In this document: in pieces, positions 1 to 64,000 of the stretch
How positions within the stretch are numbered: position 1 is the first letter of the stretch
Layout of the letters: every line of letters begins with the position of its first letter
Source of the DNA: Squalus acanthias
Taxonomy: Eukaryota
DNA length: 64,000 bases
Assembly: GCA_030390025.1 (NCBI GenBank)
Contig: CM059426.1
Span: 114,886,001-114,950,000, forward strand
Direction: 5' to 3'
Notes under the pieces: generated by a model
What the model was told of the DNA's origin: nothing
The model's database searches: none
Seen by the model: the letters and a program-made list of their open reading frames with translations, nothing else
Position numbers and translations under genes: made by a program

Positions 1-120
1 AGCCTTTGCCACCTCCCTATTTACCCTTTCTGCTAGGGCACTGGTCCCATTCCGGTTCAGGTGGAGCCCGTCCCATCGGTACAGCTCCTTCCTGTCCCAG
101 TTAGCTCCTTCCTGTCCCAG
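1..120 (-). mobile_element. CR1 LINE ORF1 (SGNH esterase-like) fragment
   Basis: Minus strand reads WDRKELYRWDGLHLNRNGTSALAERVNREVAKA (DGLHL motif). An 18-bp local duplication lies at 83-120. Confidence 0.7.
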
Positions 121-870
121 TATGTGTGGGTTACATCATTAGAGAGTGACTATGAGGGAGTGTGGTGCCAATGCCAAAGTGCCAATGCAAAGTGGCCTCC
201 TTGTGTGTTGTCAGTTGGTATGATTGCATTAGGATGAGGGTGAGTATGAGGGGTGGTTAGTCAGATGGGGATGTGAGTATGTACATAGAGAGAGAGGGAT
301 GGGTGGACGTGCAAGATATGTTGGTTTGAGGAATGATGTGCAGGGGTAGGCTTGGGAAGGCAGAATGATGGGGATGTGAGGCATAGCAGGATGAAGTTGA
401 GTGTGGCTTTGCACTCAGCTTTCCTGACATCATGAGATCATTGAAGCACTTCCGGCTCTTTTGGTCTCCTGGGGAGGTCTCTTGCACCGATTAGAAGGGA
501 AGAGCACCTCCCTGCATGCTCTGACTCCCTCCACAAGCATATGTAGGGAGTCATCTGAGAACCTGGGTGCGGCCTTCTGTCTCTGTGCAGCCATGTGTGC
601 AAGGCTAAGCAAGACCCAATTGCTGAAATGTACTGACTGCACACTCCTGGATGAACCTTCAAATGGAATGTGGCCATGGCTCCTTTAAATATCCCGGCTG
701 GAAATGAGTCATCGATGGCGTCATCAAACCCGCACCATTTAATAGGGCCGGGTAATGCACAGGGCTGGTTTAATAGGCGCCATTAAGGGAAAATCGCTCT
801 GAGGAGCTGGATGAAAAGAAGAACAGTGCCCTGACCCACCATGCTGACCGCCCGCACCCGACCCGCCCAG
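121..870 (-). mobile_element. PIF/Harbinger fragment, Myb/SANT-like gene 5' part
   Basis: MAAQRQKAAPRFSDDSLHMLVEGVRACREVLFP matches the Harbinger Myb-like N-terminus. Confidence 0.75.
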
Positions 871-2019
871 GTAATGAAAAGTACTTCAATGACTGGGGTG
901 GAAGGGAAGTGGGGGGGGGTGGGGGGCGGAGAAGGGGAAATGGGGTGGGAGGATGAATGCCTCGGAGTCAGGTACACTTTGGGAGAGACAGCAGTGAGCA
1001 GTGTTAAAAAATGGAATGTGCATTTGTCACTTAAATCACGGTGGGAGCAGCTTGGTGGTCAAGCCTACGCCAGGAAGAGGCATAAAGGCTGCTTTTTAAA
1101 AAATTGAAGTTTATTAAGTGTTCTAATCTGGGATGGGCGGGGGAGACACGGGGAGGAGGGTGGTAATCGTTCCATGTTGCACCTGTTTAAACAGGAGCAA
1201 AAGGACCAATTTCACAGGGCTATGTCCTGAGCCCCAAGGACGCTTGAAATACGTCCAACGCCATTTTGACCTCGAACAATATTAAGGCGACCAAGTCAGC
1301 CGCCTTAAACAGGCCCCTTGCATATGTTAATGAAGGGCTGAACACCTGTTTCAGGGCCCCTTCCAGAAATTGGGCATCACTGAGCAAAGCACGTGCTCCG
1401 CTCTGGTTTTACAGCGTTTGTCACAGTCCATCCAGCAGCTGCCAACAGGTAAGGTTTTTCAAATGGTATCTTTATTTGGAACGAGGAGGCAGGAGTGCTT
1501 CTCCCAGCTCCACAGCGCTTCTGAAGGCTGCTGCCGACCACCAGAGCCCCCGCCCCCATTCTTCTGCCCCCGCACCCGCGGCACAACAGAGCTGAGTGTC
1601 GCTGCTGGCTCGGCAGGTGGCTCAAATTGGAAATCTTCAAACTAGCGAGCTGCCTTTGGAGGTGCGACAGGCGCCCGCTGCCTGCCAGTAATATTGGAAT
1701 AAGGCCCGAAGCCCTATTTCGGGTGAGCCTCAGGCCTCCTGGTTTTGGCGCTCGCTGGGAACACGCCGGCCATTCTGCATCTGAAACTGGGCCTAGCTGA
1801 ATTTTAGCCCTGCTAGTTTACTGTCAGTGGCTACTTTGCAAATTTGAAATGCATTAAGTGCTTTAATGTTGGTGAGGTGGGGAAACCTAGGAGGTCTGGG
1901 AATGAGCAGTGGTAGTGATGCTTTAGAAAAATGTAAGTGCATTAAGTGCTTCAGTGGTGGAGAATATAACTCATACCTCCCATCCTTCCTTACCCTTCTC
2001 CCCTAGCCCCCCTTTATCC

Positions 2020-2352
2020 CCTTTATCACTTACCGATGCTCAGTTTGGGTTCCACCAGGACCACTCCGCTCCAAACCTCATTACAGCCTTGGTCCAAACA
2101 TGGACAAAAGAGCTGAATTCCAGAGGTGAGGTGAGAGTAACTGTTCTTGACACCAAGGCAGCATTTGACTGAGTGTGGTATCAAGGAACCCTAGCAAAAT
2201 TGAAGTCAATGGGAATCAGGGAGAAAACTCTCCACTGACTGGAGTCATGCCTAGCACAAAGGAAGATGGTTGTGGTGATTGAAGGACAATCATCACAGCC
2301 CCAGGACATCGCTGCAGGAGTTCCTCAGGGCAGTGTCCTAGGCCCAACCACT
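2020..2352 (+). mobile_element. CR1-clade LINE RT fragment
   Basis: QFGFHQDHS...LDTKAAFD and GVPQGSVLGP motifs. Confidence 0.85.
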
Positions 2353-2445
2353 ATATTCTCCGACAGTCACTTTACCTGCTTGTCTTTAACTGACTATCTA
2401 TCAATTTGGAATAAAAGAGGTTTTACATCTATGGAGGGTAAGACA

Positions 2446-3190
2446 TGGGCCTGGATTTTGTGGTGGTAAGGACGGCTAAACTGTCAGCGTTCACCATCAA
2501 TAATCCTCTGAAAGTGACAACAACTTTGGAGTCAGCGCAGATAAAGGCGAAAATCCCAAAAATGCTGTCAGTGATTCTGTGCTTCTCCACAGGTTGTGCT
2601 GTGGAACTACCCGGAGCCAGAAATCAATTAAAATCACACTGAAATATAGTTCCAGATGAAAACTTCACCTATTACGCTAGAATATCGCTGTTAAAAAATC
2701 CTAAAAAGTTAAGCCTTGTTGAAACAGGTGTAACTGGGTTTTTAATGATGTATTGACTGCTGAACAACTGTTCTGGCCCTGAAAAATTAATTGTATATTT
2801 GTGGAAAAGTCAAATTTTTCCATAATATGATAAGAATTACATGGTTTTTAATATACTTTTTTAACCTTTGTTTTTGATATTTCAGCTTGTAACTTAATCC
2901 TATGTGTATGTTCCAATCTTTATTTCGCTCTCTGTAAAACTTATAAAAAGTAAATTGGAATCTGTGCATTTTACTTCCTGGTTTGCTGACTGTGAGAATT
3001 CTTCAATGTGATTGGCTGCTCAGCCTGCTTGATGACATCACTGTTGCTGGACACTGGAGATTTTCTTCATTTGGAGCCAGATTCAAATAACATTGGGAAA
3101 GGTGAAATTCACGTTAGATCGTTGTGGGCAGCTTTCTTTGAGGTCAGCGGCGAGCACCGTCGCTTCACCGCTGACCACAAATTCCTCGCC
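2446..3190. mobile_element. Non-autonomous DNA element (Harbinger-type MITE)
   Basis: Ends GGGCCTGGATTTTGTGGT / ACCACAAATTCC. Related copies lie near 49580-50280, 59310-59770 and 62345-62578. Confidence 0.55.
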
Positions 3191-3216
3191 ACTGCCTTTG
3201 CCATGGCTGCTCCAGT

Positions 3217-5210
3217 GGATTCTGGCAGAGGTTGAGAGGAGGCAACAGCGCTTAGGAGTGGTCAAAGTCCGAGCCCATTCTAAAATCACCCCTTAGGCTA
3301 GTGAGAATGGCAAGGTAAATCAGCTAGTCAAGAAGTTCGAGATTACCCTAGAAGTGTGGGAACCACCCGTACCCTTGCAGTGCAGATAAATAAAGTTCAA
3401 AGGGAAACACCCCCCTTTAGATCTTGCAAGGGTGCAGGGTGAGGACCCATGGTTAAATCAGTCCAGGCGGCCATCAAAGGTGCGGGCTCATGGCCCAAAG
3501 ATGCCTTTAACTGAAAAGACAATTTTACAGTACGGAATAACTTGTTTTATCAGGGCAAATGGGTAGCCCCACAGTCACTTGGTAATGAAGTGGTACGCTG
3601 GGCCCACACCTCTAGAGAGCACCAGTAGGGTGACAGCCTGGTCCAAAGGGTAATGCAGCAGATGTGGTGGCCTTGTATGCATCAGACCGTGAATGCCGTT
3701 ATTAATGACTGCCTCATGTGTGACCCCGGCCCAGTGTTAAAACGCCTCCGAGCCATGTCCAACATCCGATGGCCAGTGGAGAAATTTGCAGATTGATTAC
3801 ATTGGCCCGTTTCAGAGGACTCAGAAGGATAACCAGAACGTCTCGGTTATAATTGATTGCTTTTCTAAATGGGTTGAGGCGATCCCTGTGAGATGAGCCA
3901 CTGCTACAATAACTGCAAACATACTTATTGAGCATCTTTTTACTCGCTGGGAACTGCCAAAGACAATTGAGTCCAATAAAGGGACTCATATCACTGGTCA
4001 GATCATGAAGGAGACACTGTGGGGGAAAAATTCGGTTGCGACCCCTTTGGGGCGCTAACTTTGCTGGAGCGCTACTTTCAGCACCCTGAAAAAGTTAGCG
4101 CCCCCACGCCGTAAATTGAGTGGTAGCACCACAAGCAGGAGGCGGGCACTACTGGAAGCATTCCCCTCCCTCTTGGGGGGCTACCATTCAATATCGCGGC
4201 GCTACGTGCAACAGCGCCACGCACGTCAGCATGTAGCGCCGCGGTATTACAGGCCTCCCTCCCCTGATTAAATGGGAGGGTCCTAGTGCAGCAGGCACCG
4301 GGGCCCTGCTGGACCACCGGGGAGCGGGGTGCTGGGCTGACCGATCGTGGCCGGCACCTTGCATGAAAAAGCGAGAGGGGGCAGGTGCTGGCAGGCAGCC
4401 CAAAAAAAAGGCCACCTGGCACCTGCCCTTTAATTAGCGCTGCCACGGCCGCAAAAACACCACCCTGACCCCGTCGGACATATTGTTTGCGGCCGGGGCG
4501 CGAGCGGGGCGCTGCGCACGGCGATGACATCATTGCCGGAGGTGCAGCACCGCGGGGCGCTACCGGCTACCACCGTTGCTAATCGCCCGCTGAATTTCGC
4601 AGGCGGCGTTAGTGGCGCCGCGCCCAGGCACTAGGTGCTTTGCGCCCCATTAGCGCCCCCCGGGACGCTAACGGGAGGCACAAAGCCTAAAGCTCCTAGG
4701 AATCAGGCAAAAATTTCACATTCCATATAACCCTCAGGCAGCTGGGATGGTCGAGCGTATGAACCGTACCCTTAAGCAGCGAATTATCAAGACAGTGGGA
4801 GAGGCTGGTAAGAATTGGGATGTTGTATTGCCGCTTATATTGAAGGCAATTTGAGGTACACTCTCCGGTCAACAGGACATACTCTGTTCGAGATCATGAT
4901 GGGATACCAAATACAGTTGCCAGTGCTTTGGCTCTCTGGACCTCAACATGAGAGCGTGACCAGGAGCACGTATATATGGAGCAATTACACATTCATTTAC
5001 AACAAGTGTACCTAAGTTCTGCCCTATCCATTGGTCACAATAATGAATGTTGGTACAAATTTGGCCCTTATGTTAGAGGACCTGACGTTGGGGGCAAGGT
5101 GATGGTGAAACTGAACAAGGTCACAGGTAAGTGGGCAAAAAGATTCAAACGACCCTTCTCAATAATCGATTCTGAACCCACCTTACCGGAGGGAATAGGT
5201 GAAAACCATT
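3217..5210 (+). mobile_element. Degenerate retroviral-like pol (RNase H end plus integrase), split by a MITE
   Basis: VVKVRAHSK (RNase H His loop); LQIDYIGP; IDCFSKWVEAIP; IESNKGTHITG..KETL|KLLGIRQKFHIPYNPQAAGMVERMNRTLK. Contains stops and frameshifts. Confidence 0.85.
4021..4687 (+). mobile_element. GC-rich non-autonomous element, copy 1
   Basis: Interrupts the integrase frame; homologous to 19224-19838 and 41080-41669. Confidence 0.85.
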
Positions 5211-5517
5211 AAAAGTACAAAAAGTAGGATTTGGAGTTGGAAATTCCAAATTCAGCCATCCTATGCACATGTGTGTGGGATTGAAAGGGCTAATTTCCAA
5301 CAGGCTACTGACTGCCAGCTCCAAGAGAAAGAGAGACAGAGAAACCTTCGGTTAAAGGGATTATTCTTTAAAATGGATCATTTAGTGATATTGTAACAGT
5401 GCTTTAGTCAAGCGATTATATATTTTACGCTTACAATATACCTTAAATAATGAATTGTGTCAGATACGAACCAAGAGCATGTACTACCTCTTTCAGGTAA
5501 ATTACCGGGGTTGAACC

Positions 5518-6114
5518 ATGAACTTTTTGCTAGCTGTCGTGTTGGAGTGCGTCGTGCCCCTCATTGAATCTGCAGACACCTGGGATGACTGGGACTGTAT
5601 CATCATGAGTTATACCACCAATGACACCAGGCCATGGTCATGATGGAACATTTGGATGCACGTACCAGTAGGGAAAAGGCTTCGATTGACGGGTACGTGT
5701 ATTGGCAATGGGACAGAACCAGCTATCAAGAGTTATCAGATGAGTGCAAACACCAGTAAAAACAGTGACATTGGGTCTTTTGGCATACTCTATATGGGTG
5801 ACTCGAAGAACACCTTTGCGTTCCCTAGTGGGACATGGGCAATGACTGGCTCTCTCAATTTCCCTCGGGTCTGGAAACGACATGCTGACGGCTATGGGTG
5901 CAAACCCAGTAGAAGAAACGCTGGCTTGTCATCCTGGTCCCTCTGCTTCAGAGTATTCAAGAATGTGGCGTCGTCCAATGTAACCGTCCAGTCAGCCTCT
6001 ACCGGATGCCCGGTTGCGGACAAGGGTCCTGGCAATGGTTTATTGGTTTTCAAAACATATCAGACCTTACATAACAATGTGAGATTTGAAATCTTGACGT
6101 ATAGATGCAGTTGA
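5518..6114 (+). pseudogene. Env/glycoprotein-like relic downstream of integrase
   Basis: Acceptor ctctttcag at about 5496, then MNFLLAVVLECVVPLIESA (signal-peptide-like). One frame runs to 6114 with a single internal TGA at 5641. Several cysteines and N-x-S/T sequons. Confidence 0.5.
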
Positions 6115-6352
6115 TAGAGATAGAGATAGAGATAGAGATAGAAAGAAAGAAAGAGTGCCATGGGATCTTTTACGTCCACCGTGAGAGCGTAGACAGGGCC
6201 TCGGTTTAGCATCTCATCTGAAGCACTCCCTCAGTACTGCACTAGAGTGTCAGCCCAGATTTATGTGCTATAAGTTCCATGGAGTGGGACTTGAAACCCA
6301 CAACCTTCTGAGTCAGAGGCGAGTGTGCTACCCACTGAGCCACAGCTGACAC
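6113..6352 (-). mobile_element. tRNA-derived DeuSINE fragment with (GATAGA)n/(GAAA)n microsatellite
   Basis: Minus strand has A box tggctcagtgg, B box gttcaagtc-like sequence and Deu-domain gtggacgtaaaagatcccatggcac. Confidence 0.8.
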
Positions 6353-6561
6353 ATAGGATACAGAGGAGGAAGAGGAGGATGAGGAGTCCTTTTTCAATGG
6401 AGAAGCATGTAACCATGATGTGAGATATCTACTCAGGAGCTTGATGCAATGCCGTTCCTGATCTATAATCCTCTCAATTACCACTTGGTGGCTGTATGTA
6501 CCTCACTGTACTGATGCTCAGCTGCTGGGGATGGTACTGTTAGATCAGAATTTGGGACTTT

Positions 6562-6700
6562 TTCCACAGGGGCCCAATTCGAGTCCACCGGGACTCATTC
6601 AAGTCCTAAGAGGTCACCCCTGCTCCGGGTTTTACACAGGGGCCCAATTCGAGTCCACCGGGACTAATTAAAGTCCTAAGAGGTCACCCCTGCTCCCGGC
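6562..6700. repeat. Two-copy tandem repeat of about 70 bp
   Basis: cacaggggcccaattcgagtccaccgggact(c/a)att(c/a)aagtcctaagaggtcacccctgctcc occurs twice. Confidence 0.9.
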
Positions 6701-8189
6701 ATCCCAATTACTCACCAACGGGCCTTACTGTTACATCAAATTTTGGAGCAAAACCAGACGGAGACGGAACTGAAGACAAAGTAAAAGTTTATTAGAAACT
6801 AGCCAGAAGGCTTTGTGCACAAAGGGAGAGAGGTTGATCTCCTCAGACTCGAACCCAACTCTCAAAGGAAAAACTACATACAAGCATTGATATACCTTTC
6901 GATAGGCAACACCCACAGGTTACAAAAGTGGGTGTACACATACAAACAGCGTCGCTACCATTGCTCCCTTCTTGATTAATGATCAGTCACTCAATGTTGG
7001 GAGCTGCCCTGAAATGTTCTGTGACATTAAACATAACACATAGTTGTTATACATGGGGCCTTCATCTAGTCTCTGGGAGCGAGGTCTACCAGACTCCATC
7101 TTGTCTCTTAAACAAGGTCGTACCACGCTTATCTTTCCTTTCCCATATTGTTGTATCTAACCAATACTTCGTTAATTCTCGAGAGAAGCTTATTATGATA
7201 AACAAGGTCCGCTCCAAAGGGAGATAAGGTGTTTGAGACCAAGAGAGAAATGGTCGACTCCCTGTACAGTTCAGTTTCCCTTATCTCTTCCAAAGGCCAA
7301 CTACGTATAAACACTGCTTCTGTAGCACTGATAATGACCTTCTAAAATGCCTAGAAAGTAAGCTATGACTCCGACAATCTGGCTGCAGGGAGCAACACTT
7401 CTTTCAGTATTATTTAAAAGGGTTAATATAATGAACCAAATAGTCCATCATGCTTTGCAACTATCTAAAAGCTATATGTACGTGTTGATATCTCTCTATA
7501 AGTGAATTAACTATCCTTTAAACATGATTTCTAATATTACTGCCCTACAGCCTTGGTTAATATATATTTAAAGACTAGGGGATATAGGTTTAGTTTCACA
7601 GGCCTAATTTGCGATCCCACAGTACTCTGTGAATACATGGGCCATGGAAGCAAGGGATACACCTTGTTACCCAAAATATATCTGGACACTTGCCAATCTT
7701 CCCAGAATAGAGCTAGGAGGTTGGGTTGCCTCATAACAAAAATATTGTGCCAATTCACAGAAAATCTGACATTCATAGGACAATTCGTTGCTGTTGGTCA
7801 CAAACTATTTGAACATTGAAGATGTGGAATCCTTTTCTGTTAAGGGAATTCAATGAGCTCATAGTAATGCAAAGTGTGTCCCATCTATTGCTCCTGGATT
7901 CTGGGGAGTCCAACAACGTTGTAGAACTGAATGGCCCTTTCGCACCGCTGTCATGGTATGGTACAACAATGTATGAATTCGTCAGCTTTCTTAAAGATGG
8001 AGAGGTTAAAATTTCGACAGAGATTCTCTTGGTCTCCCAATGTAACTTTGGCAGAAGAGCGATGGAAATGAGAGAAATGGCATAAATGGCTGTTTACACC
8101 GTTTCTCTGGGATTTCTGCTGGTCCTCCACCAAAGATACGGCAGGAGATTGTGAGAAGCCCTGTAGAAATTTTACCCGGCAGCTGAATG

Positions 8190-8400
8190 CAGGACTGGAC
8201 AGCACACCAGGTGATGTTACACAGGCTCCCAGTTGCTGCCTGGAAGAATCCAATGGGATAAAAGTTGAAAACTGAACTCAATTTGACCTGCACTTGCAGA
8301 GCTGTTCAGGCTCTTGGCCTGGCTGCTGCTCCTGGTACAGAAGCTGGCACAGTTCATCCATGGCATCCTTGGTGAATCTAATGTTGGGGCATTCTTCAGG
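8190..8400 (-). mobile_element. Harbinger transposase (HARBI1-like) N-terminal fragment
   Basis: IRFTKDAMDELCQLL and QVKLSSVFNFYPIGFFQAATGSLCNIT. Confidence 0.7.
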
Positions 8401-8784
8401 CATTGGCAGCACTGCGACAGGGTTCTGGAGCTGCTGAGAACTTGTTCAATTTTCCCATTAAAGGCTGAAAACAACAGCATTAGGAAAGGAGGATGGCTCT
8501 ATATTAGGCCACCCAGCAACAGTATATTTTCCTCCACCACAGGACCTGAAAGATCTATTCCAAATAGGTGCATAGGCACTCAAGTTGCATTATGGGGAAA
8601 TCCCCAATCAGGCATGTGGTGGGCCTTAGGCCTTTATGCCTTACATTTTGGAGGGTTGGTGCCCAATGTGGACCAGTGCAATGGGCTTTGGCAACCAGAT
8701 TATTAGCCCCTAATATAATGATGATGTTAAATAATGGCACAGTTCCTCAGGTTATTTCCCTTCTTAAAATGACAATGATCATCC

Positions 8785-8790
8785 TTTATT
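8785..8790 (-). promoter_or_regulatory. Candidate polyadenylation signal of gene A
   Basis: AATAAA on the minus strand about 290 nt after the stop codon. Confidence 0.5.
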
Positions 8791-9077
8791 TTTAATATTC
8801 AGATCTCTCTTCAAAATTACAAACCAAATTAAAATCAATCCAATGCAGACAATCACACTACATTGCATAATGAGGCTTTCTTTATACTTTTCTGCACTCC
8901 TAATGATTGTACGTTTATGTAGAAGCAAGCTGCTTTAGAAATTCCACAATTCTAGCTTTAGTGGATGGGCAAATAGCATCTATTAACATTACTACAGTGC
9001 TACATATATTGAGCCTGAAATTCCTCTTGGGTTGAAAATAAAATGAAGCTCTGTTGGGCCTTTAGTGGATGGATATG

Positions 9078-9153
9078 TCAGACTTTTGGCGCAGTGCTGA
9101 ATTTGCAGGATGGATGGTCTGATTTGTCAACACACTGGAGCATTTGAATAGGC
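9078..9153 (-). CDS. CD38: Gene A exon 8 (terminal)
   Basis: tttcttgacag|G CCT...TGA; PIQMLQCVDKSDHPSCKFSTAPKV*. The eight exons sum to 891 nt in one uninterrupted frame (296 aa). Confidence 0.93.
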
Positions 9154-9969
9154 CTGTCAAGAAAATAGCAGAATTTTAAACTTTAGAATTAGTAAACAAA
9201 ACTTAAGACCTAGATACCGAGATCCATATTTTCCTCTGAGCAGGAACAATCCCACCAGCAGTAAAAGGGAATGTTTTCCACTGCGGGTATTTTGACAGCT
9301 AGCAATGAGCCCACTTTAAATATTCTGCCAATGTATTCTTCCACTTAAGTATGAGAAAAAATTAATACAGCTAATGTCGAAGCAAGGCAAGGACACCTGA
9401 TGCAGCAACAAAGTGGAAGTCTGAACGGAAAAAACATTATTAACTTCCCCACCCTTCCTCCAAAAAAGAAATCACGCAAACACGTGGCTGGAGTCCCGGT
9501 CCACTGCAGAATTCAACTCCTTCTGCCAAATTCACCAGGAGACATAAATAGCAAAGGAGAATGGGCTAAAATCCCTGGGGCCTAGTTCTGCTGCCAGACG
9601 TGTGGCAGATCGGGACACCTGGCCACCTGCAGCTACAGACACAGACCCTGCCCTTGGTGGAACAGGCTCGAGGGGCTGAACAGACTCCTCCTGCTTCTCT
9701 GATCCCAAATTTAGGGTTGGGAACATTTGCATGCCCAGTAAATGCACTTCAGCAGCCCCAACCGAGGCCCAGAACAATGGAACAGCATCATTCCACTCCA
9801 ACTGCAGAGTGAGGGCCCGGAAAGTGCCCAACAGAGCTTCATTTTATTTTCAATCCTCAGCCTCTCGGAGTTATAGGGTGCTTTAGTGCAGGGATCGATT
9901 ACCTTTGGCAGTCAAAGTTTTGGGATCTTTCCTGGTACTCGGCTGGCGTGAGTTTCACTGAGGCCTTTA

Positions 9970-11030
9970 AGGAACATAGGAACAGGAGTAGGCAATTCAG
10001 CTCCTTGAGCCTGCCCGCTATTCAATTAGATCATGGCTAATCTGAATCTTAACTCCATCGACCTGCATTAGTTCCCTAACCCTTAAGATCCTTACCTAAC
10101 AAAAATCTACCTCTCTCAGTTTTTTAATTTTCAATTGACCTAGCCTCAACTGCTTTTTGGGGGAAGAGAGTTCCAGATTTCCACTACCCTTTGTGTGAAG
10201 AAGTGCTTCCTGACATCATTCCTGAATGGCCTAGCTCTAATTTTAAGGTTATGCCCCTTTGTTCTGGACTCTCCCAACAGAAGAAATAGTTTCTCTAGCT
10301 ACCCTATTAAATCCTTTGGGGGAGAAATTCAGTTACGCCCCGTTTGGTATCGAGTTTTGTCCCATTTTCCAGTCTTCTATTGTGCGATCCCCCCAGTTCC
10401 ACCCAGGGCCCAAGAGGAATTTCAGGCTCAATATATATAGCACTGTGGTAATGTTAATAGATGCTATTTGCCCAGGCTGAAGTTTTTAAAAATTGTTATT
10501 TTGTATGTTTGTTTGCAACTTCAATTTGTGTTAGTCCAACTTATTTGCAACCGCAAACCAATATTCATTTCCGTATATTCACAGTTATACAAAAGTGCTT
10601 CCTGATTTCACTCCTAAATGACTTAGCCCAAATTTTAAGATTATGCTGACTTGTTTTTGATTCCCCGACCAGAGGAAATAGCTTTTCTATATCTACCCAA
10701 TCGACTCCCTTGATTATTCTAAATAACTCGATTAGATGACCTCTCAACCGTCTAAACTCAAGGAAATACAAGCCAAGTTTATGCAACCTGTCCTCAAAGT
10801 TTAACCCTTTAAACCCTGGTATCATTCTGGAGAATCTGCATTGCACCCCCTCCAAGGCCAATATATCCTTCTTGTGGTTCGGTACCCAAAACTGAACATG
10901 TTTCTCCAGATGGGTCTTAGCAAGGCTCTGTAAAACTAAAGCATAACTTCCTCTCCTTTGTATTCCAGCCCCCTTGAGATAAAGGCAAACATTCCATTAG
11001 CCATTTTGATTACTTTTTGTACCTACAGGT
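9970..11030 (-). mobile_element. CR1/HER1-like LINE 3' fragments (two pieces with an intervening segment)
   Basis: ALEGVQCRFSRMIPG..LEFRRLRGHLIE; typical 3' tail at about 9970. Confidence 0.85.
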
Positions 11031-11255
11031 TTGAAGTCCTAGGAAAGAATGAGTTGTTGAAGGAGAGAGTACCTTGATTTCAATAGTGAGGATGCAGGGA
11101 GGAGGACATTGTAGGATAGTATAATTCGGAATTAGGAGGAACAAGATAATAAAATTATCTTAAAATACTGACATTTTACATAAACTCTTGTGATAGAATT
11201 TCACTAGCTTTGTAAACTTTTCAATATTTAAGTATGAATCTGATGTGGTACACAC

Positions 11256-11342
11256 CTGTAATTATCCTTGCAAGAGTACATGATCTTTTTCTCCTTCAGA
11301 ATCTTTTCCAATTCTGCAACACTGCCAGCACCACAGGATTCA
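11256..11342 (-). CDS. CD38: Gene A exon 7
   Basis: tttgcag|T...AG|gtgtgt; 87 nt; ESCGAGSVAELEKILKEKKIMYSCKDNYR. Confidence 0.95.
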
Positions 11343-11817
11343 CTGCAAATCAAAATGTTGACTCTGAGTTCAGTACAATTGCTAAAATTAATTGTAATTG
11401 CTAAACTTAAAGTAACAGTTGTCCTTATTAGCCTGAAAACTACTACTTTATAGGGCTTCATGAAAAAAATGTTCGGTAAAGGTTTTAATTTCACAAGATC
11501 ACAATATAGAAAAGGGAAGAGGGAGGGCATTCGGCTCATCTTATCACACTCATCAAGAAAGAACAAATAGTCTGCCGTAGCACCATCGACTGGTTCTTAA
11601 ACGCTTCAGGGTTTTTTTTTGCATCCACTGTCCTATCCAGAAGTCCGTTCCATGTGCTAATCACTCTATTGTGAAGAATAACCTCCTAACATCAGTCCTA
11701 AATTGCCCTTTTACCAGTCTTAGCATGTGTCTCCCATTCCTCCTAGTCACCTCCTTTCAAGGTTGAACAGAGGAGGTTTTTCCAATTCTTCCTCATGACC
11801 CAATCCGCTGAAGCTAT

Positions 11818-12570
11818 TGGTGCAGAAATTCCGTTCCCTACGGGTGTGTACGCGCTGTGTACTCACCCGTAGGGACATCGGAAATGCCGGTTTCAGGCAT
11901 GCACTGCGCTGGAAACCGGCATTTCCGATCTGTCAAGAAAGCTCTTGACAGATCCTCCGGCTGCCCGGGAGCAGGGCCTCTGCGGGCGGAGAGTTCCGCT
12001 TTTTGGAGACCCTCCGCCCGCAGAAAACCCTTACAATTCTTGCGCCTGGTAAAAGCAGGTGTAAGGCCTGCTTTTACCAGGATAAGAGTTGAAAAAAGTA
12101 AAAAAAAAAATTTCCACTGATTTATCATTTAAAAATACTTCAAAGAAAGGTAAGTTTATTTTTAGCCCCGTTAAAAACTTTAATTATTTTTTTCAGAAAA
12201 TAAAATTTTTGTTTAAAATACTTAATTTATTGTAATTTAAAGTCATTTAAAAAATGTGATTTTAAAAAAAATTATTTAAAGTTTTACTATGTTTTGGGGT
12301 GATCTCTATTCATATATTTGACAGGTCTTCCTGTCAAATGTATGAAGGGAGATTCCCTTCTCTGATTGGCTCACCATGGCCCACGTGATCCCAGGGACGC
12401 TGCGAACCGCCTGTGCCTCTGGGATACGTGGGCCCTGCGCACCGGCAGTTTGGAGAGGCCCAGCAGCGGAACTCTGCGCCTCCCGGGAGCCCTCCGGTCC
12501 AGGCGCAGATTTTTCCAGATCGCAGCCCTCCGCCCGCGGGAGGCCTGCAATCGGAATTTCTGGGCCATTT
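11818..12570. mobile_element. MITE with inverted termini
   Basis: Ends gcagaaattccg / cggaatttctgggcc. Related pieces lie at 22760-23030, 38745-38910 and 47432-48152. Confidence 0.65.
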
Positions 12571-14281
12571 TAATGTTTGGAAATGCGAAGCACAATATGA
12601 CCCACATTGACACATAACACCAGGTTATGCAGAAGTGACACATGACAATTCTGACTCATCTCCAGAAACAAAGGTTTGCTGAACACTTTTCCCAGAAAAG
12701 AACCTTCCTTGTTTTTGTTTTTAAACAGTCGGACAAGTACACCCTTAAATCAGTGCTAACAATTTCTGTGGTATATCTTAGTCGGATAGTGTGACAGGTG
12801 AGATGGTAAGCCTGACACAGTACAATGCAAATGAGGTCAGGCAGACAGGTAGGCAGGGAGACCAACAGTGGCCTCTTCATATTTGACTGTCCTTTTTCTG
12901 CTATACTGTGAATTATTTTGATCAGCAAGGTGAGTGATGTTAGTGCGGGGGAATGCAACACTTTTCATTTCAGGTACCCAATGTCAATGTTTAACACTCC
13001 CAGGTCAGGTATAGAATAGGTTAGATGCAAAGTAAAGCTGCCTCTACTTTGCCCTGACAATGTACCTCAGCTCCAATCTCAAAATAGCCAATCTCACTCA
13101 GAGGCCAAAACATGCCGAGTCATGTTTTTTCCATTTCCTATACCAGCATCTTTTGGCAACTTGGGGATTGTTAAAAAACTTTTTTAAAAATACATACTAC
13201 TTTTAACTTCTAGATTGTGGGTGGCTGAATTATATTACTGTTTCTACAGCTAACAGGTAAATTGATGTATGTCACTCATTTAGGGAGCAAGATATGTCAT
13301 GAGTGCCCCTTTGAAACTTTTCCTCTCTTCTTAAGGTCCATGTGTTGTGTTCTGCCCTCAGGCAGGCCCAAACTCAAGTCTCATACATGAAATTCTTGAG
13401 CCACTTACTAGGGAGGGGTCGCTGAGGAGGTTTCCTGTCGCCTTCCTCACAATTTTTATCTCCTGAGAACCATGTCCTTGGTCGGCTGCTGTCAAAGAGC
13501 CCCACCCACCCTTTATGAGGGGGGAGCACACGCACCCATCGGACTCAAGTACCCCTGCTTGACATCAACCCGGTATTCGGAGTTGGGTCGCTGCTCGCCA
13601 AGGCTGTCTTGAGTGGGGTCGGAAACTAACCCTTCTGACTCAGAGGTGGGAATACTACCACTGCACCGGTGGTCACTCTGTTTGGATGCGAGCACCCTGC
13701 TGGATGTCAACCCAGTATTTTGAAACCATAGTCTAGTTGCCACTCGCTGGAACTGTCCAGAGTGGGGCTCAAACCCTTCACCTTCTGATTCAGAGATGGG
13801 AATAATACCACTAAGCCAAAGGCTCACTCCATTCTTAATGATATTAAATTTATGCTCTTTAGTTACTGAGTCATCGACCAGTGAAAATAGTCATGGAAAA
13901 GTAATTGTAAGGTTCTATTTCTCGCATTTTTTCCCCTCTTTTCTATTTCTGGGTCTTTATGCAATTTGTGTCATCTTTGGCTGAGGAGACAAGTGGGAAA
14001 CCTGTTCCCAGGCCTTTGTCAGTACAGTTATGTTATATCTCTGCCAGGAATATGTGATAGCGACTCAGTGCCATTCTCCCTCCAAAGTTCCTCCCCACCT
14101 GGCCTCCCTACAACAGCACAGGTCAGACTGTGCTTGGGGAGTCCACACCCTGCCAATCAATGGCATACCGTATTGGAGGTCTAACAGGCTTTACCACTCC
14201 ACCATGCTGCAATGGAAATGGAAAAATTACTGTATGTAATAAATCCCACAGTATGCATGTAATAAAACTGCAAAACCTCAC

Positions 14282-14374
14282 TTATCAGGCCCATCAATAT
14301 TGTCCATGATCCAGAGGTGAACTGAGGTAACCCGCTGGTTGTCTAATTTTCCAAGTTCTATTTCACCAAAAATG
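14282..14374 (-). CDS. CD38: Gene A exon 6 (catalytic Glu)
   Basis: ctgtcactag|C...AA|gtgagg; 93 nt; SIFGEIELGKLDNQRVTSVHLWIMDNIDGPD. The E of IEL aligns with CD38 E226. Confidence 0.95.
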
Positions 14375-15205
14375 CTAGTGACAGGAAAGAAAAACACAAT
14401 CAGTGCCAATAATGTGCAAAGAATAATGTAATCAATATGAATATTGATATGATACTCAGTTAGACTGTGGTTTAAGTGAAAGCCACCAATTTCTGCTATG
14501 TACCATACAGTTCTTTCATAATTTAAGATTTCTTGTTACCATACTAAAGAAAAGAAATATGCATGTAGCAATGAACATTCAGGGTTTAAACAGCTTGGTG
14601 TAAGGCATTTAATTCATAAGCATTAATACCACCATAAGGGTATCAAATAAACAATTTAAAGATACATTCCAAGATAATACACTACAGCAGCCTTATCCTT
14701 GAGTATTTATTTGGAAAATACCGCCCTGTATTCAACCTCAAACTATTTCTACATTTGGTTAAACCCTCACCACCTCCCCCCCTCCACCCCCCATGCCTTT
14801 CTGATCGGCGCCATCATCTTTGCTATATTTTCAGTACCAGCCTTTTTGGAGGAACTGTATCAAAGGCCTTACTGAAATCCAAGTACAGCAGAGTCCCTGT
14901 TACAGCTGTGACCCTTCATCATGAAGGTTGATTGCACCCAAAACGTCACCTGTTCCTTTCAGATGCTGATTGATCTGCTGTGTTTTCCAGCATCGTCTGT
15001 TATAAATAAGTGGCAGTAATTTCTGCATCGGTTCTTCCGATGTCCCGCCACAACTTGGGCGGGAGATCTGCAGAAACCCCAGAGAAATGTCCATCTCCAC
15101 CATTTCTCCGAGGTTTCCACCAAACTTCCGCTGAAGTTCCCGGAAATTCTACCCTGTTATAGTTAAAAGTACAGTTCTGCCACGCTGATGTCACCAGTGT
15201 TGTAC

Positions 15206-15282
15206 CTGTCTGTTCTGAAAGCTTTGACGTGAGCAGATCCATTCAGCATCACCGTTACTTCTCCATGGGCCTTTTTTGCATA
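15206..15282 (-). CDS. CD38: Gene A exon 5
   Basis: tttcacag|TAT...AG|gtacaa; 77 nt; YAKKAHGEVTVMLNGSAHVKAFRTD, with the VMLNGS motif. Confidence 0.95.
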
Positions 15283-16906
15283 CTGTGAAATGTACACACA
15301 ATTACTTATCTCCTGTCTAACTGGTTCAGTTGAATCAAACCCACATTCATTTTTTCCGAGCAAATAATAAAGCCCCGGTTTTACCCAGCATGACTGGCAG
15401 GTTAAAATGGCGGTCGACTGCTTTGTGCAGCGTTCCCACCTGCCGTCACTTCAACTCTGTGTAAAACAGAGTCGGGAGGGTAGCTCGCCTCTACCTTGCA
15501 GGGGTCTACTTAAGGTGCAGAAGTCACGGCCCGACGACCGCATCGGTGCTATGACACAATTTTAACACCCGGGATCATGAGGCTCGCGCAGCGCCGAATC
15601 TCCCCCTCCCCCAGCAAAACCTAGCAGAATTTGACAGGGTGGCTAAGGTAAGTTTCTTTTTGAATTTTTGTTAGGCTTTCCTCCGGAGTGCTCCCTCCAG
15701 CCCCGCAAGGAGTCCTTGGACCTCCCCAGTACTGGCCTTGTCTCTCCCTCCCAGCGTCAAATGCTCCTTGGAAATCCCTCTCCGAGCACTAACTTATGAG
15801 GGGTACCATTACCTTGGGTCCCCGGCAGTGTGTGGCTTCTGGCATAATTCGCACCTGCCGGCCATGGGGTCACTCCCGCCACCCCAGTTTCTGGCAGGAG
15901 ACGGATCGGAACTATTCAAATGAGGCCTAGGAGTTAAAATGGACCCCAAGCCTCACACGGAACTCTTCACGAAGGTTTCTCTCCTGCCATGCACCCTGGC
16001 TGTACTGAACATGCCCCGAGTTAGAATCGGAACTTATGCTTATTTCTACAATTCTTCAGGCCTTGGGCCCTAAATGCCACTTTCTATTTTAAAATTGTTT
16101 TCACTCTTTAGTTCCTCCCTGCGCATCATTTTTGAAACAACAGAGGTGACCGATGACTTGCTTCAATGCCTTTACTGATCTAACTTTAATTCTCATTTTC
16201 TTCTCTCCCCCTCTAAGGACGCTGATTCAGGCTGACGTATGGTTCCATGGTTGCTAGCAACCCTCCAGTACTTTGTCCAGGCCGACACATGAAGAATGGC
16301 CACTTGGATCGTGAGATAGACAAATTATAGGGACATGAACGTTGAGCCCCAATCCTGTTCACCTGACATCCACTCATGCACACTTTGCAGCAGGAGTCAG
16401 TTGACATGATTAGGAGTGGCAACCCAGGCTGATTTGTTTTTCCCTTCTCTAGTCTCGGGAGCACCCTTACCTAGTCGACAAACTCGCTTCCTCTGCTGCT
16501 TGGAGACACCTGAGCAGATCAGAGGATTTCAGTTGAGTCAGATCAGGTGTGCAATTATACTGCTATGACACAGGCATTAAATGGCAAGTGTGGTACTTTC
16601 TAAACTGGAATGAAACAAGTATTGTTTATGGGTTGGAGGAGGGGGAGGTGTGGGTCTCCATGTTTATTCTACTGCCTTTGCTCTGAAGTTGCATTCTAAC
16701 AGGATGATCTCAAATTTGTAGAAAAAGACAAAAGCAAATTTAGCGGTGGCTTGGTTTAGGACACTGATCCCTGTAAAGCTCACCTTAAATCCAGACCCAA
16801 AACAGATTCATAGCAGAGGCATAAAAAAAATTGCCATCCAATTGTATACAATGAACAGATCTAATCAAGTAATGCACAAGTTGATTCAGCAATGTCACCA
16901 AAATTA

Positions 16907-17335
16907 ACATAGAAACATAGAATCTAGGAGCAGGAGTAGGCCATTCGGCCCGTCGAGCCTGCTCCACCATTCAATACGATCATGGCTGATCATCCAAATC
17001 CAGTACCCTGTCCCTGCTTTAATCCCCACAGTACACATATCCCACCCTACCCCCGTAACCCTACGTATTTAATTCCCCCTAACATATCCCATCCTATCCC
17101 CATAACCCCACATATTTAATCCCCCCTAACACTAAGGGTCAATTTATCATAGCCAAATCAACCTAACCCGCACATTTTTGGACTGTGGGAGGAAACCGGA
17201 GCACCCGGAGGAAACCCACGCAGACACGGGGAGAATGTGCAAACTCCACACAGACAGTCACCCGAGGTCAGATTCGAACCCGGGTCCCTGGCGCTGTGAG
17301 GCACCAGTGCTAACCACTATGCCACCGTGTTGCCC
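16907..17335 (-). mobile_element. HE1-like V-SINE
   Basis: tRNA-derived head (gggcaacacggtggcatagtggttagcactg..ggttcgaatc), V-domain gtgtggagtttgcacattctccccgtgtctgcgtgggtttcctccgggtgctccggtttcctccca, CR1-derived tail, and an internal duplication of about 45 bp. Confidence 0.9.
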
Positions 17336-17768
17336 GTGTTAAACAGAAAGTTTAAAAAAAAAATCATGGTTTATTTTTTAACAAAGTATTTATTTTCTCT
17401 CCATTTCTCCTCTTCAGGGCTCTCTGAGTCACACAGCATTCCTCAGCTGAGAGGAAGGTGACAGGCTCCCAGTCTTCACTGATGCCACACCATAATCAGC
17501 TATTAGCTGGGTGCATGAGCGTCACCCCATGGTGACGGTCCTTTTGGTTTTCCCTCCTTTGCTGTAGGTGGGCTTTGTCTCGACACAAGACCACAGTGGC
17601 ACAGGTGAAAGACTCTGGGCTTATTATGTGGGTATTTGAGGATGTAAATTGGCATCGGCACTGAGGCACAGAGTGCTGAATCTTCAACTAAAAGCTGCTG
17701 CTCCAATGTTACTGCACCGCACTAACACATTGCCCCATCAGAATTGTTTCAGAGAAAGAAGCACTTAC

Positions 17769-17851
17769 ATTTTCAGATGCCGCTTTCCAAAATGAACTCA
17801 ATGAATTGTTTTTACAATCGGTGTATTTGGGACATGCTTCAAAATTAGGTC
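17769..17851 (-). CDS. CD38: Gene A exon 4
   Basis: ttgttacag|GA...AAT|gtaagt; 83 nt; GPNFEACPKYTDCKNNSLSSFWKAASEN, with the FWK motif. Confidence 0.95.
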
Positions 17852-19223
17852 CTGTAACAAATTAATAATTTACAATTCAAATGATTGTGAAATGTTAATA
17901 TCCCAGGCTCTATCTGCAAGGTACAGGAGTTGTTTGTTTAATATTATACAGGAAAATAAACTTTTATAACGTTAAGTACTGAGCAACCTTTCTTATAAAC
18001 AGTGAACTGTAAACACACCATGGGCTGCATTTGAACTATTTTATGTGGATCTCTCTTGTTATTTTAAGTTTGCTAAAAAATGCTAATTTTAGTGTATGGG
18101 TTTCACTGTGTTACGATAGAAGGAGCTTAAGTCATGAGCGAGAGGCATATTTTGGGCTGGATGCTTGCTTTTAAACATTTATGCTCATTTTAAACTTCTT
18201 TTCATCCAAAAGGCGAGAGTAACTGCCAGCAAGGAGCTCTGAGGATGGGTTTACTCAGCCTCCCATACATTCATCACACCTGGTTGAAATACAACATTTT
18301 GAGAATGACTTCTTTATATTTCTGACTCTTTGACTAAAATTAGCAAAGACAGGAACGGCACCTCTGATATATTTAAAAAGCACTATTCAAAATTTTAGGA
18401 ACCATAATTTTTTTTAAAGCAAAGAATGAATCAGTTTGTGCTTACGTTTCACCAGATGATTCATTATAAACTACAAGTTTTTCACTTCTCCACTTAAGAG
18501 CCATTATTACAGCATTAGGGCTTGATTCGTGGTTTTTTTTGCAGTTCCTGAGCAAGAACATTACTGGTCATCAAAAAAAAAATCAATGAAATGATTCAAC
18601 AAGGTGACCCAAACATAAATAAGGGTGAATTCACAGATCCTTTGCTTCCAATGGGGAGCTCCACTTGAAAGGAACACAGCTGGAGCCCCACATATTCTTT
18701 GAATACGACTCTCCTTTGTCCCGCCGATAACCCAGATTTGATGCCCTGATTGGTGCTGAATTATCTGATCTTGTTTGTGATAGTGGTGGAGACATGGCAA
18801 CTGCCCTCAGTGTTGTCCTCGAAGGTCAGTTACATACAGGCTCTTTGAGGCTGGAATATAGCTGCGGCCAGTCTCGGAGGCCTGAGTTTGGGCTGTTTAA
18901 ACTCAAGGGGCGATTTCACACTCCTGCAGCCCCAGCAGGGAGTTGTGCTCATGTGGAGCACATTGCAGGCCAGTTTCCACATATTAAAATGAATGGATGG
19001 AAAATCACAGGCTGTGATCCCACGATGCACTGTCTGGGAATGCCACTTCTTGCTGGAATCGGCCCATTGGTTCCCAGCGAATACAGGTTTGTGACAAAAA
19101 TAGGAGCCTTCGTGTACTGCACGGAATTGAATGACCCAATGGAAGCTGATGCGTACCATAAGTTCTGCATTGAGGAGATCTTTGAGAAGCTCAACCTGAG
19201 AGTGATATAAAAGCGACGGTATA

Positions 19224-19838
19224 GGGGGAAAAATTTGGTGGAGCCCCCTTTGGGGTGCTAACGTCGCCAGGACTACTGGAAGCGCTCCCCCTCCTTCTTG
19301 GGGTGCTACCAGTGAATTTCGCGGCACTACGTGCAACAGCGCCATGCACGTCGGCATGTAGCGCCGCATCATTGCAGGCCTCCCTCCCCTGATTAAAGGG
19401 GAGGGGCCTAGCGCTGTGCGTACCGGGGCCCTGCTGGACCATAGGGAGCGGGGTGCCGGGAAAACAGCCCGGCATTCAAGAGGAGTGCCAGGTTGAGCGA
19501 TCGCGGCCGGCACCCCGAAGAAAAAAGGGGAAGGGGGCAGGTAGGTGCTGGCAGGCGGCCCAAAACAAATGGGCGCCTGACACCTGCCCTTTAAGTAGCA
19601 CCGCCGCGGCTGCATAAACGCCACCCTGACCCTGTCGGACATATTGTCCGGTGATAGGTCGGGGGGTGCAACCCAAGGTTGCAGCAGGGGCACTGCGCAC
19701 GGCGATGACATCATCGCCGGCGGCGCAGCGCCAGAGGGTGCTACCAGCTACCGCCGCTAACCTCTCGTGGAATTTCGCGGGAGGCATTAACGGCGCCGCG
19801 CCCGGGCGCTAGAGGCTTTGCGTCCCGTTAGCGCCCCT
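19224..19838 (+). mobile_element. GC-rich non-autonomous element, copy 2
   Basis: Same GGGGGAAAAATT end and internal blocks as copy 1. Confidence 0.85.
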
Positions 19839-20235
19839 TAGGGTTAGAGTCAACCTGAGTCCAGAGGAAGCCCCTTGGACAGTTTAAAAACAGTTTTTTT
19901 TTAAGTTTGAGAACCCAGCTCTCAAGACATTCCAAATGTAATGGATGGGGGCTGGGGTCTGTGTGTGCTTATAAGAGGAACTCTCGCCTGGCCACGAGAA
20001 TTCGATTCAGATCCAGGCAGGAGCCAGGCAGCATAAACAAGGTATTGCTTGTCTGGAACAGGTCATGTCGATGATCATTCCAAGAATACAATTTTAAACA
20101 AAAGCATTTATTAACAAACCAAATTCTCAAAATCTCCACTGCTAAGGAGCCCATGAATTTATTATTCTTGAATTACAAGTAAAAGGTATTGATGGTAATT
20201 CAATACTTTCTGCCATAAAAAATGACACTACTCAC

Positions 20236-20371
20236 CCGGGCTGGAGAGTTTCCCACACCAATTCAGGCCGTCTATCATATAGCCAACCAAAGTGCTCTCG
20301 AGAGGCATAACCTTCTTTGTGACGTCGGTGTACTGAAGGATGAGTACTTTAGTCTGGCTCCAGAAGATTGA
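20236..20371 (-). CDS. CD38: Gene A exon 3 (active-site Trp and TLEDTL-like signature)
   Basis: ttcttag|TCA...CCG G|gtgagt; 136 nt; SIFWSQTKVLILQYTDVTKKVMPLESTLVGYMIDGLNWCGKLSSP. Confidence 0.95.
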
Positions 20372-22099
20372 CTAAGAAATATGAACAATCTCAGCAGTGA
20401 AATGTTAATGGAACATGAGGAAAATAACATTTAAATTAAAAAGTACTTCAGGATTGCACTGTTGGATCATCTTACACTGGAGTTTTCTTTCTTAAATTAA
20501 CAGCCATATTAAAAGAAAATAATCAGTGGATAGATATTTTATGAAGCTTACTGCAGATTGGGAGCTGCCATTTTTTCCTATTCAAGGATGCTGAGAGTTG
20601 ACATGTTTGTGGCTGCCCGGACACTCTGAGCTTGCCCGGACACTCAGCAATTTACAAAGAGCCATGAAGAGATCTTTCTGGCAGGACAGATTTAAAAACA
20701 TCAGAACTTCAGATGTAGCGAAAATTATTTTTAAGGAAACCCCAGGGTGTATAATAGAATGCATGGGATAGATTTTGACATAGTGCGATAGTGTAAAATT
20801 GGTGATAGTGGATCGGCCGCCCATTTTAAACCTCCCAATTTTTATTTCCACTGACTTCAATGGAAATAAAAAATGGGGAGAGATGTGAACCTGACTGCCG
20901 ATTCGTTATCACCCATTTTAGACTATCGCACAAAGTCAAATTCTACTCCATTGAATTTTACAGTCTGCTCTGGTATTTATCTCCACATGAGCCAACTAGT
21001 CTAATCCCCCCGCTCCTGATTGCACCGTATATCCTTTAGTATTCCTCTTCTTCAAGCAACTATCTAAATACCTTTTTAAAATAATTTATGGACTTTGCTT
21101 CAACATTAGTTTGTGGCAGGCAATTCCACATTCTAAACATCCGCTGTGCAAAGAAATGCACCTGGCTGTTCCGTGTGGGCTCTCCTGATCTCCCGCCATA
21201 ACTCAAGCAGATGTTTGGCGGACATGAAGCAGAAACGGTGGAAATTCTATCCAAGGCTTTCGAGCTTGCCCTGTAATTCTTTGTGGTTGTTTTAAATTTG
21301 AGCCTCTGGTTACAGTTTTGCCAACTATTGGAAGCAATTTATCTAATCTTGAAGACGTCTACCAAAAAAATTCCAGACCTGTTGTTATGGGCCCAGGCTA
21401 TGATCTCGGCCTGGACCCTCAGGTGGGGCCACTTCCGCCGTTTGGTGGCCTGGCATACCTATTGTCACTGATAAAATGCTGTATCTGGGTCCTAACCTAT
21501 TTACCTGCCCTTCTGACACACTCCCACAGGAATTTCAGTGTAAGTGAGGAGAATTTTCACCCCTGTAATGCAATATGAATGTCAATCTTTTAAGTCTTTT
21601 TTAATGACTGGTTATTAAAATGAATCTCCTATTCCTTGTTTATTTTATCTCAGGATGTGGGCAGCACTGGTAAGGCTGCATATATTGCCCATTCCTATTT
21701 GCCCCGGCAACTGAGTGGCTTAAGAGTCTAGTGGCACTCGATTCACATGCAGGTCTGACTGGGTAAGGGTGGCAGGTTCCCTTCCCTGAAGGACTTTAGT
21801 GAAACAGCTGAGTTTTTACGACAGTCTGGCAGCTTTCATGACAATTTTCTTCTGGTGCCAGCCCACAAATTAACAGATTTATTGAATTAAATGTCATAAC
21901 TTGTCATGGTGGGATTTAAGCTCACAACCTCTGGCTGCTAGTTCAGGACCATTCATACTACACTATCGAACCCCTCTTCCATCCAAATTCAATGATTTAA
22001 CCTTGACACATGGTATAACATAGAAGTGAAGTTGCAATGTCATTACTGTATGTTAGTCTGGACTATCATGACAGGCTCCTGAAGTGCCTTATTCCTCAC

Positions 22100-22229
22100 C
22101 TGGTTAGCTGGGATGTCATGATCTGCCAGATCCAGAAATGGTTTATAATCCTCTTTTGTGATACTGCATGGGTCCTTGGAACTAAATGCACGCAGAAATG
22201 CTTCCCAGAGCTTTGAACAGTCTTTGTTT
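22100..22229 (-). CDS. CD38: Gene A exon 2
   Basis: tttgtcag|A AAC...CAG|gtgagg; 130 nt; NKDCSKLWEAFLRAFSSKDPCSITKEDYKPFLDLADHDIPANQ. Confidence 0.95.
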
Positions 22230-22354
22230 CTGACAAAAAAGAAACAAACACTAAATACGCTGTTAGAATGGAGTAATGCATTGTCATTGTTGCTAAGAAA
22301 TATTGGTGCTGAAAATCCGTTATTTGTTCTGGTATACTCGCAGCTAAAGAAAGA

Positions 22355-22758
22355 ACTTGCATTTATATAGTGACTTTCAGAATGTTCCAAAGCACTTTAT
22401 AGCAAATAAAGCATTTTTTTAAACTTGTAATATAGGGAAATGTGGCATCCAATTTGCACACAGCAAGGTCCCAGAAATAACTTCACCTGATGAAGGAGCA
22501 GCGCTCCGAAAGCTTGTGATTTCAAATAAAGCTGTTGGACTATAACCTGGTGTTGTGCGACTTCTCACTTTTGTCCACCCCAGTCCAACACCGGCATCTC
22601 CGCATCATGGCCAGAAATAGCAATAAGATAAATGACCCGATCATTTGTTTTTAATGATGTTGGTTGAGGGATAATATGGGCCAGAACTCCCCCTTCTTCA
22701 AATATTGTCATGGGATCTTTTACATCCACCTGAGATAACAGACAGGATCTTGTTTAAC
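22355..22758 (-). mobile_element. DeuSINE with nested Penelope terminal fragment
   Basis: Deu-domain sequence on the minus strand. The insert at 22480-22610 is flanked by a 9-bp duplication, ccagaaata. Confidence 0.75.
22483..22519 (+). ncRNA. Minimal type I hammerhead ribozyme motif (Penelope-associated)
   Basis: UCAC CUGAUGA A GGAGC-AGC-GCUCC GAA AGCU U GUGA. Confidence 0.7.
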
Positions 22759-23756
22759 AAGGGGCCGTATATTCCGATGCCTATGGGTATGTATGCGTTA
22801 TGTACACACCCGTAGGGACATCGGAAATGCCGGTTTCAGGCATGCGAATTGCAGGATTACTTTTGCCAAGGCCGGAGGGGGGGGGGGGGGGGGTTCCTCA
22901 CTGCAAAGCTGGAAAATCCTGGCAGTGCTGCAGTGGGACCAGCATTGCAGCACCAGAAGAGGTGGTGAGGGACCTTAAAGGGGCAAAATACGTCAGAAGA
23001 TTAAGGAAGCTCCTGGCTTTATAGGGCTTGGCAGAGACTGAATCCGAAAAGGGTTAGTATCTGGGGGACCCATTTCCCCACTGTTTGCACTGCTGGCCCG
23101 CCTGATTGTAGACAGGATAATGGAGGAAACTTCAGCCCACCATGTCTAAACTTGAGACATTTTTTATTGAGAACTTCCCTCCTTACCTCAGTGATGTTAC
23201 AATCCTTTCAAGATTTCCCTCCTTTAAATTAACCCTTTTTTTGCTGCTCTTGGTTTTGTATTTTTTTCTCTCTCACATATAAGCGTTGACATACATGAAT
23301 AAAAAAAGGTTCAACTGCCCCCAACCATTCAGAATGTGGAAAATAAACAAGCAATGCCAAGGTTACAATTCAAGATTTTCCTAGTCACATAAGATTAGCA
23401 CCCAAAGGGGGAGTTTTAACTCGGGGCGGTGGAGGAGTTAAAATAAAGGTGGTAGATTAACTACACCGTTCCCGCTCTTCCACCATTTTTCCCAGGGACC
23501 TTCCACTGGGCATCCGAGTGGATCAGGTGGAAGCCTCATTAATCTATACAAATTGGGGTCTTATGATGTACATAGGACCTCAACAGCATTTTACCTGCCT
23601 ACTGGGTGGAGTGCCACCATGAACACTCTGCCCAGTAAAAGCTGGCAGAACAGAAGAGGCCCTTCGAGGTAAGTGAGTGCTCCTCCGGACTCCACACGAA
23701 TAACGTGGGCTGCTGCAGCCCTGGGCCCCCCCGCCCCCGAAGCTCTGCTCTTGGAA

Positions 23757-24060
23757 GACTGAGGCCCCGTCTGCTCTCTCAGGTGGACGTAAAAGATCCT
23801 ATGGCACTATTTCTAAGAAGAGCAGGGGAGTTATCCCCGGTGTCCTGGCCAATATTTATCCCTCAACCAACATAACAAAAACAGATTATCTGGTCATTAT
23901 CACATTGCTGTTTGTGGGGGCTTGCTGTGCGTAAATTGGCTGCCGCGTTTCCCACATTACAACAGTGACTCCACTTCAAATAGTACTTCATTGGCTGCAA
24001 AGCGCTTTGAGACGTCTGGTGGTCGTGAAAGGCGCTAAATAAATACAAGTCTTTTTTTTT
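23757..24060 (+). mobile_element. DeuSINE (SacSINE1-like)
   Basis: Deu domain gtggacgtaaaagatcc..ggcactattt..gaagagcaggggagtt..gtgtcctggccaatatttatccctc. Confidence 0.85.
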
Positions 24061-24862
24061 GTCCAGGCTGAGTTGTCCTGAGCTGGCTGACATTGCGCTG
24101 GCCAGGAACCAGCGGGCTGCATCGGAACTCGCTTGAGGCGTGGAGCTCGCTGCATATATGTTAATGAAGCCTGGGCCTTGAAATGGGCTGGACTTCCTGC
24201 CAGCACTATCAGGTGGCCAGCTGCCAGCTCCACCAGTCGGTGCCCCTTTAGGTAAAATCGACCACAGATTGTGTTGCTCTCTCAAGACTCTCTGTTTCCC
24301 TCTCTGCAAGTTGTTGAATAGAAAAGTTTCAGCCATGCTGTTTACTGTGGGTAAGTGTTTTCACACAAGACTATATATGAAGCATTTCATTGTGGCAGCA
24401 GGCAAATACTTAGCAAGGATGAGCAGAGACAGAGAAAAAGGAAGAGAATTTTTTTTAAAAAGCTCCTTACTTAAAAAAAAAAATCAGACAAGTTGTATTT
24501 GGATTGTCAAGATTTTGATTAAATATGTTTCAGTCTTGGATTGCTCACATGCAACTATCAAATTAAATAAGAGCCAAAGTCAATCTAAATGTATTTTTCT
24601 ACCAGTCAGTTGTCTAGCAAATAAACTGAAGATTAGAAAGTGTTTTGCATTTGTTAAATAGATTTTGGTGGAAAAAGGACTGGAGTATGCTGTTCGCACA
24701 CACTTTGAAAACAAGTTAATTCACTGACTGTTTATATCTTTACTGGTTAAGACTTTTAATTGTTATAATTAATGAAAACAGCCACAAGCAGTTTTTCTGA
24801 AAACATTTAAAATTATGATGTGCTTTAATGCTGTGCCAGTGAAGAGTTACAAATTGACCTAC

Positions 24863-25071
24863 CCTGCCTTGGGATTTATGATTCCAATGTAGTTGAAGCA
24901 TCTCCCAGTCATTATGTCTTTCAACTTTTCTGTTGATCCTTCTCCTTTCCAAACAGCTTTGGTGTCGTCCTTTGCCAACGTTCTCTCTGTATGGCTTAAA
25001 AGCATGAGTCCAAGGAGGAGCAAATCTATTATCAGCAATAAGATATTGGTGTTACTACAAGAATTGGCCAT
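24863..25071 (-). CDS. CD38: ADP-ribosyl cyclase gene A (CD38-like), exon 1
   Basis: ATG at 25071 in strong Kozak context (agaATGG). Encodes MANSCSNTNILLLIIDLLLLGLMLLSHTERTLAKDDTKAVWKGEGSTEKLKDIMTGRCFNYIGIINPKAG, with the family motif WxGxG..GRC. Donor GG|gtaggt. The CD38 rather than BST1 assignment is inferred from 8 exons and the downstream position. Confidence 0.9.
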
Positions 25072-25268
25072 TCTATTTATTCTTGTGTACGAGTCGTAAG
25101 AATGGGCTTATACATTTAAGGAATGAAAATTTCAGGCTACACTTGAGACGAGTTACCACTTTGAAATGGGACTCTGTTAGGTACAGCGATTAGACTACAT
25201 TCTCATATTATGAGTAACATGTTTGGTGCAAAACAAAGAATGCAACCTATTGGCAGTTTAAACTATTA

Positions 25269-27700
25269 GGGAGAAATTGGGCTCTGTAGTGCCCGTTTTT
25301 AGGCACTAATTGGCCTCCTAGTACTCAAAAATGGTGTTCAAGAAGTGTGTGCACACTTGGTATAACGACTGCCGGCAGATTATGACGTCAATCAGTTAAC
25401 AATGCTAATTTGACACCAGCGCTGCCACGCTCCAGCCTGTGCCCTCTCTTAACCTCGCACAGCTGAACATGACGTTAAATGGCATGAAGGTCGCCCTATC
25501 AGTGCTATTTAAAGGGATCATGAACTACTTACAGGTTAGTTGCTGGATTATTTCTTCTGACTTTTGGTACAATTGTACATGTTTTTGGAGCTTTCCTGTA
25601 CTTGTCTAAAGTTTCAATAGTTTACAGGGAGCGGTCTGGTTGGTGCTGAAATACTTACTTGGTGATTTAAAGGCTTGTGCTGAAACAAGTTGCTTCCAGA
25701 CATGAGTGGCCTGGTAGGCCTTCCTCTTGGCATTTCACAGTTTGCTGTATAAGGGAAGTCACTGAGGCTCTCTATACAAAGAGAGACAGCTTCAACTCAT
25801 TCCCTCTTGCCAGAGACAAGCAGGTGGAGCAAGCACGAGGGTTTGCATGGATTGCAGGTTTCCCCATGGTGCAGGGTGCCATTGACTGCAAGCACATTGC
25901 ATTGCGTGCGCCTCATGTGAACTTTGCCATTTTCCTGAACCGAAAGGGATTCTACTCCCTCAATGTACAGCTGGTGTGCGACCACAGGCAGCACACATGC
26001 AGGTGAATGCCCGTTTTGCTGTCAGTAGTCAAGTGTCAGCCATGGCTCAATTGGTAGCACTGAGCCAGAAGGTTGTGGTACTGGGGTGTCAGCCTAGATT
26101 TTTGTGTTCCAGAGACTTGAGCACAAAAATCTAGGCTGACACTCCAGTGCAGTACTGAGGGAGTGCTGCACTGTTGGAGCTGCCATCTTTTGGATGAGAC
26201 GTTAAACCGAGGCCCCGTCTGCTCTCTCAGGTGGATGTAAAAGATTCCATGGCACTATTTCAAAGAAAAGCAGGGGAGTTATCCCCGGTGCCCTGGCCAA
26301 TATTTATCCCTCAATCAACATCACTAAAACAAAGTATCTGGTCATTATCACATTGCTGTGCATGGGAGCTTGCTGTGCACAAATTGGCTGCCACGTTTCC
26401 TACATTACAACAGTGACTACACTTCAAAAAGTACTTAATTGGCTGTAAAGCGTTTTGGGATGTACGGTGGTCATGAAAGGCGCTATATAAATGCAAGTCT
26501 TTTCTTTTTAGCCATGATTCCTTCATTCTGTGGCAGTCCTCTGTGCCAGCTATATTTGACCCACCACGGCAAGTCAAAAGCTGACGACTGGGTGACAAGG
26601 GTTATCCACTCATGACATGGCTCATGACTGTGTTCCGGAACCCATGCACACGTGTACAGCAGGCCTACAATGAGAGCCATGCTGCCACAAGAAACATTTC
26701 TGTCCGGGCTCTACATGATCAAATAATTCATGAGCGATATCAGTAACCTCAAGCACAGCTCCCCATTCACCAACAGTCCCACACTCCTTACCTTTCCTCT
26801 AATACTGACCATCACATCATCACCTTTCCGACAACACCAAAAAAAAGCACATTCCAATCCAAATTTATAATTTAAATCATGACATAATGCTTACAAAAAT
26901 AAACTAATCACCTTTGTGCATTCCCTTAGTGCTTCTTCCGTGTGCCTTTGCCTCTCCTAGTGCTCCTATGAGGTGCTTCCCCAATGGCTGCAGCATGGGT
27001 GGTGAAAGGCTGCTGACCTTCTGTTGAGGAGACTGCAGATGGCCTTGGAGGATGACCTCGAGCAGCTCTGGGCCTAGAAGGCCAGGCTTCAGGCTGCACC
27101 ATCTCGGCCTTGGCTGCAGCAGTCTGGGGTGGCTGGCTGACAGGCAACAGCAAGGGCACTGGCAGAGTGGCAGGGGCGGGAGCAGGAATGCTGTCATCCT
27201 GAGATAGGACAGCAGGTTTGTGCTCCATGGAGCCACTGCTACTCTCCCGAGGCGGCGCATCAGCAATCCTAGTAATCTGTTGGAGGACAAATTGTTGGAC
27301 TGCTGTGATGCCCTGGAAGTCCCTTTCAACACTGGAATCTAGAGCTATGGTGGCAGCAGTCTGAGCTTGCATTTTAGCAGTCTGAGCTTCCACTGCAGCA
27401 CTCACTGCTTGTGCTCCAATGGAAGCTGAAACATCGGCCATCAGACGCTGCATCATGCTGGGTTCCATAGGTATGCTGATGGAGGTGACCACCAGTTCCA
27501 TGTTGGAAAGGATGGGCTTCAAGCTCTGCACAAATACTTGTGCCAAGTTGGTGCTGAACTGCTCCATGCTCCTTGACATTGAACACAGGCACAAAGCATT
27601 TGGGGGTGCACCCATCAGCCTTCTTCTATAGCCTGGTCCATCGAAGTCCTCATCTGAATCATCTGCAGCAGAACTAGTGTGCGACCTCGTCCTCTGGTGT
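25269..27700. mobile_element. Degenerate PIF/Harbinger transposon (transposase on +, Myb-like on -) with nested DeuSINE at 26033-26508
   Basis: IAGFPMVQGAIDCKHIALRAP..FLNRKGFYSLNVQLVCDH is the HARBI1 DDE region. The convergent ORF 26926-27615 resembles the accessory-protein C-terminus also seen at 32.9-34.8 kb. Confidence 0.85.
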
Positions 27701-27929
27701 CTATAGTCGTGCTTTAAACTGGGGGTCTAAGTGATCACCAAATATTTTAATGAAGCATTACCAATATATTCTAAGGTATGCTATGTACAATCATTTATAC
27801 AAATCCTGATGTCAGTAACAGTTTTCAATGAGCATAAAAAAAATACAATTTTTTGGAATTAACAACATGGAGAGGGAGAATAAATATTTCTCACTTTGCT
27901 GTGGTGCTTCTAACTCCTTAATCTCAGAT

Positions 27930-29060
27930 TAAATTCATGTCTATCTAATCGTAGCCAGAGAGCCACCTGCAAAGGTTTCTCTTCCCACTCCTGCATTGTT
28001 ACCTCTGGTGTCCCCCAAGGATCTATCCTTGGCCCCCTCCTATTTATCATCTACATGCTGCCCCTTGGCGTCAGCATCTGAAAACACAGTGTCAGTTTCC
28101 ACATGTACGCTGACGACACCCAGCTCTACCTCATCACCACTTCTCCCAACCCCTCCACGGTCTCTAAATTGTCAGACTGCTTGTCCGAGATCCAGTACTG
28201 GATGAGCAGAAATTTTCTCCAATTGAATATTGGGAAGACCGAAGCCATTGTCTTTGGTCCCCACCACAAACTCCGTTCGCGAGCCACCGACTCATCCCTC
28301 TCCCTAGCATCTGTCTGAGGCTGAACCAGACTGTTCACAACCTTGGTGTCATATTTGACCCTGAAATGAGCTTCCGACCACACATCTGCACCATAACTAA
28401 GCCCGCCTATTTCCACCTCCATATCACTGCCCGTCTCTGCCCCTGCCTCAGCTCATCTGCTGCTGAAACCCTCATCCATGCCTTTGTTACCTCTAGACTT
28501 AACTATTCCAACGCACTCCTGGCTGGCCTCCCATGTTCTACCCTACGTAAACTTGAGGTCATCCAAAATTCGACTGCCCGTATCTTAACTCACACCAAGT
28601 CCCGTTCACTCATCACCCCTGTGCTCGCTAACCGACATTGGCTCTTGGTTAAGCAACGCCTCAATTTTAAAATTCACATCCTTGTTTTCAAATCTCTCCA
28701 TGGCCTCGCCCCTCCCTATCTCTGTAATCTCCTCCAGTCCCACAACCTCCCGAGATATCTGCGCTCCTCTAATTCTGGCCTCTTGACCATCCCTGATTTT
28801 AATCACTCCATCTTTGGTGGCCATGCCTTCAGCTGCCTAGGCCCTAAGCTCTGGAATTCCCTCCCTAAACCTCTCCGCTTCTCTTTCCTCCTTTTAAGAC
28901 GTTCCTTAAAACCTACCTCTTTGATCAAGCTTTTGGTCAACTGTCCTAATTTCTCCTTATGTGATCGGTGTCAAATTTTGTTTTATTACGCTCCTGTGAA
29001 GCGCCTTGGGACGTTTTACTATGTTAAAGATGCTATATAAATATAAGTTGTTGTTGTTGT
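27930..29060 (+). mobile_element. L2 LINE 3' portion
   Basis: GVPQGSILGP, YADDTQLY, LIHAFVTSRLNYSN; (TTG)n tail. Confidence 0.9.
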
Positions 29061-30749
29061 AAATGCTCCCTAAAATAGATATTGAACATTTACACAGATG
29101 TTGGTCAGTAGTCAACATGTAGATCTAACGTTCTGTCTGTACCACCAAGTTCTGGCAAACAGAGATCTCAAATTTCTGCCACAAACATGTAAAAAATATC
29201 CCAAATCAATTGTGTTTGAAATGTGATTTTGGGTGAGTAAAGCTAAATTTTAAACCTAAAATGTATTTGATTGTACTGCGTTTTATATACAACACCCCCT
29301 CCCCCCCAACCCCCGTAGCATGAGAGGAAGCCATTGAGTAAGATATAATTGTTAAAGTTTGATCTTCAGAATGAATAGTGTTTACAAACCAATTGAATGG
29401 GATTTGGATCAAAGCCAACTTACCACAGACAGCTGCATTACGTCTTGGGTTGCCTTTACCTGTAAGATGCAGGCTATTGAGAAAAAACATCTTCAAGCTG
29501 TCGTTTCTACTTTGACACAGGAAGTGTGTAGCAGAAAGCTGCACACTTCCTGATTCATTTTGCATTATATACACTTTAGAAACTCCTCCTCCAACTATCT
29601 GTAAACACAATCTAGGTTAACCAATCGTAAAGCAAAGAGATAGGCCAATTAAACAGAATATCTTTGAGTTACTCAGCAATTATGACCAATGACACAAGAG
29701 CAAAAGCACTACAATGGTTTAATCAACCCTCTGAGATAAGCAACTCTTAAAAGAATTAGTTTAGTCATCACAAACTTATAATACCTCATAGGATATTTAT
29801 TAATTCTATCAGTTTACACCTCTAGTCAATTTTTAATTTTTTTTAATCTCTCCTTACCCTTCCTCTCTTAAAAACAGCAACCTGCAAGATCATTATCATT
29901 CCTGTAGCTACTAAATTATTCAATATTATTTGTCAAGAACCACACTGTGGAAATGTTGCAGTATAATATCTTTATTAATAGCCAGTCTGTAAACAGGTGT
30001 CAATCACCCAGCTGCACAATACAGTAACAGGCCAAGCTCTCAGAATACGATAGTGCAGTTTATTTTCAAAACATATCATGCACTCTTAGGGGTTGATTTC
30101 AAACTTTTAAAATCAGCGTTAATGGGGTTAATGGCCTCAAAATTAGGTCTGTAGACTTACCACTCCATTAATGCCCCTCCGGGCCCACAGAAATAATCTG
30201 GGTCGCTGCCACCAGGGGCACCTCCCCCTCCACAATTGCACCCACCCCTCAGGCTTACCTTGCTGCCAACCTGACAGCTTCCAGGCTGCCCAATATTAGA
30301 CCGGCTGTATCGGGACTTCTAATTGGCGCACACAGCTTGCCGATTTTATTTAAACAAGACCAGGGCCTCATGGGTGGGCTGCTGGCGTGCTCTGCCAGTT
30401 GGCTGCCCAATAGTTAAAATTGACCCCTTACTCTTTACTAAGTTATAGATAGTTCAGCAACCCTCTACCTGGACCTGCAGGTTTAACGTAACACGGACTG
30501 TCCTGACTGTCTGATGTTCCTCCTAATATTTTTTGGGTGCGCGGCCCCTTCGAAATTTCACATTTGAAAAGCTGGTCTCGGGCTGCGTGAGACCGACCGA
30601 CAGACAGCGGCTATGCAGCTTAGCGGGAACGTTGCTGACCACTCCCTTTTATTTGCATCTTTCTTGTTCCGGTGGGGGTAGTAAAGCAGCCTCCTTAATT
30701 CCAACTTTAGGTTTCTCTCTGCTGCTTCTCACACAGAGCTGGGCTTCAT

Positions 30750-31150
30750 AGAATCATAGAACCATAGAATAAAACAGCCCAGAAAGAGGCCATTAGGCCC
30801 CTCATGCCTGTGCCGGTTCTTTGAAAGAGCTGTCCAATTTATCTCACTCACCTGTACTTTCCCTATGGCCCTGCAAACATTTCCTTTTCAGGTATTTATC
30901 CAATTCCCTTTTGATAGTTACTACTGACTCTGCTTCCATCATCCTTTCAGGCTGTGCGTTCCAGATCACAACAACTTATGGCATAAAAAAATTCTCATCA
31001 CCCCTCCCACCACCCCTGATTCTTTTGCCGTTTATCTTAAATCCGTGTCTTCTGGTTACCGACCCTCCTGAGTTGGAAACAGTTTCTCCTTACTTACTCT
31101 ATCAAAACTTCTCCGAATTTTAAGGCTTCTCTGAACCTCCGCTGTACTAA
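30750..31150 (-). mobile_element. CR1 LINE 3' fragment
   Basis: catagaatcatagaa tail and CR1 3' UTR similarity. Confidence 0.65.
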
Positions 31151-31764
31151 GGGCTCAGGCTCTACGCCGCACTTCTATCCTGCATTTAGGTTCTTTGCGA
31201 GTATTGTTTCTCCTGTATTGAGGGCTCTCAGAAAGCACTCCTGTTCTTTCCAAGCCTGTTGATTCCTGCACTCAGGGCTTTCTTGATGCAGGTCTCAGTT
31301 TTAAACTGCTCTCAGTCTCACTCTTGATCCTGAGCTCTCATTATCTCACTCCCTTCACTTACTCTCAGCGGGCCTCGCTGTCCACCAGTCTAGTTTTAAC
31401 ACTGCTTTAAACCCCCGAGCTTCCTGCTGTCCTCTCACTATTATCCTGGCTCTGGGGTACACTTGCTTTCTCTGTTCTCAGCTTTTGTGTTTCCTCTTGC
31501 TTTGCTACCGACCTTTTCCGGTCTTCTTTTCTGCACTCACATTCCTGATCTTGTTTTTCTGTGGTTTTTTTTAATTCGTATTTGGGATGTGGGCGTTGCT
31601 GGTAAGGCCAGCATTTATTGCCCATCCCTTGAGAAGGCATTACACAAAAAACATGCAGTAATTGGCTCCCACACTGCTCAGTCTTCCCAGAGTCTGCTCT
31701 CACACTTCTGGTTATTTTCACCATCAGCATTTTTTGCTGCTTGACTTTCCCAACGCTTTGAAAA

Positions 31765-32012
31765 AACAACAACAGCTTGTATTTATATAGTAAAACATCC
31801 CAAGGTGCTTCATAGGAATGTAACCAGACAACAATTGTCACTGAGCCAAAGAAGGAGATATTAGGACAGGTGATACTTGGTCAAAGAGGTTGGTTTTAAC
31901 AAGCATCATAAAGGACGGGAGAGCTTTAGGGAGGCGAAGAGGTTTGGGGAGGGAATTCCAGATCTTAGGGCCGAGAGGGCTGAAGGCACGGCTGCCAATG
32001 GTGGGGCGAAGG
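31765..32012 (-). mobile_element. L2 LINE 3' fragment
   Basis: IGSRAFSPLGPKIWNSLPKPLR; homologous to 28800-29060. Confidence 0.75.
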
Positions 32013-35000
32013 AAGTGGCAGGAGGCCCTCGCCACAAGTCTTCCGCACCTTGTGGAGGGAGGTTCCCCAGGACCCACACACAGTGCAGGAGGAAATTGAG
32101 CGACCTCACTCGGGTGGTCAGGGTGAGTCAATGCCTCAACAAATGCTACATACCACCATCTGAGCCTCAGTCTGCACACACTCGCCAAAGCACCATACCC
32201 CCAGCACTCACCCACCAACAATCTCTACCCACCAACATTCACACCCATATCTCACATCTTGCACACAATGACAGCTATTCAACTATGGCAGATATATCAC
32301 CCAAACACATTGCTCCACACTCACTCACACACATTCCTTTCTCTTGCAGGCCAAGGTGGCTCACAACAGGAGGGAGCAGGAGCGCACAGGCGATGGAGAA
32401 GCCGACACCCAACCACTGTCTGCGCTGGAGAATCGAGTGCTGCAGATTATTGGGCGCCAGGTGGTGGGCGCCATGGGCGCCATGGCCACCGGCGACGTTG
32501 ATCCCCTTGGGGACAACAACGGTATGTTCATCCCTAATCCTTCTTCTCACTTCCCTCTTCCCCCTCACCCCACAAACCTTTCACACTTTCCAGCTAAAAA
32601 TGCTGTATGCATGCATTTGTCCCTTCCTGCCTCCCTCCCCTCATATTAACCTGACTATTGTGCCTTTATGCTTTCAGATAATCAGCAAGCAGCTGAGCAG
32701 CTTGTCCCTGAGGGCACTGTTGAGAGTGAGGCGGGAGAAGAGGAGGAGGATGAAGACACCGCGTCACTGCATGTCTCACCCGCAGGCACCAGCTCAGATA
32801 CTGGCACTATGCGTTCTTTAGAGGCTAGTAATGTAGCGGGATCTTCACAGAGTGATGCACTGGGAATGAGCGGGCTGCAGCAAGGCTGGGAGAAAGGGTA
32901 GCTTGGGGCCAGCTCCCCGGAGGTCGAGTTCGTGCGCGAGTTCTGCTGCACAGGACTCAGATGAAGACCTCGATGGGGAGGCCTTTAGAAGAAGGGTGAT
33001 GGGCATACACACGGAGATGATAGGTGCAATGGCAAGGGTGCCCGAGAGCCTGGCAATGGTAAGGTGCGTGGAGGAGTCAGCCTCCAACATTGCACAAGGC
33101 TCTGTGCACACCATGGAGCCCATCATTTCCAGTCTGCAAAGGCTGGTAGACTCCCAGAGAGACCGTGGCGACCCAGACCTGATGCCGAGTGTGATGGGTG
33201 ATCTGGCAGCTTCCATTGCAGCACAGGTGGAAGCGATGCAACGTCTTAGTGCTGTAATGCAGTCTATGGTTGGTGCTATTTAATCTCAGACTGCTCTCAT
33301 GCAGTCTTAGCTTGATGCAGGGTTCGGTCCTTGGACCCCAGCTATTCACAATATACTCACAATATACATTAATGATCTGGATAAGGGAACTAAATGTAAT
33401 ATCTCCAAGTTTGCAGATGACACAAAGCTGGGTGGGCGTGTGTGCTCCGAGGAGGATACTGAGAAACTCCAGCATGATTTGGACAGGTTGGGTGAGTGGG
33501 CAGAAGTGTGGCAGATGCAATATAATGTGGATAAATGCGAGGTTATCCACTTTGGTGTCAAAAACAGAAAGGCAGACTATTATCTGAATGGCAATAGATT
33601 GGGAGAAGGGGAAGTGCAACGAGACCTGGGTGTCCTTGTGCACCAGTCGCTGAAGGTAAGCATGCAGGTGCAGCAGGCGGTGAAGAAGGCAAATGGTATG
33701 TTGGCCTTCATAGCGAAAGGGTTTGAGTATAGGAACAGGGATGTCCTGCTGCAGTTGTACAGGGCCTTGGTGAGACCACACCTTGAGTATTGTGTGCAGT
33801 TTTAGTCGCCTTATCTGAGGAAGGATGTTCTTGCCATGGAAGGAGTTCAGCGAAGATTCACAAGGCTGATACCTGGGATGGCAGGAATGACATATGAGGA
33901 GAGATTGGGTCGATTGGGCTTATACTCGCTGGAGTATAGAAGAATGAGAGGGGATCTCATCGAAACATATAAAATTCTGACATGTCTGGACAAACTAGAT
34001 GCAGGAAGAATGTTCCCGATGGTCGGAGAGTCCAGAACCAGGGGTCATAATCTAAGGATAAGGGGTAAGCCATTTAGGACAGAAATGAGGAAGAATTTCT
34101 TCACCCAGAGAGTGGTGAACCTGTGGAATTCTCTACCACAGAAGATAGTTGAGGCCAAGTCATTAAATATATTCAAGAATGAGTTAGATATATTTCTTAA
34201 AGCTAAAGGTATTAAGGGATATGGGGAGAAGGCAGGTACAGGGTACTGAGTTTGGATGATCAGCCATGATCTCATCGAATGGCGGAGCAGGCTCGAGGGG
34301 CCGAATGGCCTACTCCTGCTCCTATCTTCTATGTTTCTATGTTTCTATGCCACGCAAGCTCTGACTGCTGCCATCGTGGCTGGGTCTACCACTGTCGACC
34401 GGGGCTTTCACCGTGTTGCAGCAGGCCAGCAATCTGTGCCGCAACAGATTGCTAAGGATGCTGAGGTTCTGCCCCGGGGGAGTGGCAGTGGGTCAGTGGA
34501 GCAGGAACTGCTGTCCTCTCTCAGGATGACAGCATTCCTGCTCCCACCGCCGGCACTCCACCATTGCCCTTGTTGCTGCCTGTCATCCAGCCAGCCCAGA
34601 CTGTTGCCGTCTATGCTGAGGTGGTGCAGTCTACAGCCGGGCCTTCCAGGCCCAGAGCTAGTCGACGGCCCAGAGCTGCAAGGCCATCTGAAGTCTCCCG
34701 CCTGGACACTCAGCAGCCTTCTACCAACCCTGCTGCAGCCACTGGACCAACAGTTCGTAGGAGCACTAGAGTAGGCAAAGGCACAGGAATGAGAGGCACT
34801 AAGGGATTGCACAAGGGTGAATAGTTAATATTGTTGTTGTAAATACGTGTTCACTGATTATTGATAAATTTATTAATTCAGTTTGGATAATTTTGTACTG
34901 TCTCTCATTTCAGCTTTGCGATGTGAAATGGCCTGCAACAGGGATGGAATGATGGGGATGTGGTGAGCAATGGTGATCTGGGGTTTAATTTATTGGAACC

Positions 35001-35230
35001 GCAGTCTGATGAGATGATCACGGATCCCTTTTCCGGAAGGCCGATTGAGTGGCTGCCTCCTCTCTCGCTCCTGTTCCTCCTCCTCCTCGTCTTTCTCTTC
35101 CTCATTGTCCTCCTCCTCTCCCTCTTCCTCCTCCTGAGGTAGTCCCGCAATCCCTGGTGACAAGGGCTGGACCCTCATGATGGCCAAATTGTGGAGCATG
35201 TAGCAGACGACGACGAAATGGGACACCCGC
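32013..35230. mobile_element. Degenerate Harbinger (Myb-like on +, transposase C-terminus on -) interrupted by a CR1
   Basis: RTHTQCRRKLSDL, MQAKVAHNRREQERTG; minus strand VVVCYMLHNLAIMR followed by an acidic tract. Confidence 0.8.
33317..34348 (+). mobile_element. CR1/HER1-like LINE 3' 1 kb
   Basis: QGSVLGPQLFTIY, KFADDTK, LVRPHLEYCVQF; (CTATGTTT)n tail. Confidence 0.92.
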
Positions 35231-35892
35231 TCTTGTAAGATTCATGAGTTAATGAAGCTCATAACCACAGTGCAGTGTGAACAGTTACTTGTACAGCTAC
35301 TAACTTTAGAGGGTGAACCATTTATTAGTATCCAACAAAGAAAAGGGATAGTGACTGGTATCTTACCTTGCCTGCCCTTGTATTGTCATTGACCTTATTC
35401 CAGCACTGCTGCACTGTTCTAGGGGTGAAAAAAGTGGCACTGCAACTCCCTCCACACGGTACTCTTCTAAGGTTTCCTCCCATGGGCACCCAGCAGTCTC
35501 TATCTTTTTCTGCATTATGCTCAGGCGTGTCTGTAGGCGAGTCTCAGGAAAATGCTATGCTCTTATTTTCTACCTCCTTCCAAGGCTCTGCTCCCTTTTC
35601 CCCGTGCGCTTCTGGGAGATGCGAAGTGGGCATCCTCATCATCTATTTACTCCTTCCTCTCTCTCACTTTTTCAAGCAGTGCTCCTGGGACCTGGTCATC
35701 AAAGCAGGATTTCTTTTGCCTCCCAAAGCTCCATTATGCAGGAAAATCATTCATTAAAAAGCTGGACTGGGCTCTAATGCGGTAGTTCATGTATTTACAC
35801 AACTGCTGAACACTGTTAATAATTGATCTATATGCTCCAATGGCTATCACGTTGTATGTTTCTTGTAGTGTACACCACTTCGTAGGCAAGTG

Positions 35893-36322
35893 AAACAATA
35901 ACAACAACTTGTATTGATATAGCACCTTTAACATAGTAAAACGTCCCAAGGCTCTTCAGATGAGTGTTACCAAACAAAATTTGACACCAAGCCACATAAG
36001 GAGAAATTCGGGCAGGTGACCAAAACCTTGGTCAAAGAGGTAGGTTTTAAGGAGCATCTTAAAGGATGAAAGAGAGGTGGAGAGGCTTAGGAAGAGAATT
36101 CCAGAGCTTAGGGCCTTGGCAGCTGAAAGCACGGCCACCAATGGTAGAGCGATTAAAATCAGGGATGCACAAAAGGCCAGAATTAGAGGAGCGCAGAGAT
36201 CTTGGAAGTTTGTAGGGCTGGAGGAGATTACATAGATAGGGAGGAGCGAGGTCATGGAAGGGTTTGAAAACAAGGATGAGAATTTAAAATCGAGGCGTTG
36301 CTTAACTGTGAGTCAATGTAGG
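35893..36322 (-). mobile_element. L2 LINE 3' fragment
   Basis: Reverse-complement homology to 28640-29060. Confidence 0.85.
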
Positions 36323-37249
36323 CCAAAATCGTAGGATCATAATCATGCTTAACCATGTTGGGAAGATTTGAACAATGTTTGGCTCATCCTTTCTTAGCAC
36401 ATAAATGTAAAGTTCAACTTCATGAAATCACCCAAATCCCTGAGATGTGTTCTGGGAAGTGAGCCCTTACAGAACTTGTGGCCATGGATTTTTGTAGTTT
36501 TGCTCTCTAATTTTTAGTCTACTGCCTTGAAAAGGAACTGTTTGTCAATAGAATTTACAATTGTGGAAGGAGTAGAATTTATGAATTAAATATTGTTTCC
36601 ATTGAAAATTTCAATGTATTGCTGAACAAATTGTCTTTCCAAATATGGGGAAGAAAGTGTTTATTTGATTTTTGAACTCTAAATTGGCAGTTTACACAAT
36701 TTATGAATAAATGTAACCGTTACAACTTTTAGGGGTGGGGGGAGAAGCAGCATACTGCAGAGATGCTGTAAATCTGAAATAAAAACCTGGAAACAGCAGG
36801 CCAGGCAATATCTCCCCACAGATGCGACCTGACATGCTGAGCGTTTCCAGCATTATCTGTTTTTGTTACAGATTCAGGTCTGCCATAGATGCCTTCTTGG
36901 GTTCAGTGGTGCTAGTCATTCCTGGAAGTGGTCTCAGTATCTTAATTTTATGGGTATTGACTCATAATGCCCTACATCTACGTTGAAATAGCAGTAACCG
37001 AGGGTGCAACAACAAATCCCTCTTTTGCTGAGGACACAAAAGTAGGAGGTTTGACAAACAATGACAAGGGTTTTAAAAGACTTTAGGAGGACAAAGCAGG
37101 TTAACGGAGAAGTTGACAGAAGTTAATTGAATGCCTTCTGGAGAGGGGTGGAAGAAAACAACTGGTGGAGGAAGGGCTTTTTTTAAGTTCTATTTTTAAG
37201 CTTACATTTTGTTAAGGGCTAGAGACTAATATATATATATAATCAGTGA

Positions 37250-38432
37250 TCATTCATGGGATGTGGGCGTCGCTGGGAAGGCCAGCATTTGTTGCGCATC
37301 CCTAATTGCCCTTGAGGAGGTGGTGGTGAGCCGCCTTCTTGAACCGCTGCAGTCCGTGTGGTGAAGGTACTCCCACAGTGCTGTTAGGGAGGGAGTTCCA
37401 GGATTTTGATCCAGCAACGATGAAGGAACGGCGTTATACTTCTAAATCAGGATGGTGTGTGACTTGGAGGGGAACTTGGAGGTGGTGGTGTTCCCATGCG
37501 CCTGCTGCCCTTGTCCTTCTAGGTGGTAGAGGTCGCGGGTTTGGGAGGTGCTGTCGAAGAAGTCTTGGCGAGTTGCTGCAGTGCATCTTGTAGATGGTAC
37601 ACACTGCAGCCAATGTGCGCTGGTGGTGGAGGGAGTGAATGTTTAAGGTGGTGGATGGGGTGCCAATCAAGCGGGCTGCTTTGTCCTCGATGGTGTCGAG
37701 CTTCTTGAATGTTATTGGAGCTGCACTCATCCAGGCAAGTGGAGAGTATTCCATCAAACCCCTGACTTGTGCCTTGTAGATGGTGGAAAGACTTTGGGGA
37801 GTCAGGTGGTGAGTCACTCGCTGCGGAATACCCAGCCTATGACCTGCTCTTGTAGCCACAGTATCTATGTGGCTTGTCCAGTTAAATTTCTGGCCAATGG
37901 TGACTCTCCAGGATGTTGACGGTGGGGAATTCGGTGATAGTAATGTCATTGAATGTCAAGGGCCAGTGGTTAGACTCTCGCTTGCTGGAGATAGTCATTG
38001 CCTGGCACTTGTGTGGCATGAATGTTACTTGCCACTTATCAGTCCAAGCCTGTATGTCGTCCAGGTCTGGGTGTATGTGAGCACGGACTGCTTCATTATC
38101 TGAGGAGTTGCGAATCAAACTGAACACTCTGCAATCATCAGCGAACATCCCCACTTCTGACCTTATGTTGGAGGGAAGGTCATTGATGAAGCAGCTGAAG
38201 ATGGTTGGGTCTAGGACACTGCCTTGAGGAACTCCTGCAGCGATGTCCTGGGGCTGAGATGATTGGCCTTCAACCATCACAACCACCTTCCTTTGTGCTC
38301 AATATGACTCCAACCAGTGGAGAGTTCCCACCTCCCACCCCGATTCCCATGGGCTTCAGTTTTACTAGGGCTCCTTAATGCCACACAGGGTCAAATGCTG
38401 CGTTGATGTCAGGGGCAGTCACTCTCACCTCA
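37250..38432 (-). mobile_element. CR1-clade LINE 3' portion
   Basis: GVPQGSVLDPTIFSCFINDLP..MFADDC; IYKAQVRGLMEYSPLAW. Confidence 0.9.
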
Positions 38433-38559
38433 CCGATTGCCGAATTCACCCTTAAATAAAATTCATTTTGATTTGAAAGGAAGTTGGCAATACATTCTTT
38501 TTTTTTTTACAGAATTTCGATAATGCTAAACAAACATGCACGATAGTTCAAATGCAATT

Positions 38560-38565
38560 TTTATT
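38560..38565 (-). promoter_or_regulatory. Candidate polyadenylation signal of gene B
   Basis: AATAAA on the minus strand about 110 nt after the stop codon. Confidence 0.55.
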
Positions 38566-38675
38566 TGCAATTACGTTAATGTAAAGCACAAGACAAATGA
38601 TTAATGTCAGCTCTCTGAGAAATTATGTGAAATGAGGCTGAGATGTTTATCGCATTAAACGGAATCATTTTCTGG

Positions 38676-38736
38676 CTAAACACAACTGCAGGCTGGATGG
38701 TCTGGAAAGTCCACGCATTGCAGGAGGCGAATAGTT
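38676..38736 (-). CDS. BST1: Gene B exon 8 (apparently terminal)
   Basis: tttctttcttacag|A ACT...TAG; TIRLLQCVDFPDHPACSCV*. Confidence 0.9.
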
Positions 38737-39404
38737 CTGTAAGAAAGAAAAAGTGAAAATACCTATTAGAAAATTCACTGACACGTGATTCCCGGATCGG
38801 GTGTTCCCAGTGAGGAGTGGTGTTTGCAGGGAGCGCAGGTTGAGAAATCTTGGCCGTGCAAACCTCGATTTGCCAAAAGGTGCAAAACTCGGACTGTGGG
38901 GCCACAATTTACCGAGCAGCGCTGCCTTCGAGTGCCGCTCCTCACCGGGATCTGGGAATTAGCTCATTCGTGCCTTACTCTCCATTCTAGTGGCTACATA
39001 ATGGAAACGACTACAGTGAATCTGGTGAAATAGAATTTCCCATTCTTTTAATCGAATTTTGTTCATTTTGTAGAAGAAAATTAGAAATTGGTATGTGATG
39101 CTAAAATTCAAACTAACTGAGTTCCAGACAAGCCTGGATTAGCCAATATTTGTGTTGTTTATGCCAGAAAAACTATTGTCAGGTTTTAAGACAGACTCAA
39201 ATGGGAGGTCCAACCAGTTCATGTCAGTGTTTACCCTCCACAGGAGAAAATATTCCTAATCACATTTACCCACCCTGTTCCCATATTCCTTCAACAGCTT
39301 TTTCCAATCGATTCTTGATTGTTGACATAGTTTCTGTCTCAACCACTAACCCTGGGAGTAAATTCCACAGCCTCACAGCTTTCTCCTTTCCTCTATTCTA
39401 AATC

Positions 39405-40010
39405 TCTGACAGTAGAATATAAGTCAAGGAGGTCATGATCAAACTGTGCAATTCTCTGACCGGATCCCACTTTAAATATTGCATCCAGTTCTGGTCCAAA
39501 GAAACAAGAGAGCCATTGAAGCGTTGGAGGCAGTGCAGGGAAGAGCCTCAGACTCAGGGATCTAAGCTCTGAGGAAGACTGGATAGACTTGAGCTTTTTA
39601 ACCTGGAAATAAAGCAATCTAATAGAAGTATATAAGATTGTTAAGGCTAAAGAAAGGTGAACCCAGAATATTACTTTAAATTACACTGCAGGAGTAGATC
39701 AGCCATGATCTCATTGAATGGCGCAGGCTCGATGGGCCAAATGGCCTACTCCTGCTCCTATTTCTTATGTTCTAGAACAATGGGACACAAGTTCAAACTA
39801 GTAAAAAGTAATTTTAGGACTGATATCAGGAAATTCTTCTTCTGACAAAAGAGTGATCAATGTGTAGAATAAACTTCCAGAGAGAGTAGTGGAGGCAAAA
39901 ACCCTGGAATCATAAGAAACAATCAGATGTTACAATGGAGTGCAATAGGATCTTTCTGGATGGATGATAAAGATAGGCCGAATAGTCTTCCTGATCTGTA
40001 AGTATCTTGT
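39405..40010 (+). mobile_element. Old CR1 LINE fragment
   Basis: RTMGHKFKLVKSNFRTDIRKFFF. Confidence 0.7.
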
Positions 40011-41079
40011 GTTCAGCAGTCAACAACACATGACTACCTGCAGGCATACTGGGGGAAGAGGAGGTTAGAAACTACTTTACTTATCCATCTGGAAGATAAT
40101 GCCCTGTCCCCAGGACACCTGCAGCTTCATGGGAAATTGAGGCGGGAAGCTGGTAATGCTCGATCCTGCCTCATTTGTATACCTGCCCTAATCCTGCACT
40201 TACTACTGCTAAGATCCACCCCCTCCATAAGGAGATCAGGCATGTTGGGACACTGTTTAACTTTTAAAAGATTGGACATTAGATTTTCTGAATCCTTGTT
40301 TGTGATGAGATACCTTGCTGGCTGTGAGTTTGCATTGGGAATTGTGTGAGGTACCTCACCATGAGCTATCACTTGAACAATCTACCCTCGGAGTAAAGAA
40401 GGTAAATGCATTCACCTTTTCTCCAGAGGCTGGTGATTAAAGGGAACTGTTTAACAAAAGAGAGTGCAACAGCTGCCAAAACTTCAATTAATTCCCCATA
40501 CATTCTAGTGTTTGCTTAACATCATCAATGAGATAAAGGGAATGTTTTATTTATCATTTAGAAAACATTTCCTGTATCATCTCAGATTCGTTTGTTGAAA
40601 AATCATCAAATCCATCAAAACCCATGGTCGCTTTGTTATTCCAGTTCTGCTAAACATGGAACTGTCACCACATCAAATGCTGACCGACTCCAATCGCACA
40701 ATTTGCAGTGTTACATGTGGCAACATGCTGCATACATAGCTCTAGCGTGCAAACATGGGCCGCTGGTTTATGTACAGATTAGAAAAAAGAATTCTTGTAG
40801 TCATCCAGGTGAGGGATGTTGGTACCGAACAATGGATCAATTCCTTTCATTCTGGGCATGCAGTGTCAGCATTAAGTATTCCCAGGTCAGATATAGCACA
40901 GCCCCATACAAAATGTTTTGGCCTCTATCCTCAAAAAACCTACTGTAATTATTTTCTGATATTTCACATCAACATTTCTGAATGGGAGAATCCATTTACT
41001 CTCAGTTCGTGTTGAATTGAGGGTGGTTTTGCACTCATGCTCACAAGGATCAGGGCTAAAACTAGCAAAAGCAAAGCAA

Positions 41080-41669
41080 CTAGCGCCCGGGCACGGTGCT
41101 GCTAACGCCTCCCGCGAAATTCAGCGTGTGGTTAGTGGCGGCGGTAGCTGGTAGCGCCCCGCGGCACTGCGCATCCGGCAATGACGTCATCGCCGTGCGC
41201 AGCGCCCCGGCAGTAAACTTGGCTTGCGTCTGCTGACCTACCGCCGGACGCTATGTCCGACAGGGTCAGGGGGGCGCTTTTGCAGCCGGGGCGGCGTAAA
41301 TTAAAGGGCAGGTGCCGAGCAGCCATTTTTTTTGGGTCGCCTGCCAGCACCTGCCCCCTCTGGCCTCTTGCTGCGGGGTGCCGGCCACGATCCGTCAGCC
41401 TGGCACTTCTCTTGAGTGTCGGGCTCTTTTGCCGGCACTCCGCTCCCTGGCGCGCTGTGCTAGGCCCCTCCCCTCTAATCAGGGGAGGGAGGCCTGCAGT
41501 ACCGCGATATTCCATGGGAGTGCCCCAAGAGGGAGGGGGTGCACTTCCAGTAGCGCCCCGCCTCCTGCTTGGGGCACTACCATTGAATTTCGGGCGTGGG
41601 GGTGCTAACATTTTCAGGGCGCTACGCGAAGCTAGCGCTCCAAAGGGGGCGCGAGCCAATTTTCCCCCC
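41080..41669 (-). mobile_element. GC-rich non-autonomous element, copy 3
   Basis: Reverse-complement homology to copies 1 and 2; ends AATTTTCCCCCC. Confidence 0.85.
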
Positions 41670-43330
41670 TTGGTCTCCAACAACCACAGTCAGCTTCTGT
41701 GTGTCAGGTATGATTCCAGCCATTGGAGGGTTTTTCCATTGACCTCGGGGCTATTTCATGTTATACTCAGTTGGATGCTGCCTTGATGTTGAGGGCAGAT
41801 ACTCACCTGTCCTTTGGCATTCAGTTTTTGTATCCATGTCTGGATCAAGGCTTTAAGGAGGTCAAGAGTTGAGTTGCTCTCTTAGAATCAGAACTGAGCA
41901 ATAGTGAGCAGTTATTGGTAAGTGTCACCCGATGATGCTATCGATTACTTCTTTCATCACTCTACTGATGATTGAGAGGCATCTAATAGGGTGGTAGTTG
42001 GCTGGGTTAGGTTTGATCCTGTTTTTTGTTGATAGGACATACCACGCTGTTTGGTGGATGTCATAGCTGTATTGGAATAGTTTGGCTGGGGGCAACTAGC
42101 TCTGGTGCACAAGTCTTCAACAATATAACCAGAATGTTATTAGGGCTCATAGCCTTTGCTGTGTCCAGCGTACTCAACTCCGACTACACTTCAAAAATTA
42201 TTTTTGTAAAAATGTGATAAGGTGCTATATAAATAGAAGTTAATTCTTTGCAATATTAAAAACATTCTCTTTAGCTTAGATTGAGACACGTAGAAGTTAC
42301 AACACGGAAGCAGGCCATTCAGCACCAACAGTCCGTGTTGGCATTTACCCTCCAAATAGTTCCAATCACATTGACCCACCCCGTTCCCATATCCCTTCAT
42401 CCACCTATCCAATCTAATCTTGAATGTTGAGATAGTTTCTGCCTCAACCACTAACCTTGGAAGCGAATTCTATAATCTTACAATTCCCTGCATGAAGAAA
42501 TTTCTCCTACCTTCTGTTCTAAATCTCTTACATTTAATCTTGTACCTTATGGCCCCTCATTCTTGACCCCTCAAATACTGAAAAACAGTAACTGTACATC
42601 CCCTCCCCCTTTTCCCAGCCCTAAACTTGCTTTAAAATCTATTTCATTTCCTGCTTTTTTCCAGTTCTGACGAAAGGTCTTCGACCTGAAATGTTAACCC
42701 TGTTTCTCTCTCCACGGATGCTGCCTGGCCTGCTGAGTTTTTCCAGCGTTTTCTGTTATTATTTCGATTTCCAGCATCCGCAGTATTTTGCTATCGTAAC
42801 AGTCTGCATCTATCTACCTTGTCCGATCCTTTCATAATTTTAAACACTTCTTTGTATTGTTATAATCTGCATTGTTGTAATGCAAAAAGACCTAATTTTT
42901 CAAGCCTTTCTTTGTGTTTGTATTTCCTCATAAGAGGCAGCATCCTGGTGAATCTGCATTGTACCCTCTCTAAAGCCTCAATATCCTTCCTATAGTGTGG
43001 AGTGCAAAACTACACACAGTACTCTAACTGAGATCTTAAGGTTTTATGTAGGTTCATCATTACATCTTGGCTTTTATGTTCTATACCTCAAGATAAAATC
43101 TGAAATTCTATGAGCTTTTTTCAGAACCGTAGCAACCTGAGTTGCTGCCTTTAATGTTCAGTGAACCTGTACTCTCAAATTCCTCTGCTCTTGTGGAGCC
43201 TGTTGCTTCTGTTATTTATTTTACCAAACTGTATCACCTTACACTTACTGATACTGAATTCCATCTGCCACTTTTCAGTCCAATCCCCTATCTTTTCAAT
43301 ATCTCTTTGTAATTTCCATTGGTCATCTAA
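41670..43330 (-). mobile_element. Cluster of CR1 fragments with a nested Penelope end (42595-42797)
   Basis: Similarity to the other CR1 copies. The Penelope terminal repeat carries a hammerhead-like motif at 42664-42698. Confidence 0.65.
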
Positions 43331-43537
43331 AGAATTAACTATACCTCCTATTTTTAAGTATAAATGATTCCATTTAAAGAAAAACTATAATAATTGTGAA
43401 ATGTAGTTTTCACAATTATCCTTTCTGCAGCAGGTGATTTTTTAAATGGATTGTTCGATTTTAAAGTGCTTGGTCTAGAAATTCCAGCCCTCCAGGGGTG
43501 AAATCCAAGCAGAATTGTGGTGGAACCTGGATACACT

Positions 43538-46197
43538 GGCCTAGAAATTTAACATCGCTAAAAACCTGCCGATGCCACCATGGGCCGGTGGTAACGGCCC
43601 CTGAAATTGATGGCGCTGGCAGGACTGGTAAATTGGCGCTGGTGGCTAATTAACATTAGCCCAGTGCTAAACTTACTGTGTAACACCGTTTTGGTGATGT
43701 TAATCCTGGCAGGCGGCCCCAATGTAGCGTGGCCATAGCGTCATTGCAGCAAGAACAGTCTTCTCTTAAAGCAAGGCTGTCATTTCAGAAAGCAGTGCAT
43801 TCGTTTAAAGGGGAACTGCCTTCTAAAATGAAAAAAATAAAAATCATGTGAAAATAGGCAGTTTTTAGCCCTTACAGCTCAACTGCCTTCAGAAATTTAT
43901 TTTTTTTAATTCCCAAATGGGAGTCTTCAGCTCTTAAAGCTGAACTGCCTTCTGCACCTAAAAAAATGCTAAACGTGCCTCGGCACTAACACAAATGGCT
44001 CAGCAGGCCAGGGAAGGGGCTCCCAGGGTCTCGCATGCAGCACTCCAGCTTTGTGCATGGGGTCAACACTGCAAGAGAGGACCTCTACTCACAGGAGGCC
44101 TTCCAGAAAGAAGGATGTGGGACCAGATCACCAAGGCCGTCACTGCCAGCAGTGTCACCCCCGCGACCTGGCTCCAGTGCCCAAAGAAGCTTCATAACCT
44201 CAGACCACTGGTCAAGGTCAGTGAATGCATCTTCAAAAGCCGTCTCCTACCAACTGCACCACTAGCCTCACACACTGCTCAATGCACGACTCTCCCCCAC
44301 CCCCACCCCCCCGCCAATCACTCACCTACCAACAATCTGTACCAATCATGAGGCATACCTCCCGTTCCTAGCCTCACCTTACCCCCTTGGAGGAGACGGT
44401 GCTGGCCATTCTTGGCAGGGACATAACTGAGCCCTTGGCCAGCGGCGAGGCTGAAAGGATACAAGATGCTGGTATCCTCATACGTTATCCTCCTTCTGGT
44501 ATGCACCCCTTGCTTCCCTGCCCTCCACTCACCACAACTCCACCCTTGTGTCTTCCTCATTTCACACACCCAAAAGATGGCGATGGAGGAGATGGTGGGA
44601 GATGATGGAGGAGACAGAGAAGCAGAAGGAGAATAATAAGAAGAAGGAGAATAAGAATAAAAATAAGAATGAGATGGAGGAGAACATAAGAACATAAGAA
44701 ATAGGAGCAGGAGTAGACCATTCGGCCCCTCGAGCCTGCTCCGCCATTCTTCTACCTCAACTCCACTTTCCTGTACTATCCCCATATACCTTGATTCCCT
44801 TAATATTCAAAAATCTATCGATCTCTGTCTTGAATATACTCAATGACTGAGCCTCCTCAGCCCTCTGGGGTAGAGAATTCCAAAGATTCACCACCCTCTG
44901 AGTGAAGAAATTTCTCCTCATCTCAGTCCGAAATGGCCGACCCCTTATTCTGAGACTGTGACCCCTGGTTCTAGACTCCCCAGCCAGGGGAAACATCCTC
45001 CCTGCATCTACCCTGTCAAGCCCTGTAAGAATTTTGTATGTTTCAATGAGATTACCTCTCATTCTTCTAAACTCCAGAGAATATAGGCCTAGTCTACTCA
45101 ATTTCCTCCTCCTCAGAAGGAGAAGGAGGAGGAAGAGGAAGGAGGAAGAAGAAACACCGTCACTTGATTTCACACTGCCAGCCACCAGCAACTCAAGGTC
45201 AACCAGCAAGGCCATTTGCAGTGTCCCCCACGGAAAGTCAGCAGCCTTCCACTAGCCATGCTGCAGCCACTGGGGTAGCACTGCGTGACATCACTAGGAT
45301 AGGCAAAAGCACACGCAAGACAGTCACTAAGGGAATGCATAAGGGTGATAAGTTGATTTCGTGATGACATATTGGATGGATAGATGTATAATGTTGGATT
45401 CGAAAGTTTGCTTTGTGGTGACATTTATTTCAGCATTGTAGCCAAGAGGACGCTGTGATGGTCAGTAACCGAGGGAAGGTAAGGTGTGGGACAAATGTTG
45501 AAAGGGGAATTGGGGTTGTGGTCACTGGGACCGCAGATGAATGATTCCATCCCAGATATCCCGGGCAGAAAGGGGCTGTCTAGGTTGCATTCTTCCTTAT
45601 GCGCCCTCCTCTTGATGGAAATCTGAAATAAAAGCAGAAAATGCTGGAAATACTCAGCAAGCCAGGCAGCATCGACCCGAGATGTGAACTCTGATTCTTT
45701 TTCCACAGATGCTGCCTGATCTGCTGAGTATTTCCAGCATTTTCTGCCTTCTCATAGGCCTTCCTTTACCATCCAAAACCTTGCAAGCATCCAGCAGCAC
45801 TCCCTGCACGCTTAAAAAACTTTTAACATGCATTGCACCAAGCCACTACTTTAATAAAATTAAAAAATCCAGTCCAAAAGCTTAAATGCAAACTTACCTG
45901 AAAGATGTGTGTGTCCCTTAAAGAAGTGCTGATAGCATCTCTGTCAGTCTGCTGAACGCTCGCTTTTCAGAGCGCTAAGGTCAAAGTTCACAGAGCGTGA
46001 TGTTAAGTCGGCGAGTGACATCACACTCTCGATATTTGCATCTCCAGGGCCAGCGCTGCTATCGGCAGCGCGAATGCCCTCACCAAAATGGCGGCCGCTG
46101 AGTCCCATGCCAGAGAAGGGCATTAGAGTGGCGGCCGCCATTTTTCGCCAGGATTGCGGCGCTAACTCGTGGTGATAAGGTAGGGAATTTCTGTGCC
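43538..46197. mobile_element. Internally deleted Harbinger with TIRs and 3-bp TSD; nested CR1 at 44683-45105
   Basis: act|GGCCTAGAAATT ... AATTTCTGTGCC|act; Myb-like MAQQAREGAPRVS..WDQITKAVTASS..TWLQCPKKLHNL. Confidence 0.85.
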
Positions 46198-46940
46198 ACT
46201 AGGTTTCAATTACATCTAACTTGCTCTGCAAATTCCAGGGCAGACACATCTGCCTGCCACACTTATGCACCAGGAGCACTTTGAGGGTGTGTCTGGGGGC
46301 ATTCTCAGGATCCCCTGAGAATTCCAGCCATTGCACCCCTCTTAGGCCAGTGGATCCCACACCTACTAAGAGTAGACATGAATTCCACTGTGGGCCAGCA
46401 AAAGGCCCAGAGATGAAATTTTGCAATGGTAACCATTCCGGAGGGATCCGAATGATTTACCAGAGGGATCAATTACCTTCAGAATGTTGCCCAAAGTTCC
46501 TTGAGGGGACATAAGATTATTTTACATATATTTTCCTTCAGCCCACTAAGAACCTAGCTTCCGTCCCTGAGAGCAGCTGTGTGCTACTCCAGGATTCTGG
46601 TGGCATACAGGACGGGTGCCTCTGTTGTGACTCGCGGGCATAGGTCACCCACCCAGATTATTCAAATGACCCCTACCGCAAGATTTGGGCTGCGGGTCAG
46701 GTGAGGTCTACGCAGCAGATAGAAGTTCTTTCCTGCCACACTTCTGCCCCCTATTAAGAGTCCAGCTCCGCCGTCTCTTAAGGAGCCTTTTTGTAAACAG
46801 GAATTGATCCAAGTTAAATGGATCATAATACGATTTTCTAAATATGACGTTTATCAATAACTAGTTCATTAAAAGTGAAGAAATTTTCTGGGAGCACAAA
46901 CTAGCTAAAACTGCCACTGTTGACAGTAATAATAATGTAC

Positions 46941-47027
46941 CTGTAATTGTCTATGCAGGAGTACTTGAAACCTTGTTTTCTTAGGGCGTCTTCAAACTCT
47001 TTAACAGTGCCAGTCTCACACGACTCT
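46941..47027 (-). CDS. BST1: Gene B exon 7
   Basis: ctttctgatag|A...AG|gtacat; 87 nt; ESCETGTVKEFEDALRKQGFKYSCIDNYR. Confidence 0.93.
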
Positions 47028-47318
47028 CTATCAGAAAGAGTAAATGTTAGCACAAACTTAACAATGAATAATAGAAGAAACTTGAACTTTGACTTGCTTA
47101 AAAAAGAATACCACCATTGCACACCATAGGGTAAATTTTTTTGACCCCTTACCTGTGATTAGATACCTTGCTTGCCCTGAGCATGTATTGAAAAATTGTG
47201 GCAGTGCGTACTCGATTTTCTGATACACACTCTTGGTGGGAGAGATATCTCGCCACGAGAATCTACCCTCATGCCACAAACTAAAACAACTGAAATGAGC
47301 AGACACTATATTTAAGTA

Positions 47319-48225
47319 CAATAGCAAAATACTGCGGATGCTGGAAATCGGAAATAAAAACAGAAAATGCTGGAAATATTCAGCAGGTCAGGCAGCATCT
47401 GTGATGAGAGAAACAGAGTTAACGTTTCAGGTTACGCTGTCGTACCACCTTTGAAATTGACCGCAAGTTCGGAATTTCCAGCGCCTGCGCTAAATCCCGA
47501 ACTTGTGATCTGTCAAGTTCCGACTAGACAGATCATCCGCTGCGACTGTCAAATCCTCATTGCTAATGGGAAGTTGGGCTAATTGCCCACCAACTGTGCA
47601 GCAATTACGCTAGAAAATTTTAAGGCTGGTGCAAACAGGCGCAGGAGCCTGTTTGCTCAGCATAAGGGGATGGGGGTTGAGAAAAATGTATAAATATTTA
47701 AAAATGAACACATAAAAGCACCGTGTATCAACCTACCAGGCAGCTGTAAAGGCTTGGTTTGAGGGATGTGATGTTTTAATTTTTTTTTAATCTTGCAGGG
47801 TCTTCCAGTAAATAACTGTACTTATTCCAAAGTATTCCCTGTGCTTTTTAAAGCCAAGTATTGTACTTGTCAAATAAATATTCACACTGTTTAATATAAA
47901 ATTTGATTGATGTCGGGCTTTGGAGATTTCGGTTTCCTGATTGGCTAGTGAAAGAAGCACCGCCACACGTAATCCCAGGTATGCTTACGTACAACGGTGC
48001 GCCTCTGGGGTCAGTGGGCCACTACGCTGCTCACAACTCTGCAGCGTTTCAAAGCAAGTTTTCATTTGGGGCCTTGCACCAGGTAGGTGTGGATTTTGTT
48101 CGGAGGTCGGCGCCGTACTCCAGCATTATGCCGCTGACCGCAATTTCAGGGCCATTAACTCTCTTTCACTCTCCATAGACACTGCCTGATCTGCTGAATA
48201 TTTCCAGCATTTTCTGTTTTTATTT
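47319..48225. mobile_element. Inverted Penelope-end pair with nested MITE and 14-bp TSD
   Basis: actatatttaagta at 47305-47318 and 48226-48239; aaataaaaacagaaaatgctggaaatattcagcag is inverted at the two ends. Confidence 0.75.
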
Positions 48226-48742
48226 ACTATATTTAAGTAGGTTATTTAAACTGTGATCACAGAATTAGAAGACATGAATACCAAATTAGAAATCCTCAGC
48301 AATGTCAGAGAGTAGAAGAAATTACTTTCCTCTCTGTAACATGTAAATGTGTGAAACAGACTCCCATCAAAAACAGTTAATTCCCAGTCAGTCATCCAAC
48401 TCCTTTTAAAAGCGAGTAACTTGTTGGTTGGGAGCTGGATTCAAAATTGAAGTTTTTTATTTTTGTATCTGTGTCCTCTAGTTCTACACTCACAGTCCAT
48501 GTTAAATAAACTGCTTACATCAACATTATCTCTCTATCAGCACAAATAATTATTTGCATACATTTAACAATGAATAATAGAAGTAACTTGAATTTAGACG
48601 TGATTAATGCAGCATTTCACCATTGTACACCAATGAGTTGACTTTCCGAGTCTTTGCCTGCGATGAGATACCTTGCTCCCTGTGAGAGCTTTGGAAAATG
48701 CCCACATGATTTTCTAATACACATTCACATTTTAAAGACTAT

Positions 48743-49533
48743 GACCTAGCAATTTGATCGCACCGTGTCCATTTTTTGCATGCTAAACTGGCTCCTTAGT
48801 CTCGAACATGGTGGGCAGGAAGCTCTCGCATATTTCCAGCCAGAAATGTGCCACCCACCATATTGGATTGGGCTTCTCCATTGGCGCCAGGAGCTCATGG
48901 CAGAAGTATTTAAAGTAATTAATACCTTATTTAAATTAGTGTCCTGCACTTCTCGCAGGACCTTTTTCCGATTTTGGTACGTCCCAGTGCCTCACTCAGT
49001 ACGTGCTGAACTCGCCCATCAACTTGTGGTGCTAACTGGCAGGACAGACTCCTCATCATCGCTATTTAAAGGGATCATACAGAAGTTACAGACTAGTCGC
49101 TGGTTAGCTTCTGGGCATTTCTTGGTGTGTTTTATCACTCTGGATAGTTCACTTTGTCTGTGCAGTGCAAGATTTTGCTGCTGTTGTACTGTTGTTTGCT
49201 ATCGCATAAATAGTTTTACTGCAGTCATGGGTGGGTCTCATAGATCTGCCTTTGGAGCTGGAGGATGAGGGGGAGCAGCAAAGAAGACAGCAGAGAGCAG
49301 AGCAGTGCCACAAGAGGGATGAGAAGGAAGGCACTGCGCAGGAGGCCATATTCACAGAGGGCATTCAGGAGTACTTCTCCGATATTAACTTAATGTAGCC
49401 GGCTGCATGGCTGAGTGATGATAATGAGAGACAGCATGAATATTACGTGCTGCCTGAGACAACTCTAACAGGTACGTGCAGGGCGTGCCCCACCCCCTGC
49501 GCTCATTTTTGGGTGCGATCAAATTTCTAGGCC
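48743..49533 (+). mobile_element. Internally deleted Harbinger
   Basis: TIRs cctagcaatttgatcgcacc / ggtgcgatcaaatttctagg. Shares internal sequence (tatttaaagggatcat) with the 25.5 kb copy. Confidence 0.75.
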
Positions 49534-51119
49534 TTAGGTTATGTCTCCCCTCATTTTTTATGTCTCCAGTGAAAACATTGGGCCAGAATTTGCTGGGAAA
49601 ATAACAGCAAGTTCACGACGCACACTGTTATTAGTGTGTAAAAAAAACAGCGATTTGTGGCGAGGAAGAGATACGCCATGAGTAGTGAATGGTCACAAAT
49701 TGCTGGATGATTTACGCCACTTGCCTCAAAAATGGGAGCTCACCGTCAACCTCCCCATAAGTTTCACGAAATTGCTGGATTTGCGCTGTAAATACGAATT
49801 AAACTCACCGCTGGTATTTCACAATGCGAGGACCCTTTTAATGACAAAATTTATGTTTATGCAATGCCACTCAACCTCGGAAGCCCAGAAAGGGAACAGT
49901 TGAAACTGTGGAGTCTCACTCCTGCAGGTAGTTAATTGTTGCTAGATGTTTTTTAATTTTTAATTTTTAAATGATTTTTCTTACTTGTCCTTTCTCTTTT
50001 TCTCTCACTCTTAATCCAATCTTTCTTTCCCTTTCTTTATTTCTTTTTCTGTATCTAGTTTGATTCTAATTCACCCTCCTTCCTTCTCCATTGTTCGCTT
50101 CGTTTCTTTCTCTATCCTTAAATTTAATTGTTTAAGGAGAAAGACTATTGGTCCCATCATTCACCAAGGTGCCCCGCTGACCCCGTTATCAATTCACACT
50201 GTCAGCAAAAAAAAAATTTGAACTGGAATGTGAGGAAAAATATCCAACTCAAGGCATGCCGCAAGAAGCAAATTCTGTGCAGTGATCTACACTGGCTTAG
50301 GACAACTTTTTCCAACTTATAGTCAAATACCATGAGGTAGATTTGAATATTTGATCAGCTTTGTTGATAATAGCTTCACATTGCCTTGGCGCTTATGATG
50401 AAAGATTAGTAATCACACCCACATCCTGTTATAAGAATTGGCAGAAACGTGAACTATGCCCCCACCCACTCAGAAAAACAAAATAAAAGATGTTTATTTT
50501 TCTCACTTATGCCTCCAGTGTCTACTCTATTTTTCAAACCCATTGACAAGCCTTCAGTATGTTGGCTGTTAACCCTTCTGGGTGCAATTGTAACAATCAT
50601 GAGCCCTTCTATCCTCAATACATTAATGCCTTGACTTGTGTCAGTTGCAGTAAATTAATTACTTCCTCTGTATGAATGCTATGTTTGCATCTATATCCAG
50701 TGTACGCATTCAGGATACTGCACAAATGTTTGCAACCTCTGCCTTCTATTTGACCCTGAGCTGCACTTCCAACCCCATATCCTCCCCATCACAAAGACTG
50801 CATACTTCTACCTCTGTAATATTCTCCCGTCACCATTCGCCTTAGTTTATTTGCTCTCTCTTCTCTCCATTCCTTGAATTTCTCAAATACATGCACTTTA
50901 CTGACTTATATAATGAATCCCAGAATTACAGTTTAAATAACCTATTTAAATATAGTGCCAGAATTTCCACGCTGTGGGGGCAGGTAGGTACCTGGGCTGC
51001 ATCGCTCGTGGCAATATTTAAATAGAGTGACTTCCCATTGGCGCCCCCCCCCCCATACTCCAGCAAGGTCAGTGCCGGGCACATCCCCACACAATTTCAG
51101 GGCCATATGAATTAGGAAT

Positions 51120-53250
51120 TATATAGAATTACATAGAATCTACAGTACAGAAACAGGCCATTCAGCCCAACTTGTCTATGCTGTGTTTGTACTCAAGAGC
51201 TTCCTCCCACTCTAATTACCTTTTCCCACCCTACTCCTGTATCCCACTATTTCTTTTCCCCTCATGTATGTATCAAGCCACTGTGTAAAGAAATTCCTCC
51301 CAAATTCTTTATTAGTTCTGTTAGTGGCTATCTTATATTTATGCCCCTTATTTTGGATTCCCCCACAAGTGGAAACAGTTTGTCCACATCCACTCAATCA
51401 AACTCCTTCATAATTGCTGCATCGGAGAACCAATGTGCCTTTTCTCTGCTTTGTTGAGACATTGCTAAGTTCCAGTTGCAGTCAGAATGGAACTCATATA
51501 AAGCACCTCCCCTTTAAGAAGTGCAGGCAACCTTTAAATAGAGAGCAGACGCCCCATGATATTGGTCACCCTGTTGAGCACTGAGCCAACCAGCAGCGTG
51601 TTTAGCACTGGTCCCAGCGCTGCAATCATGTTAATAAGCAGGCAACGCAAATTTCGTGTGCTGCCTGCACTACTTTCAATGGGCACTGGGCAGGTCGCGC
51701 ATTGCGATCCCCGTGCCCGTTTTCAGGCCTTATCCAATTTGCCCCCCAGAACTGCACCGAGTACTCATGGTCTAACCAAGGTTCTATATAAATTTAACAT
51801 TACCTCCCTGCTTTTGATTTCTATTCCTCTAGAAATGTACTCTAGTATTTTGTTTGAATGCTTTATGATAATTATTCTTATCAACTTGATTTGCTACTTT
51901 TAGTGCTCTATGTATCTGTCTTTGCAGATTTCTTTTCTCCCCCACCCCATTTATGTTGCTTACCTTCCAATGAATAAGTGGCCTCCATATTTCTCCTACG
52001 AAAATGAACCACCTCACACTTTGTTATATTGAATTTACTTTTGCCATTGATCCGCCCATGCTTAGAAGTTTGTTTTACGATCCTGAAACTATCAGGATGG
52101 TAGAAGGCAAACTAGATGAACCATGGTCTAATTTTGTCAAGCAATTCCTATGTTTTCCTGTATTTTGGTGCAGTCCTCCACATTATTAGCTATATCACCC
52201 AATTAGGTATCAACTATTAATTTTGATGCCATACCTCCTACTTCTGATTTCAAATCATTTATATGTATGGTAAACATCAGTGGTCCCAGTACGGATTCCT
52301 GTGGGATACCACTTCCCACTTTCTGCCAGTTTGAGAAACTTCCCTTATCTCCTACCCTCAGTTTTCTGTTTTGTAGCCATCTTTCACTCCAATCTGCTAC
52401 CTGGCCCCTGATTCCACATGCCCTGACCTTTGCCATGAGTCTCATGTGGCACCTTATCGAAGGCCTTCTGAAAGTCCATGTATACCACATCCACTGCATT
52501 GACTTTGTCTAGTCTTTCTGTTATTTCTTCAAAGTATTAAATAATGTTGGTTAAACATGACCTTCCTTTTAGAAATCCATGTTGACTTTTTTTTATATTA
52601 TATTCATCATCTCTAGATTGCATTTTGTTATCTGATTAAATTTTTATAGATGAATACCAGTGCCTCTGCTATCTCTCTCCAATTTATTTTTGATTATCCG
52701 CAGGCGCAATCCTTCTGGACCCAGGGACTTGTCCTCCTTAAGTTTGGTTAGTTTGTCCAGTGTCTCCTTTCTTTCTATCTTAACTGTTGTGCTGTCTCTC
52801 TTGACTTCTTCTACTGTTGTTATTTTCTATTTGGTAGCCTCTTCAGTGAAAACTGAGGCAAAGTATCCATTCATTATTCCTGCTATTTCAGTATCATCTC
52901 CTGTGAGTTTATCTTGTTTATCCATTAGTGACTCTATCCCTATCTTAACTCTCTTGTTACTTATATGCCTATAGAAACTTTACTATTTCTTTTTATATTA
53001 TTTGATATTTTAATTTCATATTTTGTCTCCTTTCTTCTCATCTTGTTAATCTCTTTTCTAAGCTCATCATATTCCCTTGTGTCATCCTCTCCTTTATTTT
53101 TTATGTACATTGCATATGCCTTTTGTTTTAGATTCAATTATATCCTCACCACTTTATTTGTTCATGGCATCTCATTCTTGGCTAGCTTGTTCTTATTTTT
53201 TAGTGGAATATATTTCTCCTTAATGCTATTATCTCCCCTTTAAATACTAG
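51120..53250 (-). mobile_element. Fragmented CR1 LINE pieces
   Basis: VGSGIPQESVLGPLMFTIHINDL; the PGPEGLRL region near 52710. Confidence 0.75.
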
Positions 53251-53261
53251 TCACTGCTGTT

Positions 53262-53610
53262 ATCTTGAGCACAAAATCTAGGCTGACACTCCAGAGCAAT
53301 ACTGTCAGAGGTGCCGTCTTTTGGATGAGATGTTAAACCGAGGCCCCGTCTGCCCTCTTAGGTGGATGTGAAAGATCACATGGCACTATTCAAAGAAGAG
53401 CAGGGGAGTTCTCCCTGGTGTCCTGGCCAATATTTATTCCTCAACCAACATCACTAAACAGATTATCTGGTCATTTATTTCAAAGCAGTTTGTGGCACCT
53501 TGCTGTGTACACAACAGTGACTACACTTCAGAAATACTTCATTGGCTGAAAAGCGCTTTGGGAAGTCCTGAGTTATGAAAGGTGCTATATAAATAAAAGT
53601 TCTTTCTTTC
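53262..53610 (+). mobile_element. DeuSINE
   Basis: Homologous to 26110-26500. Confidence 0.85.
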
Positions 53611-53781
53611 TTTGTCTGTCAATTTTTTTCTCCAGTTTACTTCCCTTAGCTCCATCCACATTCCTTCAAAGTTCACTTTTCTCCAATCTATTACTTTAGT
53701 CTTTGTACTATCTTTATCTCTCAATCATTATCTTTAGACTTATTATATTGTGCTCGCTGCTCCCTAGATGTTCTCTAACTC

Positions 53782-54347
53782 ATAGAACATAAGAACATAA
53801 GAAACAGGAGCAAGAGTAGACCAATCGGCCCCTCGAGTCTGCTCCGCCATTCAATAAGATCATGGCTGATCCAATCTTGGCCTCAACACCACTTTTCCGC
53901 TCTCTCCCCATACCCCTTGACTCCCTTGTAGTTCAAATGTCTGTCAATCTCCACTTTGAATATATTCAATGACTCCACCTCCACAGCTCTCTGGGGTAGA
54001 GAATTCCAAAGATTCACGACCCTCTGAGAGAAGAAATTCCTCCTCATCTCCATCTTAAATGGGCGACCCCTTATTCTGAAACTATGCCCCCTAGTTCTAG
54101 ATTCCCCCACGAGGGGAAACATCCTCTCAGCATCCACCCTGTCAATCCCCCTCAGAATCTTATATGTTTCAATAAGATCACCTCTCATTCTTCTAAACTC
54201 CAATGAATATAGGCCCAACCTGCTCAACCTTTTGTCATACGTCAACCCCTTCATCCCAGGAATCAACCTAGTGAACCTTCTCTGCACTGCCTCCAATGCA
54301 AGTATATCCTTCCTTAAATATGGAGACCAAAACTGTACGCAGTACTA
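53782..54347 (-). mobile_element. CR1/HER1-like LINE 3' fragment
   Basis: EAVQRRFTRLIPG..LEFRRMRGDLIE; tail repeat. Confidence 0.9.
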
Positions 54348-54772
54348 TTTACTGCTGTTATCTGCTCTCGTTCATTTCCCATTACTAAGTCTAGTAGTAC
54401 TTCGCTCTTGTTGGGCTTATTATATATTAGGTCAGAAAGGAGTCTTGTACACACTGTAAAAACTCCATCTGTTTCTCCCCTTTCACTCGCTCAACTATCA
54501 ATTTTTTTGCAGGTAGTTCAAATCCCCCATGATTATGATTCTATGTTATTTACTCATTTCATATATTTGCCTACATACTTCTCCTTTCATTGCCTTTCCA
54601 CTATTTGGTGATCTGTAGTATACCCGTAATAGTGTGACTGAGCCCTTCCTAACCTTTGTCTCAATCATTTGGATTGGGTTTCTATCTCTGTTAGTTATGT
54701 CCTTTCTTACTATTGCCTTTATAATATTTCTGATAAACACAGCTACCCTACCACCACATCCTCCATCCCTAT

Positions 54773-55885
54773 CATATGAACATACAAATTAGGAGCAGGA
54801 GTAGGCCACTCGGCCCCTCGAGTCTGCTCTGCCATTCAATAAGATTATGGCTGATCTGATTACTCCACATTCGCGCCTACCCCCAATAACCTTTCACCCC
54901 CTTGCTTATCAAGAATCTATCTACCTCTGCCTTAAAAATATTCAAAGACTCTGCTTCTACCGCCCTCTGAGGAAGCGAGTTCCAAAGACTCACGACCCTC
55001 TGAGAAAAAATTTCTCCTCATCTCTGTCTTAAATGGGCGACCCCTTATTTTTAAACAGTGACCCCTAGTTCTAGATTCTCCTACAAGAAAAAACATCCTC
55101 TCCACATCCACCCTGTCCAGACCCCTCAGGATCTTATATGTTTCAATCAAGTCACCTCTTACTCTTCTAAACTCCAGCGGATACAAGCCTAGCCTGTCCA
55201 GCCTTTCCTCATAAGACAACCCGCCCATTCCAGGTATTAGTCTAGTAAACCTTCTCTGAACTGCTTCCAACGCATTTACATCCTTCCTTAAATAAGGAGA
55301 CCAATACTGTACACAGTACTCCAGATGTGGTCTCACCAATGCCCTGTATAACTGAAGCATAACCTCCCTACTTTTGTATTCAATTCCCCTCGCAATAAAC
55401 GATAACATTCTATTAGCTTTCCTAATTACTTGCTGTAGCTGCATACTATCTTTTGCGATTCATGCACTAGGACACCCAGATCCCTCTGCATCTCAGAGCT
55501 CTGCAATCTCTCACCATTTAGATAATATGCTTCTTTTTTATTCTTCCTGCCAAAATGGACAATTTCACATTTTCGCACATTATACTCCATTTGCCAGATC
55601 TTTGCCCACCCACTTAACTTATCTATATCCCTTTGTAGCCTTCTTATGTCCTCTTCACAATTTACTTTCCTACCTATCTTTGTGTCATCAGCAAATTTAG
55701 CAACCATACCTTCGGTCCCTTCATCCAAGTCATTTATATAAATTGTAAAATGTTGAGGCCCCAGCACTGATCCCTGTGGCACACCACTCGTTACATCTTG
55801 CCAATCAGAAAATACCCCATTTATGCCTACTCTCTGTTTCCTGTTAGCTAGCCAATCTTCTATCCACGCCAATATGTTACCCCCT
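54773..55885 (-). mobile_element. CR1/HER1-like LINE 3' 1.1 kb
   Basis: GVPQGSVLGP, KFADDTK, LVRPHLEYC. Confidence 0.92.
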
Positions 55886-56133
55886 ATCCATTTCTAAATA
55901 CATTATAGGCTGCAATATTTAACTGCCTGTATTAAAATAGGGCAAGCAGGCATTTGATCCAATCCACTCATACCAAACCAGCACCAAGTGGAAAATATAC
56001 CAAAGCGATTCCTTACTTAACTATTAAATTCAAATTGCTTAGACTGGGGATAACTAAATAATATCATGTTGTTTTGTTCGGTTGAAAAATATATTTCTGT
56101 TTACAAGTATTAGAGACAACAGATTTTCTTTAC

Positions 56134-56226
56134 CTATCAGGTCCATCAATATTGTCCATGACCCAAATCTGTATTTCAGAGATACAGCTTTTTCTCAAAT
56201 TCGGAAGCTCATGTTTAGCAAAAAAC
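56134..56226 (-). CDS. BST1: Gene B exon 6 (catalytic Glu)
   Basis: cctccctgcag|G...AG|gtaaag; 93 nt; FFAKHELPNLRKSCISEIQIWVMDNIDGPD, resembling BST1 FFADYEIPNL. Confidence 0.93.
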
Positions 56227-56547
56227 CTGCAGGGAGGAAAACATAAAAAAAATATATAGTTTTCAGTATAGTTTGTATATTTTGATCTATTTTGTTTAAA
56301 CTGGTGCCTGGTGCTATCTACATCAGCACCACACTGATGAGGCTGTCACCCAGTCCAGCAAGCTGGTCTTGTGTAACTCCATATTCAACATTGGGACTCA
56401 AAACATTGTATCTCGAGTGGGAGGGAGTGGGGGTGGGGGGAGGGGGGGTGTTGCTTCAGTTTGCTCAACTTCCAAATGTAATACTTGTTTTATCAAAGAA
56501 AGCCACATTTTACTGGTTGCGACCACTGTATGAATGCTACTGTAGGA

Positions 56548-57045
56548 ATAAAAATGAGAAGTCGCACAACACCAGGTTATAGTCCAACAGATTTATTTAA
56601 TTTTACAAGCTTTCGAAGCAGTTCGCTCCTTCGTCAGGTAAGTTAGCAATGAGAGAATCTCCCAGAATTCACAATTTAAACCCAGACAAAATCTATTCAC
56701 ATTATTCCCTACAACAAAGAGCACAGCCAAGACAATGAGATGTGTCCCAGGGGGTCCAATGTGTCAAACCACCTGCTGGCTGCATATCCTGTCAATTTGT
56801 GTTCTTGTGTTAGTCTTTTTAAAAAAAAAAACACCTGGGAAGACCGGCGATGATGTCAAGTCACGTTCTGTATCGTGACATGAACCCGATATCGCGATTG
56901 AGGCCATCCTCATGAGTGCGGAACTTGGCTATCAGTTTCTGCTCTATGATTTTGCGCTGTCGTGTATCTCGAAGGCCGCCTTGGAGAACGCTTACCCGCA
57001 GATCCGAGGCTGAATGCCCCTGGCTGCTGAAGTGTTCCCCGTAGG
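56548..57045 (-). mobile_element. Penelope-like element 3' fragment (GIY-YIG C-terminus plus terminal repeat)
   Basis: GEHFSSQGHSASDLRVSVLQGGLRDTRQRKIIEQKLIAKFRTHEDGLNRD; the terminal part is homologous to 22480-22570. Confidence 0.85.
56603..56641 (-). ncRNA. Minimal type I hammerhead ribozyme motif, sense to gene B intron 5
   Basis: UUAC CUGACGA A GGAGC-GAACU-GCUUC GAA AGCU U GUAA. Confidence 0.7.
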
Positions 57046-58953
57046 AATAGAAAGACTAGCTGGTGCTGTGAAAGTGTAATCAACATTTTGCAGCAATTTG
57101 GAAACTTTCTACAGGTTTGCGTACCCTTTGATCTGAGGGAAGCCAGGCGCAAGGACTACCACCAACCTCTTCACTCTCCAAGTGGGTGACCATCCAGCAT
57201 ACCTGGGGGAAATGAGGTGGAACAGTGAAAGATTGTTTCCACTGGTGGGCGAATGGGGAACAAGGGGATTGAGACCAAAGATTCTCACTGGAAGAACCAA
57301 GGGGAAAGGGAGGAGGAAGGTTCTTTAACTGTGGGCTATTAGACCATGTGATCCTTCACCACAAATGAATGGGTTAATATTTGAAAAGGTGGAATATAAA
57401 AGGAACTGGGGGAATGGAGTTACAGGAGAGAGCGCCAGCACCAGGACTGGCACAGGGGTCGAATGGCCTCCTCCTGTGCTGTAATTTCATTCTATTAAAA
57501 TTCTCCTCATTGAGTCAGAGCCGAGAGTGGTTTAGAAATGTTGGTGCTGAGCTGAATTTAGGAGACTGTCCACTGTGAGAAGTGCCCCAAACACCGAGCA
57601 TGTTGCCCTTTGTGCAGTCTCTTGCTTTGGTTCAGGTCAGTGCCACCCGGTTTTGACGTGTGAAGTCCAAGTACAGATCGGCTTTGACTGAGGTTCCCAG
57701 TTCAGATTTGTCACCTTCACACAAAACCTAATCCAAACCAACAGTTCAAGAAGATAGGGAGAGAGATGTAGCCTGTTAAAAGCAGCATTGACTGGGGAGC
57801 CTGACCGTACTTTGTGCAGTGCAGCGGGATTCTGGTTGTAGTTTCAGGGTGAATATCGGTGGGTTATAGGATTACTACTGGTTACAGATAGGATATCAGG
57901 ATGTTAAACCTATTAATACCAGATACATATAGATTATCAGTGAGTTATTGTATTACTGTTGGTTATGAGGGGTATCTGAGTGTTACCAGTATCACTATTC
58001 AATTATCAGTACAATTTCAGTGCGTTACTATGGAATCAGTTACTGGTGGAATTAAAGTTCCTCCCATCTCTGGTTGCCCCTCTGTAAATCACTTCCCCTC
58101 CTTTGGTTTCCCCCCTTCCCTGCCCTTGGTTTCCCTTCTTCGCCTGCTCATGGGTGGCCGCTTGGTTCTTGGAATTTCTCACAACAGCTGCTGGCGTGAA
58201 ACCACAACCAAAGATACTCAAGTACAGGGGACCCAACCTTTAGAAGCTAAATACAATACATTTGTAGATGTCACATGGTCAGAACATCATGTGGTCAGAA
58301 CATCACTTGATCAAACCTCCAGGAATGCTTCCAACCAGAGTAGCAACCCTAGTAGTAGACGGGGGGGTTGGGGTGACTGGGGCTTGGGGGAGGATTGGGG
58401 CTAAGGTGGGATGAAGAGAGGGGGACTGGTAAATGGGTTGGGCATGGGGAGCAGTATTTTCTGCCGAGCTGGGAGCAGCAACAATGTGATGAGTGGGAAC
58501 CCCCCCATTGGAGCAGTATTTGCCGCCCTGTGGGAGGACAACACAGGCCGATCTGGCAATGCAGTTAAAGAACCTCATTACCTGCTCCCTGGGCAGTAGG
58601 CCCCAGATTCAAACAGCACTCAATCCCTGCAGGCATACATACAATTGACCGCATCTGGTGTGATTTCTGGGTGAGCCTATGAACCCCCTGAAACACACCC
58701 AAAACCGACCTTAAGGTGTAGGAACTGTTTACGATCACCTCCATCAGAAATTATGTATAGCAATTAAGGTACTGAAACCCAAATAGACGGGTTCTGCCCT
58801 AATTTCGGGACCCTCAGGTACTGGGATGCCTGATCTCTGCCCCAGAGGAACAGAAGTTCTAACTGATGCATTTAATTTGTTCAATGGACAGTTGAAAATA
58901 AGAGAAATTTTCACAGAACATTTCTGACAGACTTATAACACCCTTTCTCTTAC

Positions 58954-59030
58954 CCATTTTTTGGAAAAGCTCCTTCAGAAACCGAGCCATTCAGCATCAC
59001 TCTCACTACTCCCATTGCCTCCTTTGCATA
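58954..59030 (-). CDS. BST1: ADP-ribosyl cyclase gene B (BST1/CD157-like), exon 5
   Basis: ttcttttcag|TAT...GG|gtaaga; 77 nt; YAKEAMGVVRVMLNGSVSEGAFPKNG, resembling BST1 VMLNGSEPTGAYPIKG. Confidence 0.92.
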
Positions 59031-60244
59031 CTGAAAAGAAATGGCAAATTTTAAAATGCATTTAGTGAAGAGTAAATGAAAACATTTTCTGAATTTTCAG
59101 AACCTGTTTTAGTAGTTATTATTCAATATTTCACCGTTTATAATTATATTAAATTAGGATGAGGTTAGTAATAAGCATCATTACAGACATATAAATTAAC
59201 ATCCCTTAATCTTTGTCATTCAACAAACTGCACAATAATGAGTTACAAGATCATTTCATGATAGAATTTTTGAAATTCCAAAAATTTTAAAATAAACACA
59301 AAAAAAGATTGGCCCATAATTTGTGATCAGCGGCGAAGCTAAGGTGCTTGCCACTGACCTTGAAGAAAGCTGCCCACAGATATCTCGCGATCTGCGGCGA
59401 GAAGTTTATTTTCTCAATGTACAATTGATTGTAACACCATGTAATGGGAATCCCCAGCAAAGAGCTGTAGTGACGTCAACAAGCTGTCTAAGCGGCCAAT
59501 CACATTGAAGAATTCTCACAGACAGCAAACCAGGAAATGAAAAGCACTGAATGATCTTCACTTTTAAAAAATGTTACAGAGAGTGAAATAAAGATTGGGA
59601 CATACACTGGGGTTAAGGTAGAAGCTGAAATATCATGAACAAACTTTAAAATTAAAAAAAAATTGTAATTTTTATCATAATGGAGAAATTTGACAATCCA
59701 CAAGTATAAAAATTATTTTTTAGGGTCACAACAGTAATTTAGCAGTCAATACGCTGTTAAAACCCCAAAATAGAGAAGTAGAATCAGTTTGGATGGAGCT
59801 AAGAAACAGCAAGGGGCAGAAAACATTGGTGGGATTTGTTTATAGGCCCCCAAACAGTAGTTCTAATGTAGGGCAGAGTATAAATCAGGAAATTAGAGGT
59901 GCATGTTTCAGGAGTGCTTTTAAAGTTCTGCACCAATAATGACTCCTCCACCAACTCGTCTCCTTGCAGCTGGACTGTTTCTGACACGACGAGAAACAGG
60001 AGCCAGAGGCACGAAAATGGGAAACCTCTAGCAAAATAGGATTATCAAGGCAGTTAACAGGCTCTTAACTGCCTTAACTACCTGTCCCACCGGTTGGAAT
60101 CGGGTCAGTTTGGGAGCAGCTGAACAGACACGAAAATCGCGTGGGGACGGGATGGAGGCGGGTTGGGTGTCTGAAGCTATTTTTTCAGATTTTACCAACT
60201 GACTCGCCTCCAAACCCGCCTCCTCAGGGCTAATAAAATCGAGC

Positions 60245-61756
60245 CCTTTGTGTCTGTCTTCACGGAAGAAGATGCAAAAAACTTCCCGGAAATAGTGGAG
60301 AACCAAGGGTCTAGCAAGAATGAGGAACTGAAAGAAATTAGTATTAGCAAAAAAGTAGTACTGGAGAAATTAATGGGACTGAAAACCAATAAATCCCCTG
60401 GACCTGATGGCCTACATCCTAGGGTTTTGAAAGAGTTGGCTATAGAGATAATGGATGCACTGGTTGTCATTTTCCAAAATTCCATAGATTCTAGAATGGT
60501 TCCCGCGGATTGGAAGGTAGAAAATGTAACCCCACTATTTAAGAAAGGAGGGAGAGAGAAAACAGGGAACTACAGACCAGTTAACCTGACATCAGTAGTA
60601 GGGAAAATGCTAGAATCTATTATTAAGGACGTGGTAACAGGGCACTTAGAAAATAATAATAGGATTGGGCAGAGTCAACATGGATTTATGAAAGGGAAAT
60701 CGTGTTTGACAAATCGAGTCATTTTCGGGTTGGCAGGTTGTAACCAGTAGGGTACCACAAGGATCAGTGCTTGGGCCTCAGCTATTCACAATCTACATCA
60801 ATGATTTGGATGAGGGGACCAAATGTAATATATCCAAGTTTGCTGATGATACAAAGCTGGGTGGGAATGTAAGTTGTGAGGAGGATGCAAGGGGGCTTCA
60901 AGGTGATATAGACAGGCTGAGTGAGTGGGCAAGAACATGGCAAATGGAATTTAATGTGGAGAAATGTGAAGTTATCCACTTTGGTGGAAAAATAGAAAAG
61001 CAGAGTATTTTTTAAATGGAGAGAGATTTTGGGAAATGTTGGTGTTCAGAGGGACCTGGATGTCCTTGTACACGAATCACTGAAAGTTACCATGCAGGTA
61101 CAGCAAGCAATTAGGAAAGCAAATGGTATGTTGGCCTTTATTACAAGAGATTTGAGTATAAGAGTAAAGACGTCTTACTGAAATTATATAGGGTCCTGGT
61201 GAGACCACACCTGGAGTATTGTGTACAGTTTTTGTCTCCTTATCTAAGGAAGGATATACTTGCCATAGAGGAAGGTTCACCAGACTGGTTCCTGGGATGG
61301 GGGGATTGTCCTATAAGGAGAGATTGAGTAGACTAGGCCTATATTCTCTAGAGTTTAGAAGAATGAGAGGTGATCTCATTGAAACACACAAAATTCTTAC
61401 TGGGCTTGACAGGGTAGATGCAGGGAGTATGTTTCCCCTGGCTGGAGAGTCTAGAACCAGGGGTCACAGTCTCAGAATAAGGGGTCAGCCATTTCGGACT
61501 GAGATGAGGAGAAATGTCTTCACTCAGAGGGTGGTGAATCTTTGGAATTCTCTACCCCAGAGGGCTGTAGAGGCTCCGTCGTTGAGTATATTCAAGACAG
61601 AGATCGATAGATTTTTGAATATTAAGGGAATCAAGGGATATGGGGTAGTTCAGGAAAGTGGAGATGATGTAGAAGATCAGCCATGATCTTATTGAATGGC
61701 GGAGCAGGCTCGAAGGTCCAAATGGCCTACTCCTGCTCCTATTTCTTATGTTCTTA
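60245..61756 (+). mobile_element. CR1/HER1-like LINE, internally deleted
   Basis: KSPGPDGLHPRVLKEL..NYRPVNLTS..QHGFMKGKSCLTN jumps to GVPQGS; KFADDTK; tail present. Confidence 0.92.
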
Positions 61757-61779
61757 TTACACCTATTCCAACAAGGCTT

Positions 61780-62332
61780 AACAGAAAATGCTGGAAACAC
61801 TCAGCAGGTCAGGCAGCATCGTGGAGAGAGAAACAGAGTTAATGTTTCAGGTCAATGACCCTTCCTCAGAACTGGAAAAAGTTTGTAGATGTAACAGATT
61901 TTTAAGCAAGTGTAGGGGCAGGGCAAGGGAGGAGCGGAGGAAAGAACAAAAGGAAGGTCTGTGATAGGGTGGAAGGCAGGAGAGATTAAAAGACAAAAGG
62001 GATGATGGTGCAAGGCAAAAGGAGATGGTAATGGGACAAGTTACAAACAAAAGATGACTCTAGATGAGGTGTAAATGGCAATGGCAGAATCATCAACAGC
62101 TGCCATGTGAGAGAAAAAAAATTTAAAAAAATATAGTGGCCGAGGTTATGATCTGAAATTGTTGAACTCGATGTTGAGTCCAGAAGGTTGTAAAGTGTCT
62201 AATCAAAAGATGAGGTGCTGTTCCTCGAGCTTACGTTGAGCTTCGTTGGAACAGTGTAAGAGGCCGATGACCGAGAGATCAGAGTGGGAGTGGAGCGGAG
62301 AATTAAAGTGACAAGCGACTGGAAGCTCGGGG
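61780..62332 (-). mobile_element. Penelope-like element 3' fragment with degenerate hammerhead (61837-61873)
   Basis: VACHFNSPLHSHSDLSVIGLLHCSNEAQRKLEEQHLIF*LDTLQPSGLNIEF. Confidence 0.85.
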
Positions 62333-63599
62333 TTATCATCAGTTCCACTGATTATATCAATTGCTGGCTATGGCAGGGGGGTGGGGGAGAGAGAGAGCGG
62401 GACGGGTGTTGAGTTCCACAGCGCAGCATGTGTCAGAGCAGTGAATAACTGACCACAGCTTCAGGATTTCTGAGTTTAGATGCGCATGCGCTAAGTCTGA
62501 AGTTGTGGTCAGTTTCAGAGGGGTAATGACGGCGAATGCTAGTAGTTCGCGCTCATTACCCACCACAAATTCTGGGCCAATGTTTATCCTCGATTTATAA
62601 TGACAATGGGGTAAAATTGGTCCTGGGCGGGGCGCAGAGCAGGCAGAATCGCTTTTGATGCCTGCTATACGATACGCCCACTATTCAGTTCTATTGAGGT
62701 CATTGGAAGTTAAAATCGGGAGGGGTGTATTAACAGGCGACCAAAGCGATTCTGCCTGTTTTGCATTCCCGCCTAGGTGCAATTTCACCCCGAATGACTC
62801 CTCAATAATAATTTTTATATCTTTTTAAATTTCAGTGTCACACAACTTCAATTCATTTGTTTCCATCTTTCCCTCCCTATCCTCTCCACTATGAGAACAA
62901 GTTAGTTAATTCTTTGGAATAATTTGCCATGCAAGATTGTAAAGGGAAAACGATTTAGGGGTTGTCAAAATAATACTGGATGCTATAATGAAAGAGTCAC
63001 GGTACCAAAGAGATATCTTCAATGTACCAAATGATCTTTTCTCATCCATTACTTTTCTTATGTTATTTAATACTATTGAAAACCATTGACCTTTGACACT
63101 GAACCAATCACATCACAGTTTGGACTGCCTGCCAGTTGAGAAGACCCACCTCATGATATGCCTAAAAAAAACTGACAGAATAAGAAATCTACTGATACAA
63201 ATCTTAATTTTTGTTAAAATGATGAAGGGCAAGTAACAATTTTAAGTATAAAATTACTATAATTCAAAACCAGCAGAATCACTAAAACAAAGCAATAGCC
63301 TGGAAGCTATTAGGTAACACTTTTAATTTGACTTTTAAAATGTGGTGCTTAGCTAAATGCAACATCAGCACAGAAACAATCTTATTCAGCCCTCACCTGA
63401 AACTTCACTACTTGACCCCCAATTCCACCTCCTTTCCTGGCTGCTCCCTTTTGCTGAACTCAACATTGCACAATCTTGATCCAGAACTAAAGTCGCCTAT
63501 CTGGTCTGTTGCCAAGATTGTAAATTTCCACCTTTTGTTTTCATTCACGGGACGTGGGAGTCGCTATTTTGCCCATCCCTAATTGCTCCTGAGAACCAC

Positions 63600-64000
63600 T
63601 GAATCATAAAATCATAGCAATTTAAGAACATAAGAAATAGGAGCAGGAGTAGGCCAATTGGCCCCTCGAGCCTGCTCCGCCATTCAATAAGATCATGGCT
63701 GATCTGATCCTAACCGCCAATCTACTATCACAGAACCATCTCCTGAACCTAACAGAATTGGACACACGAAATAGGAGCAGGATCAGGCTACACGGCCCCT
63801 GGGCCCGCTACACTACCCACAGGGCCATGACCGATCCGAACCTAGACTCATGTCCAAATTCCTGCCCGCTCCCCGTAACCCTTAATTCCCTTTACTTCGA
63901 GGAAACTGTCTATTTCTGTTTTAAATTTATGTAATGATGTAGCTTCTACAGCTTTTTGGGGCAGCATATTCCATGGACCTACCACCCTCTGAGTGAAGTA
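63600..64000 (-). mobile_element. CR1 LINE 3' ends
   Basis: gaacataagaaataggagcaggagtaggcc tail sequences. Confidence 0.75.

Follow-up and report, generated by a model that had tools for sequence, protein, structure and literature searches.

Within the 64,000-nucleotide stretch of Squalus acanthias DNA that we analyzed (the window), we identified on the minus strand a real and intact gene, hereafter gene A, which is expressed and spliced and whose nine exons encode a protein of 303 amino acids. It occupies the CD38 slot, and by sequence and RNA its product has no membrane anchor at either end. We favor, with moderate confidence, the explanation that this unanchored protein loses a signal of 40 residues, exits the cell in soluble form, and hydrolyses NAD mainly to ADP-ribose. 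The exon structure, splicing, stop position, synteny, fold, and conserved catalytic residues of gene A are established by the evidence that follows.

Gene structure and transcripts

An earlier note on this DNA had described a complete ADP-ribosyl cyclase of 296 amino acids. When recomputed, its eight minus-strand segments with GT-AG ends do join into a stop-free frame from 25071 to 9078, and the N- and C-terminal strings that it quoted are present. The start at 25071 did not hold. RNA contigs X3 and X6 span 24863–25025 with 0 mismatches and end exactly at an AG acceptor at 25025, beyond which they carry 90 and 79 extra letters, respectively. According to the bin depths, these letters fit 29424–29513 and 29424–29502, and an upstream coding exon at 29565–29425 is matched by shark orthologues (tblastn). 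Since the RNA stops at 25025 and there is an upstream exon, the proposed start and the Asp said to interrupt the hydrophobic stretch are artefacts. Codons 1–15 of the 296-residue model are the 3' end of intron 1 (25026..25071, minus strand), which is non-coding in the transcripts seen. The "about 9 residues" placed before the hydrophobic stretch came from reading this intron as coding, and the Asp codon sits on the splice junction, split G|AT between exons 1 and 2. The upstream coding exon, named in that note as a possible objection to a secreted product, is present in transcripts, yet it adds no anchor.

Transcription might also begin at a second promoter within intron 1 and give the 296-residue form, as an in-frame ATG opens a stop-free run of 15 codons up to the acceptor. 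This is very improbable: 25026–25071 has no RNA cover in X3 and at most a trace in X6, acceptor 25025 is used in both of the RNA-like runs covering the region, and the intron-1 sequence is absent in 15 of 15 orthologues.

Exon 1, missed in the earlier model, has 22 codons plus one nucleotide encoding a basic n-region, and is indicated by tblastn, a GTAAGT donor, and the depth fit (29424..29490, minus strand). We infer its position at 29490–29424 from bin depth and orthologues, because the exon-1 RNA piece itself is absent among the alignments listed. A TATA-like box (TATATAA, 29565..29571, minus strand) overlaps an in-frame upstream ATG at 29565, which is probably upstream of the transcription start. 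The 5' ends of the RNA contigs, estimated from depth, lie near 29513 and 29502, and such ends are no proof of the true transcription start. Splicing from another in-frame donor, at 29460, would yield a form of 291 amino acids. This short form is annotated in Scyliorhinus (P0005), and in P0010, P0011, and P0013 it is annotated as the main form; it was not seen in the gene A RNA contigs, assemblies of a kind that lose rare isoforms.

The other exons are also on the minus strand. Exon 2 (24863..25025) encodes the apolar core (residues 24–33), the predicted cleavage site after Ala40, and the start of the catalytic domain. Exon 3 (22100..22229) is placed by the splice frame and a piece of X6; exon 4 (20236..20371) carries Trp124, the PLESTL motif with Glu145, and Asp154; exon 5 (17769..17851), into which X3 and X6 run on from 15282, carries Trp187 and Ser191. 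Splice frame and RNA contigs define exons 6 (15206..15282) and 8 (11256..11342), and together with the alignment they define exon 7 (14282..14374), which has Ile220 and the catalytic Glu225. The coding part of exon 9 (9078..9153), joined to exon 8 in RNA, ends in a stop eight residues past the last Cys, without a GPI signal. The 3' UTR (7440..9077, minus strand) has poly(A) signals at 8796 and 8790; RNA contigs end at 8807, 8810, 8756, and 7440, so that a longer form extends to at least 7440. The gene A contigs come from two studies. None of the runs listed is registered as RNA, and X9 and X10 looked like DNA from a relative and were excluded from the splicing evidence. A candidate exon at 18400–18560 was rejected, X3 and X6 both skipping it.

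A probable signal peptide rather than a membrane anchor

The corrected N-terminus has an apolar core of just 10 residues, followed by charged residues and then by a conserved small-residue site (TLA|K). Its best 21-residue mean hydropathy is 1.20, compared with 2.07 for the N-terminus of the earlier model and 2.24–3.49 in type II CD38s, where the apolar run is 17–25 residues long. A value of at least 2.1 was found in 0 of 16 gene A family members and 17 of 17 type II CD38s, and in one of the 17 GPI-tailed BST1s and one of the 29 GPI-tailed invertebrate proteins, with a threshold chosen after inspecting the alignment, a type II set partly picked by eye, and hydropathy rather than a topology predictor as the test. 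GPI-tailed proteins must have cleaved signals, and the N-terminal hydropathy of gene A is within the BST1 range. None of the 16 cartilaginous-fish orthologues has an anchor-like N-terminus.

The product might instead be held in the membrane: gene A occupies the CD38 slot, its apolar core is preceded, as is that of type II proteins, by basic residues, apolar runs of 17–19 residues occur in ray orthologues P0015, P0016, and P0021, and CD38 is known in both orientations (PMC7734206). We consider this improbable, because the run is 10 residues in gene A, P0001, P0003, and P0014 against 17–25 in type II CD38s, and because of the charged residues and the conserved small-residue site after the core.

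A signal of 40 residues with a 23-residue n-region is long for a signal peptide. Orthologue P0013 has Pro at -3 of the predicted cleavage site, and the structure model of orthologue P0001 draws one helix over residues 19–35 with low confidence. We also weighed a bipartite mitochondrial leader and set it aside in view of the predicted disulfides and glycosylation sites. In the mechanism that we favor, the basic n-region and apolar core would direct the chain to the ER, where signal peptidase would very likely cut after Ala40.

The C-terminus and the fate of the product

That the C-terminus lacks a hydrophobic GPI signal, as first noticed from the sequence, agrees with hydropathy, RNA, and orthologues. 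In the last 45 residues of the 296-residue protein the best 15-mer has a mean Kyte-Doolittle value of -0.32, with no hydrophobic stretch. Transcripts continue past the stop codon without a GPI exon in 4 of 4 runs from the two studies, and these runs revealed no such exon 3' of the last coding exon over window positions 3000–15400. A hydrophobic C-tail was found in 0 of 16 gene A family members versus 17 of 24 bony-vertebrate BST1s (17 of 25 as run, before removing P0289, a caecilian CD38 misfiled in the BST1 group; P0301, a bird BST1, was misfiled in the CD38 group). As it has neither a long membrane-spanning stretch nor a lipid-anchor tail, the product is likely released from cells. It is likely soluble, and its secretion is predicted.

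On the 263-residue, 29-kDa chain left after cleavage, five disulfides and up to four N-glycans would form. As it has no KDEL-type tail, the cleaved chain would quite likely be secreted rather than retained. Alternatively, the signal may be cleaved and the enzyme stay luminal, within the ER, granules, or lysosomes, where it would produce cADPR or NAADP to release intracellular calcium. Sea-urchin SpARC1 is a precedent, being soluble, glycosylated, and luminal, and staying in the ER rather than being secreted (PMC1949048); secretion and retention cannot be told apart from sequence alone. The authors of that study suggest that a hydrophobic C-terminal domain retains SpARC1, and gene A has neither such a domain nor a KDEL-like end. 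The C-termini of the orthologues vary freely, which argues against a terminal retention signal. We regard luminal retention as unlikely. As a secreted protein, the gene A enzyme would likely clear extracellular NAD in body fluid and feed ADP-ribose into adenosine signalling.

Catalytic domain

The gene A exons pass the PF02267 cut-off in a genome profile search, and orthologue P0001 matches the profile over positions 1–241 of 241 with 304 bits. Glu225 and Trp124 are invariant in an alignment of 50 sequences, Trp187 is also present, and ten Cys (65, 81, 98, 159, 172, 178, 253, 274, 286, 295) match the five family disulfides. The fold was modelled on P0001 and not on the spliced protein of the window: this model (pLDDT 89) has a Foldseek match to 1isf (E 4e-31, rmsd 1.7, TM 0.95 on target), and also matches the CD38 and Aplysia cyclase folds. 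At the positions of the extra CD38 disulfide (C119–C201 in human numbering), gene A has Ala118 and His199, and 14 of 14 family sequences have no Cys pair.

All 14 gene A family sequences have Ile220 at the cyclisation site, and the motif PLESTL has Ser for the Asp of TLEDTL in CD38 and keeps the Glu. In CD38, T221F and E146A raise cADPR output (PMC7734206). Pure NADases have Ile at the cyclisation site, and, pointing the other way, absence of the extra disulfide, as in gene A, is linked to cyclase activity (both PMC6368836). The retained catalytic Glu and the Ile point to hydrolysis of NAD as the likely predominant reaction, and cyclisation is probably a minor activity. In the last step of the proposed mechanism nicotinamide would leave, Glu225 would stabilise the ribosyl intermediate, and Ile220 and Glu145 would, rather likely, let water beat cyclisation.

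Locus and identity

The gene order is CC2D2A, BST1 (gene B), gene A, FGFBP, PROM1, which places gene A in the CD38 slot; the same order is reported around BST1–CD38 (PMC6368836, PMC8669677). Gene B, the BST1 orthologue, is also on the minus strand, with exon 5 at 58954..59030, exon 6 (Phe at the cyclisation site, and the catalytic Glu) at 56134..56226, exon 7 at 46941..47027, and exon 8 at 38676..38736; exons 1–4 lie 5.6–17 kb past the window end. By genomic sequence and orthologues, exon 8 has its stop three residues past the conserved last Cys, without a GPI signal. No GPI exon of gene B was found by tblastn with bird BST1 tails only, a weak test. Over 464 kb, tblastn gave no third family gene, and PF02267 (21 candidates scored) and turtle CD38 (17 scored), used to look for a third gene or retrocopy, match only genes A and B; genome-wide counts of family genes are lower bounds. 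A hemerythrin profile (PF01814) used to look for FBXL5 had no match, which is uninformative as to FBXL5.

Of 187 proteins gathered for comparison, 67 were left out as partial or over-long. Gene B and bony-vertebrate BST1 form a clade (100/99) with gene A outside it, and a shark-only duplication of BST1 is rejected (p-AU 0.0016). We lean towards gene A being the CD38 orthologue of cartilaginous fishes. Independently of localisation, it is possible, if doubtful, that gene A represents a third ancient paralogue, with BST1 as its sister, which was kept by cartilaginous fishes, and that these then lost CD38. The free tree joins gene A weakly to BST1 (75/43, 158 of 200 bootstraps; 77/7 in another tree), Pro143 and Asn/Gln126 are derived residues common to gene A and BST1, both sequence and fold find their best PDB match in BST1, and a published tree names both shark genes BST1-like (PMC8669677). 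Against this, the SH-aLRT values are low (43 and 7), the AU test does not reject the grouping with CD38 (p-AU 0.32), although just 2–4 of 200 bootstraps show it, gene A and CD38 have the derived residues Ile220 and Ile224 in common, and one extra duplication with two reciprocal losses in the same slot would be needed.

Implications

CD38 needs the membrane for its receptor role, and its "topology paradox" likewise hinges on it. We tentatively suggest that cartilaginous fishes are without any anchored CD38/BST1-type enzyme, that both tandem genes encode secreted proteins, that plasma-type enzymes handle extracellular NAD, and that gene A represents CD38 either prior to gaining its anchor, extra disulfide, and receptor role or after losing them. 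Two seemingly unanchored genes in a lineage that has adaptive immunity offer a natural test of enzyme-only functions. Signal peptide and signal anchor appear to have been swapped more than once in vertebrates, because sturgeon, bowfin, a caecilian, and amniotes have long anchors and the proteins of sharks, lungfish, and frog look cleavable. The importance of gene A is evolutionary and comparative; its chemistry is already known. Both genes have been annotated and published before, and soluble members of the family are known elsewhere.

Comparison with known systems

Mammalian CD38 is membrane-bound, and an anchor is the defining feature of both CD38 and BST1. Gene A resembles CD38 in its slot between BST1 and FGFBP, its fold, the lack of a GPI tail, WS at 124–125, Glu145, aliphatic residues at 220 and 224, and Glu225. 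It differs in lacking the type II anchor, in having PLESTL for TLEDTL and an extra intron in the leader, and in lacking the extra disulfide, which sturgeon CD38 (P0059) and lungfish (P0041) likewise lack. With BST1/CD157 it shares a signal-peptide-type N-terminus, five disulfides, Pro143, Tyr194, and the best PDB match (1isf). It differs in having no GPI tail, WEN, Gly145, or Phe220, and in lying outside the BST1 clade, which holds gene B.

The closest relatives are annotated cartilaginous-fish orthologues (for example, Pristiophorus japonicus P0001; XP_072352509.1; XP_067868300.1) with the same length and motifs, those of sharks being 74–83% identical to gene A. They have the same N-terminal layout without a GPI tail, and bear automatic names only ("hydrolase 1-like" or "2-like"). 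The available text of PMC8669677 reports the tandem pair and the synteny of these genes; it does not treat anchoring, with 0 occurrences of "GPI" and "signal peptide". The layout of gene A is not unique in jawed vertebrates: the neighbouring shark BST1 has it, and so do CD38-like proteins of frog, lungfish, and one mullet.

Aplysia ADP-ribosyl cyclase and SpARC1 are both soluble and, like gene A, have neither anchor nor extra disulfide; the Aplysia enzyme, a strong cyclase, has Phe at the cyclisation site where gene A has Ile. Snake-venom NAD glycohydrolases are CD38 orthologues, reported to be soluble, that are, like gene A, of jawed-vertebrate origin, in the CD38 slot, and with Ile at the cyclisation site (PMC6368836). 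Unlike gene A, they contain a hydrophobic segment of 25 residues, are not predicted to have a signal peptide, and carry TLEDTL together with the extra disulfide.

Gene structure and expression

Gene A, the minus-strand ADP-ribosyl cyclase family gene in the CD38 slot of this shark DNA (window ~7440-29490; the window spans G000:C2:114886001-114950000), is real, conserved and expressed, with a first exon that we correct here. The 296-aa frame of the earlier note (25071 to 9078) is the exact product of eight minus-strand segments with GT-AG ends. Its start codon had to be replaced: the orthologues (302-303 aa) open with a different N-terminal segment of 22 residues, tblastn puts this segment upstream, and the contigs of X3 and X6, sequencing runs from two studies, stop following the frame at acceptor 25025. 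These contigs are identical to the window across gene A exons and are RNA by the tool's guess only; we treated them as such because they skip GT-AG introns and a genome search found no retrocopy. They cover exon 2 (24863-25025, minus strand) up to its AG acceptor, past which they carry 90 (X3) and 79 (X6) extra letters, indicating a 5' exon. Using the orthologue segment in tblastn, we located the coding part of exon 1 at 29490-29424 (minus strand), with a GTAAGT donor. The position of the extra letters in exon 1 was inferred from bin depths, with which X6 agrees to two decimals (7.71 and 0.80) and X3 closely; the X3 depth next to the acceptor is 4.46, and nothing remains for 25026-25071. The Asp said to interrupt the hydrophobic stretch is in fact a codon split at the splice junction (G/AT). 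Corrected, gene A has nine exons and 303 codons; among the proteins compared, the sawshark one is closest (83%).

Exon 1 has two in-frame donors, 29424 and 29460. The latter would give a 291-codon form, annotated in other sharks, whose leader is 12 residues shorter and has lost all basic residues; annotations hold one form in some species and both in others. Those of P0012 and P0016, two family proteins, begin at an upstream in-frame ATG and are 14-25 residues longer as a result. The window keeps this frame open as well (29565), and there a TATA-like box overlaps the ATG, which probably precedes the transcription start. In intron 4, an open stretch of ~110 bases bounded by AG...GT (18400-18560, minus strand) looks like an exon; it was rejected as part of gene A, as the contigs skip it and it has no family match. 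The window also holds decayed retrotransposon pieces (28168-29037, 37437-37955, 54935-55459 and 60175-60747, the last with a weak RVT_1 match under the cut-off) and SINE-like high-copy repeats with very deep read cover (23780-24040 and 26060-26510).

Probable absence of a membrane anchor

The absence of a C-terminal GPI signal was borne out: the stop lies 8 residues past the last Cys, and the last 45 residues have no hydrophobic stretch. The final two exon joints occur in all four runs, the last exon reads past the stop into the UTR, and contigs end at 8807, 8810 and 8756, near poly(A) signals, or at 7440. Down to window 3000, the contigs of the four runs contained neither an additional 3' joint after the stop nor a GPI exon; a minor GPI isoform may still exist, since contigs drop rare forms. 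A hydrophobic C-tail is found in 0/16 gene A family members, 0/11 of the gene B family (one truncated) and 17/24 bony BST1s.

We judged N-termini by group comparison of the best 21-residue hydropathy. It spans 0.66-1.99 in the gene A family (n=16), 1.10-1.78 in the gene B family (n=10), 0.97-2.19 in GPI-tailed bony BST1 (n=17) and 2.24-3.49 in type II CD38 (n=17), with a maximum of 2.30 in GPI-tailed invertebrate proteins (n=29). A value of 2.1 is reached by 0, 0, 1, 17 and 1 of these proteins, respectively, a descriptive count rather than a blind test, the threshold having been set after group alignment and the type II set chosen partly by eye. Gene A itself scores 1.20, with an apolar run of 10 residues, against 2.07 for the 296-aa form. 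Signal peptidase sites have small residues at -3 and -1, and Thr38 and Ala40 are consistent with this rule. Sequence, RNA and orthologues all give good support to the unanchored state of the product, and we predict from sequence that it is secreted.

Ten CD38-like sequences from frogs, lungfish and mullet have cleavable-looking starts as well (1/10 reaches 2.1), so that the unanchored layout is not confined to sharks. Seven frog CD38-like proteins (P0025, P0026, P0030, P0036, P0037, P0300 and P0068), possibly secreted frog CD38, have a TLEDTF motif, the extra disulfide, a signal-peptide-like start and no tail; P0039 is apparently a frog gene model in which two copies, the one anchored, have been fused. 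Lungfish P0041 and P0305 have cleavable-looking starts and no tail.

The neighboring gene B

Gene B, the adjacent BST1 orthologue, lies upstream on the same strand (minus; window 38676-59030 and G000:C2:114955593-114966910, by genomic reading). It has 8 exons, six internal ones equal in length to those of gene A, and encodes 277 aa with a signal-type start and a stop 3 residues past the last conserved Cys. Nine complete annotated orthologues also stop soon after this Cys (3-10 residues), as does sturgeon BST1 (P0250), right after it; eel, tarpon and tetrapod BST1 have GPI-like tails. The 615-aa catshark model P0006 (GCB67447.1) fuses gene B and gene A, probably through misannotation of the tandem pair. 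Both cartilaginous-fish genes would lack anchors, gene B as read from the genome and annotated orthologues rather than RNA, which is more notable than gene A alone. A literature search mostly outside subscription journals found no paper on the anchoring of shark enzymes.

Relationship to CD38 and BST1

The gene order CC2D2A, gene B, gene A, FGFBP, PROM1 matches that published around BST1-CD38 (PMC6368836, PMC8669677). A tree of 38 proteins grouped gene B with bony BST1 (100/99) and set gene A with its orthologues in a separate clade (99/99), the branches at the base of the tree being weakly supported; adding a second lungfish protein changed nothing. A shark-only duplication was rejected (p-AU 0.0016). 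Grouping gene A with CD38 is not rejected by the AU test (p-AU 0.32) and appears in 2-4/200 bootstraps; a weak link to BST1 appears in 158/200. CD38-like residues of gene A are mostly ancestral, and derived states are even (2 vs 2, BST1 vs CD38). Synteny and parsimony lead us to lean towards gene A being the CD38 orthologue. We placed it in the ADP-ribosyl cyclase family, and not strictly in CD38 or BST1, because it lacks defining features of each.

Martin et al. described conserved synteny, BST1-like genes that form a tandem pair in both catshark and skate and are single in elephant shark, and chondrichthyans without CD38; in the excerpt consulted, GPI and signal peptides go unmentioned (PMC8669677). 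The elephant-shark protein P0022 falls inside the gene A clade (99-100), which, given that reported single copy, would mean that gene A was kept and BST1 was not. The two lungfish proteins pair outside BST1 (91/91); P0305, despite its annotated name 'hydrolase 2-like', carries the disulfide pair of CD38. A second set of CC2D2-family and FGFBP-family genes lies together on C14 (G000:C14:34.48 Mb and 37.11 Mb), likely a paralogous block; the genome profile search gave no cyclase match in it.

Predicted activity

Gene A has 10/10 family cysteines, Trp124, Asp154, Trp187, Ser191 and Glu225, and four N-glycosylation sites. The human residues are numbered W125, W189 and S193, and the extra CD38 disulfide is C119-C201. 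The predicted model of the Pristiophorus japonicus orthologue P0001 (pLDDT 89) matches BST1, CD38 and Aplysia cyclase. In the gene A family, 14/14 members have Ile at 220 and Glu at 145; gene B carries Phe220 and Gly145, as is the pattern in BST1. T221F and E146A in CD38 increase cADPR synthesis (PMC7734206), and Ile at the cyclisation-site position marks pure NADases (PMC6368836). Together these data favor hydrolysis, which we predict from the residues to be the dominant reaction. Against this, the Asp of TLEDTL is replaced by Ser or Asn in 13/14 members, and gene A lacks the extra CD38 disulfide, which is likewise missing from Aplysia cyclase. Venom NADases are reported to be soluble (Koludarov and Aird, PMC6368836), and the sea-urchin enzyme is soluble yet ER-retained (Churamani et al., PMC1949048).
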